Shown here one piece after another: positions 1-61,309 of a stretch of DNA of 61,309 nt. This DNA is from a virus. Lineage: Duplodnaviria > Caudoviricetes. The stretch covers positions 1 to 61,309 of the IMG/VR virus record IMGVR_UViG_3300025154_000095, one strand, 5' to 3'. The notes under the pieces were generated by a model. The model saw nothing but the letters and a program-made list of their open reading frames with translations. It had not been told where the DNA came from and searched no databases. How positions within the stretch are numbered: position 1 is the first letter of the stretch; each line of letters starts with the position of its first letter. The translations under genes and the position numbers were made by a program.

Positions 1-44
1 CTGCCACTGTTGCTGCTGCATCGTAATACTTCGCCCATTTTGTT

Positions 45-1409
45 TTATCCTTTCTTGCATAAGCGACCACCGATAGACGCGTACGCGACCGCGGAGGAAT
101 TAAACAGATACCAATGCCAGAGACCAGCAGACCCACCGTAAAGCCAGGACCCGCCGACGAAGGCAATTCTTTGCCCTGAAGCCTGGTAGTAATAATCTTT
201 ATACAAATTACTGCTCACATCCACAGGCATTTCTACCATCGGATTGGCTGGATCAAATCCCATGTATTTTACGTATCCGTTCGCGTCCTCATTCACGTAC
301 CCCATCTTCTCATACGGAGCTGCAAAAACATTGCTGGCATAATCATTTGCATCTTTGCAAAACCATCCCTGGTAGTCATTAATGTTGTACCCATCCACAA
401 ATTGCCAGACATTCCCATACAAATTTTCGATCCCTCGATAATGAAACGGATTTTTACCGTTCGTATTATTCGCCAGTGATCCAGACGTTGCGGAAATTCC
501 GGAACTAAATCCAGATTTCCAGCCTACGTTATAAAGATAATTTCCAATGGAAGCATTGAACGCTGCCCCATCAACGGTTATGGTCGTGCTACCAGCACCT
601 GGTGTGTCAACATCAATCTGCGTAATGTTACGGCCATAAAACACCTGATTACCACCCTGTGTCGATCCTAGTCCAACGGGTTGCCCAACGGCAAATTTAG
701 CACCCGACACATTAGCTACAACAATTGTGTTAGCTGCTGCTGTATCCGCTGTCAATACTTCTGTCGCTGCATAAGTTCCACTTGTCCACCCAGCCATAAT
801 CGCCTGGCTATTCAGCGTCGCAAACTCAACCGTGAACAAAACCTGGAGCATATCATACACGTGAATGTCTAATTGCTGATACCCAGTACCGTTGGCTTCT
901 GCGTAGGTTCTAAATTCGACGATGTTCTTGTTTATCAATGGATATTCGTTCGGCAAGCTGTTTAACTTCGTACCACCCGTCAGGGTCGTGCCTGCAGGAT
1001 ACTTTCCAACATAAACCTTATCTAACCTAGCACCGGTTGAAAAATTGTAGCACGCCCACGGCCAATATGAATTTGGCATTCTCGCCTTACATATCTGTCT
1101 TATAAGGTGTGTGCCTGTGTCAACTTTACGAATCCAAAATCCTGGAACTGAAATAAACTCGTTGCTGTCAGCGTCCGTGTAAGTGTCAAACTCTGAATAG
1201 ATAGAAGCGGTATCAAAATCGTTGGTTACACTAGAGGCGTCAACACCGGCCTCAGCTGTCATACCTACGCTCGCATTTATACGAGTTACAGAACCATCAC
1301 TTTTGTCGATCTTTACACCATAAACCGCTTCGCCTGCGTAGGTTGTCTGGATTTCATTGATTCGTTTGCCGCCGAACAATAACATTATCTTTTGTGATGC
1401 ACTATTCAT
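45..1409 (-). CDS. Receptor-binding/tail-fibre protein with C-terminal C-type-lectin (Mtd-like) fold; DGR target-like, copy 1
   Basis: GIENLYGNVWQFVDG and GGxW...AGLW.W......S......IGGRL C-terminus typical of DGR target proteins. Confidence 0.8.
   Translation of the reverse strand: MNSASQKIMLLFGGKRINEIQTTYAGEAVYGVKIDKSDGSVTRINASVGMTAEAGVDASSVTNDFDTASIYSEFDTYTDADSNEFISVPGFWIRKVDTGTHLIRQICKARMPNSYWPWACYNFSTGARLDKVYVGKYPAGTTLTGGTKLNSLPNEYPLINKNIVEFRTYAEANGTGYQQLDIHVYDMLQVLFTVEFATLNSQAIMAGWTSGTYAATEVLTADTAAANTIVVANVSGAKFAVGQPVGLGSTQGGNQVFYGRNITQIDVDTPGAGSTTITVDGAAFNASIGNYLYNVGWKSGFSSGISATSGSLANNTNGKNPFHYRGIENLYGNVWQFVDGYNINDYQGWFCKDANDYASNVFAAPYEKMGYVNEDANGYVKYMGFDPANPMVEMPVDVSSNLYKDYYYQASGQRIAFVGGSWLYGGSAGLWHWYLFNSSAVAYASIGGRLCKKG
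63..167 (-). repeat. DGR variable repeat (VR)-like segment, copy 1
   Basis: Differs from 39763-39867 almost only at codon positions 1-2. Confidence 0.8.
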
Positions 1410-1460
1410 CGCTACACTCCTCTCCCCTGCTTTATCGCTAATCGTGGTCGCATTGGATTA

Positions 1461-1793
1461 TCACCCATTATCCACCACCTTCGGCTTAGCGCTCCGTTTT
1501 CGTGCCGCTGCCTGGACGTCCTTCAGGCGTTGCTCGACATGGTTCTCGTGTTCGGTCAACTTGTCGTCATGCGCCTGCAGACTTTCGCCCAACTTTGCAA
1601 CAGACATGCTCATGCTATCAATGGCTTTTGTAAGTTTACCCATGTCTTCCACGTTGCTCTTGTTCAAGACGGTAAAAAAATCGCGCCACTCTGCATCCCT
1701 TTTGCCGATGTAATTCAGGAAGATGATAACGACAATAATGACAGCCCCTGCGCTGCCAAAATTAATAAGACTTGCGATCGTTGCTGGCTCCAT
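1461..1793 (-). CDS. Membrane protein, holin/BhlA-like (one N-terminal TM plus coiled coil)
   Basis: Hydrophobic GAVIIVVIIFL followed by heptad-rich region. Confidence 0.45.
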   Translation of the reverse strand: MEPATIASLINFGSAGAVIIVVIIFLNYIGKRDAEWRDFFTVLNKSNVEDMGKLTKAIDSMSMSVAKLGESLQAHDDKLTEHENHVEQRLKDVQAAARKRSAKPKVVDNG

Positions 1794-1802
1794 GACGCCC
1801 CC

Positions 1803-2051
1803 TTAGTTTTCTGGTTGTTCAAGTTTTACAAATTCAGCCTCTACAATTGATTGAGCGGTCACGTTTGCAGCGTCCTCTGTTGCAATACCAGCAATTACGG
1901 CATAAATTACAGGTTGCCATGCACCGATTAACCAGATTATGTTTTCCCCTAATTCAGGTGATACATAATGCGCTATAAAATAGGTTGCCGATGAAATAAT
2001 TACATCAACCAGCATAATACAAAACTTACGCGATTTGAAAAGATTTGACAT
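1803..2051 (-). CDS. Putative holin
   Basis: 82 aa, FKSRKF start, two TM segments, acidic tail. Confidence 0.6.
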   Translation of the reverse strand: MSNLFKSRKFCIMLVDVIISSATYFIAHYVSPELGENIIWLIGAWQPVIYAVIAGIATEDAANVTAQSIVEAEFVKLEQPEN

Positions 2052-2110
2052 GATTTTTACCCTCCGGAGGTAATTAGATTGATTTGATACGATATACCAA
2101 TAATCAACTT

Positions 2111-2142
2111 TTACATTAGCACATTTATTCTATGTTGTCAAG
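2111..2142 (-). promoter_or_regulatory. Promoter with SOS-box-like palindrome (TAGAATAAATGTGCTA) between -35 and -10
   Basis: TTGACA at 2136-2141; same architecture as 33213-33243. Confidence 0.55.
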
Positions 2143-3105
2143 AACCAACTTGTGAATTGCTGAATTTGTTAAGGTTACCAATTCTTCCAATTACATTCGC
2201 GTTCAATCCCCACTAGTCCCCGTTCTACTTTCCCCAAATCATCCTCACCGTATCGGCATAACCGCTTACCAGCCCGTCTCCGTGCCTTGGATAGTTTACG
2301 CTTCCAGAATCGCCCCTCGTGTTCACTGCCCCACATCTCGGAGAATGATATATTAGCCCGTGCTAACCTGTCCTCAATGAAGCGGTTGCCCATGTCACTT
2401 ATACCCACAATCAGAACATTCCATCCGGTGATTATAATAATTGTCCCACGCGTCCAGCATGTCATTGTCGGAATACACCTTGTCATCGTACACCTTGCAG
2501 TATTCGTCATAGAGGCGTTGGCCTTCTGCACATAGCACAAGTTCACCGATTGATTCTGGCATGTTACCTCCAAGTCATAATTTTATAATCTTTTACTTTG
2601 ATGTTGCCATTTCCGGTATTTGCAACTGATGGAGTACATATATCAAATATAATGGTTGCTTCTTCTTGTGTTTCAAACCAACAAATAATAAAGCAATCAT
2701 CGTGATAATAAAATTCAACTCGCTTATCTTTTAATCCAACAAAAATCAAATTTTCATACAATATTGTTATTTTCATATTCATCCTTTATTTACGTTCTAA
2801 AACAATATCAGCTGATAATTTTCCGTTGTTTTTTCTTATGTTCATCAACACAACGTTTCTAACCTGCTTGTTATGGTGTTCATCAATTCCAATCCAAACG
2901 GTTCGCTCATGTCCAAATTCATCTTCGTCCAATAATTCGTTTAAGATTTGTTTTAATTCTCTAACTGTTATTCCATCTTCAAGTGTATATTGTAAAGCCA
3001 TCTTATCCACCTCTCCTGCAAACAACCTCTATCACCCGCAACCTGTACCAGATTTGATACAACATGGTTGCCAGCATTATGATAACCGTAATTATAATAA
3101 TCGTA

Positions 3106-3378
3106 TCATGTGATTCGTCTGGTTTGCGGTTTGTCATCATCATCCTCGTCATCATAAAAATACTCATAAGAATTTGGATCACATTTCTTACAATGGCAAC
3201 TATTATCAACATATTCTTGCAATGGACACCAATCAGGCTTTTTTTCAAAAACATCTACTGTGTTTATTTTCTTTGCTAAATCACAAAAGTTATTGTTACC
3301 GAACATCATGCCAGTAAGATAATCACAGTTAGAACATGTTTTTGGTAATTCATCAACTAACACTTTGTAGATTTTCAT
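3106..3378 (-). CDS. Small Cys-rich protein of the KIVVD...PxWCPL family
   Basis: Similar to 10168-10497 and 51676-51999. Confidence 0.6.
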   Translation of the reverse strand: MKIYKVLVDELPKTCSNCDYLTGMMFGNNNFCDLAKKINTVDVFEKKPDWCPLQEYVDNSCHCKKCDPNSYEYFYDDEDDDDKPQTRRIT

Positions 3379-4013
3379 ATCGTCTCTTTTCGCATCACAT
3401 CCAGGGCTTGCTCAAGCGTCCTGACAACATGCCAACCGCAACCGCTAAACTTGGTATGCAGTTCTCTTTCAGCGTCCGTTAGTTTCGCATCAAGATATTT
3501 GATTTCAAGCATTACCGTCCTAAAATCGCCCCTTACCATCAAGTCAACGTGACCGCGCCCAATCCAGCTTGTGTCTTCAACCTCATAGCCTGCCTTGCGC
3601 AATCCTTCGCGTATTTCCTCATGATTTGTGTCTGTCCGCTTGTCATACTTCGTCATTGTTTCCTCATTTCCTGTCCATTTTGCAAAAGGCAAATCTATAC
3701 CAGGTCGCCAAGTTACATCATTATACAAATCAGGCATGTCGATTTTGTCATCCTCTCCAATCCATAAATCTCCGTTATCGTCTTGGGTAAATACCATATT
3801 TGCTTTTTTCCATGCCAGCTCGACACTCTGAAACCAATTCCACACCTCCAGATATTGCTCGCTGTTGATCGTGAACGTCTGGTTTTCGTCAAGCTGGGAC
3901 TGGATCCATTCGACCATCATTTGTTCGGCTGATTTCATCTCCTGCGTAGGATATTCACCGGATAACGCCCGCTTCACTTCGTCACTGTTGAAAAAATCTT
4001 TAATCCAGCTCAT
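3375..4013 (-). CDS. Hypothetical N-terminus plus VRR-NUC/PD-(D/E)xK nuclease domain (possible internal start MTKYDKR)
   Basis: D.NH.EI..L...G; DL.V.....LEIK....KLT..E motifs. Confidence 0.65.
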   Translation of the reverse strand: MSWIKDFFNSDEVKRALSGEYPTQEMKSAEQMMVEWIQSQLDENQTFTINSEQYLEVWNWFQSVELAWKKANMVFTQDDNGDLWIGEDDKIDMPDLYNDVTWRPGIDLPFAKWTGNEETMTKYDKRTDTNHEEIREGLRKAGYEVEDTSWIGRGHVDLMVRGDFRTVMLEIKYLDAKLTDAERELHTKFSGCGWHVVRTLEQALDVMRKETI

Positions 4014-4070
4014 TTTTCACCTCTCACTCAATAATACAACTTTCCCGGCAACATTTCAATACCCAATATT

Positions 4071-4118
4071 ACGGCATTTAACGGCATTTAACGGCATTCG
4101 GACATTCGGACATTTCGG
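4071..4118. repeat. Short tandem repeats (ACGGCATTTA x~3, then CATTCGGA x~3)
   Basis: Directly visible in intergenic DNA. Confidence 0.85.
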
Positions 4119-4293
4119 TCATACACCCTCAAGGTCGGGTGACCGATTATTCCACCACTCACTGCACAACTGGAAGAACACCTCAGGCGGCATAACTTCG
4201 CAGTCAAACCAGGTCCCAACCTCGATCCGTATTCTCGGACGCGGTGATTTGCTATCCATGACGAAGGTCACATTGACGGGTGTCTCGTGTAGT

Positions 4294-4707
4294 TTAGTCA
4301 TATCGCTCTCCCGTGTTCAAATTCTTGTAAGGTCGCAGATTACTAAATTCGTCAACCCAAACAAGATGACCTGTTCTTTCCAACATCACAAAATAATCAT
4401 ACGTCTGAACATGTGACACAATGTCACGTTTTGCAACTTCGCGCCGTAAATCCTGCATACTGATACCCATGGTTTTATGGTCCACAATAATTTGAAATAC
4501 CTGATTTGCTTTATTGATAACCGATGGGTTGATACTATACTTTTCGCCGTTTTGCTTGCGTGCATAGTCAAGTTTTCTTTGCCTCAATATCTCTTTGCAA
4601 TCATCACAGGTAAACATTCCGAACTGTGGACGCCAATACCAATCGCCGCAAACTTCACATGAACACAAACATTGTATCTCGCGGTCTGTGTCGGTATAGG
4701 TTCTCAT
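4294..4707 (-). CDS. Zn-finger/winged-helix-like hypothetical protein; homologue of 55076-55438
   Basis: CxxC pairs; shared PYKN.(H/N)TG..Y C-terminus. Confidence 0.55.
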   Translation of the reverse strand: MRTYTDTDREIQCLCSCEVCGDWYWRPQFGMFTCDDCKEILRQRKLDYARKQNGEKYSINPSVINKANQVFQIIVDHKTMGISMQDLRREVAKRDIVSHVQTYDYFVMLERTGHLVWVDEFSNLRPYKNLNTGERYD

Positions 4708-4762
4708 GGCGCGATCTCCCGCTTGAATTTGTAATCAGCATTGTATTTGTCGTTATAGCGTT

Positions 4763-5584
4763 TCATTTTAGCTCCTCAAATAACGTAACTTGATTTGTCT
4801 GTTTTTTAATTAAGGTGGTCGAATAACCATTTGTTTTTATTTCGTTTCTAACAGTAGTACATTGATTAATCCATTTTTCAGCATCTCTGTAAAATTGTTT
4901 ATTGATTTCAAAACCATAAGCACGTCGCCCTAAGTTTTCAGCCGCAACCAAGGTACTTCCGCTGCCAGCAACTGGATCAATAACTACATCGCCTTCGTCT
5001 GTAAAAATGCTTATAAGTTTTTCAAGTAGTTTTACTGGCTTTTGTGTCGGGTGAATTTTTTCAAATAAATAATCCTTATCATCTTCCCAATCCATAACGT
5101 TGAAAATCATTTTTCCATTGTTTCTAAACTTTGGCAGTTTTTCGCGGTATAAAATCAACCCATATTCAGCGTTGCCAACTACTCGCATATTAGCCTTCAA
5201 TACTTGGGCTGAAAAGTTTTTCCTAAAAACAAGGTTTATATAATTATTGATACCGTATTTTTTAGCAAGTTCAATCAGATCCATTTGTTGATCAAACGCA
5301 CAAAATATAATCATGCATGGTGCTTCGTTGCGTTCCTTTGGTTCTTTTCTCATTAGCTTACTGCAAAAGTGCATAAATTCAGCAGGCTTGAAATAATCGT
5401 CTGAATTGAAAAATGATTTTCCTGCCAAATTACTTTCACCATTTTTATTGTCACCTCCAACATACCATGAAGGATTTGAACCATAGGCGTTTATTCCGAT
5501 GTTGTAAGGAATATCAGCAATAACCAATTGCGCCGGTGGAATATGATAGCCTTTAAAATTCTGAAAGTGGTCATTTATCAACAT
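4763..5584 (-). CDS. DNA N6-adenine/N4-cytosine methyltransferase (beta class)
   Basis: ADIPY catalytic-type motif, HPTQKP, DPVAGSGST SAM-binding motif. Confidence 0.9.
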   Translation of the reverse strand: MLINDHFQNFKGYHIPPAQLVIADIPYNIGINAYGSNPSWYVGGDNKNGESNLAGKSFFNSDDYFKPAEFMHFCSKLMRKEPKERNEAPCMIIFCAFDQQMDLIELAKKYGINNYINLVFRKNFSAQVLKANMRVVGNAEYGLILYREKLPKFRNNGKMIFNVMDWEDDKDYLFEKIHPTQKPVKLLEKLISIFTDEGDVVIDPVAGSGSTLVAAENLGRRAYGFEINKQFYRDAEKWINQCTTVRNEIKTNGYSTTLIKKQTNQVTLFEELK

Positions 5585-5945
5585 TGTCGCTTCCCCTTTT
5601 CATCCGTTTCAGCATCTCGTCACGTTGCAACAGTAGCATCGTCCGCTCTTGTCGCAGTTGGTCAATTTCATCACACATCTTGATAATTAAACAATCGGAG
5701 TGTGCCTGCCAACAACCTTCCCAGTGTTGTCCAAGATGGCAAAAAAACTCATAATCGTGTCGTATCATTTTTGTGTTTATTAAGCCTGTCATCCCGTCCT
5801 CCGATACCGTCGTTTCAACCCGTCCAGCAACGCCAGCTTGATCTTCACCCGGTCGCGGTTGCGTTGGGTGTCAGCCTGCTTCCATTCGCGCACGGCCTTT
5901 TTGTATTCCAATTCGGCTTGTTGTCGTGCTTGCCAATAAGTCATC

Positions 5946-6995
5946 TTATGCTCCTCTCTCTAAATCGCCAACCCGAAAATATTCAGGTTGCATAATCTGT
6001 TTGAATACACCAGTAGATCCCATTGTGTTTTTATCCACCAGAACATCGACAATATTTGAATATCCGTTCTCTATCCTGTCACGTCGTAACAATACCACCA
6101 GGTTTGACTTATCGCTTTTTTCACCGGCACCCCTGACACTGGTTCGATCAACATTTTCAAATGATGTCTGCTTGCCTTCTTTACTCATTTGTGCGACCAT
6201 CAATACTGGAATGCCCGTCATCTCCGCAAACGTCTTTATCTGCTCCACGTTGTCGGCTTCACGCTGATAAGTATTGGTACCGAACATCTGCAATTGCCGC
6301 TTTGAAGCAGACGCCTTTTCGAGGTAATCCAATACCACTACATCGCATTCATCCTCATTGACTAATCGCCGTAGTTCTGTAATAGTTCGCTCCATAGTCC
6401 AGCCCGGGGTGTGGAGGTAGGAAATATACCCTTCCCATTTCAGCAAGCGCGGCTTCACTTCGTCGATCTTTTGTTTCTGCAATATATTCAGCTTGCCGCT
6501 TTTTATATCCCTGGGTGTAATACCAGTATGACGCGATGTTCTCCGTAGCATCATTAGTTTGCGGTTTAACTCGTAGTGGACGAACACAACCCGGTTTTTA
6601 TGTGCCGCCCAATGTTCAGCGATTGATTCAGCATAGATGGTTTTTCCGGCACCGTCTGGAGCTGTAACCAGTCCTAGCATCCCGTCCTCAAGTGGATCTA
6701 TAATATTATTCCAGGATTGCCATGGCCATGATAAATCGCGTCGTAGACTCTCGGGCGTGTTGGCTATCTTTTCGTAGTCCTCAATAATCTTACTGGTAAA
6801 ATCGAACGAATCAACCCACTTCAAAATAGCGTCCTCTTCGCCAGCTCCCATGCGTGCTAACATTTCAGATAACCAGCGACGCAATTCTTCTGGTTCGTCC
6901 TCTGCCATGCACCGTCGTAATAATTCTTTAGCTAATACTTCGTATTGTACGATTTCAGGATTCATGTTTGTACATCCTCTATTCCACCGCCCCAT
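5946..6995 (-). CDS. DnaB-like replicative helicase
   Basis: Walker A APDGAGKT, VVVLDYL, LMVAQ, KN..G.TG motifs. Confidence 0.9.
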   Translation of the reverse strand: MGRWNRGCTNMNPEIVQYEVLAKELLRRCMAEDEPEELRRWLSEMLARMGAGEEDAILKWVDSFDFTSKIIEDYEKIANTPESLRRDLSWPWQSWNNIIDPLEDGMLGLVTAPDGAGKTIYAESIAEHWAAHKNRVVFVHYELNRKLMMLRRTSRHTGITPRDIKSGKLNILQKQKIDEVKPRLLKWEGYISYLHTPGWTMERTITELRRLVNEDECDVVVLDYLEKASASKRQLQMFGTNTYQREADNVEQIKTFAEMTGIPVLMVAQMSKEGKQTSFENVDRTSVRGAGEKSDKSNLVVLLRRDRIENGYSNIVDVLVDKNTMGSTGVFKQIMQPEYFRVGDLERGA

Positions 6996-7774
6996 ACTCT
7001 AAAATCACCCTTTAGAATTTCGCGGTTCATTGGTTTTTGTTTTTCTCGTTCTGATTTATATTGATATATTTTATCCACTGTTTGCTGTAGTGTTGGAGGT
7101 TCATTCTTTTGACCACGAAAATCATTTTTATACCACCATGACTCAAACCCTTTCAAATCATCTATTGTATATTCAGCTTTTATAAGTATCTTTGCAGTTT
7201 TACCAATTTGTCCTGCTTTTAATTTCATATCCAGTTTGCACATTTCTGCCAGTGCTCCAAAATAAATTTGATGTTCGGGAACTTTGTCTTTAAGTATGTC
7301 TTTAACCTGTCTTTTGTTGTTACCTGTTTGTGTAACACCTCTGTTACCTGCTTTGGTTACAGTGCTGTTACCTGCTTTGGTTACAGTTACCTGCTTTGGT
7401 AACACTTCATTTTTATTGAATCTATTTCCTCTTTCAGCATCGGATTCTATCCCGATCCATTGTTCTATGTATTTATTAAATCCGTAAGTTGGTATTTGGC
7501 CTTTGTCTAATCTCTTATAAATTATCTTTTTTTCAATCAATGATTTCAATGGTTTTAATACATGTTGTCTTTTGCTATCGGTTCCCTCTGCCCACTGGCT
7601 TAAACTTATAATATCCTCCTTTTTATTCCAGCCGTATGTTTTTCTGAATAAAAATAAAACACAGCGAAACTCTGCACCAGATAGCCTTGCCTTCGATAAT
7701 GCATCGAATATTGCATTATGAACCCTGGTAAACTCGCCTTGTTCTATTTGAATGTCGTTTCCGTTGGTTGCCAT
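6962..7774 (-). CDS. Lambda O-like replication initiator
   Basis: LSGAEFRCVLFLFRKTYGWNKKEDIISLSQ N-terminal motif; internal iterons. Confidence 0.85.
   Translation of the reverse strand: MATNGNDIQIEQGEFTRVHNAIFDALSKARLSGAEFRCVLFLFRKTYGWNKKEDIISLSQWAEGTDSKRQHVLKPLKSLIEKKIIYKRLDKGQIPTYGFNKYIEQWIGIESDAERGNRFNKNEVLPKQVTVTKAGNSTVTKAGNRGVTQTGNNKRQVKDILKDKVPEHQIYFGALAEMCKLDMKLKAGQIGKTAKILIKAEYTIDDLKGFESWWYKNDFRGQKNEPPTLQQTVDKIYQYKSEREKQKPMNREILKGDFRVWGGGIEDVQT
7319..7403. repeat. Four 18-bp iterons (GTTACCTGyTTkkGTwAC): probable replication origin
   Basis: Copies at 7319, 7343, 7367 and 7386 inside the initiator gene, next to an AT-rich tract. Confidence 0.85.
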
Positions 7775-7794
7775 TGTTTCTCCGTGTGTTTTAT

Positions 7795-7950
7795 AAAAAA
7801 ACCACTTTGGGGTTGTGTCCGTGTCCGCAAGTGCTATCCAAGTGTAGCATTACACAGACACACCCTAAAGTGGTCTACTTGGATCATATTACAGCTTGCG
7901 GACTGTGTTTGTTATATCTCATATTATACAACCTTTTTATTGAATGTCAA
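7795..7950 (-). promoter_or_regulatory. Promoter (TTGACA-16-TATAAT) and structured attenuator-like leader of the initiator gene
   Basis: -35 at 7945-7950, -10 at 7923-7928; long stem 7801-7874 followed by T6; competing pairings. Confidence 0.6.
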
Positions 7951-8821
7951 GAGATTCATGTGATTTGACCCAGCCAAATCTTTTGGCAATGCTGAACAAT
8001 GTCGCAATCGTTACCGCTCCGCCTTCACTACCTTTGTCATGGAATGATTTCCATTTTCGCTCCACTTCGCCCTGCTTACCATCCGCCCAACTTTCAGCCA
8101 GATTATAACCAGCGTCTCCAAATTCAGAATGAATACCCATTAGCACTTGAACCCATTCGTCATAAGCAATGCCCCATGGTGGGATCAACCGCAAGGCGTC
8201 CTGTACCTCTTTTTGTGAAGCAGGTGCCAGATAGTTTTTTCTAACCGTCAACCGTCGCTCATTGTCCCCACTGTCTTTATAGTTCTGGATGATTTTCTTT
8301 ATAACATCAAGCGGTAACACCTGATTGATCTTGTAAAACTCGCACCCCTGGGAACCGTAGAAAAATCGGACGGCATCTTTACATTGTCGATCAGCGGTGC
8401 CAAACAGCCACAACAAAGCACTGGCAGCCATTGTGTAATTCTTGGCCTGCATGATGGGTTGATCCAGGAGAAAGATCACTCGTGACCTGGGTTCTTCCGG
8501 CTTATGGCTTATGGTGGTGTACAAAAATGACGCATATTTGGCTATAAACTTATCGCGTGATAATTGCTCAAGTGAGCTGCTTTTATCACCGGTATCGAAG
8601 TCCAGTCCAATGTGTTGACCACAAATATAATTCTCGGATGTTCTCCAATTATTCTTGTGTTGGGTTGTAATGGATCTACCCAGGTAGATGGCAGCCATGA
8701 TATTTTTTTGCTCAAGCTCAAAGTTGACGAATGACGCGTTAAACTTTGACCACAAATCCGAACCCTGGGGAATTTTCTTATCCAGCTTAAAACTCGATAC
8801 CGCTATTTTGTAGATCATCAT
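7937..8821 (-). CDS. Primase-like protein with C-terminal PriCT-2 domain
   Basis: LDFD...YTTISH...RVIF; YDEWVQVLMGIH...KWKSF...TIATLF.IAK..GW. Confidence 0.75.
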   Translation of the reverse strand: MMIYKIAVSSFKLDKKIPQGSDLWSKFNASFVNFELEQKNIMAAIYLGRSITTQHKNNWRTSENYICGQHIGLDFDTGDKSSSLEQLSRDKFIAKYASFLYTTISHKPEEPRSRVIFLLDQPIMQAKNYTMAASALLWLFGTADRQCKDAVRFFYGSQGCEFYKINQVLPLDVIKKIIQNYKDSGDNERRLTVRKNYLAPASQKEVQDALRLIPPWGIAYDEWVQVLMGIHSEFGDAGYNLAESWADGKQGEVERKWKSFHDKGSEGGAVTIATLFSIAKRFGWVKSHESLDIQ

Positions 8822-9158
8822 TATCCTCGTGTATTTCTACGTCGTGAAATTTTGCATGACACTTCCGACATAATACAATCAAATCAAGATCATCCTCAAG
8901 TAAAAATCTAATGTAAGTATTATGGTGTGTATGCAGGGTTGTATCATTTCCTTTTCGATTGCACAACTGGCACCGATAACCAACTCTATTTTTTGCCTGC
9001 TTTGATTTTTCTTTCCATTCATCTGACCTGTAATATTCTTCTTTTGTTGGTAGCAAGTCTTTTGATTCTTGATATTCTTGTAATTCAACCCTTTTTATTC
9101 TTTGTGGTATGCAATATTCTATTATTGCCGTTATCAAACTATCAGCATAATCAGACAT
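8787..9158 (-). CDS. HNH endonuclease
   Basis: CQLC...LHTHH...LCRKCH. Confidence 0.85.
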   Translation of the reverse strand: MSDYADSLITAIIEYCIPQRIKRVELQEYQESKDLLPTKEEYYRSDEWKEKSKQAKNRVGYRCQLCNRKGNDTTLHTHHNTYIRFLLEDDLDLIVLCRKCHAKFHDVEIHEDNDDLQNSGIEF

Positions 9159-9369
9159 TATCTACCATCAACTTTCCGATCTTGTCTGATAAATCCCCTT
9201 CATATTTACCCTGGTGAACCTTTGCCAGGTTGATAAGCTGGTGAACGCGCTGCTTACTGATACCCAGGGTTTCACCTATTTTCTGGTATGTCATGCCACT
9301 TTTACGCAGCTTCAATACCATTACCCACTGCAATTCATTACGTAACTTTTTACCGCGATCTTTTATCAT
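9151..9369 (-). CDS. HTH DNA-binding protein (sigma70 region-4-like)
   Basis: GMTYQKIGETLGISKQRVHQL. Confidence 0.8.
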   Translation of the reverse strand: MIKDRGKKLRNELQWVMVLKLRKSGMTYQKIGETLGISKQRVHQLINLAKVHQGKYEGDLSDKIGKLMVDNV

Positions 9370-9387
9370 AATGCCTCCGTTTATATA

Positions 9388-9460
9388 ATAATACCACTTT
9401 ATAACAAAAAGTCAAGCAATTGTTAAAAACCCTTGACTTTTATAAAATAGGTTGTATAAT
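9388..9460. promoter_or_regulatory. Back-to-back divergent early promoters
   Basis: + strand TTGACT(9433)-16-TATAAT; - strand TTGACT(9415)-16-TATTAT. Confidence 0.7.
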
Positions 9461-9493
9461 CTATATAAGTTAGAAATTATTTGGAGGTATAAC

Positions 9494-9796
9494 ATGAAAC
9501 AGATCACAGCGAAATACCACAACAGTATAGTCCAGGTGGACAGTATCAGCCACATGCCCGGGCGCGTAAACATCCACACCATCGACGGCACGAGGCCTTT
9601 CAGCCGCTACTTCTGGGGAGCAGGTGCGGCACCCGATGACAGTGGAACCGTGTTCGTGGACAGCCTGACAGACATCAAGGTCGAATGGTTGCCGGAAGAT
9701 GACCCGTTCGAACCGACTGACCCGCCTATTGAATGGCAGTATGACGAAGGACACGAATACCTGATGGAATGTGAATCATTGCGGAGAGGTGGATAA
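9494..9796 (+). CDS. Hypothetical early protein
   Basis: GGAGGT RBS before ATG 9494. Confidence 0.6.
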   Translation: MKQITAKYHNSIVQVDSISHMPGRVNIHTIDGTRPFSRYFWGAGAAPDDSGTVFVDSLTDIKVEWLPEDDPFEPTDPPIEWQYDEGHEYLMECESLRRGG

Positions 9797-10167
9797 CATG
9801 ACCCTGCTTCAGATCCTATTCGGTGGCGTGGCGATCATAACGGTGCTGACAGTGCTCAGCGTAATTGGATATTTACGGAGGATGAAATGAACGAGGAACA
9901 AAAACAAAAAGAAGAATTGATGGCATATAGTGATAAGGAATTGAGAGCAGAATTACAGCGTAGGGAGGAAGAAATAAGGAAAAAAACAAAACCAAAAACA
10001 CTAACTGGAATAGACTGGGAAGAATTAATAGACATTTGCGAAAAGTATATTGACGACCTTGACAAACAGGGTTGGGTTGATGATGACATGTATCATTATA
10101 TTTTCGAGACAGCAATAGAAACAGTGTATGGTAAACCCATTTGGGCGTGGATACGGGAGAAAAAGAA

Positions 10168-10497
10168 ATGAACGTGTTGAAGATCGTGGTGGATAAATTA
10201 CCGGAGAAATGTGTATATTGTGATATTCCTTTTTTACTTTGTAAAGCAATGACAGATAATGAATCAGTTTCTAATCAAATATTGTTAGACATGGCAACCC
10301 GCCCCACCTGGTGCCCCCTGGTTGTCGAGGTTCAAGAAGTGTGCGAGTGGAAGCACAATAAACACGAAGGTGACAATGATTTTCAGATTCCACAATATGA
10401 CAATAAACACGGTGTTAGCTGGTGGGATTCAGTAAAGCACCAATTTGTTTTCTGCCCACATTGCGGCAAGCCTATCAAGTACATCGAATCCGAATAA
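10168..10497 (+). CDS. Small Cys-rich protein (KIVVD...WCPL...CPHCGKPIKY)
   Basis: Homologous to 51676-51999. Confidence 0.65.
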   Translation: MNVLKIVVDKLPEKCVYCDIPFLLCKAMTDNESVSNQILLDMATRPTWCPLVVEVQEVCEWKHNKHEGDNDFQIPQYDNKHGVSWWDSVKHQFVFCPHCGKPIKYIESE

Positions 10498-10852
10498 ATA
10501 GAACACTTGTATCTATTATTGTGATATGGAATCTGCTATTATGGATACAAGAACGAACAACAAACAGGAGTAATCATGAGTAATATGAATGAAAAAAAAT
10601 ATCACATTGACAACATACCGGCAAGCGCGATTGATATTATTGAAAAAGCTCGATCGTATTCAGAAGAATTTAGTAGCGGTGATTTTTTCTTTACCAGCGT
10701 AGCAGCAAATATTTTAAGAGAACATGGTCATACGGTTGGTGAATTAAAAGAGGAGCACCAATGCCAGTAGAAATCATAATCATGTTTATAGCAGTGTTCG
10801 GAACCACCGCCATAATGGCGAAATTATCAGATATGTTAGCGAAGGAGTAGAG

Positions 10853-11923
10853 ATGGAAAAATCAGAATTAGCAGTATCAGAACAAAAGAGCTCGCTAATA
10901 ATGCGTGCTCAAGAACAAATGGAAATAGCCAAACGGCTTATTGTAAACGGTAAAAAATTGCAAGATGACGAAGTGCGAGCACTGGCAGTATATACCGCCC
11001 AAACAGGATTAAATATATCCATGAATGAATGTTATTACATGCCCGGAACCGGCCCGATACCGGGCATTGCAGGCATACGCAGACTTGCAAAAGAAGCAGC
11101 CATGGCAGAGGCAAATGACGCAAAATATCGACTGGTTGGCAAGGGTTACAGACTGGAATTTGTATCAGGCGAAAATAACAAACTTGAAGCGGTTTATGAT
11201 ACCAAGAAAAACGACATTGCTTATGAATGTATTTTGACCAGCGATATGGACGAAGCGTTCTGGCTCAATAAATTGTTTTCGGTAATGGACAAGTTTTCAG
11301 CTTACAAATTAGACTTTTCAGACGCGAAACAAAAAGCCATTGAATTGATAGGCGATTGCCCGAAAATATCCTATGTAGGCGTAGTTTATGGATCTGAAGT
11401 TTTTAGCTACAATGGCAAGCCAGAAAAAATGGATCGACACGAACGGGCAAAGAAACGAGCTGAAAAAGGCGCGCTCAAGAAAAGATTTGCCCTCCAAATC
11501 AATGTTGAATTTGAAGAACCGGAAGAATTTATTGAAATGGAAATTCTAAACGGAAATGGCAACACTCCATTATTAGACAATTCAAACAAAACAACGAACG
11601 AGCTTATTTCAGAACTTGGGTTTGAAGTAGATCCAGAAAATCAGGCACCCAAACCCCTGGAATGGTTCGACGAACCAGAATCCATGGTAGAAGCCGCTGT
11701 TGAGTTGGGCGGGCAGGTGAAATCCAGCATGAGCCTTGAAACAGCGGAGGCCGTGACCAATAAAGACGGTGTGCGTTACGGTGACATTGACACAAAGACA
11801 TTATCCCACATGGGGAACGCAATCACCAAAGCCATGGAAAAGAACGGCATGAGCCACGAGAAACACGAAGAACACCAATTGAAGCTGGACGCAATCAAGG
11901 TGATATTAGAATCACGACAATAA
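10853..11923 (+). CDS. Putative RecT/Bet-like single-strand annealing protein
   Basis: AKKRAEKGALKKRF resembles the conserved SSAP helix; acidic C-terminal tail. Confidence 0.5.
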   Translation: MEKSELAVSEQKSSLIMRAQEQMEIAKRLIVNGKKLQDDEVRALAVYTAQTGLNISMNECYYMPGTGPIPGIAGIRRLAKEAAMAEANDAKYRLVGKGYRLEFVSGENNKLEAVYDTKKNDIAYECILTSDMDEAFWLNKLFSVMDKFSAYKLDFSDAKQKAIELIGDCPKISYVGVVYGSEVFSYNGKPEKMDRHERAKKRAEKGALKKRFALQINVEFEEPEEFIEMEILNGNGNTPLLDNSNKTTNELISELGFEVDPENQAPKPLEWFDEPESMVEAAVELGGQVKSSMSLETAEAVTNKDGVRYGDIDTKTLSHMGNAITKAMEKNGMSHEKHEEHQLKLDAIKVILESRQ

Positions 11924-11928
11924 TTATA

Positions 11929-14900
11929 ATGGGGGCTGCGCATCCAACACGCAGAGAGAGGATTGATGAAATGATGAGATTTACAAAATTAGTCCAAAAT
12001 GAAAAAGGGTATTGGGTTCAAGTAGAGTGCGATGGCAAAGGTAATATAAATCCTTATTATGGCTATCGTTGGACATGCCTCCCGCACCACCAACCCAAAA
12101 CCAAAGTCAAGTCATTGGAATTTTACGAGGACGTCATACGGCGCGCGATTGTATGCGAGCTGGTGCTATCTGACAGAAAGCCTGTGATAGGCATTGCCCG
12201 GTGTCACCCCAAAGACAAATACGACGAAGAAATAGGATACAAAATGGCGCTGACTAAAGCCATGGCTGACATGAGCCGCGAGACCCGGGCGATTGTGTGG
12301 AAATATTATTTTCGGAAGATTGCGAAGGAGTAGAGATGTTACAAGAAATGAAACACGGATTAGAAATTAGACACAAGGAAAATCTTAATGGAGAGGTTAC
12401 TGTTTGGCTGTGTAATTACGACAACGGTCAAGAGGTGTTAGTAAAAGATTTCAGCATAATTATGATACTAACTGATTCTTATAAGTTCTCTGAAAAATTA
12501 GCCAATGCACTGGAGTGCAAAATTGTTAGATATGTTGAAAAAACAACATGGAAAATAAAGGAATAACCATGCCCAACAGAGTGACCATATCAGCGTGTAA
12601 ACACAAACGGATCGACTTCCAACCCTATCGATCTTATTGCGCAATTCTGGGCGAGCCCAACTGCTCGATGATATGCCCACATGTCGAAATTGAGATTGCG
12701 GAGATTACAGATAGCATGATGATGGAAGCGGAGAAATATGCCACCAAGGCGTATGACTACACTTCGGGCGGGACCGTAAAACCAAGGATGGTGACAACAT
12801 GGTAAGAATAATATTAAACTACATATTGAGAGCTGCTGAATATGATCTCGTAAAAACACAACGAGACGTTTTACAAAAATCATATTTTGAAAATCGGGAA
12901 AGGATAGCAGCCCTCGAGCATGAGCGCGATTACCTGGACGAAAAGTGTGCGGAGCTTGAACATTACAAAAAGCTAAGTGACGAATGGGTAAAAGAGAAAG
13001 TCGATGGTCTGAATACGTTTGAAGAAATTGAAAAGATGGCACAAATAGTAGGCAGAATAAACGAAGAAAGTGTACTAATAGCATGTGGCTGGTGTGGTGC
13101 AAAATACGAAACCCGCGACCAGATAAAACAACACGCCCTATCGTGTAAAGATAACCCAGTAGCGCGACGGCTGGCAGACTTCGAACACCTGGCAGAGGAG
13201 TTTGCACAATTCAAGGCGCCTGACCACTTTTGCCGGCTGCGATTTATTCAACTGCTGAATTGTGGCAAGCCTATCAAGTATGTGGAGGAGTGATGGAAGA
13301 AATAGACTGGCTTCTAATTTTTGTTATGGTATTTATGTTCATAATTGGTTTTTATTTTGGGTATGATGTTAGAAAAGAAAGTGAGGAGTGATGGAAGAAT
13401 TTTCATTTACGCAACAAGAGCTATTAGACATAATAGATGACAAAGTAAAATACATCAAAAAATTACGGAAAGAAAAGGATGACGAAATCAACACCCTCAC
13501 CGCAACAATAGCACAGAAGGATGCGGAGATTGAGAGGTTGAGGTACGCGTTGATGGATATTGATTCTTATGTAGATGATGAATCAAAAAATGGAAGAATA
13601 ATCAGAAAAGCCCTAGAAGAGGTGAATGATGAAAAATAAAATATCAATTTCAATACATGGAGAAATTACGACTCACATTGCCGCTGATAATTGTAGTAAC
13701 TACGCAACCCTGTGTGGTTTAGATGGTGATGATATACATCCTACCGTAAACCAAAAGATTGTTGACAGCCGAAATAAAATAGATTGCTCTGCTTGTTATG
13801 AGATATGGAAACAATGTTTGTCATACACGCCAAAAGATTTCTCAATAGAGATACGGAGGAATGATGAATGAATTTACACCTGAATGGATTGAGAAACAAA
13901 GAGAGCGACTAATAAAAAGAGAGAACTTTTTCGCGTGGGATAACTATATATCATTACAAGCCCTTGACGAAATAGATCGTTTGCAAGCAATCATCGAATT
14001 AGCTGATTTAGATTACGAATCAGAACACGAGGCAAAAGAAAATTTACAAATGGCAACCGATACCGTTATTGCCTGTCTCCAATCACGTGTGCAGGAACTG
14101 GAATGCCAACTGAAATCTAAACAGATCGTCATCGAAAGTAAAGAACAAACGATTAGAGAGTTTGCAGAAAAGATGCTGGATTTGAGGAAAAGATGAGACA
14201 AGTACTTTACAAGATTTACAGCGTCAATATTCGCGGAGAAGAGCACTCTCCAGAAACAAAGCAAGGTGGTTTTGTTGCTTATACGCCTGATTATAAAAAT
14301 GCTGTTATTGAAACAAATTATGGAGAAGTGATTCATGTTCCAATTGAAAGAATTAGATTTCTCCATCCACAGGAGGAAGAATGAGCACATTTACCAAAGA
14401 ACAAGCTGCGATCAAAATAAATGAAATATTTGCGTCCATACTAAGTGATCATGATTCAAAATATTATCTTGATTGCAAATATTTGAGATGGGGATTAATC
14501 GAAAAAGAGATTATAGATATTATCAATCAAATAAAAGTGGAGGCCGAAATGAATAAGCAAAAATTTACATGTCAACAGTGTGGCTTAAAGATCGAATTAG
14601 AAACAGTATTCAAATTTGAGGTATGTCCAAAGTGTAATGGTAATCTGTTTCCCGATGATTATGTTAATCCACCAGATTATAAGACAATAGCTACAGATTT
14701 AGAGTTGGAGAATAAACAATTAAAAGCGGGCATACAGCTGCTACTTGACAACATAGACTATACCTCTGGTGCTTGTTCTCTCACCGAAATGGTTGGAGCT
14801 GTATTGCCACAGTCAATCATTTCAATTGTAAAGGGATACTTGAAATGAAAATAATTAATATTTTTACGTTGATTGAAGAATTTCGAAACGGTCGTGATAT

Positions 14901-15464
14901 TTGGACGCGTAACCATGTCGAATTAGCAGTACGAGAAATAAGACGATTAGATAAAGAAAATCAAAAACTACAGTTGAGATTAGCGGCAAGTGAAAATGAT
15001 ATTCTACTGCGCGAAGTTAACGAGATGTTGAAAAAAACACAATCACGCCTCCAACAAGTCGAAGATAACCGAGAACATATTAAGAGATTGCTTTGTGACG
15101 CCGAGAAACGTATCGCAGAATTGGAAGCCGAGCAAAGGTGGATACCTGTGAGTGAGGGGTTGCCGGAAGACTCAAGGATATATGATGTTGCAATTGCTGG
15201 CTATCAGTATTCATGGACTGGCTCATGTGTTTTCGGAAAATGGATTGGTGAAAGTGGTAAAGCAATTTTAGGAGTAACACATTGGAAATATCGACCCCAA
15301 CTACCAAAGGACGGGAAATGATGTTTTGGTTAGCCATATACCTAATACTGACAACGGTCTTCCTGTTATTCTGGAAATCAGCGCACTATCGAACACCTGA
15401 CGAAGAAGCCCGCGATATTGAGGAGGAGGCAGCATATTGGAGAGAACAAGCGAAAACGAGATAA
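11929..15464 (+). other. Operon of ~12 small overlapping hypothetical early genes
   Basis: Consecutive ATGA-type overlaps and GGAG RBSs; several share end/start blocks with phage B genes. Confidence 0.75.
13494..13632 (+). repeat. 139-bp block shared with phage B (52129-52267)
   Basis: 3 mismatches by manual alignment. Confidence 0.9.
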
Positions 15465-15490
15465 TATCAGCACAATGTCAATTTATATCT

Positions 15491-15525
15491 AGGACGTAGG
15501 ATAGTAGCCCTACGTCCTTCTTTTT
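15491..15525 (+). terminator. Rho-independent terminator of the rightward early operon
   Basis: AGGACGTAGG-8-CCTACGTCCT followed by T-run. Confidence 0.8.
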
Positions 15526-15556
15526 ATGGTCTAACAGCCTTGTAGCATCATTTCAC

Positions 15557-16107
15557 TTCCCAAAATTCGAACCACAAACGGGAATCCATTCCCAAAATTC
15601 ACCGTAATTTATGGAGTGTGATTCCACAAATTATAATTGTAATGTGCAATACCTGGCATGATACTATCGAATTATCGTTATTATCGGTAATAGATTGCAG
15701 ATTATAATTTTCGTAATTTGACAGCATTTCCTTTCTGGAGTGAAAAAACGAAAGAATGTTTCCTTGATAGAAGGAAATTACAACCGTACTAATCTTATAT
15801 CGCAAATGAGTATAAATCTTTACATGACAACCGGCTCATGCAAAGAAAAACGTGAAAATGCAACATGATAACCCGTGACATTTCGTCACGCTTTGAAATC
15901 GCGGATCATAGACCCCAGGGTGAATATGCAATCTGGACGGGTTTCATTGTACAATTTGGCAATCCGATTGTGTTAAGTAAATAAAAATTATGACATATCG
16001 AAACGTTCTACCGATAGGACGAAAAGCATCTATCTTCGTTCTGAAGATAGGACGGGTTGTATTCCATTTTAATGCGTAGGTGTTATTTAATGACTATTAA
16101 AAACACC
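15557..16107. other. Non-coding array of diverse operator-like palindromes and paired sites
   Basis: About ten distinct inverted repeats; three tandem pairs with 32-33 bp period; no credible ORF. Confidence 0.65.
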
Positions 16108-16130
16108 AAAACCTATTCAGATAATAACAA

Positions 16131-16360
16131 AATCAGCCCCGAACCACTACTGGAATGAACCCAGGTCATAACGCGGTATCAGGACTGATTGGGTGAGTCC
16201 TACATCGGGATTAGCCCGGTTCAGACCCTTGGACTTTCCTCCAGCAGATTGTCCAGTTCCGCTAGAGTTGCTAGACGTTACCGTCCGGCATAATCCTCAC
16301 TAAAGAGGAGGCTCAACCGAACTAACGATTGAGGGGGTGGCCGACAACCGAAGCAGTCGG
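16131..16360 (-). ncRNA. Candidate structured ncRNA downstream of tRNA-Thr
   Basis: Chain of hairpins with UUCG and GUAA loops and G-U pairs on the minus strand. Confidence 0.5.
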
Positions 16361-16363
16361 TAG

Positions 16364-16435
16364 AGCCAACAAGTAGACTTGAACTACTAACCAGTCGCTT
16401 ACAGGGCGACCGCTCTACCATTGAGCTATGCTGGC
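16364..16435 (-). tRNA. tRNA-Thr (UGU)
   Basis: Cloverleaf GCCAGCA/TGTTGGC, GCTC/GAGC, GTCGC-CCTGTAA-GCGAC, AGTAG-TTCAAGT-CTACT; CCA not encoded. Confidence 0.9.
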
Positions 16436-17204
16436 GTCCACCTCCTGCTACGTCTCATTCGAGGTGTCACAGGATTAATAATATTATACACCATTTGTCA
16501 ATACCAAAACACCACCCTATTTTGAGTGGTGTTCGGCTGTCCTCTAATTGGAAAAGAAGCTCTTGCGAAGTTAGTAGTATTATACCATATCTGCAAAATG
16601 TTTTTCGTTCGTTTTTATCCATAAACCAAATACAACAGGTTTATAAACAATTCCTTTTAATTGCATTCGAGAGGGGCGCAAGCCTCCCCACCATTCAAAT
16701 CCAAACACCCAAAAAGTTTTCATGTTTCCCATTTTTCTCCTTTCTTATATTATACAAACGCATATAGTCTTTCCATAAAATATTCTAGTTCTTCTGTAGA
16801 GATAAAAGAATTTAACACAATTTCATTTTCGCCAACCATTAAAGGCAGAAACCGAATGTCTATACGTTCTCTTTCACCCCCACACGCTGAACAATTGCCA
16901 CGACTATCATCTTCAGAGTACGAGCCACAATAGGAACATTTTTGTTTTACACTAATCATACTCTTTTTTCTCCCATTTTTCGCACGCGTCAAAGTTGTTG
17001 TTTTCAACAGTAAACGGTACTAAATCATCATCATCTAATTCGCAATAGTGAATATTTTTGTATGCGTCATGGTGTATACAATTGAAACATGTTTTTTTCA
17101 TAAAATAATAATACAACTTTCGATGGTCAATGTCAATATGTTAATTGCAACCGCCCCCGGTGTTCTGGGAGCGGAAGCAAGAGGAGAGAATGAGAGGATG
17201 AAAG

Positions 17205-17426
17205 CTAATCCGGTTTGTAAAATGCTAAAATGCGACTGCCCTTTTCGCCCCTAGCCCAACGGCTGACAAGCAGACCTTCGCGTTCTTTTTGCTGCAATAT
17301 ATCTAACGCCCTGCGGACACTAACCCCTATTTGTTTCGATAAGCCCTGAGATGTAACCTCGTTTAATCGTACAGGTTCAATCAGTAATTCTTTTGCAAGT
17401 TCCTGAAGTAATTCATTTTCTGTCAT
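17205..17426 (-). CDS. Small winged-helix protein
   Basis: TSQGLSKQIGVSVRRALDIL helix-turn-helix pattern. Confidence 0.5.
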   Translation of the reverse strand: MTENELLQELAKELLIEPVRLNEVTSQGLSKQIGVSVRRALDILQQKEREGLLVSRWARGEKGSRILAFYKPD

Positions 17427-18238
17427 GGTTTTAAAATTCTCCGTTGATCCGGTTGCCCTTTATATCGCGCCCGTGAATTGTCAATCAGTCCACCATCAAC
17501 AATGTAACCACCAATGTCTGAACGCGTCCGGTTTGGAACTACCCTGTGACCGAATTCCGTTTTCAATTGCCACGACGGAATGCAGATTACACGAGTACCA
17601 TCCAGCCTATCACCGCTGTCATCAATATTGTGCTTGTGACCGCGCCAGATATAATCAGGGTATGGTAAACCCTGTTGACCACAATCCAGCATGACTTCAA
17701 CACCAATTGATACCGCGCTGCTAGTCCAGGGTCTACCACCCGTTCGCCCGTGATGTGCGAAGTCGTGTAGCTTACCATCAATGTCTAACATGACGTTTTG
17801 CCCGTAATCGTTAGCACCCAAATTCTTGTAGATTGCCGCTTCTTCATTGCTACCGTGAACGCCTGTCCCAAGCACGCCATAAAACGCATCGCACATATCG
17901 ATGATAGGCTGTAAAACGTCAAGCGCGACAATGACCTGATCTGATACGTCCTGAATAATCTGTAAAGTCCCGTGATGGTTGCCGTCGATAATATCGCCTA
18001 AGTGTACGGCAATTATTCGATGCTTGCGTTTGCGTTTCGTCCAGCCTGCTAATAGTTTGACATGTTCCCAATAATCTACCCAATTATTCCATAGCCATGA
18101 TTGCAGTCTATTGTGGTGGACTATTTGTTCTTCATCCGTGTTCTGGTTATGTATCGTAAATTGTGGAGGCGCTAAAGCCGTGCTACTGCCTATATGTGTG
18201 TCTCCGAATATTGCTAGTATTGTTTTAGCTTTTATCAA
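17423..18238 (-). CDS. Calcineurin-like metallophosphoesterase
   Basis: GDTH, GDIIDG, HHG and GHKH motifs. Confidence 0.85.
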   Translation of the reverse strand: MIKAKTILAIFGDTHIGSSTALAPPQFTIHNQNTDEEQIVHHNRLQSWLWNNWVDYWEHVKLLAGWTKRKRKHRIIAVHLGDIIDGNHHGTLQIIQDVSDQVIVALDVLQPIIDMCDAFYGVLGTGVHGSNEEAAIYKNLGANDYGQNVMLDIDGKLHDFAHHGRTGGRPWTSSAVSIGVEVMLDCGQQGLPYPDYIWRGHKHNIDDSGDRLDGTRVICIPSWQLKTEFGHRVVPNRTRSDIGGYIVDGGLIDNSRARYKGQPDQRRILKP

Positions 18239-18290
18239 GGTTGCCCCTTTTCTATACTCCGATAGTTAGGTTTAGACTAATTATCAGTTG

Positions 18291-19220
18291 TTACTCCATG
18301 TACCTATAGCCATAATGCACAACAGCAGACCAGCCCTCGTTGTCGCGCACCCAAACGGATTGACCGTTCTTTACATAGATTTCCTTGACGTTCACTATTT
18401 CTCCGACCTTACGCATTCTCAAAAAATTATCAAGACTTGCTGTTGATGTTGATGTTCTTATTCTGACATCGTCTATTACCTTTAGTTTAGGCAATATTAC
18501 CTCTTGAATAGGTGGTATAACGGGTGGTGGTTCGGGAATGATTTCACCACCAATGAAATCAATTAGATTGTTATAACTACCATCAAACCAATTCAAATCA
18601 ATGTCAATTGCCCCGGTGCCAAATTCAGCCCCGCGTTTGTTTCCATCTGCGGAGAATTGCCACATTGCTTGTTTACTCCACGGCTTAGGCATTCTGGTAG
18701 GATAACCAAGTGTGTTAGATGTCCAGGTATAATCAGCAACCCATAACGGGTATTCAATCATCCATGATACCTGCTCAAGTTTGAAATAATCCATAAACCA
18801 TTTTGCCGTGTAGATGATTGGTTTTCGCCCCGTCTTTTGTGCCACATGATCTAACCATACCTGAGCGCGCCAGGCGTAATCAGAAAACCTACCAGTATCA
18901 ATGGCTTGATGTTCTTCAAAATCCAACACCGGTGGGAAGTCAAAATAAAACCGCTTATATCTCTCAAGATAAAAATCAGCGGCTACTTTTGGATCTACGC
19001 TTAATTGTAACCAGTGGTAACAACCCGTCAAAATCTTGTCATGCTCAAACGCTGCCCGGCTAAATTCCATGAATTTGTAATCTTCAAATTGATATCCGGT
19101 TAACTTGTTCGCATCCGTTGCCTTTGTGATCCAGAACTTAGCCCCGGCATTATACATGGTGTCAAAATTTATGCTACCAGTCCAATGACTTGTATCTGTA
19201 CCTAATACGCGCTCTGTCAT
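18291..19220 (-). CDS. Endolysin, GH25 muramidase with SH3-like C-terminal domain
   Basis: GTDTSHW, KAT, LDFE, LWVADY, WQFS, DIDLN. Confidence 0.9.
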   Translation of the reverse strand: MTERVLGTDTSHWTGSINFDTMYNAGAKFWITKATDANKLTGYQFEDYKFMEFSRAAFEHDKILTGCYHWLQLSVDPKVAADFYLERYKRFYFDFPPVLDFEEHQAIDTGRFSDYAWRAQVWLDHVAQKTGRKPIIYTAKWFMDYFKLEQVSWMIEYPLWVADYTWTSNTLGYPTRMPKPWSKQAMWQFSADGNKRGAEFGTGAIDIDLNWFDGSYNNLIDFIGGEIIPEPPPVIPPIQEVILPKLKVIDDVRIRTSTSTASLDNFLRMRKVGEIVNVKEIYVKNGQSVWVRDNEGWSAVVHYGYRYME

Positions 19221-19564
19221 TTCATCAACTCCAACAGTTTGCTAAACTGATAAACGATTTCCTGCCATAGGTTGCGCTCGTTGCGGTATTGCGGCTGGAT
19301 TGTCTCCAACTGGTAAGGATTGCTTACAGGTTCGGGATCAATGATTGGTTCGATTTCAGGCTCTGGGTACATTGCTGGGTATGCAAACACCTGTGGACTA
19401 CAAATATCAGCGTATTCCAGATTGCTCGGGTCACATGGGTTGAATACCGGATAGCCTGGAATTGGTGCTGGATAACCAATGTCCTCGCCATGTGCAATCT
19501 CCAACCCTGCCAAAAGCAGTATCACCAAAACACCGATAACCACCATCAATAATTTTAGTTTCAT
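19217..19564 (-). CDS. Exported Pro-rich small protein
   Basis: N-terminal signal-like hydrophobic stretch. Confidence 0.5.
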   Translation of the reverse strand: MKLKLLMVVIGVLVILLLAGLEIAHGEDIGYPAPIPGYPVFNPCDPSNLEYADICSPQVFAYPAMYPEPEIEPIIDPEPVSNPYQLETIQPQYRNERNLWQEIVYQFSKLLELMK

Positions 19565-19638
19565 TTCTCCTCCATACTAGCTTCGACTTTGTAAGCATCC
19601 GTGACCAAGTGTAATTGATAAACGTTGAATCTTCATAC

Positions 19639-20073
19639 TTATATTTCATACGTAACAGTTACCCGAACATATCCAGTAGTTGACATCGCACCATGATAAA
19701 CGTTGACTGAATTACCACCAGACCCAATAACGGCATGTGACACTATTCCAGCCGCCGTAATATTGGATTGTGATGATCCAGTTGGCGCATTACCTGAATA
19801 ATTAATTGGCAATGTAAAGTTAGTTATTGTTCTATCTCCACTTCCAATTGTTGTTATTTGATAGGTTATCTGAACAATGCATACTTCTCCAATGACACTA
19901 TATTTCCCGGCTACTGTTGCGGTTGTCGGGTCTGTTGTGCCACCCGAATAAGTAACTGTTGGTGTGTAAGCATTCCAGATGCCGCCTGTTTGTATCGTTG
20001 CCAGTGCGCTGATTTTATTCTCAAGCTCATTGATAGTTTTCATCAATTCTATGGGGTCAAATTGTCCGTTCAT
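19639..20073 (-). CDS. Tail tip/fibre-like protein
   Basis: W.AYTPT...G.Y...G...FTLP beta-rich pattern; last gene of the tail module. Confidence 0.6.
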   Translation of the reverse strand: MNGQFDPIELMKTINELENKISALATIQTGGIWNAYTPTVTYSGGTTDPTTATVAGKYSVIGEVCIVQITYQITTIGSGDRTITNFTLPINYSGNAPTGSSQSNITAAGIVSHAVIGSGGNSVNVYHGAMSTTGYVRVTVTYEI

Positions 20074-21176
20074 ACCTGCTCATCTCCCACTATAAACGCC
20101 GTCACTATGTCTACCGTGTTGTCGCCTGATTTCGAATAATTAATATCATAGCCGTTAATCCTGCAGTCGAAAGTATAGCCCAAATAAGTGGCTAACACCC
20201 TGTCACCATAATTCCAATCGCGCCCGTATTTCAGTCCCTTTGTTTGTGCTATCTGTCCGGTAAGCGTGATCTTGCCCTTATTTTTGTTCAGTAATTCCCG
20301 CGCTTCGTTATTCAATCCGGCCTCTGTTGTCACCTGAAAATTCTGTGAGACAACTTCGCGCCGGGACCATACACTGTCATTGATACTTGTACTGGTAGCC
20401 GTCCCCACTAATCGCGCCGTCCCCTCGCCTTTGCCCCCTACATAAGCAGCGGTTTTCTCATTGATATAATTAAACGACAACACGGGGTTATTCAGCGTGT
20501 TTGCTTCGACTGAAAGGGTAATTGACTCCCTCAGGTCATTGCCGCGCTGGTTGGTAAACGTCTTGAATGTGAAAGGTAACGAACCATCATAGACCGTATC
20601 AAATGTGATCCATGTCCCCTCATTGCGCGATTGATCCACAAGTGCTTGCACGGTAGATAATACCTGTTGTCTCGAAAACGCCTTTGTGACTGTACCCCCC
20701 GCCCCGTCGTCACCGTCAATTGTAAAATATGTCGCTGCCAGATTACGGGAAGTATCAACAGCGTCGCTCACAAAGTTTTCATCGATGATTTCCTTGATAA
20801 CATCACAAGCAACGCCGGATTTCGTCGCCTCACTTGACTCCGCGTCATACTCTACCTCACGACCGTCAATGATGTAATTCCCGTCCAGCCCGAACAGATA
20901 TATCATGTCTTTGCCGTCACTGTCCCTGAAGAAGTCCCAGCGTCTCAGGAAGTAAGCCGTCTCCCCGTCCAGGGTGATCGTACCATCGCCATTGTCGCGC
21001 CATATCTCAATCAGCATATCCTTGCTAAAATCGTTAGGCGTCAATATTTGCGGTATTGTAATCTCACAAGGCATCATTGCCCTGTCAGTTCTGCCAGCCC
21101 GCAAGCTGTTTACCTGGGTAAGGCGTTTGACCTCAAGTCCCTTGTCAGTTTTGATAACAATCTGATAACTATTCAT
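20070..21176 (-). CDS. Minor tail protein (ReqiPepy6 gp37-like hub)
   Basis: YVGGKGEGTAR, RRE and YGRDWNYGDRV motifs. Confidence 0.8.
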   Translation of the reverse strand: MNSYQIVIKTDKGLEVKRLTQVNSLRAGRTDRAMMPCEITIPQILTPNDFSKDMLIEIWRDNGDGTITLDGETAYFLRRWDFFRDSDGKDMIYLFGLDGNYIIDGREVEYDAESSEATKSGVACDVIKEIIDENFVSDAVDTSRNLAATYFTIDGDDGAGGTVTKAFSRQQVLSTVQALVDQSRNEGTWITFDTVYDGSLPFTFKTFTNQRGNDLRESITLSVEANTLNNPVLSFNYINEKTAAYVGGKGEGTARLVGTATSTSINDSVWSRREVVSQNFQVTTEAGLNNEARELLNKNKGKITLTGQIAQTKGLKYGRDWNYGDRVLATYLGYTFDCRINGYDINYSKSGDNTVDIVTAFIVGDEQV

Positions 21177-23601
21177 ATTGAGCCGCGTCCAATCCGTGCA
21201 AGCGTGTTTTGTATTTTATCGTTCCAGTTGCGCTTGCATCTGTACCCGTCATCAATACCGCTATTCTGTTGTCGCCTGGTATCAGTGGGAAGTCCAGATT
21301 GCTACCCTTGACCAAGTAGCCTTTGACATTGCCCCTGAAATTAGATGTCATGGTAAGTTTGTCGGGTCGTAAGTCCATTGTAATTACTTCGCCTGAAAGT
21401 AGAGTGAGACTGTTGAAAAAGAACGCCTTCCCCGTATTGTAATTGCGCACCTGTTGCAATGCCCCTACGCCTGTAAATTCAAGCACCGGGTAGGATGTCG
21501 CTGATGGATTATTGACGGTTGTTTCACCTGATACTTCCGCGTCGCCTGATGTATCATAACCAAAATATATGTTTTGTTGTTCGTCAAAAAACAGACTGCG
21601 AACTGTTGCAATTCCAGGTAAATTTATATCTAATGGTGCATAAATACCATTGCCGTAATATTTAGCAACTCTGTCTGCTATTGTAACACCACCAGCAGAT
21701 GTGAAAGCACCAGATAAATAAAATAACCCATTCTTTCCAAAAATATAATAAATTGAACCATTAACACCACTACCAAGTGATTCCCATTTTTGACCATTCC
21801 ACCGCCCCCAATATGTAACAGATACACCACCCAATGATGTTACATCACCACCCACATACACATTATTTTTATCATCAACAAAAACAGCTTCTAATAACGC
21901 ATTTGATCCAGTTCCTAAACTTTCCCATGCTGATCCTGTCCACTTTACAACATAATCACCATTAGCATCACCAGCATTAAGAAAAACACCGACAATATAT
22001 AAATTATCGTCACTATCAAATGCTATTTCTGATACAATACCACCAAGTCCAGTTGAAAGCGGAGTCCAAACAGAACCATCCCACTTTGCTATTCTTACAG
22101 TATTAGCAACACCGCCAGCAAGTGTGAAATTTCCCCCTGCATACAGATTACCGTTAGAGTCAATTTTTATAGTATGACAATTTCCGTTAAGTCCAGTTCC
22201 TAAACTAGATAAAGCAGAGCCATCCCATTTAACAATATAATCGCCGTTAGCATCACCCCAATCAGTAAACAAACCGCATATATAAAGATTACCAGCAGCA
22301 TCAAATTTCAAATCATAAATTGCACCATTACAACCGGCAACAACACTAACCCAAGCAGAACCATTCCATTTTGCCAGATAATCAGCATTAGCATCACCGC
22401 CGATGTTTACACCTAAACCACCGATATATATTTCTTTTGTAATTGGATGCTGTACTATTGCCCTGATTGAACCAGTCACCCCTGCCATGCTATGCCATAT
22501 ACCGTCCCTATCTTGATAAACAATGTAATCAGCATCTGCGAGTTCAGCGTTCAATTCCAACTCTGCCCCTGTGTCACCATCAACCTCAAGAGCGGTATCG
22601 GATAACCGGAATGTAATATCCGCGAAGTGGGCAAATCGCATTTGTGGAGAGGTATCAAGTCCGCTGATATACTGACACTTTATATCCACCGGCTCGCTTG
22701 CCAGCTTGCCTGCGTCTGTATAGCCCTGATAGCGTAAAACTAACGGTTGCGGGTAGCCTGTCACATCCGGCTTGATAAGGTCTAGCAATGCCTTGCGTTT
22801 TGCCTGAATATCACCAATGTGTGAGCCTTCAAATACTACCTTCAAAGTAAAGTATCTTGATGTGTAATTGGAATATAGGTAGGTTTCGCCGCCTCCTGTC
22901 AGTGGCACTGCCACATGGTCAATGGGTGCTACGCCTAAGCCCTCCAATAAGATATTTTTACAATACGAAGATATATCGATCAAGTCCCCGCCCGCGCGTG
23001 TGTTAGCAGTACGATAGCTTATACTTGCATGAGCCTGTCCGCCCCAGTAGTATTCAAGCACATTCCCGGTATTGATATTGCCTTCCAGATCCCCGTCGAT
23101 GTAGGTCGTGGCAGCGGTTCCTGTTTCAATCTGTACGCCGTCCACGTAAATAAATACGCCAGCCGTCCCATTTGTACCCGTTTCGGATAATGTCAATGTG
23201 CCTGCTAAGTCACCGCCAACAGGTGTGATGTAAGCGCTTATCCGTTGCCAGTGGTCTCTAATTGTCATGTCAGGCTTGCCAGCGGTCACGGTCGCGCCAA
23301 CATAATCAGTCCAGGTAAGTGTCAATTCTGTACCATCATAAGCGGTCGGAATGTAAATATCCATCGTGCCAACATAAGCAACGGCTGTTAGTGTGGCTGC
23401 GTAGGATAGCATCAAATCGTTATTGCCATAGGTGCACACTCACGAGTACACGCCGCGCCTTGTCTGTGTCGCTGATAATGCGATGGTGTTGGTACCGCCT
23501 GTAGTATAACCGGTCGTGTCAACCTCAAAGCTCGGGTTCGTACAAAGGTTTGTTGTCGCCTTCGGTCTGATTGCAAAAAGTTTATAATTGGTTAGTGTCA
23601 T
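21169..23601 (-). CDS. Evolved distal tail protein (CBM plus beta-propeller insert), interrupted by in-frame TGA at 23440-23442
   Basis: ATG 23601 overlaps the TMP stop and is in frame with the 756-aa ORF; N-terminal TNLCTNPSFE; WDGS.W..LG.G repeats; LIPGDN C-terminus. Confidence 0.75.
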
Positions 23602-25409
23602 AGTGTTGCCATCCCTTTAGCTCGCTGTATGCTGAATGGTATCGCGTCCGCTCCATGGGCTATGTAGTTATTGATTTGTTCAATGACCAATGATTTGTTA
23701 GGCCCACCAGAATCATCACCACTTATAGCCATATTAGCCGGTACAAATCCAGTAGTATCAAATTCTAATTGCGCCTTGAATTTTGGAAGATCACCCATAC
23801 TTAGTCGTTTCATTGCATCGGATATACCGCGTAATCCCATTTCAAACGGGGTTGGTGATCCAGGAGTAAGCCAATCAGGGAGCTTGATATTTTTTATCTT
23901 ATCGGTTAAGTCGCCTATCCATCCAGTCACAGATTCAATAGCTTTGCTAATCCCCTCGAATGCCTTTTTTAGTTTGTCATCCAAGAATGTAGCAACGTCT
24001 TTTATAGCAGGCATAACCTTATCATTAAACCATTCAACCAGTTTTTTAATAATCGGGTTTAGTTTATCTTTTAAAAATTTCCACACAACACTTAAAGCCG
24101 GTTGCAAAACATAAACTAAACGCCCGGCAAGTACGGTTATTGCAAGTCCAAATACAGCTCCGAAAAATTCTACAATGGACTCAAAAAACGGGAATAGAAC
24201 CGTACTCATCCAAGTCCATACATTTTGAATAGCGGGAAGTAACACGGTTTCCCATGCGTTTTTTAGCCACGCCAGAGCAATCGGAATTTTTTCATCAAGC
24301 CAGGCTTTCACGGTTGTAAATACACCGACAATCCAATCAGTTACTACCTGTGTTTTTTCCCGAATACCACCCCAATTATTATTCCAGGCAAGTGCAAGCA
24401 GAGCAATGACCGCGATTACAGCAGCGATAATCAGCAATAGCGGCCCGACTGCAATACCGATTGCCAATGATACGGTTGAAAACACAGTGGATAGAGTACC
24501 AACCACGCTAATTACACCACCAATAATTGTAATCAGTGGTCCCAAAGCTGCGACAATACCAAGCACTACCAGGATCGTTTTTTGTTGTTCAGGGGTCAGA
24601 TTCGAGAACCTATCCATTAAACTGCTTATTGCCGTAACAAGTTTTAAGGCTATCGGTAGCAATTGTGTACCAATAGCAGCCGCCTGATTCTGGAAATCAG
24701 CCTTGAGTATCTTCGTACTATTAGCCAACCCGTCCGAGGTATTCTTGAAATCCCCTGCAAATTGTTCTGTCTGTTCGTAAATCAAGGCAAGCGCGGCCTG
24801 TGCTTTGGCATTATCATCAACCTTGCCTTCAGCATCACCAAGTCCCATGGCAAGCGCTTTAGCTTCAATTCCTGCGGCATTCATCTTTACACCAAATTGT
24901 TCTAACGGATTGAATTCACCCTTCAAGCCGGATTGAATAGCACTCATTGCGGTTGATACGTCTGTGTTAAAAATACTCGCCATGTCTGAGGCACGCTCCC
25001 CAAGATTGATAGTCTCGTTAGCAGCCCCTTCCATGTCAAAGCCTACGTTCTTTAGGAATGCTCCTGTCACAGCAGATAATTGATTAAAATCAGCAGAACT
25101 CATACCAACCATTTGGGCGGATTGATCGGAGTAATCCTGTATGATTCCAGCGGCATCACCAAAGACAACATTGACGGCATTAGCAGACTCTTCTAAGTCT
25201 GAAGCCCACTTAACGGCGGCAGTCCCTGCTCCAATAATGGGGACGGTTACACCGGCGGTCATTGTAGCACCGACTTTCATCATGTCTTTGCCGATCTTGC
25301 CCATTTTGGTCTGGAATTCTGAAGCCTTTTTATCGGCATTGGCTAGGTTGCTGTCATAGTCCTTGCTGTCAAGCGTTAATTTTGCCGCTATCGTTGCTGC
25401 TGTGGTCAT
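23598..25409 (-). CDS. Tape measure protein
   Basis: Ala/Gly-rich with W/F periodic repeats; follows the tail chaperones. Confidence 0.9.
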   Translation of the reverse strand: MTTAATIAAKLTLDSKDYDSNLANADKKASEFQTKMGKIGKDMMKVGATMTAGVTVPIIGAGTAAVKWASDLEESANAVNVVFGDAAGIIQDYSDQSAQMVGMSSADFNQLSAVTGAFLKNVGFDMEGAANETINLGERASDMASIFNTDVSTAMSAIQSGLKGEFNPLEQFGVKMNAAGIEAKALAMGLGDAEGKVDDNAKAQAALALIYEQTEQFAGDFKNTSDGLANSTKILKADFQNQAAAIGTQLLPIALKLVTAISSLMDRFSNLTPEQQKTILVVLGIVAALGPLITIIGGVISVVGTLSTVFSTVSLAIGIAVGPLLLIIAAVIAVIALLALAWNNNWGGIREKTQVVTDWIVGVFTTVKAWLDEKIPIALAWLKNAWETVLLPAIQNVWTWMSTVLFPFFESIVEFFGAVFGLAITVLAGRLVYVLQPALSVVWKFLKDKLNPIIKKLVEWFNDKVMPAIKDVATFLDDKLKKAFEGISKAIESVTGWIGDLTDKIKNIKLPDWLTPGSPTPFEMGLRGISDAMKRLSMGDLPKFKAQLEFDTTGFVPANMAISGDDSGGPNKSLVIEQINNYIAHGADAIPFSIQRAKGMATL

Positions 25410-25416
25410 ACGTCAC

Positions 25417-26225
25417 CTACTTCTTACGTTTATCAATTATGTTCCCACCGAAAACAGACTGCATTTGTCGCAAGTAGAATTCACGCTGTTGTTCAGGGGT
25501 CATTGTTTCCAACTCTGCCTCTAACCGCGCTTTTTCCTCTGCATTCTTCTTTTGTGCAATCAGTTCTTTGCTAACAAGTTTTGTCATGTTTCGCATGTAG
25601 ACGTCCGGCTTTTTCTGCTTATTCTTGGGGGCGTTGATGTTATGTAGCATTGTTAGTATCATTGCAGTTCGATATTCCCGATCCTCAAAGCCCCAAGGTT
25701 CGACAAGGTTGAATAATTGCCACGATCTATACTCAGGCGCTGGTAATGCTCTGATCTCTCCGACGGTCTTACCGAGTGCCAACCCTAATCGGTGATCAAA
25801 CATCCGATTAGGGTCGGTTGTTAGTTTTTTAGCTCTTCCAATACTTCCAAATCTTCTGTCATGTCGCTAAACTTCACAATCTCGGCAGCGATGAACCCGA
25901 TAGCGGTTCCCAGTTTTTCTTCAAGTTTTCCAATGTCGTTCCTGGTAAACAATTTCTTCCCAGCCTCGTCACAGATTCCACACGCACACAGAAAGGCATC
26001 ATGGCCGTAAATGTTCACGGCTGATATTTCCTGATTCTGCGCGCGCTTGTCCTGCTTCATTTTTGTAGATCCGTACATCCGTCTGAGATATTCGTCTTGT
26101 TCTCCACGTGTTAATTGTTTGATGTACAAACTTGGGTCTTTCACCTTGTTTTTCCATGCTGGAACTTCAATCAGTTTTACTTGAATGTCATCAATATTAA
26201 GTATTTCATCCCTCGATAGTGGCAT
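25417..26225 (-). CDS. Tail assembly chaperones G/GT with programmed -1 frameshift
   Basis: G = 25821-26225; slippery A AAA AAC at 25824-25830; the -1 frame reads open into 25417-25803. Confidence 0.85.
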
Positions 26226-26238
26226 ATTATCTCCTCTT

Positions 26239-26673
26239 TTACAGTCCGCTGATTGCGCCTGATACCTTGATTGTGATTGAAATTGCTCCGGCGTCTTCAA
26301 GTGGTAAATCAGGCTCAAAATTGGTTACATGTCCGGTAAACGCGATAGTCAACCCGATAGCTGTCGGTAATACGATCTGCCAGTTGTGATTGTCGTCATC
26401 TTCAAACACAGATAATACCCCGGTCGCGCCATCATGGGTTGCATTAGTGGGTAGCCAGTTACCTTCAAAGCTAACCTCTCCGGCGTCTTTCCAACCCGGA
26501 ATGAATTCACGCCAACCATTAGAGCTATCCTGAGATGTAACCTCGATTGAGTCCTTGCTCATTTGTGGGGGGGTGATGTCTTTTACTTCTGCGATTGCTG
26601 TAAACGATTCGCTAGTAGCACCGTCCCCAAGTTTTAATTGAGTACCAAAAGGCCAAAATGCTGAGCTTGTCAT
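26239..26673 (-). CDS. Major tail tube protein
   Basis: AIAEVKDITPP...IEVT...WREFIPG.KD.GEVSF pattern. Confidence 0.85.
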   Translation of the reverse strand: MTSSAFWPFGTQLKLGDGATSESFTAIAEVKDITPPQMSKDSIEVTSQDSSNGWREFIPGWKDAGEVSFEGNWLPTNATHDGATGVLSVFEDDDNHNWQIVLPTAIGLTIAFTGHVTNFEPDLPLEDAGAISITIKVSGAISGL

Positions 26674-26688
26674 AGTTCGTCTCCTTTC

Positions 26689-27054
26689 TTAGGGTAAGCG
26701 TAATACTGCTAATTTAATTGCACTGTTATTGACATTGACGTGAATAACACCGCCTGTCTGTTTCCAGCCTTTTTCATTGGTCATACCAACGGTAAAAGCC
26801 GCACGATCACCCGCTGCCATGGAATAGGATGTAATATCACCCTCGCGGTTCTTTTCGTCTGCCACACTGTCAATGGTGACGGTGTAAGCCGCTGTACCAT
26901 CGTTATGTGCAATCAATAATTCTTTGCCGGTTGCGACAAATGAATTACCGTCCCCAGTCCCATCTCCGGCTGCTAAAGTAAAATCAGCGCCTCCGGCGGT
27001 TATTACCTGGAACGGGGTTTTTAGTGTTTGTACTGTTAATGCTGTTCTTGCCAT
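26689..27054 (-). CDS. Virion structural protein (hypothetical)
   Basis: Position and composition. Confidence 0.55.
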   Translation of the reverse strand: MARTALTVQTLKTPFQVITAGGADFTLAAGDGTGDGNSFVATGKELLIAHNDGTAAYTVTIDSVADEKNREGDITSYSMAAGDRAAFTVGMTNEKGWKQTGGVIHVNVNNSAIKLAVLRLP

Positions 27055-27269
27055 TGTTTGCTCCTTCTTTTATTTCCTTTATTTTGATTGGTTTAGTTTC
27101 AACCTGTTTTTTTTCTAACATTTTTGTTAAGATTTGTTCCTGTTTATTATCCGGCTCGTGTTTCAATACGTGTAATATCATTTCGTCTTCTATATCTTCA
27201 TTTCTACCGCACACCTCGCACACATAAACCGGTATTACATTTTTCCACATTATCATCTTGTATCTGTCT

Positions 27270-27659
27270 TTAGCTACTTGTGCCAATACGCACCTCCAAA
27301 ATCTCGCGCGGTTTGTCTGTGTCTGTATTCCATTGCGGTCTTACGTCGTTCACAAACACAAAACCTGCGTTGATGTCTCCAATTGCCCCGCTGTACCCGC
27401 TCAGAGCATCTTTTATCGCGTCCCTTGCTGTAATGCAATCAACCACACTGTCATCGAAAATGTCAATCTGCAATAACGCCCGTCGTGTTGGTTTGTTGTC
27501 CATAGTGTAGGCGTGCGGCTCTACAATGCTTGTGATCCTCGCATGTGGCAAGGCTGCCCCTGGTGGAATGTGGTCAACATAGATCCGCGTGCTGAAAATA
27601 GCGGTCACGGCGGTTTGTGCTACCAGAAAGGTTCTCAGATTCGTTTTTATTTCGGCCAT
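27270..27659 (-). CDS. Tail completion/terminator protein (DUF3168-like)
   Basis: RIY...P....P, QIDIF, AL.GY.G. Confidence 0.75.
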   Translation of the reverse strand: MAEIKTNLRTFLVAQTAVTAIFSTRIYVDHIPPGAALPHARITSIVEPHAYTMDNKPTRRALLQIDIFDDSVVDCITARDAIKDALSGYSGAIGDINAGFVFVNDVRPQWNTDTDKPREILEVRIGTSS

Positions 27660-28030
27660 CGTGTCTCCACTAATACCTTAAATGCTGCGTTGATAGGTCG
27701 TGTGATGTTTGCCTCGTTGCCTTCAATCGACGGTCTGATAAACGGCTGTATTGGATAGTTCGGCATGTCTTTTCTTCCATACTCAATGTTAGGTGCATAG
27801 TTTGTTTCCGGCCCGACTTCATCCTCAACCCTTGTTTTCGATGATTCAATAATGTGAGACTTGATCGAATCCTTAGTAGCTGCCGTGTCTACTGGTACAA
27901 GTTGCCTTTGCCTGTTGACAATCACATAACTACCAGCCCCGACAAGATTAATCATATCGCTTTCGGATAACTCGATCTTTTTCAGGGCATTTTGTAGTCC
28001 GCTAATATCAACCTTCATAGATATGCTCAT
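27647..28030 (-). CDS. HK97 gp10-like neck protein
   Basis: PVDT...SI, YA..IEYG, QPFIRP. Confidence 0.85.
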   Translation of the reverse strand: MSISMKVDISGLQNALKKIELSESDMINLVGAGSYVIVNRQRQLVPVDTAATKDSIKSHIIESSKTRVEDEVGPETNYAPNIEYGRKDMPNYPIQPFIRPSIEGNEANITRPINAAFKVLVETRWPK

Positions 28031-28410
28031 ACGTCCGCCTTTTTCAATGCCACTACAAAGCCCATTGGCGTTCTGTCTCGAATACCGACAACCTCGAATG
28101 TAACATCTGTGTAACCAGTGCCTTCGAAACGACCCGTAACCTTGAACCGGTCTCCATAAGCCGGAGTAGCGTCTATGAACCGAGCCTCTGCGTTTATAAT
28201 CGCAATATCGGCATAGTCTTTCCAGGCTTCAAGGTTAGGTTTGTCGGTAAAACTACAATCAACGGTCGTAGAAGTATCTGTGGTAATTGGTTGCCCTGCG
28301 GCATCTACAGTACTACTAGTCGGATGTAGTAAGACCCCTGTGTCAGTGTACATGTATTGTTCTGTCAGGCGTTGTAATTGAGCGGTAAGGCGTGCGTTAG
28401 GTAATCTCAT
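28027..28410 (-). CDS. Head closure protein (putative)
   Basis: Synteny; GDRF.V motif. Confidence 0.55.
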   Translation of the reverse strand: MRLPNARLTAQLQRLTEQYMYTDTGVLLHPTSSTVDAAGQPITTDTSTTVDCSFTDKPNLEAWKDYADIAIINAEARFIDATPAYGDRFKVTGRFEGTGYTDVTFEVVGIRDRTPMGFVVALKKADV

Positions 28411-28787
28411 GCTGGTGATCCATCGTAAACACTATCATCTGAGTCCTGATAACTATCTGCCCTGTAAGGAAGGGAAATCGTTGATGTAGGTGTAATCTTG
28501 GTGAGTCGGATTCCAAATTCCTGCGCTTTTTGCTTCAATAGTTTTTCGTAACCCGCGCGCGCTTCTTTGTTGCTGACTTGCATCCAGTCAAGACGAAAAT
28601 CAGGCTGTGAAAGTTGCGTTATGATGTATTGGATTGACCTGACAACCGCTTCCCCTACCGAGTAAGTAGTTACCAGATAGTTGATCGTTTCGTCTGCCAG
28701 AAATGCACCGTCCTCGTTTGTGTCACCGACGTGAAACCTTACCAGGCTAATATCAGTGCTGAGTGCGGCGTTGTATGAAAATGTCAT
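28407..28787 (-). CDS. Head-tail adaptor (putative)
   Basis: VRF.VGDT......DE.I motif; synteny. Confidence 0.65.
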   Translation of the reverse strand: MTFSYNAALSTDISLVRFHVGDTNEDGAFLADETINYLVTTYSVGEAVVRSIQYIITQLSQPDFRLDWMQVSNKEARAGYEKLLKQKAQEFGIRLTKITPTSTISLPYRADSYQDSDDSVYDGSPA

Positions 28788-29540
28788 TTATCCTCCTATG
28801 TCATAACGCAAACTAAAACCAGCCTCAATCATCTGATTGGTTGCTGATACCGCTGCCGCTGCACATTCTACGATTGAACCTGATTTCAAATACTGTGGTA
28901 TCTGATAGGTAAAATCAATCGGGCTAAATTCGCCCAAACTTGCCCTGAATTTGACCGAGATAGGGTTCAAAGCCCCTGCCCCTGTCATCCAGATCATGTT
29001 AGCGGTTGCGTCAACGGCTGGACTTGTAATGTAGGCGTAAAGCTCCAATAACCAAGCCCCGTGAATATAAATCCCGTCCCTCGTAAAGTGCGGAATTGTC
29101 ATCACTGCCATTTCGGTATTGTTCGTTCCGGCAAGGATATGAGCGATTACAGTAGCCCCATGTTTTACAATCAGGTTACCGGCATTCACGCCACCGGTAC
29201 CAGCGGTTACAACATACATCCTGTATATAAAGCTGTACTCATTGGAAAGTGTCACGGGGGTTGTACCATTTAAGGTTACGGTCTCGGTTGTTACTTTCCC
29301 ACCCGTAATGCCTCGAATAGTAGTTTGTACCAATCCCTCGACGTAAACAGTTCTGGCACCTGTACCGGCAGCGGCATCATTAGCACTTGAACTTTCTATA
29401 GTCGTAGCTGCATTAGCCGCAACCGAAGCCCAAGGGAAAGCACCACCAGCTGTCCAGATTGTTTCAGCACCGTCAACATCGGGATTGTACCCGTATTTGA
29501 CCATCCCATAATCAGTGGACTTTATAAACAGTTCCTGCAT
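28788..29540 (-). CDS. Virion-associated hypothetical protein
   Basis: KYGYNPDVD...S.ND...GTGARTV...GL motif; lies in the head module. Confidence 0.55.
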   Translation of the reverse strand: MQELFIKSTDYGMVKYGYNPDVDGAETIWTAGGAFPWASVAANAATTIESSSANDAAAGTGARTVYVEGLVQTTIRGITGGKVTTETVTLNGTTPVTLSNEYSFIYRMYVVTAGTGGVNAGNLIVKHGATVIAHILAGTNNTEMAVMTIPHFTRDGIYIHGAWLLELYAYITSPAVDATANMIWMTGAGALNPISVKFRASLGEFSPIDFTYQIPQYLKSGSIVECAAAAVSATNQMIEAGFSLRYDIGG

Positions 29541-29542
29541 CG

Positions 29543-29926
29543 TTAATCGATTGACCTTACAAACACAGTTAACACAGTGTCGGTCGTTGTCTGATTGGTC
29601 GCGCTTGCGGCTGTACCAGCTCTTACTTTGATGTATTCCAAGCCGTAGAAATAAGCCAGATTGGTAACCTTTATAATCCGACTGGCTGAAGCCGGGAAGT
29701 TAATCTCCGTCCCTGCCTCATCATACAGATTGTAGAAAGTCGTACCATCTAAGCTGCCTTGAAAAGTGATCGCTGTACCGTCAAATTCAGCAGGCACAAC
29801 GATTGTAACCGGCACAAGATAACTGATTGCAACGGCACCCGAAAGACTGGCACCGCTCGCAATTGTCGCGGATAAGCCCTCTGTCAATATCTCTCTAGCC
29901 GGCTTTGGTCTTACTGTTTGTGCCAT
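29543..29926 (-). CDS. Virion-associated hypothetical protein
   Basis: ITFQGS.DGTTF motif. Confidence 0.55.
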   Translation of the reverse strand: MAQTVRPKPAREILTEGLSATIASGASLSGAVAISYLVPVTIVVPAEFDGTAITFQGSLDGTTFYNLYDEAGTEINFPASASRIIKVTNLAYFYGLEYIKVRAGTAASATNQTTTDTVLTVFVRSID

Positions 29927-29951
29927 AATTCACCTATTACTTTCTGAATAG

Positions 29952-30632
29952 CTATTCTTCCAACAGCTTACTCAATAATTGAAGCGCTCCGTCCGCTGCG
30001 TTAGCGGTTCGGGTTGCCTCGTCTTTTTGTTTAGATAGTACATCGCGTATCTCGAATAGTTTAGCGGTAGGTGTCTTGTCTTCAATGCCATAGAGTTTAT
30101 GGTTAAATAATTGATCTGAACAATTGACATTCAACTCAATATCACAACCAGCGGCAAAGCCTACCCAGAAGGCAAAATCTGCACGCTGCTTGTTATATGG
30201 ACTGTCAGGCCAAAGCTCCACCCCATAAATATCTATTACCTCGTAACCAGCATATATCCCTAACGCAATTGCGTAAACGGTTGTACAATTCAAATTCTTG
30301 AACGCCTTCCCGTTCGTCTTTGCCTTGCTCAACATTCCCAAAACCCCGTCAAGCGGGAATTCTATGGATGTTGGTACTTTTGGATCTGCGAAAGGGTACA
30401 TATACACCGGGATTGTCGTCTTTTGTAATGCGTCCCAATAGCCTGGGGAGCGTGGATGATTGCGGTATATTTCCATACCGTGAATTTCGATGATCGCATC
30501 ACAACGTTTCAACCAGTCCGCTAACAACCAATCCGAAAATGACCAGATGTCATATTCAGGATCGTTATAAGGTGCGTTCCCTCTGGTGTGAGGTTCTGCT
30601 CCAACTATTGCGAGTTTACGTTTTTGTGTCAT
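29952..30632 (-). CDS. Hypothetical enzyme (Rossmann-like, possibly glycosyltransferase-related)
   Basis: KLAIVGA start; ALGIY.GY..I.IYGV motif. Confidence 0.4.
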   Translation of the reverse strand: MTQKRKLAIVGAEPHTRGNAPYNDPEYDIWSFSDWLLADWLKRCDAIIEIHGMEIYRNHPRSPGYWDALQKTTIPVYMYPFADPKVPTSIEFPLDGVLGMLSKAKTNGKAFKNLNCTTVYAIALGIYAGYEVIDIYGVELWPDSPYNKQRADFAFWVGFAAGCDIELNVNCSDQLFNHKLYGIEDKTPTAKLFEIRDVLSKQKDEATRTANAADGALQLLSKLLEE

Positions 30633-30652
30633 ACCTATCCCGTGGATATATC

Positions 30653-31075
30653 TTAACCCAAAGTAGATGAACTAACGACAACATGCCATGAAGAACCATC
30701 GCTAATTAAAATAGCGTATTCTGCCTTGGCGTTAAACGTAAGTGTAGAATAACCTATCAGATTAGCAGGTGTGACAACTGCGTCTATTGTGGCTGTACCA
30801 TCATTGTATTTGATGACTTTCATTTGTCCGGCTGCACCGTTCGCCAAAGTATAGGCGGTCGCAGCCGTTCCATCACCACCAATAACGCTAAACAGCGTGG
30901 CTACTGAGAGAGCGGCATCTGCATTCAGTTCTTCAATGCCTCCGAACGCTAATCCGGTTAAATTGCCTGTCACATTACCAGTTACGTTTCCCGTAACATT
31001 GCCAGTTACCGCGCCTGTCACTGCCCCTGTAAATCCGGCGGTTGATACCACTGGTCCTGAAAAAGTAGTACTCAT
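30653..31075 (-). CDS. Head fibre-like protein with G(A/N)VT repeats
   Basis: GAVTGAVTGNVTGNVTGNVTGNLTG. Confidence 0.5.
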   Translation of the reverse strand: MSTTFSGPVVSTAGFTGAVTGAVTGNVTGNVTGNVTGNLTGLAFGGIEELNADAALSVATLFSVIGGDGTAATAYTLANGAAGQMKVIKYNDGTATIDAVVTPANLIGYSTLTFNAKAEYAILISDGSSWHVVVSSSTLG

Positions 31076-31218
31076 TTTGAATGTCCTTTCTAAGCACCCT
31101 CACGGGGTTTAGGCTCTCGCCATTAGCTCGCACACTTTGTTAGGCGTGTGTTACCGTACCCTGGGGGTTGATAAAGTTTAGGGGGCGGTTGTTACACCGC
31201 CCCATCATTGGTTGTTAT

Positions 31219-32604
31219 TTATACGTCATGACCGTAGATCCAACGCCAATCGTCAAATCCGAAGCTGAATCGCATGTAACCGCGATATTTTGCAACGAGG
31301 TTGAAATTGGAAGCAGGATCAAGGCTCAATTCAGGATTGACACGCCAGAACCAGAGCAGGTGTGAACGAGCTTTGGCACTGTCAACCATGAACCAGTCAA
31401 CGGATGAAGAGAGGTAAGGATCAACCAGAACACGCATTGGGCGTGATCCGATGAAATTACCGTCATTGTCAGCGGTGCCAGGTTTGTTCATGGAATTGAC
31501 AATAGTCCAGGCGGTCGCCTGTAATGCCACTGGAACGTAAAGCACATCATACAGAGATGGCATGGGTAAACCCTTGTCATCTTCTAATGCGGCTCCAGCG
31601 TTCAATGTTGCCACAACAGCATCATAAGATAACGCTGAAGTGCCTTTATTGTCGAAGGTTGTCGCGGTGTCGGTTGCGCGGTTGTAATGTGCATCACTAA
31701 CCAGAGCGGCGGCGTCTCCACCAGGGTATGAGGTGCTCAAAGCGTTATTGAATACACTTGACTGGTGGTAGGCGATGGTATCACCGAAGGTCGTGCCAAA
31801 GTCCTGAGCGCGTCGGCGAATCAGTCCTTTTTGGTCGTCATCAAACAACTTGCGTTCGATTGCGAGACCAAGGGCATATTCCTTATGGGTGAAGGTTTTC
31901 TCATACAGTGGATTGAAGGACGCGTATTGGATAGCGCCTGGTAATCCTTCCGCGTCTGCGGAGTTGTATTCAGGAACCAGTCCTAATCCGCCTAAACCCT
32001 GTGAATATTCTACGCTTGAATCACTGGTAGAAATTCCAAACAGGCTGGAGGCTGGGGAAGGAACGGCTGCGATTTTCTGAAACCACTCTCGGCGGATAAT
32101 CGGTAGCACGTGTCGTGCGTATTGTTCAGAACTCATTGGGGTTGCCATAATGAGTTCTGAACAAGCTTCGATCAATGCACCGGTTGTTACAACACAATCG
32201 ACCTCTGTACCAGCGGCGTTGTTGACGCGGAATACAGACAAACAACCATTGGTTGTATCTGCTACGTCTAACGAACCATCGGCGTTAGTATCAATTGTTT
32301 TGTTGGTGAAACCCTGTAAGGCTGAAGCGTCCGCGTCTGCGGTGCCTCGAATAACCATTCCAGGAGCGATAACTGCGACCTTGATAGGATCTGCGGCGGT
32401 TGCGGCTGCGGAGGTTGCCTCCATAGCGATTCCGATTATTTCAGCGGAGCTTGCGCCTGCCTCGTCCACTTGACCGGAACTCATAACTAACAAAGTTCCG
32501 ACTTTTGTCTCAAGGTCAGTTGTAGCCTCTAAGGTGATGATTTTGGGTACTCGATCACCGAAAAGGTCATATACAAATTCCCAGGTATATGCTGGAGCTG
32601 CCAT
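31219..32604 (-). CDS. Major capsid protein (Mu gpT-like, from ATG 32148) fused in frame to an upstream ~150-aa decoration-like domain
   Basis: LYVPVALQ..A, VDPYL...WF, RFSFGF.DWR..YG motifs; follows scaffold gene. Confidence 0.8.
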   Translation of the reverse strand: MAAPAYTWEFVYDLFGDRVPKIITLEATTDLETKVGTLLVMSSGQVDEAGASSAEIIGIAMEATSAAATAADPIKVAVIAPGMVIRGTADADASALQGFTNKTIDTNADGSLDVADTTNGCLSVFRVNNAAGTEVDCVVTTGALIEACSELIMATPMSSEQYARHVLPIIRREWFQKIAAVPSPASSLFGISTSDSSVEYSQGLGGLGLVPEYNSADAEGLPGAIQYASFNPLYEKTFTHKEYALGLAIERKLFDDDQKGLIRRRAQDFGTTFGDTIAYHQSSVFNNALSTSYPGGDAAALVSDAHYNRATDTATTFDNKGTSALSYDAVVATLNAGAALEDDKGLPMPSLYDVLYVPVALQATAWTIVNSMNKPGTADNDGNFIGSRPMRVLVDPYLSSSVDWFMVDSAKARSHLLWFWRVNPELSLDPASNFNLVAKYRGYMRFSFGFDDWRWIYGHDV

Positions 32605-32617
32605 TTGTTACTCCTTA

Positions 32618-33157
32618 TTATTTGTACTTAGCATATTCTTCAGGCTTCATCCCGAATTTCTGAGCAACTTCCATTTCTTCAGGTGTGAGCTTCACGTCAT
32701 CGCTACCACCGCCCCCACGTACACCGGCGCCTAAGTTGGGGCTGTTTGGCTTGAGTAAACGCGCTTTGTTTTTCGATAACCAGTTTAGCTTCTGCTGTGT
32801 GGTCAATTCATCCGGTACAAGGTCGCGCATATCCTCTGGTAGTTCTGATAATGAGGCTTTATATACATCTGTTAATGTTTGTTCGTAGGCATCAACCTTT
32901 TGGGCTTTTGCCTGAGCGTCTGCTAATTTTTTTGAATTTTCTTCGTAAAGTTCTTTGTATTTCTGTTGATCGATTAGCCTTTGTTCGATTTCCCTTTGAC
33001 GTTCCTCCTCAAATTTACGGAGCTTGTCTTCCAGGTCTTTTGCCTTTTTGTTGACTTCATCAAATCTACCCTTGGGGATCATGTGCTCATTGCCCGTGTT
33101 TTTCGACTCGTCAGTCGCTTCTTGAGCGCCATCACCTTGCTTGTTTTCGTCTGCCAT
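32618..33157 (-). CDS. Capsid scaffolding protein
   Basis: IPK.RFDEVN coiled coil; LTPEE..VA.KFGM..EEY C-terminus. Confidence 0.8.
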   Translation of the reverse strand: MADENKQGDGAQEATDESKNTGNEHMIPKGRFDEVNKKAKDLEDKLRKFEEERQREIEQRLIDQQKYKELYEENSKKLADAQAKAQKVDAYEQTLTDVYKASLSELPEDMRDLVPDELTTQQKLNWLSKNKARLLKPNSPNLGAGVRGGGGSDDVKLTPEEMEVAQKFGMKPEEYAKYK

Positions 33158-33212
33158 TGCTGTTTTCCCTTCGTTTTTTACGCCCTACGCGGCGATAGTT
33201 ACATATCAATAA

Positions 33213-33243
33213 TACATTAGCACAATAGTTCTACTTTGTCAAG
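33213..33243 (-). promoter_or_regulatory. Promoter with SOS-box-like palindrome (TAGAACTATTGTGCTA)
   Basis: TTGACA at 33237-33242; matches 2111-2142 architecture. Confidence 0.55.
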
Positions 33244-33270
33244 TTTTTAATCCAAATTACCTCCTTGTTG

Positions 33271-33612
33271 CTACTTTTGCTCCGTTCGCTGCCTAATCAA
33301 TCTTGAAATTGTGGTGACAGTGTATTCTTCCTGTCCCTCGTGCATAGGCGATATTAACAAATGTGTCAACTCGTGGATTATGATTTCTTCCAGGTAGTCA
33401 TCATCCTCGTTTTTCACCTTTTCGAGATTAAAATATATCTTAGCAGTCATGTACCTGAATTGCGGGTATGTTATCGCTATTGCCCCGTCGCTTGCATCTC
33501 GTGGCATGTCCTGAGTGGTATCGCAATAACAGACGTCGAATTTCCAGCCGTAGGACGTGACAATCCATGACCATTTATTGATAAACTTGCGAACCCGTTT
33601 GATAGGCTTCAT
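33271..33612 (-). CDS. HExxH metallopeptidase-like small protein
   Basis: IIHELTH. Confidence 0.55.
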   Translation of the reverse strand: MKPIKRVRKFINKWSWIVTSYGWKFDVCYCDTTQDMPRDASDGAIAITYPQFRYMTAKIYFNLEKVKNEDDDYLEEIIIHELTHLLISPMHEGQEEYTVTTISRLIRQRTEQK

Positions 33613-33804
33613 TTTTGGCTCATTATCTTTATTAGCATCCGTTTGAATATGGGCGCCTTTTTCCCTCGTTGACTGAATGCCTCGCATGTGTCATCTTCCA
33701 TAACGACATTAGCAAACACCGCTAAAGGACTACCACCCTTATATCGAAACTTGGGCGACTTGCTATTTGAGCACCAATGCGACTCCCTGAAGTATTGGCA
33801 ATTC

Positions 33805-34080
33805 TTACAGATTTTTTTCATCATTCCACCACTTACTAGCTGTTTGTCTGGTTACGCCTGCATCCTTAGCCGCTTGAGTAATGCTAGTCCCTGCCTTCAC
33901 GGCATCAACAACGGCTTGCCTGCGTTCGTCTGGTTCGTCATGCTGGATCTGGTTATACCAGCCACAAAACATCGCTATCATTATCTCTGGATCGCGTTTC
34001 ACGTCATACATGATACAACGCCTATCACGGCATCGGTCATCTATGAATGATACGCAATCGGTACACTTTACAGGTCTCAT
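33805..34080 (-). CDS. Cys-rich plus HTH protein
   Basis: SITQAAKDAGVTRQTASKW. Confidence 0.6.
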   Translation of the reverse strand: MRPVKCTDCVSFIDDRCRDRRCIMYDVKRDPEIMIAMFCGWYNQIQHDEPDERRQAVVDAVKAGTSITQAAKDAGVTRQTASKWWNDEKNL

Positions 34081-35231
34081 TCTGTCTCCTTTTTGATATA
34101 AAACTCGTTTGCTCTATCCTCTCCAATTGCCTTTAGCAGGCTTAGTTCTACGTTCTGATGCCCAAATACCGGGTCGATGTGATCTCCCACAAAGTCACTG
34201 AGTGGCACTCCTGAATTGAACGCCTTGAATTTTGCAGGGTTCTTCAGGAAACTTGCCTGTGCCGCTTGTCTCTCAGGTGATAAGGAATTGAACCATTGTT
34301 CTCCCGTCTGAAATGGTACAAAATTACGCTGCCCTGGTTTACTGTCTGCTTGCATGGTATCGGGATAATCGGGACCGCCTAAGACTTGATAAAATTCACT
34401 GCATCGACCTCTATAATGATCGTCTACCCGTTCGCCTACTTCTAGCGGTGTTCCGTGTAATTCAATACAACTCAAACATGTCTTTTGGTCAAGTGTCGCT
34501 ATCCTGATTTTGCCCCTCAAATATTGACCGTTGACTAATTCCATAGCAGCTGAAGCCTCGCGGTAGCTGGTAAGCTGCAAGGTTCTCATGAGATTATCAG
34601 CGGCATGAACCGGGATATTCTCCGCGTGTTTTCGCATTTCCTGAGCGGTCTTGTAAGGTGACCACCCATTACTAATTCCGTTTATGATAACATCCCTTGT
34701 AAGGTTAGAATATCCAACGCCCCAGCCTTCCATTTTAGCAATCCACGCGGCGCTGTCTACAAAGCTGGTAGCAAAATCAACGCTGTTGGGTGCAAGCCAT
34801 TTGACATTTCGCCCTGATAGGATGGATACATATTGACTGAGTGCCTTCTCACTGACTGGATCAATGCCCCGTTCGATCATCACACCGGCAAGCGATGTGA
34901 ATACCTTTGCCGTGACCGCTGCTACTGCAAGCCTAACCGCTGAATTCTGGATCATGTCATCATTGGATTGTATCAATGTCGCGGTCGTAATCAGTGAATT
35001 CTGGTGCTGTAATAACGCGTCCTTCAAAGCAGGGTTATTCATGTCAAGCCGCTTGTCTAATTCAACCAACCGTTTAGCCTCTTCGTCTAATGCCAACAAA
35101 GCCCGTTGTAATGGGGAATTGCGAGCGGTCGACAATGTGTTGATTTGTTTCAACACCTGAGAGGCGGTCATAATGTATAAGCCGTCTAATGCCTTGTTTA
35201 TGTACTCAGTCAACGTGTAGATAGTTGCCAT
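34077..35231 (-). CDS. Minor head morphogenesis protein (MuF-like)
   Basis: D.KTC..C..LHG...H..GRC; follows portal. Confidence 0.75.
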   Translation of the reverse strand: MATIYTLTEYINKALDGLYIMTASQVLKQINTLSTARNSPLQRALLALDEEAKRLVELDKRLDMNNPALKDALLQHQNSLITTATLIQSNDDMIQNSAVRLAVAAVTAKVFTSLAGVMIERGIDPVSEKALSQYVSILSGRNVKWLAPNSVDFATSFVDSAAWIAKMEGWGVGYSNLTRDVIINGISNGWSPYKTAQEMRKHAENIPVHAADNLMRTLQLTSYREASAAMELVNGQYLRGKIRIATLDQKTCLSCIELHGTPLEVGERVDDHYRGRCSEFYQVLGGPDYPDTMQADSKPGQRNFVPFQTGEQWFNSLSPERQAAQASFLKNPAKFKAFNSGVPLSDFVGDHIDPVFGHQNVELSLLKAIGEDRANEFYIKKETE

Positions 35232-35238
35232 AATATCC

Positions 35239-36756
35239 TTAGATTACAGGTACACCACCACCAGCCCCGACAAGTGACTCAATAAAATTAGATTGCTGCG
35301 ATTGTGCAAGTTGTCCCTCTGCTACGATCTGACCAGCTTTCATTCCCAGCAAGCCGCCTATTTGCTCCCTATACCAGCTATCAGGCCAAAGTCCGGATGT
35401 TTTCTCTCGCATGGTAATTAACACCTCTAATCGTGCGTTCACGTCCAGTATTTCAGGTGATTTCCAGATGATATTCACGTCATCAATTACAGGCGCTTTT
35501 GGTAGCCCGTTATTATAGACGTTCTGCAATTCAGCCGACATGATAAACATGCGTTTGATTGCACCGTTATTCTCATTTTGAAAGCGGTAGATTTTACCGA
35601 TAAGCCCGGTCTCGAGTTGCTTCAATGCCTCGCCTGATAGGTTGCCATCCGCGGTCACTCCGTATATAGGCGTTTGGGTTGCCTGTGAGATTTCCCTCAC
35701 AACCTTGTCAATTTCAGCGATATATTGGGTCAGGTCTGTACCGCCCAACTCACCGATCTTGATTGCCTTCAAGAATTCGACCTGTTCGGCTGTCAGGTCA
35801 TAGATTATATTGCCGTCGTCATCCTTCATTACGAGATTGATTACACCACCTGGAACGATCCCGTCCCTGTTTATCTCTAAGCCAATAGCGTAGTACAGCT
35901 TGAATGCTGACAACTCACTAGCCATAGTCATGGAGTACAACGTTCGGTTTAGAATGTTCTGCAATGGTACAGCCGGTCGGATTTCACTCTCCCCGTAATC
36001 GGTATAGTTGTCTCTCTGATTGGCATAGTGTATCAATGGGATTTTGCCGTATTGCCAGGGTTCTTGACTTTTGCCTACCGTCTCACTAATTGGAGAAACT
36101 TCACGACCGCCAACATTCCCGGTCCACCTGGTTATTCTGGAAGGTTCATAGACAATAACCCTCATGGTCGTTTGTGCGCTGTCACTATCCTCAAGTAGCT
36201 GGTTCTGGTCGTCTGCCTCACTCCACAACTTGCAAGCCCATAACGGAGCCTTAGTGGTCGGGTCAAATATTGCCACAACACCAGAATGCCCGTCATAAGG
36301 CGGTTCTGCACTCCATGACATTGTAGCCGGGTCAATCAGGACGTAGGCGTCACCATCACGAATAGCACCCCTGTATAATTCACCCTGAAGCGCGTCAAAG
36401 TCATTGCGGTTGGTAATATCATCGATCCAGTCAGCCGCTTGCTGGTTGTTCTCCGCAACTCCACCAGGCATGACATTCTCAATGTGCAATCTGCCAGCCA
36501 TTTTATCGATGATGATACGCATGTAATTATCATTCAAATCTTCCAGATCCGCGTCATCGGTTTTCAGGCGTAGCATCGCTTTCATCTGTGTCGTGATGTC
36601 TGCGTCGTGGTCTCCGCGCTCGTACCTGCGATATTTGCGTACCCTTGCACCTTTTTTAAGGATAGTCGCGCTCCAACTGTTTTGTGCGTCAATAGATAAC
36701 GCTAATGACGGGTTGGTCTTTTCCAATGCTGATATTATTAATCCTGAGTTGTCCAT
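35239..36756 (-). CDS. Portal protein (SPP1 gp6-like)
   Basis: G.IP.IHY.N...GESEI, N.SGEALK. Confidence 0.9.
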   Translation of the reverse strand: MDNSGLIISALEKTNPSLALSIDAQNSWSATILKKGARVRKYRRYERGDHDADITTQMKAMLRLKTDDADLEDLNDNYMRIIIDKMAGRLHIENVMPGGVAENNQQAADWIDDITNRNDFDALQGELYRGAIRDGDAYVLIDPATMSWSAEPPYDGHSGVVAIFDPTTKAPLWACKLWSEADDQNQLLEDSDSAQTTMRVIVYEPSRITRWTGNVGGREVSPISETVGKSQEPWQYGKIPLIHYANQRDNYTDYGESEIRPAVPLQNILNRTLYSMTMASELSAFKLYYAIGLEINRDGIVPGGVINLVMKDDDGNIIYDLTAEQVEFLKAIKIGELGGTDLTQYIAEIDKVVREISQATQTPIYGVTADGNLSGEALKQLETGLIGKIYRFQNENNGAIKRMFIMSAELQNVYNNGLPKAPVIDDVNIIWKSPEILDVNARLEVLITMREKTSGLWPDSWYREQIGGLLGMKAGQIVAEGQLAQSQQSNFIESLVGAGGGVPVI

Positions 36757-38174
36757 GGTCGTTTCTCCGTTTTATTGCCGGTTATATAATTGCCTGTGGT
36801 TACGTTTATTCTGCCTTTGGGTTTGATTGATCCAGCCTCTAGTGCTAATGCCGCTGAAATGACAGTGTCATCATGCCCGTTCCCTTCGGCTGCAAGTCTC
36901 CAGAGTCCGGTTGTGGTCTGTGTGGCTACGAATAACTTAAATTCCTGCCTGGTAATCGGATCATCTAACATACGCCATCCACCCTCGTTTATTGCCTCGT
37001 GAAGGTTGCTCATAATCTCTGCCTTGCTTGCGTTCGTGGTCTCGAATGGCATAACGGTTAACCCGTCACTCTGCAATGCTTCGATATTCACCGATCCAAT
37101 GCTGTTTTTTTCAGCAAGCAATAATTGCAGATTGTATTGTTTGTACAATGATACTATACGCTTTCTAATTTCTGCCCATGATAGATTATTGACGCGTAAT
37201 TGATTAACCTCTCGTTTAGTCGTGAAGTCAAAAACCTTCATTGCTGTGAAGTCGTTATTTTGACCGAAGTCTAAACCGGCATAATATTTATGGTCATTGT
37301 AGTAAGGCTGTATTTGTTCGGTGAATACATGGGTTACATCCCCGAAGTATGAATTGCCACTTGTAATAAAACAGTTAATCGGATCTTCGGGGTATTCCTG
37401 AATAAACAGGTTTTTCAATTCACGCTGTTTTGACCTACGCCATTTTATTTGTTCCGGCGTCAATCCGTGTTTTCGCGATAAGTCCTCTTCATCACCCGTA
37501 AATATAACCGTTTCGCCCTCTGCAAGTGGAATACTATAATTTTCATCCCACCACCAGGGGTAAAAATGCAACGCCCAGGGGCTGTTACCACCTAATGCTT
37601 CCATGCACAAATCGTAGAAATACCCTTGCGCTCCGTTCGGTGTGGACTCAAGAATAATATCAGGTGATCCTCCCTGCATTGCCCCTGCCATAATCTTTTC
37701 AGCGTCATTCCAGAATGCAACCTCTGATCCATGGAAATCTGTATAAGTGTCACCACGCCCAGCCTCTTTACTACCAGCGGTTGCAATAACCGAAGTGCTG
37801 TCAAATTCAGGATAAGTGGCAAGTGAGGCATTGCTATATTTTCGCTCCGGTTGTGTGTCTCCAAACTTGCAATTTTCCCAGAACCTGTCTGCCATGCGCC
37901 TTAGTTTTTGGGTGGTCTCGCTATCATGTGCCATTGTCATGGTCGTGCGTGTGCTTGTTACCGTGCGATGATACATCTCCGCTTGAACGTAGGTGCTTGC
38001 CCCTAATTGCCGCGCTTTCAATAAAAGGTCTTTGCCGGTTCTGTGTTCGTGAAAGTGTTTTTGCATCTTATTCCACACAAGCGGCACAAGTTTTTTATTT
38101 TTATCCAATACTTTGAGAAAATGCTTACTAAACAATTCGGGATCACTAACAACCATGGTTTTAGTCGGGAGCAT
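36738..38174 (-). CDS. Terminase large subunit
   Basis: LKARQLGAST, ESTPNG, GLDFG, HDDTV. Confidence 0.92.
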   Translation of the reverse strand: MLPTKTMVVSDPELFSKHFLKVLDKNKKLVPLVWNKMQKHFHEHRTGKDLLLKARQLGASTYVQAEMYHRTVTSTRTTMTMAHDSETTQKLRRMADRFWENCKFGDTQPERKYSNASLATYPEFDSTSVIATAGSKEAGRGDTYTDFHGSEVAFWNDAEKIMAGAMQGGSPDIILESTPNGAQGYFYDLCMEALGGNSPWALHFYPWWWDENYSIPLAEGETVIFTGDEEDLSRKHGLTPEQIKWRRSKQRELKNLFIQEYPEDPINCFITSGNSYFGDVTHVFTEQIQPYYNDHKYYAGLDFGQNNDFTAMKVFDFTTKREVNQLRVNNLSWAEIRKRIVSLYKQYNLQLLLAEKNSIGSVNIEALQSDGLTVMPFETTNASKAEIMSNLHEAINEGGWRMLDDPITRQEFKLFVATQTTTGLWRLAAEGNGHDDTVISAALALEAGSIKPKGRINVTTGNYITGNKTEKRPWTTQD

Positions 38175-38463
38175 CGTCGCCCCCTTCGTCAAATTGTTCG
38201 ATAAAATCTCTCCATGTCATTTCAATGTTTTTGTTCTCTGTCTTTTGTACAGGCGCACCCATAAGATAATCAGCAAGCCATTTTCTAGCTACCGCGTCCC
38301 CGCGTTCTGCTTGATAGGCTGCTTTTTTAACTATACGCTCCCATTGTGCGAATGGTACAGATTCCAAGGCAATATCATAATAGCGCATTTCCCGCTCTTT
38401 CGGTTTGCGCCCTTTTGGATTACCGCTAATCCCTTTTACAAATTGCCCTTTTTCGTTTCTCAT
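38161..38463 (-). CDS. Terminase small subunit (DUF5681-like)
   Basis: GQFVKGISGNPKGR; directly upstream of TerL. Confidence 0.7.
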   Translation of the reverse strand: MRNEKGQFVKGISGNPKGRKPKEREMRYYDIALESVPFAQWERIVKKAAYQAERGDAVARKWLADYLMGAPVQKTENKNIEMTWRDFIEQFDEGGDDAPD

Positions 38464-38667
38464 TCCTGTTTTAATTCCTGCTATCTGGTTTATCTGTGAA
38501 CACCAACACAATGTTTACCAATTCGTTCAAATGTCCCATCATTTCTTTAGCTTGTTCTAAACAGTTCTCAGGTAAGTTTATTGTTATGTTGAAACTTCTA
38601 TCGACAAGTGATTTTATTTGTCTAAGCTCTGCCTGAAATTCAACTGCTACCAGTTTTGATTTCGACA

Positions 38668-38727
38668 TCACGCCTCAATCGTGGCTTCCACCACTGCGTC
38701 TAATCTTGCGAAATCGTTGTATGCCAT
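38668..38727 (-). pseudogene. 19-codon gene remnant or mini-ORF (MAYNDFARLDAVVEATIEA)
   Basis: AGGAGA RBS and ATG, then an early stop overlapping the next gene start. Confidence 0.4.
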
Positions 38728-38739
38728 TTGTTGTCTCCT

Positions 38740-39564
38740 TTATGGAAATGTCCTGTAAATCTCACCTACGGGTGATAATACACCACCCTCGAATAATCCG
38801 AAATCAAACCAACCATCTGGAATGTATTCGGCTTCGGGGTCGTATCTGTTGGTAAAATATGCGTATCTGGTAACCCATGCTTTGCTATCAATTACCGCTA
38901 ATAAACTAGATAATGATTCTGTGTCACCCGTTGTGTCTGCAAACTCTGTGATCCATACTTCTGGATGAACGCCTGAATAGTGATAGATAAACCATTCCGT
39001 GCTTGTCCACCATTGATCTAATTGTTCGGCTGTAATCCATGATTCTACATACCCATGAAATCCGTAGTATTGCGGCTTTGGTGTGTTCGGGTAATTAGCG
39101 TTCAACTCTATCAAAAATTCGATGTACCACATGGATGACCAAGCGGAGGCATTACCTACAATCAGTTTAGCTTGTGGTCTAGCCTGTACAAAATCGGCAT
39201 ATCGTTTAGCAGCCTCAATGGGTTGTATGCCTGCCCCATACGGTGCTGGATTGTTGGGCTCATTCAGAAATAGCACAAACCCGTCATAATCTACGGGTAA
39301 GTTATCATCGAATAAGCCATAGTAACTCATAGGAATATGTCTACTGTCCGCTGTTGGCTTTGGGTAATGTGTCCACGTGTAATACCAACCTGCCCCAACT
39401 TCGTCCAAGTCCTCAAGAAATGGAGTCACCAGCGCAATACCCTTGTTGCTGTCGTATGATGTTGGAATTGGTTCGTCTGGTATTGGTGCTTCGTAGTTAT
39501 TCGTAACTAATGGCAAATAGACAACCATCATTAACGCAACTAATCTACCAGCAAACTTTTTCAT
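38740..39564 (-). CDS. Exported glycoside hydrolase (Glyco_hydro_cc/GH128-like, clan GH-A)
   Basis: WYYTW, FLNEP, FHGY, VWITEF, RYAYF; N-terminal VYLPLV. Confidence 0.8.
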   Translation of the reverse strand: MKKFAGRLVALMMVVYLPLVTNNYEAPIPDEPIPTSYDSNKGIALVTPFLEDLDEVGAGWYYTWTHYPKPTADSRHIPMSYYGLFDDNLPVDYDGFVLFLNEPNNPAPYGAGIQPIEAAKRYADFVQARPQAKLIVGNASAWSSMWYIEFLIELNANYPNTPKPQYYGFHGYVESWITAEQLDQWWTSTEWFIYHYSGVHPEVWITEFADTTGDTESLSSLLAVIDSKAWVTRYAYFTNRYDPEAEYIPDGWFDFGLFEGGVLSPVGEIYRTFP

Positions 39565-39749
39565 TTCACCTCAACCCAATATGTCTTGGCTTTTTCGGGA
39601 TCAAGTGCCAATGTCGAAACATGTGCAATCAAACATCTGTACACTTTAGATTTGTACACTGCCATATCATCAACAGAGTATGCAACATCTACCGCCCACT
39701 CTGCCACTGTTGCTGCTGCATCGTAATACTTCGCCCATTTTGTTTTATC
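39561..39749 (-). pseudogene. Carbohydrate-binding (CBM5/12-like) module lacking a proper start
   Basis: EW....AY..DD...Y..KVYRC..AH.S...P......W; in the +1 frame over the stop of the 454-aa gene. Confidence 0.6.
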
Positions 39750-41109
39750 CTTTCTTGCATAAGCGACCACCGATAAACACGTACGTGTTCGCGGAGGAAT
39801 AAAGCAGATACCAATACCAGAGACCAGCAAGCCCACCGAGGCCCCAGCGCCCGCCGACGACGGCAATATATTGAGCAGTGCTTTGATAATAGTAATCTTT
39901 GTAGAAATTTGCACTAACATCCACAGGTAGCTCAATCATTGGATTAGCAGCATCAAAACCCATATACTTCACGTATCCACTTGCGTCTTTATTAACATAT
40001 CCAATTTGTTCGTAGGGGCTCGCAAAAACATTACTGGCATAATCATCTGCGTCTTTGCAAAACCAGGCTTGCCGTGCGTTAATATTAAGGCCATCCACAA
40101 ACTGCCAGACATTCCCATACAGATTTTCAATCCCGCGGTAATGGAATGGATTTTTACCGTTCGTATTATTCGCCAGCGATCCACTGCTCGCAGAAATCCC
40201 ACTTGAAAATCCAGATTTCCAGCCTACGTTATAAAGATAGTTTCCGGTTGCCGCATTAAACGCAGCCCCATCAACTGTGATGGTCGTGCTGCCAGCTCCA
40301 GGTGTATCAACGTCAATCTGCGTAATGTTACGGCCATAAAACACCTGATTACCACCCTGTGTCGATCCTAGTCCAACGGGTTGCCCAACAGCGAATTTAG
40401 CACCAATAGTATTTGCTACAACAATTGTGTTAGCCGCTGATGTGTCCGCTGTCAATACTTCAGTCGCTGCATAATTTCCAGCAGTCCACCCGGTCATAAT
40501 CGCCTGGCTATTCAGCGTCGCAAATTCCACCGTGAACAAAACCTGCAACATATCATACACGTGAATGTCTAATTGCTGATAACCAGCACCATTGGCTTCT
40601 GCGTAGGTTCTAAATTCGACAATATTCTTACTCACAAGCGGATATTCGTTCGGCAAGCTGTTTAACTTCGTACCACCCGTCAGGGTTGTGCCCGCAGGAT
40701 ACTTTCCAACATACACAAAATCTAATTCAGCACCTGTTGAAAAGTTATAAAAGCACCACGGCAAGTATGAGTTAGGCATTCTCGCTTTACATATCTGCCA
40801 TGTTTTTTTAGTGGCTGTATCAGTCTTACGTATGTAGAATTTCGGAATCTTTACAAAAACATTACTATCAGCGTCAGTGTATTCGTCAAACTCTGAATAA
40901 ATGGAAGCGGTATCAAAATCATTGGTTACGGTTGTCGCATCTACACCAGCTTCCGCTGTAAACCCAACGCTCCCATTTATTCTGGTCAGCGGTGTATCGG
41001 TTTTATCCCATGATACGCCATAAACCGCTTCGCCTGCATAGGTTGTTTGGACTTCGTTTATTCGTTTGCCGCCGAACAATAGCAGCATTTTTTGCGCTGT
41101 ACTTGGCAT
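39745..41109 (-). CDS. Receptor-binding/tail-fibre protein, DGR target-like, copy 2
   Basis: Same length as and highly similar to 45-1409; IGGRL C-terminus. Confidence 0.8.
   Translation of the reverse strand: MPSTAQKMLLLFGGKRINEVQTTYAGEAVYGVSWDKTDTPLTRINGSVGFTAEAGVDATTVTNDFDTASIYSEFDEYTDADSNVFVKIPKFYIRKTDTATKKTWQICKARMPNSYLPWCFYNFSTGAELDFVYVGKYPAGTTLTGGTKLNSLPNEYPLVSKNIVEFRTYAEANGAGYQQLDIHVYDMLQVLFTVEFATLNSQAIMTGWTAGNYAATEVLTADTSAANTIVVANTIGAKFAVGQPVGLGSTQGGNQVFYGRNITQIDVDTPGAGSTTITVDGAAFNAATGNYLYNVGWKSGFSSGISASSGSLANNTNGKNPFHYRGIENLYGNVWQFVDGLNINARQAWFCKDADDYASNVFASPYEQIGYVNKDASGYVKYMGFDAANPMIELPVDVSANFYKDYYYQSTAQYIAVVGGRWGLGGLAGLWYWYLLYSSANTYVFIGGRLCKKG
39763..39867 (-). repeat. DGR VR-like segment, copy 2
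   Basis: Differs from 63-167 almost only at codon positions 1-2. Confidence 0.8.
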
Positions 41110-41275
41110 GTTACACTCCTCTCCCCTGCTTTATCGCTAATCGTGGTTGTAATCGCCATATCATACCGCCCTCACATAGCTTGGTAATATCTCTAAAATA
41201 TATCATTTAAACTCCTAAAATATTTATATTCTATATTATAACGGATAAAATTGTAATTTACACCCCTAAAACCAA

Positions 41276-41300
41276 AAAGACCGAGCAAAGCTCGGTCTTT
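41276..41300 (-). terminator. Terminator after phage B capsid gene
   Basis: AAAGACCGAGC-AAA-GCTCGGTCTTT perfect stem with T-run. Confidence 0.8.
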
Positions 41301-41319
41301 GTTTTGTTAATGCTTACTC

Positions 41320-42477
41320 TTACCCGATTACGTTACAGGTAGTTACAATGTTTCCAGTGAATTTAGAAGTAAATGCACTGTGAGCACAAGCATGTTTGAT
41401 AACCAAAGCTGTCTTAGCCCATACCTCGAAAGCTACAGAGGTACAACCGGGGGCTAAATCTCGATAGGTCAATGGGAACTGATCTACACGATACACCAAA
41501 GGATCACCATTGTGTGTCATACGCAAACCGTAAAGGGTAGAAGTAAATGTTCCACCACCAGCATCTGCACGATCAAAGTTGTAATCGGAAACTACAACTA
41601 AACGACCAATACCAGTGTTCACAAACCCAGCAAAGTTAAATCCGGGGGTAACACGATTCCCATCAGAGAAGTTCACAACCTGAGAACCAGCAAAGCCTAA
41701 TTGGAAATATCCTGATAACATTTCCTGAATAGCTGAGGGGTGTCCATAGATGTGAGTTGGTTTTGCACAACCTTCTGATAAGAAACGATCAAAGTTAGCT
41801 GCGGAGAATGTAGCACCAGATGTTGAATTACTCAGGTTATTATGGAACGTAACAGACATATCTCCCTGCCAGTTCTGAATACCAGAGAATTCTAATGCGT
41901 TGTCGCCTGAATCTCCATCAACCAATAATCGATCCCAACCGTTCATAACTAAGGTGGCTGCTAAACGAACTTCTTTTTCCTTTAAGCCCATAACTTGCTC
42001 GGACATAAATGAACCAAAGTCTGCTCCACCGGGCATACCTGCTGAACTAGCTTGCCCACCAAGTAACCGATTGATTCCGTTCCATCCAGCTGCTGAAACA
42101 GCCATTGAATGTCGAATATCACTTTCGGTTAATGATTTCTTAGCACCGATGTTCTTTAAAGTAACCGTAAGGTTACTACCACTGTGGTTGTATTCCTCTG
42201 GGCACTCGCCATCTGCAAAAGCAATATAGCTAGAACCAGAAGCAAACTGCAACGCACTCATTTCACGCCAATATTCCTGTTTAAGCATAGTGCTTTTTGA
42301 GGGGATAGTCTGCAAAGCAGTTACTTCCTCGCACATAGCTAACAGTTCTGTAGTATCTAATGGTTGGGGGAACTGACCAGTGAAATCACCGGGAGTAGCA
42401 ACATTAGTAACTACGGGATCAGTGGCTTTGCTTTGAAAAGCTCCACCCTCTGCTAAATCTAAAATTTGTTCGCTCAT
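41320..42477 (-). CDS. Major capsid protein (phage B)
   Basis: 385 aa after protease/scaffold; L..GD......EF.GI motif. Confidence 0.8.
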   Translation of the reverse strand: MSEQILDLAEGGAFQSKATDPVVTNVATPGDFTGQFPQPLDTTELLAMCEEVTALQTIPSKSTMLKQEYWREMSALQFASGSSYIAFADGECPEEYNHSGSNLTVTLKNIGAKKSLTESDIRHSMAVSAAGWNGINRLLGGQASSAGMPGGADFGSFMSEQVMGLKEKEVRLAATLVMNGWDRLLVDGDSGDNALEFSGIQNWQGDMSVTFHNNLSNSTSGATFSAANFDRFLSEGCAKPTHIYGHPSAIQEMLSGYFQLGFAGSQVVNFSDGNRVTPGFNFAGFVNTGIGRLVVVSDYNFDRADAGGGTFTSTLYGLRMTHNGDPLVYRVDQFPLTYRDLAPGCTSVAFEVWAKTALVIKHACAHSAFTSKFTGNIVTTCNVIG

Positions 42478-42498
42478 AATAATTACTCCTGTAAAATA

Positions 42499-43941
42499 TT
42501 AAAGTCTTGTTCGTGGAGTTTGACTTTTAGTTGTTCCTCTAATCATAGCTGCCAACTTTGGGGTTGGGCTATTATTACTTACTTCTGACTTAATAGCAAG
42601 ATCATTAGAACTCATTCCACGAGGTTTCGGGATATAAACTCCCTTGTTTACTGTATTTTGTGATTCAACTACAGTATTCCATTGTTCAGTAATCTTTGCC
42701 AACTTCTCTGCTAATGGGGCTATGGCTTTCTCTATAATGCGTTCAATGCTTTCATTCGAGCTAGAGGTTTGTGCTTCGGATTTTGCTTCACTCTTGGGTT
42801 TAACATTTTCCAAAATCGCTTCTCCCACCGCATCTATTCCACTCTGTATAGCCTGTAAGCGTTCATCAACTGTTTCATAGTTCTCAATAGCTGAGTCATA
42901 TAGACTTTTAAGGTTCATAAGGGATTCATCCAAAGGATGAGATTCCACTTTTTGTACCAATTCAACCCTATTATCCAACTTATTAATAACTAATTCAAGT
43001 TTTTCCTCTAATTTCTCTTGGAACTTAAGGGTCTTTTCCTGATATTCTGCAAAAGATGTGGCTTCTGCTTCAGACTTTTTAACTTTCTTGTCCTTTTCTT
43101 CTTCCTCATCCTCATCAGACTCTTCCTCAGAATCCTCCGTTGGTTTTTCTTCCTCTGTAGGTTTTTCCTCAGAATCCTCTTTCTCTAGTTCTTCTTTCTT
43201 TTTCTTAATAACCAGAGATTCTTCTGCCTTACCAATTAAACTGTGTTCAGTTTCCATTTCCTCAGCCAGTTCCTCACCTACGATTGTGGCTGCATCTTGT
43301 TTTCTAGTAGTCATGCTTTTTTCCTCCAAATCTAGTCCAAATTCAGTCCTTTGATTGCACGGTATTCTTGTTACTGCTAAGTGCACCAACTGACCGTCTA
43401 CATAGACTTTGTTTTCCATCCCCTTAGCACAGTAGGGACAGGAGTCTAATAAATTTTTTCTCTCAAACAATATATCACCGTGTTTATGAGCATAATCTAT
43501 AAAGCCTATGGAAATTCTTATCTTTTGCTCATATCCATCACCAGTTTCACTATACAGACTTTTGCACACAGAATCAAATACTTTTATTCCAATGGGGTTA
43601 TTAGAAAACTTACCTTTGGCTTTTAGCTTCTCCCCGTCTATGTATAAGTCCTCTACTATACCAGCAGCCCACTTACCATCTAAATCTAAATAGTGGGATA
43701 CACTTATATAGGGCATACCACCATCCCAGAATTTAGAAGCAAATGGAGCAGGTACTTTAACATCTGCTTTAGCTTTTTCTATAAAGGATTTAAATACTTC
43801 AAGGGACATTTTCTCTTTAGATAAATCTAAATCTGTATCACTAGCAACTGCTGACCATCTGCGTTCCTGTGTTGTTTTATCGAAAGAAGCCTTTGATATA
43901 TAAAATGTAAATTCAGACAATTGCATAAAGTTAACTCCCAA
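42499..43941 (-). CDS. Prohead protease-scaffold fusion
   Basis: ASDT..D...E, SIG, HLAVT..P.N; acidic coiled-coil C-terminus. Confidence 0.75.
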   Translation of the reverse strand: MGVNFMQLSEFTFYISKASFDKTTQERRWSAVASDTDLDLSKEKMSLEVFKSFIEKAKADVKVPAPFASKFWDGGMPYISVSHYLDLDGKWAAGIVEDLYIDGEKLKAKGKFSNNPIGIKVFDSVCKSLYSETGDGYEQKIRISIGFIDYAHKHGDILFERKNLLDSCPYCAKGMENKVYVDGQLVHLAVTRIPCNQRTEFGLDLEEKSMTTRKQDAATIVGEELAEEMETEHSLIGKAEESLVIKKKKEELEKEDSEEKPTEEEKPTEDSEEESDEDEEEEKDKKVKKSEAEATSFAEYQEKTLKFQEKLEEKLELVINKLDNRVELVQKVESHPLDESLMNLKSLYDSAIENYETVDERLQAIQSGIDAVGEAILENVKPKSEAKSEAQTSSSNESIERIIEKAIAPLAEKLAKITEQWNTVVESQNTVNKGVYIPKPRGMSSNDLAIKSEVSNNSPTPKLAAMIRGTTKSQTPRTRL

Positions 43942-44263
43942 TAACTATGTTCATAAAAGAGGATTCCCATCCTCTAAATATTAGATAGCCAATAAACGAC
44001 ATTACACATCCCGTAACCACAAATTCCAGAATGGGAATCCCTATAGATATTATAGTAAATTTAAACAGCCAAGACAACACCGAAAAACTCCATACCCCCA
44101 AGCAAAGATAACAGTCTAATAAGTCCACAAAAGAATGAATTTGAAGTTTCTTATCCAGCCATCTGGCTATACCATACGAAAGTGGCTGTTTTTTAAACAG
44201 CCACATAAGTAAATACCCTAAACCTAACAGTAAAAAGAAATTTACTACCGGACTAGAAGCCAA
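43931..44263 (-). CDS. Small membrane protein (C..C.G.W, DUF1360-like)
   Basis: TM segments; LLDCYLCLGVW. Confidence 0.45.
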   Translation of the reverse strand: MASSPVVNFFLLLGLGYLLMWLFKKQPLSYGIARWLDKKLQIHSFVDLLDCYLCLGVWSFSVLSWLFKFTIISIGIPILEFVVTGCVMSFIGYLIFRGWESSFMNIVIGS

Positions 44264-44476
44264 GATACTCTCCTACCTTCGGGTAGGGATTCTAAAACAT
44301 CAAATTTGAAAATCTTCCACCCTTCTTTTAGGAATGAGTTAATATAGTTTTCTGCCTGATCTACCGTAATAAGACCTGCCCCAGATGGAACAGCTCCGAT
44401 AGTTCGTAAAATAAATTTTATCTCTTTGTAATCCATATCAATATTCTCCAATATATTCAATTTTTCAAATCCTTCA

Positions 44477-44842
44477 CTAGGAAATGTTTCCTGCTGTACT
44501 TCCTTTTTTACTGGCATTTTTCCTCCGTTTTCTATCTTCTGGTTTATATTCAAATACTGCTTCATATTCTACTTCTTTATACAGAATGAGTTCTTTTTGC
44601 TCATCATCCTCATATTCATCTTCCCTATCGAATTCATACAAGGTAAGAAATTCCTCATTCTTTAAAATACTTCTACTACCATCTTCATGGATTAAAATCC
44701 AATCCCTTGGGTCTAAGACATATAATCCTTTATTTATTGTTATATATCCTTTTCCATCTCGAATTGTTACTCCACGTATAGGAGTCCCATTCCACTGTTT
44801 AGCCTTTACTACTTCTGAAATTCTTTTGTAATACTTACTCAT
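44477..44842 (-). CDS. Hypothetical phage protein
   Basis: VKAKQW...DWIL...G......EEF...YE pattern. Confidence 0.5.
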   Translation of the reverse strand: MSKYYKRISEVVKAKQWNGTPIRGVTIRDGKGYITINKGLYVLDPRDWILIHEDGSRSILKNEEFLTLYEFDREDEYEDDEQKELILYKEVEYEAVFEYKPEDRKRRKNASKKGSTAGNIS

Positions 44843-45375
44843 AATTTCTCCACTGGTATCAACGCACCAAGTCCGTTATTTTCCTCTGATAAATCCTCAT
44901 ATCTCCACCTAGGATTTCTTTCAACAAACTTCTTTATGGCATCAGTCATTGGGTTATATTTTCCACTCATCCAAGTATCATGGAACATCCAGATAGTCTT
45001 ATCATGGGAAATATTTTTCCAAACTTCTAATTCCTTTTCCATAATGTTATAGTTATGCTCTGTGTCTATAAAGATAACATCTGCTAATTTATTTTTAGCT
45101 ATATCTTGAACTTTCTGTAGAGTTTCTAACTTTCTACTATCACCCAGTACCAAATGCCACCAAGAACCTACTGGTCTATACTCTGGGATAATAACATCTT
45201 CAAGATCAACACTAATGTAAAGTTTATTCTTTCTACGGTTTTCTTCCATCAATTTCTTAAAGACAGTAGTAGAGCCATCACCAAAGGCACATCCTATCTC
45301 TAGGATAAAATCAGCCCCTTTTGTCCTGTCTGCAAGAATAGGTAGTAATAATTTTATATCATCCCTAATTAACAT
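44839..45375 (-). CDS. Class I SAM-dependent methyltransferase (Methyltransf_24-like)
   Basis: ILEIG...G.ST, GDS, IFIDTEH.Y, FHDT. Confidence 0.85.
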   Translation of the reverse strand: MLIRDDIKLLLPILADRTKGADFILEIGCAFGDGSTTVFKKLMEENRRKNKLYISVDLEDVIIPEYRPVGSWWHLVLGDSRKLETLQKVQDIAKNKLADVIFIDTEHNYNIMEKELEVWKNISHDKTIWMFHDTWMSGKYNPMTDAIKKFVERNPRWRYEDLSEENNGLGALIPVEKL

Positions 45376-47616
45376 TTAATCTCCGTACCAAAACTCAAAG
45401 TTATTTGACCTAGCTAAATTCTCTAACTCAGCTTTCTGGTATATTATATCACACATACAATGTGGATGGGCAAGGGGGTGTAATACTTTACCAAATGCCC
45501 CATCGTATTGGTAATCCATACTTACCCAACCTAAGTCCTGATTTGGTATACAGTGTTCTTGGCAGGGCTCTTGGCTCGTTGTAATCCAATGTTTTTCTGT
45601 CAAACCAACCATAGCTATAGAATCAAATTTAGCCATTCTATCCATAGTTTCAGTTTCATAGGTTGTTGTAGTTTCTACCCTAGAATTCATTTTATTAAAT
45701 AGCCATGTAGCAAACAAAGCAATTGCCATATCAACTATTTTTGAGTCATTGAAAATTTCCTCTGTGCTCTTACCAGCACTGTATAAAGTATCTACCTCTG
45801 CTGAAAAAGCCAGATCATAAAACACAGAAGCTATGGTTTCAGCCAAATAGAATTGTGTTCCCTGATTTAGAGCTACTTCCAGTTCATTGGCTAGTAGCCT
45901 GATAGCAGCTAATACACTTGTGTTCTTCAAATCAAAAGAGGAAAAGTCATCTGGAATGTCATACCCAAGACCAACCAAATAAGCATAGAATTCTTTTTGT
46001 TGCTCAATAGCTGCTTCTGTATATATGTCTAAATACAATTGATAAAGAGAATCTCTTTCACTTGCTGTTAGAGATAATCTCCACCAAGGGTAAGAATTTA
46101 GGTGTTCCTCTAACCTTTTCAAATTAATGTTAGCTCGCTTTACATTACTGGACATAAGTGTTTCAAGGTCATTCATCAAGAAAGCATATATCTGTTTGTA
46201 GCTTTCTTTAAACCCATCTACTATCTTATTTCCCAAAGTATTGAACTTATTTTGTAAAAAATCCCGTACCTCATTCTCAGCAATCTTGGTTATCATTTTG
46301 TTTGTAACTTCCCCATGACCGCCTAAAGACGGATTTACGGGATCACCAAGAGTTCCCGGTCTTTTAGCTGTAGTTGCTTCCGTGTCAAGATTATCGGACA
46401 GCTTTGATTCTGGTATTTCATCTGGAATAGGAATAGTCACTAGCCCATCAGCTATTGCCTGTAAACGTGCTTCCTCTGGAGTAAGAATTTTATTCTTAAC
46501 CAATAATTCAAAAGCTGTAGCGTTTGAAAGTCTGGCTCTACCCAAAGATACATTCAATTCTTCTTCATAATCAACCCAATTGAATTCCAAATGTGCAGGA
46601 ATAATAGAATTAAAGAATGAGCGTAGCTTTAGCTTTAGTACCGCCAAACCAGTTCTACGAGTTTTACGTTCTGATCGTATAGTACCCGATAAGGTTTCAC
46701 CACCATTACCAGAAGCTGTAAACCCAATATCACTCAAAGTCAAACCATAGCCAGCAGCTACAATAGAAGCATACTTTGTGGTTATTCCATCAAACATAAT
46801 TTCTGTTGGGGGCTTAGTAAATGGTATCCACTTTACTGCTGAGTTGTGTTCATACAAAACAGGAATCTTGAAAGCATTTACACCACTCATCAATTCCCTA
46901 AAACCATCAACCCATTCTTTGGCTGTGGTCTTTTCCATATCACCCAAATCAAGAATACCTGCCTGTGGGGTATCTAACAAAAGATTTGCATAATATTGAT
47001 CTCCACGCCATAGTAATTCAAGAGCCAGATAAATCTTTTCAGGTGGGGCCATTCCCCAGCCTTCTCTTTCAATTTCTGGTCTGGGGGTCAGATATGTTCT
47101 TGCTATAGCATGATCTGGAAAGCTAATCATTTTTGAAGCATTGTAGGGGCTTTTCTGGATAACAGGGTAATCTAAGTCCAATGTAGGGTATAGAGTTGCC
47201 CCATCTAGGTTTTTAAGCCATTCTACACGACCTTCTGGCTTATCCCCATTTCTACCAACTTCGATTGCTCCCCCGAAAGGTAAATCCAGTAAGTCCTGTG
47301 CCACCAATTCTACAAGCCCAGAATAATCTATCCAACCACTATTTTCTAGTAACTTCGTATAGTAGTTAACTTCCTTTCCATACTCTTTCTTTGTAGCAGT
47401 ATCTCTAGGAGTAATAGCCCAATCTAAATATAAAATATTAGAAATCAATGTGTCCCTGCAAATCATAGCTATGGGTTGATTTCTAACTATATTTCTCCAC
47501 CGTGTACTATCGTACCAAGTAGGACTATTCCATTCTGGAAGAATCCTATATAAATACATTGGTAAACCTTCCGACCTTTGGTTTTCCTTCTTAGTTTGAA
47601 TTATTGTTCTAGCCAT
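45376..47616 (-). CDS. Portal protein with C-terminal MuF-like domain
   Basis: LDGATL.P, G..P.E portal motifs; K.W....PC..C..N...HPHCMC C-terminus. Confidence 0.8.
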   Translation of the reverse strand: MARTIIQTKKENQRSEGLPMYLYRILPEWNSPTWYDSTRWRNIVRNQPIAMICRDTLISNILYLDWAITPRDTATKKEYGKEVNYYTKLLENSGWIDYSGLVELVAQDLLDLPFGGAIEVGRNGDKPEGRVEWLKNLDGATLYPTLDLDYPVIQKSPYNASKMISFPDHAIARTYLTPRPEIEREGWGMAPPEKIYLALELLWRGDQYYANLLLDTPQAGILDLGDMEKTTAKEWVDGFRELMSGVNAFKIPVLYEHNSAVKWIPFTKPPTEIMFDGITTKYASIVAAGYGLTLSDIGFTASGNGGETLSGTIRSERKTRRTGLAVLKLKLRSFFNSIIPAHLEFNWVDYEEELNVSLGRARLSNATAFELLVKNKILTPEEARLQAIADGLVTIPIPDEIPESKLSDNLDTEATTAKRPGTLGDPVNPSLGGHGEVTNKMITKIAENEVRDFLQNKFNTLGNKIVDGFKESYKQIYAFLMNDLETLMSSNVKRANINLKRLEEHLNSYPWWRLSLTASERDSLYQLYLDIYTEAAIEQQKEFYAYLVGLGYDIPDDFSSFDLKNTSVLAAIRLLANELEVALNQGTQFYLAETIASVFYDLAFSAEVDTLYSAGKSTEEIFNDSKIVDMAIALFATWLFNKMNSRVETTTTYETETMDRMAKFDSIAMVGLTEKHWITTSQEPCQEHCIPNQDLGWVSMDYQYDGAFGKVLHPLAHPHCMCDIIYQKAELENLARSNNFEFWYGD

Positions 47617-47672
47617 TTATATAAGTCCTCCAAATAAATATAATAACACATAATAATATAATTATAATAGTC

Positions 47673-49172
47673 TTAAAGAGCGATAAATTCAATCTTACCC
47701 CACGAACTAGGTGGGGCTAAAATAGCAAAACACCCACTTACACAATCAACAAGATCATCATGCCTTACATCTGGGAAGTTTGCAAATTGATTTAGAAAAG
47801 CAGAGTTCCAAGAACCACGTACTAAGTAGACTAAACCAGCCTCGGCTTTGGCAAACCAAGGTTGTGATCTCATCACCTTATCTCCCATTGATCTTGGGTC
47901 ATGGGCTTTCACAGTAAATCCAGTAAGCTCAGGTATCATAGCTATTGCTGCTACCTGATTCTTTCCACCAGAAGCTGGCTCTTTCTCTATATAAATTGGA
48001 ACATCCTTTCCATCCATATAAGCTGTTTTTACTATAGCATCAACAATTCCTGACCAAGACTCTCTCACAACAACCTGATCTGCAATAATAAATTTTGAAT
48101 AGTCACGCATTAGCTTTGTTCCAACAGTATAGTCGGGTGAACCGCCCTTTTTTCCTACCACCATTTTCTTTTCTGTGGCTGCCATATCCCAATATCTAAC
48201 CTGTGTAACAGAACTCCTTGAAGCTCTGGCTATAAAGGGTTCTGAATCAAGTATCTTACCAGTAAACCAATCTCTATTGCCAAGTGAACCACCAGAACTA
48301 ACAAATTTACCAAACAGTTCCTGCTCTCGTAACCAACCATCTGCATAGGTAGCTAACTGCTGGGCATAAAAGCCGGGGTCTAGGTTAGCTTTGTTATCTT
48401 CAATACTTCCAAAGAAGAACTCTACAAATTTATTGTTAGGATACACAGAGGAAAACTCATCTAAAGCCTGTGGGTCTATTTCTTGTTTGATAAACAAATC
48501 ATACATCCAGTGATCTGTACCTTTAGGGGTAGCGGTAGCCCAAAGCTGAGGATATTCACCTACACGAACACAGGAAGAAGCTATCTGCCAACCAAGACCT
48601 GTTTGATCTCTACCAGCTTCATCATACCAAAGCCAATTTACATTAGCACCACGAGCAGACTCTGGGTCTTTCAAACCTTTACAAGTAACAGTAGCCCCAT
48701 TCAAGAAGTTTAGAGTAAAAGGCTGTGATGGACTCCAATCTGGGAATCCCCTATATCTATGCCTTTCTACTACCATCTCCCAAGGAATCCATTGTCTGAA
48801 CTCAACCCAAGTTGAATACTTAAAGTTTTCAAAGTCTGGGTTTAGAACCATTCCTGATTGCCCCTGACGAATTTTATTTATAGCTTTCTGGCTTCCCGAA
48901 CAAGTTTTTCCACTTCCTCTACCACCACTATATAAAGAGAGCTTTGCTGTACTGTGTATAAACTTTTCCTGTACTTCCGTTGCTCTAAACCTAGCCCCAT
49001 CAAATCTTTTGTAATATCCATTCTCATCCATGTTCCATAATTTGGATTTAGTTGAATAATCAACAGCTTGCTTTTGGTTAGGGACTTCTATTCCTCTGGA
49101 CTTCATTTCTGTCAAGAGGGCTACAAGCTGCTGTCGTTCTTCTTTGGTCATTTTACGTTGAACTTTAGTCAT
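47673..49172 (-). CDS. Terminase large subunit (phage B)
   Basis: GGRGSGKT, WYDEA, TATPKG, YWDMA, HDD.VD. Confidence 0.92.
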   Translation of the reverse strand: MTKVQRKMTKEERQQLVALLTEMKSRGIEVPNQKQAVDYSTKSKLWNMDENGYYKRFDGARFRATEVQEKFIHSTAKLSLYSGGRGSGKTCSGSQKAINKIRQGQSGMVLNPDFENFKYSTWVEFRQWIPWEMVVERHRYRGFPDWSPSQPFTLNFLNGATVTCKGLKDPESARGANVNWLWYDEAGRDQTGLGWQIASSCVRVGEYPQLWATATPKGTDHWMYDLFIKQEIDPQALDEFSSVYPNNKFVEFFFGSIEDNKANLDPGFYAQQLATYADGWLREQELFGKFVSSGGSLGNRDWFTGKILDSEPFIARASRSSVTQVRYWDMAATEKKMVVGKKGGSPDYTVGTKLMRDYSKFIIADQVVVRESWSGIVDAIVKTAYMDGKDVPIYIEKEPASGGKNQVAAIAMIPELTGFTVKAHDPRSMGDKVMRSQPWFAKAEAGLVYLVRGSWNSAFLNQFANFPDVRHDDLVDCVSGCFAILAPPSSWGKIEFIAL

Positions 49173-49707
49173 CTATTTCCTCATAGTCGGAATCAACAAC
49201 ATCTACCATATCAACCAAGACTTGAATTTCATCTTCTTCATACTGAGAAAGTAATTTATTGGCTGTTTCTGAAAGAGTAATGTTATCCATCTGGGCTATC
49301 TTTGCTAAGGCTTGTGGCAACCCACGTGTATTACGTTCAATCTCTACCCCTATTTTTATCATCTGCAAGGCTGTAGCTTCTTTATTGACTCCATGTTCTG
49401 CAAAGAATTCAAACCCCTGTTCCTGCAACTTCTTACCATATTCAGCCTGTCGTTTCAGCATTTCCACCTTTTCATGGATAGCAGCATCTTCAATTCTCTT
49501 TTTTACTTCCCTATCAAGTACCTCAGCCCTGTATTTCCAATTCTCTTTCCTTGACCAACTCTGAACAGTTAGTTTAGACGGGGTATTACCATACTCATCC
49601 TCTATAATAATCTTACCTACATCTCTTGGACACCCAGCCCTATACCATGCCAAGAATAGTGTGCTTTTATATTCATCTGAAAAGGTACGTGTTATGTCTT
49701 TTTCCAT
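49165..49707 (-). CDS. Putative terminase small subunit
   Basis: WS....W..RA motif; upstream of TerL. Confidence 0.6.
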   Translation of the reverse strand: MEKDITRTFSDEYKSTLFLAWYRAGCPRDVGKIIIEDEYGNTPSKLTVQSWSRKENWKYRAEVLDREVKKRIEDAAIHEKVEMLKRQAEYGKKLQEQGFEFFAEHGVNKEATALQMIKIGVEIERNTRGLPQALAKIAQMDNITLSETANKLLSQYEEDEIQVLVDMVDVVDSDYEEIDD

Positions 49708-49934
49708 AAGCCTAATTTTCTCTCTCTCAATTCTCTAAGAACTTCACCGCTCTTTATACTTCCAAGATTATGTGCCCAATCGTGGCACTCATTACATAGT
49801 GGTACTCTGTTATCTAACTCCATAGATTTCTTGCCAAGTATTCTTGGGCTTATCTCATGCACAACTCTGGTCTTTCTTCCACAACGTATACATCTTCCGT
49901 TGAATAAGAATAATACATAATCATGCTCGTTCAA
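49692..49934 (-). CDS. HNH endonuclease
   Basis: CIRC...VHE...N..PLCNECH. Confidence 0.8.
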   Translation of the reverse strand: MNEHDYVLFLFNGRCIRCGRKTRVVHEISPRILGKKSMELDNRVPLCNECHDWAHNLGSIKSGEVLRELRERKLGLWKKT

Positions 49935-50520
49935 GTATTTCCTTACACCTTCTCTGAACTGAGGCTGCCTCTTTAGCTATGTTATCAAGATAATATTTAG
50001 AAGCAAACTCAAATTCACTTGCTGTTGGTGGGGCATCTGGGTCTAAAGTTCCTCCTAAGTCTGGATTTCTCTTGGCATCGTAGATTTTAAAAAATCTTGA
50101 TTTACTCATAGCCATACCTAAAGCAGTACGAGTAAACTCCATTCCAGTTTCTGGGTTGAACACCCCATCAAAATATAACCTGTCCCTGACTAAACGCATA
50201 TTCCTGAACATGACCCAAGTACAAAACACCAAGTCTGGACTTATAACCCTAGTTTTCCTACTCTTTTCCTCTCTCTTTTCTTTTGTCCATTTCATTACAT
50301 AATTATACCATACACATACAAGCCACAGGCTGCGTGTAGTCGCTGCTCCAAATGGCTGCTGCGTCAACTTGTTAACATAAAATTCTATACCCGTTATAAC
50401 AATAGTTAATTAATATATATGTATTTTCCTTGGCAGGGTGGCTATATTGTAATTATATTTTTGAAATCGTGCAAGGATAAAACCGCTACAGTTAGTGACC
50501 AATTTTTTGCTATAAATACC

Positions 50521-50549
50521 TTGACAGAAAATGATATATGGTATTAGAA
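50521..50549 (+). promoter_or_regulatory. Early promoter of phage B
   Basis: TTGACA-17-TATTAG with TG extension at the strand-switch point. Confidence 0.6.
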
Positions 50550-50582
50550 TATATTATAAGCTAAAGATTAAAGAAAAGGAGA

Positions 50583-53064
50583 ATGGTGAGAATAAAAATA
50601 GTAACAATAATTAATAAGTTTATATGTAAAAAGTTTGGGCATAAATATAATCGTTGGGTTTTTCCTAGTGGAGTTAGTCTGATGAGAGATCACAATGATT
50701 TTATTTGTGTACGGTGTGATAAAAAGTATTTTGATGAAGAATATTATCAAAAAGTGTGGGGGTGTTCTTCAAAAGAATGGTGGACAGAGGAACAAAAACA
50801 ATTTTATTATGATAATTATTGCCAAGGATAAGGAGAAAATATGCAGTCAATTTTTACTAATTATGTACCACCTAAAAAGGGAATAACCCCGGCTGATTTG
50901 GTAGCTTTTTATTTTACAGAAGCTACAGTTTGTGAAGATTTACTTAAGTTGGGATATACACATTCTAATGGAGTAAATCTAGTTGAGCAAGTAAATTACC
51001 TACAGGGTAAGATTAGATTATTAGAAGGACAGAAAGGAAACCGAATATGAAAATTAAATTTAAGCATACTTATATTGTAATTCCACCTAGTATTGAATTT
51101 GAAAATGAGAATAGGAGATTTACAATATGTACTGTAGAGGATGGTAACTGGACTTTGGTTGGTCAATCTATTTGTCATCCAAAAGATCAGTTCTGTAAGG
51201 CTATTGGTAGAAAAGTGGCTTTAGCAGATGCTATTAGGGGGCTTCCAAAAGAAACTCGTAAGACTATTTGGGATGAATACCACAGTAAGTTTAAAGTACC
51301 AAATGCAAAATAAAGAAATTTATATTTGTAGAGAGGGTTGGGTACTTTACGATAAGTGGGTAAACAGTCGAGATAAAAAAGAGAAAGAAAAGCATAGACT
51401 ACAGTTTTTACTTCATAGAAATTCTTGTAGCTTATGTACCAAAGCAGAGGAGGATGCGTGTTCATAAAAATGGAAGCTAAAGAATGGCTAGAGTGGGCTG
51501 ATGAAAGAACTAATCTTAAAGCAGAAAATAAGAAGTTGAAAGAGGCCTTGAACAGTATACTTATTATTACAACAACAGGAAATACTATGTTTGCTGCTGA
51601 ACTTTTATGTGAGATTGGTGCTATCACTAAACAGGGCTTAAATAATGAAGTAATACTAGAAGGGGGAGGCATAACATGAACGTAATCAAGATTGTTGTGG
51701 ATGAGACAAAACGTTGTTGTAGTGAGTGTGAATTATCTTTTTATAGTAAAGAAAAACAGTTGTTTATTTGTTTTGCTACAAAAAATCAGATACATGATTC
51801 ACAAGATGTACCCTCATGGTGTCCGCTTGTTGTTGAGGATGTGTGCGAGTGGCATGAAACAGAAGTTAATGAACATGGCTGGAGATTTTGGATGACGGGT
51901 TGTAAAATAAAATATGACAGTTCGGTACAAATTACAAAGGGCGAGTTCAACTTTTGCCCATCATGTGGCAAGCGTATCAAGTATGTGGAGGTTGAGTGAT
52001 GAGCACAAATAGCGACCCGATGGTCAAATGTCCTATATGTGGTTTTCTTTATTATCACTATACAAATATAGTATGTCCTCGTTGTAACTTCGATAACAAA
52101 AATATTTCACAAAACGAATCATTAGATGCCCTCACCGCAACCATAGCACAGAAGGATGCGGAGATTGTGAGGTTGAGGTACGCGTTGATGGATATTGATT
52201 CTTATGTAGATGATGAATCAAAAATTGGAAGAATAATCAGAAAAGCCCTAGAAGAGGTGAATGATGACAACATTTGAATGGATATTAATAGTTGTTGCGG
52301 TAATCTCCTTATATTTTGTTCTCAAAAACAAAGTAGAAAAAGATTTTCATACCAAAGAGTGTGGGCAAGATAGACACGAGGTTGAAAACTATGTTTCTAA
52401 ATGGATGGCAAAACCTTGGAAAGCAAATGAATTATTGGGGGAGAAGGATGATGTGTGGAGCTATAGATACGAAGGTTATAAGTTAAGAAAGACTGTAGAA
52501 GCCTGTAAACACTGTGGAAAAATTTTTAGTACATCTTGGAAAAAGATTGATGAATACACTGGAATTTCGGCAGATAATTATACAATGGATGAATTTGCCG
52601 AAAATGGAATAGTGGAGTGGAGCTAGAGGTGAATGATGACTGAATTTACACCTGAATGGATTGAGGAACAAAAGAAATTGCTAAACCGTATTTCTCCACT
52701 TCCGTGGAAAGCCTGTGATTGTGACAAATGTGGTCAAATATCAAACAAAATTGATTGTATTGCTAAAGCAACCATTGGTGATTGGGGCGATGATTACCCT
52801 TCCATAAGACGTATAGGAGGTTCAATCGAGGGAAGATTTGAAACGTATATGGAACAAATAACTTATGGTTCTGTTTCAAAGGATGAAGGAATAGCGAACG
52901 CAAAATATATTGCCGAAGCCTGTAATAACTATCCAAATGCCCTTGACGAAATCACCCGTCTCCAATCACGTGTGCAGGAACTGGAAGATGAATTGATGTT
53001 CTATCAAATGGAATGCCCTGACCTTGTTGGAAGATACCAACCACCAAAGGACGGGAACGAATGA
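50583..53064 (+). other. Operon of small hypothetical early genes (phage B)
   Basis: Overlapping short ORFs with RBSs; several homologous to phage A early genes. Confidence 0.75.
52129..52267 (+). repeat. 139-bp block shared with phage A (13494-13632)
   Basis: 3 mismatches. Confidence 0.9.
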
Positions 53065-53309
53065 AAATAAAATATAAAATATCTTTAACTAAGCACGAAA
53101 TTGAAAGATTAAAGAATATTCTGAAAGGAAACTTCTCTAAAAGGATAAAATTACGAGCCGAGATTCTTATTAGAATAAACAGTGGACAATCTTACAGGGA
53201 TATAAGTGAAATATTGAATATAAGTCAGAACACAATTTCTAATACCTTGGAACGGTTTACCTCTGGTGGAATTGATTTTGTAATGGTAGCAAGGAATAAT
53301 GTGTTTTAG
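53061..53309 (+). CDS. HTH protein resembling the IS630 transposase N-terminus
   Basis: I.LT..E...L......RA.IL....G.SY..I...L.IS..T...T..RF..GG. Confidence 0.6.
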   Translation: MKIKYKISLTKHEIERLKNILKGNFSKRIKLRAEILIRINSGQSYRDISEILNISQNTISNTLERFTSGGIDFVMVARNNVF

Positions 53310-53466
53310 CTTGACCTGTACAGGAGATGTGGTAAAATAAATATACATTTCATTTTCATCTCCTTTCTTTGGAAGCCCCCAGATTCCGACAAGTCTGGGG
53401 GCAAATGTTTTAAGCCTTGACAGTTTTCTTATTACTAAAGTAAAATTATTAAAAGGAATTTTTAAC

Positions 53467-54168
53467 ATGAAAATTATAGCTGGGGTTAGAGTAAGAAATG
53501 AAGAAAAAAATATTGCAAGATTTATAAAGACTTATTTAGACGCTGGTTGTGACGAGATTATTGTTTCAGATGGGGGGTCTGAGGATGCCACAGTAGAGAT
53601 TGCTAAATCCTACCCAAAAACAAAGGTGATTCACTATAATGTTAAAGTACAAATGGAAAAGGGGCTTTGGAGAAACCCTAATGGTGGACATTGGAACTTT
53701 CTGATAGATCATGCAATAGCTGCTGGGGCAGAATGGATAGTGCATGATGATGCTGATTGTGTTCCAAATAAAGATTTACAGTTGTCTTTACGAGATAGAT
53801 TAGAAGAAGCCACTAAAAATAATATAAAGGTAGCTTTAGCTTACAGAATGTATATGTGGGGTACTGATAAATATTTTCCAGACCTAAATAAACACGGTCA
53901 GGGCTTGTTTGCTTTTACAGCAGATTCTGGAATTAGATTTGTAGAGGGACACCCGTATAACACAGAGCTTGTAGATACTAGACCATTAAAAAATGCTTAC
54001 AAGTTTGAAACACCAGAAGTTTTACTACACTATTTTTGCCCAGATCAGGAAACTACTGAGAAGAAAATGAAATTTTATAGAGATAGTGGAGAGATACCGG
54101 GATACTTACATCCTCTAAAAAGCTGTGGAAGTTTAGTAAAAATTGAACCTTGGATGGTATTCCAGTAG
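53467..54168 (+). CDS. Glycosyltransferase family 2
   Basis: VRNEE..I, DGGSED.T, DAD. Confidence 0.88.
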   Translation: MKIIAGVRVRNEEKNIARFIKTYLDAGCDEIIVSDGGSEDATVEIAKSYPKTKVIHYNVKVQMEKGLWRNPNGGHWNFLIDHAIAAGAEWIVHDDADCVPNKDLQLSLRDRLEEATKNNIKVALAYRMYMWGTDKYFPDLNKHGQGLFAFTADSGIRFVEGHPYNTELVDTRPLKNAYKFETPEVLLHYFCPDQETTEKKMKFYRDSGEIPGYLHPLKSCGSLVKIEPWMVFQ

Positions 54169-54197
54169 ATTATAGTTTTATGTTATAATAGTTTTAT

Positions 54198-54270
54198 TGC
54201 GGAGGGGAGGTAAGGAATCTCCTCTGGCTCATAACCAGAATCCAATTGGGTTCGATTCCCAACTCCGCTA
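54198..54270 (+). tRNA. tRNA with CAU anticodon (Met/fMet-like)
   Basis: GCGGAG/CTCCGC, TCTGG-CTCATAA-CCAGA, TTGGG-TTCGATT-CCCAA; 1:72 mismatch. Confidence 0.85.
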
Positions 54271-55075
54271 CTATAAAAAGGAGAAGCCTATAAGAGATTG
54301 AATTTGTGTCGTCAGGTTTATATCTACAAGGAATGAGTCTAATCCTACTCATTCCTAATTTTTTCTCTAGGAGCATTTATGAAGTTATTTTTAGTGTCAG
54401 TAGATTACAAAGATGGGCAGATGATTATAGTGTTAGACTTTTGGGGGACAAAAGGAACACTAACATTCATACTTCCAGAAAGCATAAAGACAAGGATAAA
54501 AGAGAACGGGTAGCTCTTGTGAACTCACCCGTTTCTCGCTCTTTCAGGTCACTAGCTCCGATGTTGCCGATTGCTTTTTGCGGCGCAATAACCATCATTA
54601 CATTTGGATGTTACCAAAGCTAAGCCACATCTTACGCCTTATGTTAACGAGAGCCTCCTCAATGAGAGCAACTAACTTGTTAGCAATTTAAATATATCCT
54701 ACCCTAGACAGATTTACAAGTATGAATTAAAATAAGAGCAAGGAGGTAAAATGAAAAAAGTCTATTATGTCACCTATAATTTAACACACAAAAAGTCTAA
54801 AACAATGTTGGATAGGTCAAGCTCTGAAATAAAAGAATTTGACAACTTGGAATCAGCTAAAGCCCTATTTCAGGATTTGGTAACTCTGCATAAAGGGTAT
54901 GTTGGTAAAGAGGACTATAAATTATCTATAAAAGTATTTGAACCCCTTAGACTGAGAAGTAGTGGAAAACTAACTACTATAGTTGGGAAAAAAATTGATG
55001 AATTTTCCTTTACTGGGAACTTCTTTAAAAAAGATAAAGACACTGATGATATTATTGCAGAGATAGAGGGATAGG

Positions 55076-55438
55076 ATGAAGGTACAGATTACCTGTAGCA
55101 ATTGTGGGGTATGGTTTTATGCAAGTAATGAAGATGAGGAATGTTGTCAGGACTGTAGAAAAAGAGGTAAGAAGCCAGTGTTGTTTTCTTACCCAAAAGA
55201 CGGGGGAACTGAGTTAGCACAGAAAATGTTTGAAGTAGTGGTTGAAAATAAAGATAAGGGTGGGGTATCCACCAACACAATAAATAAAGAGTTGGCACGA
55301 AAGCACGGATTAAATAGAAAGGGTTTTAACGAAGTGGTGTCGGTTTTAGATAGGTCTGGTTATCTGGTTTATATGGAGGGGAATAGAATTTTCCCCTATA
55401 AAAATATGCACACAGGAAAGGTGTATGAAGATGTTTAA
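55076..55438 (+). CDS. Zn-finger/winged-helix-like hypothetical protein; homologue of 4294-4707
   Basis: CxxC pairs; PYKNMHTG. Confidence 0.55.
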   Translation: MKVQITCSNCGVWFYASNEDEECCQDCRKRGKKPVLFSYPKDGGTELAQKMFEVVVENKDKGGVSTNTINKELARKHGLNRKGFNEVVSVLDRSGYLVYMEGNRIFPYKNMHTGKVYEDV

Positions 55439-55965
55439 TTATATTTGGTTGGTAGTGTATATATTGGCTGGGCTATACTTGTTAAGAGTAAAAGACGAAT
55501 TTTGGGGGGATTTTGTTCCAAAACTTGGCTACATGGGGTTGTGGTTATTATGGGTCTTTGGAATTGTTTGCATAATTATTGGATTAAGTAGGCAATTCTA
55601 ATGAATAAAACTATTAGAATGATTATTAGAAGCATTAGAAACCTTATTTTCTGGTTTCCAACGATAGTTAAAGATCAGGACTATGATTTTGCTTTTATGT
55701 TTGTTATCTGGGCTAGGAAGTTGGAATCTATGGAAATGGATACAGCTAATTGGATTACTGCTAGTACAGAAAAAGATAAGGTTAGAATCAAAACAGCTAG
55801 AATTCTATGCCAACGCTTAGCAAACGAAAACCCATACAATGCTAGAAACATAATCTTTCCCAACAAAAATGGGGTCAAACGTTTCTACTATGATTGTATG
55901 CGACAGCAGGACATAGAACTTCTTACAGACTATATTAGAAGATATTCATTGGGATGGTGGGACTA

Positions 55966-57176
55966 ATGGCAGTTAAATTAATACAGGGTGATAGCCTAGA
56001 AGTTCTGAAAAGGATGAAAGATAATAGAATAGATTCAATTGTATGTGATCCACCCTATGGGATTAAATTTCTTAATAAAAAATGGGATTATGAAATACCA
56101 TCAGTTGAATTATGGCAAGAGTGCTTGCGAGTTCTAAAGCCCGGTGGGTATGCTTTAGTAGCCTGTGGCACTAGAACACAGCATAGAATGGCAGTAAATC
56201 TAGAAGATGCTGGATTTATTATAATAGATATTATTGGATGGCTCTATGGTCAGGGGTTTCCGCACTCACATAATGTAGCCAAAGCCATAGAGGGAAAACT
56301 AACCACAGGAAGTTCTAATACAAAAGATTTTAGTAAACTAAACGGTGAGAGATTAGAACGGGGTGGTTGGGGTATTTCTAAACTAAATAAAACACAAGGG
56401 TATAGAGATAAGAATTATACAGATGAAACTGAACAGGTAGATCGTCTTGGGGAACTACAGCCAACAACAGAGGAAGCCAAGAAATGGGTTGGCTGGGGGA
56501 CTCGTCTTAAACCTGCTTTAGAGCTGTGGACACTTTGTCAGAAAGAAATATCTGAGCCAAATATAGCAGAAAATCTTATGAAACATGGTGTTGGGGCTAT
56601 AAACATAGATGCTTGTAGAGTTCCAAGTGAGCCTGTTCCTATAAACAAATTAGAACAGTGGTCTGGATTTGGGCAGTTAGAAAGACCAGACTATGAGCAG
56701 GAAATGAATACACAAGGAAGATGGCCAGCAAATATCATTCATGATGGGAGTGATGAAGTAGTTGAGATGTTTCCAGAGAATGGGGGTTCAGCTGCACTAT
56801 TTTTCTATGTAGCCAAACCATCGAAGCGTGAAAAAATGAGGGACTTGATGATTTACCAGATAGAATTGGTGGGGGGTTAATGGGCACTGTAAATCAATCC
56901 TTACTTACTGGTTCAGGAAATGTTAGAAACAATCTTATGAAAAATAACCATGCTACAGTTAAGCCTATTGCCTTAATGGAACATCTTGTAACACTAATTA
57001 CCCCACCCAATGGGAAAGTCCTAGACCCGTTCATGGGAAGTGGAACAACAGGAATAGCCTGTGTAAAACTTGGGTTTAACTTTATAGGAATTGACTTGGA
57101 AGAAGAATATGTTGAGATAGCAAAAAAGAGAATAGAACATCACACAAAGGAAAATGAAGATGAAACTAACGTATGA
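55966..57176 (+). pseudogene. DNA methyltransferase split by a 1-nt frameshift in the A6 run at 56831-56836
   Basis: DPPY in first ORF; HATVKP and DPFMGSGTT in second; the -1 frame bridges them (KREKNEGLDDLPD...). Confidence 0.8.
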
Positions 57177-58203
57177 TGAAATACAAACTACACATTATGA
57201 AGTATTGAAAAATCTACCTAAGAAAGATATAGATGAAATTGCTTGGACTGTTGTAGAGCATTACAGAAAAGAGGGGTTTCCTTACTTTGACTTGGACTAT
57301 GATAAAGTGAACATGGAGTTCTTAGCCCTTAGGAAAAGTAACCACAGAAACCTGTTATTAGAGAATAATGAAATACAGCAATCAATGGTTGGGTTAGCCT
57401 CTTGCAATATGTTTCACCCAGAAATGTACAGTGTGAAATGTGGAAATGCTTTATCCCCAATGGAGATATTTAGAGATGATAACCTGTTCCACACAGCTAT
57501 TGTAAAGAGAATAAAATACAACGATAGACCACTGAACAAGTCCTGTGTGCGTAGAGCTTTAACAGCCTTTGGGGGGCAGAGTGTATCTAACTTTAGACCA
57601 TCTGTAGCCAAGTGGGTTTATAAGACCTTTGCAAACTCTAATTCCTGTGTCTTAGACCCGTGTTCTGGGTATGGTGGTAGGGCTTTCGGTGCTTTGGCTG
57701 CTGGGGTGAAAGAGTATGTTGGTGTAGACCCTAATATTCATTCTGTTAGTGGAACTAAGCTACTTACAACCTATATTGATACAAACTTTACAAACATTCC
57801 TTGGTTATTTCATGTATGCAGACCGTTTGAAGAAACTCAATTTCTTCCTAAATTCGATCTGGTGTTTACTTCTCCACCTTACTATGACAAAGAAAAGTAT
57901 GCTGAAAATGATTGGCAGTCCTATGTAAGGTATAACACTTATGAGAAATGGGTAGCTGGGTTTTTAGAGCCCCTGATAAAGAAATCTTATGACTATCTTA
58001 AAGAGGGTGGGTATTTGGTTTTGAATGTTGGAGAACCAATAACCAATGACACCCTACGGTTAGGTAGTAAGATATTTGGGTATTTACCTGAAACATACCA
58101 CATGCGACTTAGTAAATTCCTTGGACAGAAAAATAAACATATAGTAAAATTCAAAACAGAGCCAATATTTGTCTGGAAAAAGGTACAAAATGAAAAAGGG
58201 TAA
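57154..58203 (+). CDS. DNA methyltransferase (SPPY type)
   Basis: VLDPCSGYGGR, FTSPPY. Confidence 0.85.
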   Translation: MKMKLTYDEIQTTHYEVLKNLPKKDIDEIAWTVVEHYRKEGFPYFDLDYDKVNMEFLALRKSNHRNLLLENNEIQQSMVGLASCNMFHPEMYSVKCGNALSPMEIFRDDNLFHTAIVKRIKYNDRPLNKSCVRRALTAFGGQSVSNFRPSVAKWVYKTFANSNSCVLDPCSGYGGRAFGALAAGVKEYVGVDPNIHSVSGTKLLTTYIDTNFTNIPWLFHVCRPFEETQFLPKFDLVFTSPPYYDKEKYAENDWQSYVRYNTYEKWVAGFLEPLIKKSYDYLKEGGYLVLNVGEPITNDTLRLGSKIFGYLPETYHMRLSKFLGQKNKHIVKFKTEPIFVWKKVQNEKG

Positions 58204-58947
58204 ACTAAAAAAGCTAAGTAGATATAAATTCTATAAAGGGTATTATGGTAATGGGGTAGCTTTTGAAGTTGGAGATGGCTGGCTGGATATGCTATTGGAA
58301 CTAAGCCAGAAAATACAGGAACTAATTGATGATGGAATAGAAACCCCAGAATTTAATGTTGTTCAGGTGAAAAGTAAGTTTGGGGAACTAAGATTTTATC
58401 ATAACGGGTGTATGCCAGAAACTGAACTTTTGATAGATGAATATGAGAAGAAATCAGCAGAAACCTGTGAGTTATGTGGGAAACCAGCAAAGTCTGTTGT
58501 ATTTGGGCATTGGTATTATACTCTTTGTAAGAATTGCATACAGGAAATAATCAATATGGATAAGACTAGACAGAATTAGGAAGTTGTTTTATAATTATAG
58601 CAGAGAGGAGTAGTATGAAAACAGAGTCAGAATACAGAGTTTTACTTATAACAGTTTTATTAGCCCTGATCTTTAGGGTGATTGGTGAAACATTACAAAT
58701 ATCTCTAATAGATGAATATTTTGTATTGGTAGTAGCTGTAATAGGGGTTGTGTTTTTGTTGCTTGAAATGTTCACAAGGAAAGGAAAATAATGGACGAGA
58801 ATCTGAGGGCTTTCTTTACCAACCTTAGCCATCAGAATTTGGTTGAATTACTTATTGCCAAGTATGGGGAAGTAGCAAAGCTAAAAGATGAAGTGGTTGA
58901 GTTGCGGAATATACTTAAATACTATAAAGAAAGGGTTAGTGAGTAAA

Positions 58948-59043
58948 ATATGTCATATAAACTGAATAAATTGCTTACAATTTGTAACATATTACTGATT
59001 AAATTTTGGGAATCAATTCCCATATTTAGACCTAATTTTGGGA
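58948..59043. other. Short cluster of operator-like sites shared with the phage A array
   Basis: AATTTTGGGA pair with 32-bp period, TTACAA-T-TTGTAA, ATATGTCATA. Confidence 0.6.
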
Positions 59044-59703
59044 GTTACAATGCCAAATCGTGATTGGTTTTTCTTCTATATGTGGGTAACAGTACAACTA
59101 CCCCTTATAATATGGCATGTATTATGCCCACAGGAATTACGTTGGTATATTGCTTTTATACCATCTTTCTTAGTGGGATTGAGATTTATTTATGTTATAT
59201 TTAGAATATGGCTAACAAGTAATATAAGAATTGATAAATCGGACTTCGATAATTAGGTTGAATCTTATTATGGTAGTAAGGTTTAACCTAACAAATAGAT
59301 GAAAGGAGAGAATTGGTGTCTACTTGGATTTATATAGGAATAGGTGTTTACATTATTGTTGTGCTCTTTGGTATATCCCCATTTATCCTATCCAGCAGGA
59401 TTAGTAGATGGGAAGAAAAAACTGGTAGGAGAAAAATTGATGAATGATGCTTGGCTATTATTTACAAAAGAAACATTACCACCACCCAATAAGAAATTCC
59501 ATTTGCTGTATAAGGGATTTATTTGGGAAAGTACTATGAGTTTTGGCTCTATATCTGGTAGATCGCCCTGTGGAGAAATTATATTGGATACCAGTGTTGG
59601 AAGAATATTAGAACATGATTTAGAGAATAAAGACCAAACAAAATGGAGAGTCAGTTAACATTTTGGCTCTATTTTACTATGCACTTTGGCTTAAGGAGTT
59701 AGC

Positions 59704-59856
59704 ATGAAAAAGATATTTGCACTATTATTGGCGTTAGGTATGCTGGTCAGTATTTTTACTGACGTATCAGCAGGTGGAGATAAGGTTCGTGGGGATAAGG
59801 GTATTGGGGATGTTAATCAGCATCAGACAATGAATCCACCCCCATTCCAACCGTAA
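59704..59856 (+). CDS. 50-aa exported peptide (MKKIFALLLALG...GGDKVRGDKG...)
   Basis: AAGGAG RBS, signal peptide; below the ORF-track cut-off. Confidence 0.6.
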   Translation: MKKIFALLLALGMLVSIFTDVSAGGDKVRGDKGIGDVNQHQTMNPPPFQP

Positions 59857-60000
59857 GTTGTCACTAATAAGGGTAAAGTGACGAGAAACTTCTTTCCATC
59901 CTCCCAAACTATACAAAATTGTATACTATGCTTATATGGAAAGAAGTACTAATTCAGGAGAATTAAAATAAGGATACAAAAAACACCAAAAGGAAACGAA

Positions 60001-60192
60001 ATGAGAAATAGAATACAATGTCTTTTATGTAATGAGGTTATAGAATCAAAACACAGGCATGATTACCAAACATGCTCTTGTGGAAATGTATCTGTGGATG
60101 GTGGGCAGGATTACTGTAGGGTAAACTATAAAAGCAATAAGTGGAAACCCTATACTGATGAGGATGAATTGAAGAATGGTTTAAAACCTTGA
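60001..60192 (+). CDS. Small Zn-binding phage protein
   Basis: C..C...IES..RHD...CSCG...VDGG.DY. Confidence 0.7.
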   Translation: MRNRIQCLLCNEVIESKHRHDYQTCSCGNVSVDGGQDYCRVNYKSNKWKPYTDEDELKNGLKP

Positions 60193-60238
60193 CAGATAAT
60201 AACAATTGTATGATAATTATAGCAGAAAGGAGTTAGAA

Positions 60239-60778
60239 ATGGAATTTATTGAATTTAGAAAAATATCTAGGCTATCTAGGGACATAGTAATTACTGAGAA
60301 GATAGATGGCACAAATGGTTTAATTGCTATTAGTGAGGATGGGAAATTTCAAGTTGGTAGCAGGTCAAGGTGGATTACTCCCGGAAAGAGCACAGATAAT
60401 TCTGGATTTGCCTCTTGGGCGTATGAACATAAGGATGAACTATTAGAGCTTGGGGCTGGATACCACTATGGTGAATGGTGGGGACAGGGGATACAAAGAG
60501 GATATGGTTTATCTGAGAAAAGATTCAGTTTGTTCAATATACATAGGTGGGGGGATGAATCTGCAAGACCAAAATGTTGCCACGTAGTACCAACTCTTTA
60601 TATGGGTATGTTTGATACAAATACTATAAATAGTGTGTTATTACAGCTATCAGAACAGGGTAGTGTTGCAGCATCTGGTTTTCCTAGACCAGAGGGAATT
60701 GTTATCTTTCATACTGCTAGTGGGCATCTATACAAGAAAACAATTGAAAATGATGAAAAACCCAAAGGAATAAATTAG
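60239..60778 (+). CDS. RNA ligase (Rnl2-like nucleotidyltransferase)
   Basis: TEKIDGTN motif I, SR.R, YGEW.G.GIQ, EGIV. Confidence 0.8.
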   Translation: MEFIEFRKISRLSRDIVITEKIDGTNGLIAISEDGKFQVGSRSRWITPGKSTDNSGFASWAYEHKDELLELGAGYHYGEWWGQGIQRGYGLSEKRFSLFNIHRWGDESARPKCCHVVPTLYMGMFDTNTINSVLLQLSEQGSVAASGFPRPEGIVIFHTASGHLYKKTIENDEKPKGIN

Positions 60779-60901
60779 CTTGAAGTGGTATAATACTTTT
60801 AACAGTATCCAGCACGCCTCTGCTTGCAAGCGTACCGAGCTTACCAAACCAGATATACACTGGTGGTACAGGAAGAAATTTCTGGGGTCAATATAACACA
60901 T

Positions 60902-61032
60902 TGGTGTGCAGTACGGTAGGAACGTACATGAGGGCGACACAAATATCGGGAAAAGTTACTCCGACCCGCTGGCTCCTTAAATCGTTACCTAGGAACGACT
61001 AGAGTAATCAGGTGCAAACCCTGACACACCAA
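60902..61032 (+). ncRNA. tRNA-like RNA with expanded central region
   Basis: Acceptor TGGTGTG/CACACCA, D arm GTACG/CGTAC, T arm TCAGG-TGCAAAC-CCTGA, ~80 nt in between. Confidence 0.6.
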
Positions 61033-61053
61033 TTTATATAAAAGGAGATTTAG

Positions 61054-61309
61054 ATGAAAAATGTATTGCAAAACTGTTTACAAATTTTGTTGGAAGAAAA
61101 TGAAAGAAGTAGAAGTGTGTGGGATAATGAAAAATTGTCTGTATCCCCAGCGTTGTATGCACAAAACATTTGTACAATAAAGCTAAGCCTTGGCAGAGGG
61201 GCTGGACATACAACAGCTATAAAGAATTTGGCAAGACCAACCCTTGATCTTGTTATTACACAACACCCTAAAGACTTTCATAATTTGGGATTAGATGTAT
61301 ATGAACCAT
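61054..61309 (+). CDS. Hypothetical protein, truncated by the window end
   Basis: AAGGAG RBS, ATG, open to the end. Confidence 0.5.
   Translation, partial: MKNVLQNCLQILLEENERSRSVWDNEKLSVSPALYAQNICTIKLSLGRGAGHTTAIKNLARPTLDLVITQHPKDFHNLGLDVYEP

Follow-up and report, generated by a model that had tools for sequence, protein, structure and literature searches.

The window, that is, the whole stretch of DNA analysed here, comprises 61,309 bases and is a single IMG/VR virus record, which we divided into phage A (1–39700) and phage B (39701–61309). Phage A encodes a large terminase (36738–38192), a portal (35239–36756), a GH25 lysin, RecT and tRNA-Thr, and phage B encodes a large terminase (47673–49172), a portal-like gene, two DNA methylases, an RNA ligase and tRNA-Met. 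The initial annotation had spoken of two phages, which the doubled large terminases and portals bear out, as does the match of 81% between 1–1448 and 39701–41147. Few proteins are common to A and B; a 454-aa tail protein (83% identity) and a few short segments are shared. In two public sequencing runs (X1 and X3), whose contigs were compared with 35000–45000, the contigs are fragmented at ~35.5–41.2 kb, and in both a 393-nt piece with a depth of about the sum of its flanks bridges 39379–39771. In our interpretation, two related phages that occur together were probably assembled into this record through a stretch common to both; as the record joins two phages, its completeness estimate as one genome is doubtful.

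Each phage carries one copy of a bipartite site (Table 1). At 59002–59043 (plus strand), phage B reads AATTTTGGGAATCAATTCCC, 12 nt and AATTTTGGGA, and the reverse complement of phage A at 15599–15558 (minus strand) reads AATTTTGGGAATGGATTCCC, 12 nt and AATTTTGGGA. The pattern AATTTTGGGAAT-NN-ATTCCC-N12-AATTTTGGGA occurs exactly at these two places in the window and in none of 100 shuffles, and the 42-nt pattern with up to three mismatches is likewise found twice (0.00 expected), so that the same bipartite site with the same 12-nt spacing is present in both phages as first described. Furthermore, all four copies of the 10-mer AATTTTGGGA in the window lie inside the two sites (0.42 expected; 0 of 100 shuffles reach four), and the inner palindrome GGGAATNNATTCCC is confined, within the window, to these sites. 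The bipartite site is real, non-random and non-coding.

Table 1 Features at and around the two sites, in coordinates of the window
Feature	Position	Strand	Remark
Full palindromic unit AATTTTGGGAAT-CA-ATTCCCATATTT, phage B	59002..59027	+	23/24 consensus positions
Terminal half-site AATTTTGGGA, phage B	59034..59043	+	Starts 32 nt after full-unit start
68-aa hydrophobic ORF, phage B	59050..59256	+	Starts 6 nt after half-site; ATG here, GTG in L057
Rest of ATPase-type 5′ regulatory region, phage B	58947..59006	-	Half ACTGATTAA, AATTTATTCAGT box, -10-like TGACATATT
TTACAA-T-TTGTAA inverted repeat	58975..58987	.	In L057 reads TTACAATATGTAA, 5-bp arms kept
Full palindromic unit AATTTTGGGAAT-GG-ATTCCCGTTTGT, phage A	15574..15599	-	22/24 consensus positions
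Terminal half-site AATTTTGGGA, phage A	15558..15567	-	Only 6-codon ORF after
Conserved non-coding element, tRNA-Thr to motif, phage A	15600..16290	-	Homologue L047 4825-5620 (+), syntenic
tRNA-Thr (TGT), phage A	16363..16435	-	tRNA search

The palindrome centre is CA in B and GG in A, and fixed arms around a free centre are the conservation pattern that would be expected of a protein-binding site, as the initial annotation had proposed. Its companion statement, that the 12-nt spacer also differs, is half right: only 5 of 12 spacer positions match between A and B, and 10 of 12 match between B and a bacterial unit (locus L067), so that the first part of this "spacer" belongs to the repeat unit, which is 32 nt long with a semi-conserved T-rich right flank. 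Both smaller elements noted nearby, TTACAA-T-TTGTAA and ATATGTCATA, are indeed present. The link between the phages that had been drawn from ATATGTCATA (58948–58957, plus strand, in B; 15998–15989, minus strand, in A) is probably due to chance, with ~0.22 copies expected in the window, 10 copies with one mismatch against 7.3 expected, and an A copy that lies ~390 nt from the A motif and, by alignment, not at the position corresponding to the B copy.

The phage B site occupies part of a 103-nt gap that separates a 51-aa ORF from the 68-aa hydrophobic ORF, and its half-site shares bases with a GGGAG ribosome-binding word located 5 nt ahead of the ATG at 59050. No Pfam or PHROG family was assigned to the 68-aa ORF, and viral_contigs yielded no relative of it. 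In L057, a 94% relative of B, the 42 nt are unchanged and the 51-aa ORF is missing; a 151-nt indel between B and L057 (58792–58942) carries this ORF. The phage A site is at the end of ~700 nt of non-coding DNA downstream of tRNA-Thr on the minus strand, and a syntenic relative of A, L047 (same sequence as L063), bears the site at the same place (AATTTTGGGAATGACTTCCC, 12 nt, AATTTTGGGA). Thus two phage lineages bear the site (A with L047, B with L057), and no phage gene consistently follows it. The initial annotation had named a shared small coding sequence as an alternative, which we rejected: the B site lies between ORFs, and A and L047 have only unrelated ORFs of 6–7 codons after it.

Comparison of A and L047 showed that 27 of the 28 array-defining positions are identical, compared with 8 of the 14 free ones and 61% of ungapped columns; under the same mask, 9 of 916 windows reach 27. 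The best reading of this comparison is that, in the phages, selection acts on exactly those positions that would define the array. The ~700-nt element itself has variable stretches between strongly conserved blocks, one of which, GCTGGAGGAAAGTCCAA, resembles a conserved strand of RNase P RNA. A 5′ hairpin with a GUAA loop shows three compensatory pairs, the consensus fold reaches -92 kcal/mol on the minus strand compared to -67 on the plus strand, and a search of Rfam returned no match to the element; from two sequences only, it may be a new large phage RNA.

To place the site outside the two phages, metagenomes and 185,579 species genomes were scanned for TTTTGGGAANNNNTTCCCN{10,14}ATTTTGGGA, a scan that required exact words and thus biased the discovery of loci. 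This yielded 19 loci (12 from metagenomes and 7 from species genomes), all with the same gap and a 32-nt register; the genome loci come from Chloroflexota (five MAGs, four of them labelled Anaerolineaceae) and Fibrobacterota (two MAGs). In viral_contigs, strict and relaxed scans alike returned only L047 besides the record itself, and a direct-repeat scan gave 40 loci, of which L047 alone has the inner palindrome and the same spacing. The search of phages and hosts that the initial annotation had suggested thus added a third phage contig, 12 metagenome loci and 7 bacterial genomes, contrary to the absence from other phages and hosts that it had named as refuting its idea. Among INPHARED phages, the B region had no match and the A region matched at its tRNA only; the only plasmid match was a 21-nt chance hit. 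When five array-bearing MAG genomes were searched against the phages, the array and a tRNA-like stretch made up all shared DNA. The first 20 nt alone gave eight loci in viral_contigs, which, judged by their flanks, all lie inside coding-looking sequence, have no second copy and were set aside as unrelated. Separately, an AT-rich region of a 109-kb viral contig (L016, 640–960) holds many TTTTGGGAA and TTCCCAAAA words and a looser GGGAA-type palindrome whose centre has 5 nt rather than 4, with no ATPase nearby.

The bacterial arrays define a 32-nt unit in perfect register, composed of AATTTTGGGAAT-NN-ATTCCC, a T-rich hexamer and 6 free bases. Its core palindrome TGGGAAT-NN-ATTCCC is flanked by AATTTT on the left and a T-rich stretch on the right, as it also is in A and B. 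Anaerolineae arrays have two full units and a left-arm half-site (four units in L068), and the phages have one full unit and a half-site (1.5 units), the latter displaced by +32 nt in A, B, L047 and L057. Full units of Anaerolineae and Fibrobacterota arrays score 21–24 of 24 consensus positions (one weak unit, 19), a range into which the phage units fall (22 and 23), and those of a third group (L058, L060 and L065) score 17–19. Judged from its sequence, the phage site is one full unit plus the terminal half-site of a 32-bp-period array of ~26-bp palindromes.

Examination of the genes beside the scan matches by tblastn placed the start of an ATPase gene directly against the array in 13 of the 19 loci. 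These ATPases are 378–392 aa long (381–392 aa where the whole gene was fetched; the L072 locus ends inside the gene, and its full length of 378 aa was read in L078), combine AAA_14 and DUF4143 domains (E 1e-26 to 1e-34) and match the PADLOC model PDC-S01 (PDLC04789) over the full length (E 7e-123 to 3.5e-139). They form three groups ~37–43% identical to each other, and their arrays are nearly the same. The six exceptions comprise the phage relatives L057 and L063; L058, whose contig ends 243 nt after the array and holds no ATPase; and L055, L062 and L064, in which the first palindrome is truncated, no ATPase is present and the DsrE-like neighbour is the same as in Anaerolineae. In these last three loci (12400–12500 in L055), the array lies next to ArsR-type and DsrE-like genes, which makes them orphan arrays in bacteria.

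Elements between array and gene follow a set order: array, CG, TGCTATAAT, 6 nt and ATG in Anaerolineae; array, TG, TATATT, 6 nt and ATG in L072; and array, 22 nt with GGAG, and ATG in L065. In Anaerolineae the nearest palindrome is ~5 bp from the extended -10 box and the ATG is leaderless. Given this spacing of array, -10 box and ATG, the nearest palindrome overlaps the core promoter and the gene is mostly leaderless. The phage site is homologous to this promoter array of one PDC-S01-type gene group. The groups are not alike in how the array is oriented with respect to the gene, as would suit a symmetric DNA site. By tblastn, no ATPase homologue was detected in the window, nor in the retrieved portions of L047, L063 and L057 (matches up to E 10 were noise), and no phage ORF matched the ATPase HMM; the phage copies are thus orphans. 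A degraded ATPase gene in the non-coding DNA of A was considered and rejected, as no remnant was found.

The association of repeats with these ATPases extends beyond the GGGAAT-type arrays. Each of five genomes (G001–G005) holds 5–27 matches to the family model, and 22 of 27 distinct paralogue upstream regions contain a palindrome or direct repeat beating 95% of shuffles, compared to 8 of 35 control regions upstream of neighbouring genes, where the shuffles preserved base composition alone. Significant periods are mostly 32 or 33 nt: L075 has two ATTTTGTCACT-NN-AGTGACAATTTTT units with a different core, 32 nt apart and followed by a -10 box and ATG, and L073 has about seven repeats of 32–33 nt; repeats in L086 and L095 are 23 nt long. 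In many paralogues (L073–L102), the -10 box lies 6 nt before the ATG, a leaderless arrangement. As each paralogue has its own repeat at a common period, the sequence is paralogue-specific and the period is shared.

An AlphaFold model of the ATPase (mean pLDDT 87.5, from a 14-sequence alignment) has as its best PDB matches Cdc6/Orc1 bound to origin DNA (2qby, E 2e-8), followed by ORC and DnaA, with low TM-scores (~0.3), as expected for multi-domain chains. In the model, residues 210–279 show a helix-helix-helix-hairpin pattern as in a winged helix; by sequence, no close solved structure was found. The proposal that both phages target the same host DNA-binding protein has advanced as far as a candidate, the Orc1/Cdc6-like AAA_14+DUF4143 ATPase whose gene adjoins most arrays. 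The predicted recognition helix of the winged helix does not separate GGGAAT-type proteins from others, and in a maximum-likelihood tree GGGAAT-type ATPases are not one clade (two changes are needed; L065 and L060 join L073), with their monophyly not rejected (p-AU 0.053).

The gap in phage B resembles such an upstream region over more than the site. B and the region upstream of another ATPase paralogue (L074) share two 14-mers at the same 34-nt spacing, and the B intergenic region is collinear with this upstream region. A four-way alignment gives, towards the place of the ATPase, the order half-site, full palindrome, TTAATCAGT-NN-ACTGATTAA, AATTTAT..AGT box and -10-like word. L047 and L074 have the whole TTAATCAGT-NN-ACTGATTAA palindrome, B has one half of it and A has none, and the -10-like TGACATATT (58955–58947) is the reverse complement of ATATGTCATA. 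Within viral_contigs, the L074-type palindrome occurs only in L047 and in an unrelated intergenic hairpin in L119. Further 14-mers shared with the upstream regions of L076 and L091 lie inside phage coding sequence (e.g., ALMDIDSY) and were taken as chance.

We propose that the array is the cognate operator of the AAA_14+DUF4143 ATPase and that phages keep orphan copies of it under selection, attracting the host protein, an explanation to which we give about an even chance of being correct as a whole. That the ATPase binds the array is the best-supported inference within it, drawn indirectly from the location on the promoter, the paralogue-specific arrays and the Orc1/Cdc6-like fold. An ATPase dimer would occupy each palindrome, adjacent dimers lying on the same helix face at a distance of three turns; they would cover -35 to -10 of the ATPase's own, often leaderless, promoter, which would amount to auto-repression. 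If selection acts on array-defining positions in phages, as the A and L047 comparison suggests, the orphan copies would attract the host ATPase during infection. They might then hold the host protein away from other DNA, or might couple neighbouring phage transcription (in B, that of the 68-aa gene) to the presence of the ATPase. In the phages, the site may be a regulatory hook, a decoy or a relic.

Loss of function altogether is the first alternative: phages may once have acquired the 5′ region of an ATPase gene, alone or together with the gene itself, and the site may be a decaying leftover. The B intergenic region does look like a whole ATPase upstream region minus the gene, each phage has 1.5 units, nothing conserved lies downstream of the site in A and L047, and bacteria too hold ATPase-less truncated arrays (L055, L062 and L064). 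Decay is nonetheless hard to reconcile with the near-complete identity of the defining positions between A and L047 while free and background positions drift, and with retention of the site in two phage lineages in different contexts. Nor was a source found, as viral_contigs held no contig with an intact ATPase and a GGGAAT array (relaxed scan, L047 only), or any ATPase remnant. We consider a functionless relic unlikely.

A more specific function, also doubtful in our estimate, is that the 1.5-unit operator is an anti-defence device, either a DNA decoy or a "self" tag that would capture or silence a PDC-S01-type ATPase-nuclease. PDC-S01 is reported to rank fourth among the commonest defence candidates of prokaryotes (PMC12988326) and is described as very common but unvalidated (PMC12988326, PMC13356809). 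Phages with shortened copies of the repeat array of a host defence locus have precedents: wild-type PhiTE carries 1.5 pseudo-ToxI repeats (PMC3475682), and Racrs, RNA anti-CRISPRs made of solitary repeat units, mimic CRISPR repeats (PMC10651486). Unlike the site described here, a putative DNA operator read from sequence, those elements act as RNA and are shown to work. Counting against the operator explanation as a whole are the 1.5 units per phage, few for titration, and the ATPase-less truncated arrays in bacteria. Were the site an anti-defence device, the 1.5-unit site could expand under selection, as pseudo-ToxI does in PhiTE; as a corollary, each PDC-S01 paralogue would read its own 32–33-bp-period array, which would give a handle on DNA recognition.

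Somewhat less probable than these two is a site for another protein, either a global regulator of the host or one made by the phage, which would control these ATPase genes as well. Neither the recognition helix nor the protein tree tracks operator type cleanly, as such a reader would allow; however, each paralogue has a different array by its own start, which fits a cognate rather than a shared reader. As for a reader encoded by the phages, no phage ORF resembles the ATPase, and A and B have few proteins in common.

An RNA element would place the function in a transcribed hairpin with U-tract repeats, serving as a terminator, a translation switch or an antitoxin-like RNA that restrains the nuclease, with the phage copy as a pseudo-antitoxin. 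The A hairpin is flagged as terminator-like, with 6 pairs and the tail TTTGTGGTTC, in a stem with only 3 G-C pairs, and no terminator was called in B, where the half-site supplies GGGAG before the ATG. One unit is compensatory (GGGATT-AT-AATCCC in L070), G.T-type variants outnumber A.C-type variants on this strand by 4 to 2, and the PhiTE wild type has 1.5 repeats (PMC3475682). Against these observations, RNAs of the three phage sites have dissimilar folds that do not surpass those of shuffles (z -1.05, +0.94 and -0.08), the -10 box of Anaerolineae lies between array and ATG, so that the array is upstream of that transcript, and orientation relative to the gene flips between groups. There was no Rfam family match: apart from tRNA, all scores stayed below gathering, with a best E of 0.0008 for the bacterial arrays and of 1.2 for the phage sites. 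We regard an RNA element as improbable. Type III toxin-antitoxin (ToxI-like) repeats were rejected specifically, given the Anaerolineae -10 box after the array, the varying orientation and the lack of a shared RNA fold. Set against typical CRISPR repeat and spacer lengths, a CRISPR mini-array or solitary repeat unit was rejected as well: the "spacer" has a length of only 12 nt and is conserved in part (A/G-T/A-T/A-T-T/A-T, followed by 6 free bases), and one unit directly follows another every 32 nt.

Replication-origin iterons recruiting an Orc1/Cdc6-like initiator are very improbable. Speaking for them are the predicted resemblance of the fold to Cdc6/Orc1 on origin DNA, the repeated sites next to the protein's own gene and the position of the phage site in or beside non-coding DNA; speaking against them are the 5–27 paralogues per genome each with its own array, the C-terminal nuclease domain of the protein and the lack of an ATPase gene in either phage.

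As a cognate operator of the ATPase, the array would share features with several known systems. Archaeal orc genes adjoin their origins. Archaeal Orc1/Cdc6 with its origin recognition boxes likewise combines an AAA+ module with a winged helix at the C terminus, is the closest fold to our model (2qby) and has repeated dyad-symmetric sites beside its own gene; different here are the extra PD-(D/E)xK (DUF4143) domain, the many paralogues per genome and the location of the sites over a core promoter. Tandem palindromic operators of auto-regulated repressors also present one-face palindromes over the core promoter with more sites upstream, and fixed arms around a free centre, whereas here the presumed reader is an AAA+ ATPase-nuclease and not a small repressor, and a 32–33-bp period holds family-wide with paralogue-specific sequence. 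The bacterial genes beside the arrays match the PDC-S01 (AAA_14+DUF4143, COG1373) model over the full length, whereas the phages have the upstream array only, without the gene. In the literature on PDC-S01, DUF4143 and COG1373, the accessible texts gave no description of cis-elements or upstream repeats; their supplements may hold more. A cognate array for each paralogue, if true, would open the family's DNA specificity and regulation to direct testing, and phage orphan copies under selection would be the first sign of phages engaging a PDC-S01 protein. If the copies are decoys, they would parallel, at the level of DNA, the RNA mimics exemplified by pseudo-ToxI and Racrs.

Elsewhere in the window, tRNA-Met (CAT) of phage B (54198–54271) is found by ARAGORN and falls below the Rfam gathering score in a whole-window scan. 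A 142-nt segment is 97% identical between 13494–13635 and 52129–52270, inside ORFs of 83 and 93 aa that are otherwise different, which suggests a recent exchange or a constrained piece. Lastly, phage A holds four copies of the 19-nt sequence GTTACCTGCTTTGGTTACA at 7319–7404, spaced by 24, 24 and 19 nt, within a minus-strand ORF.
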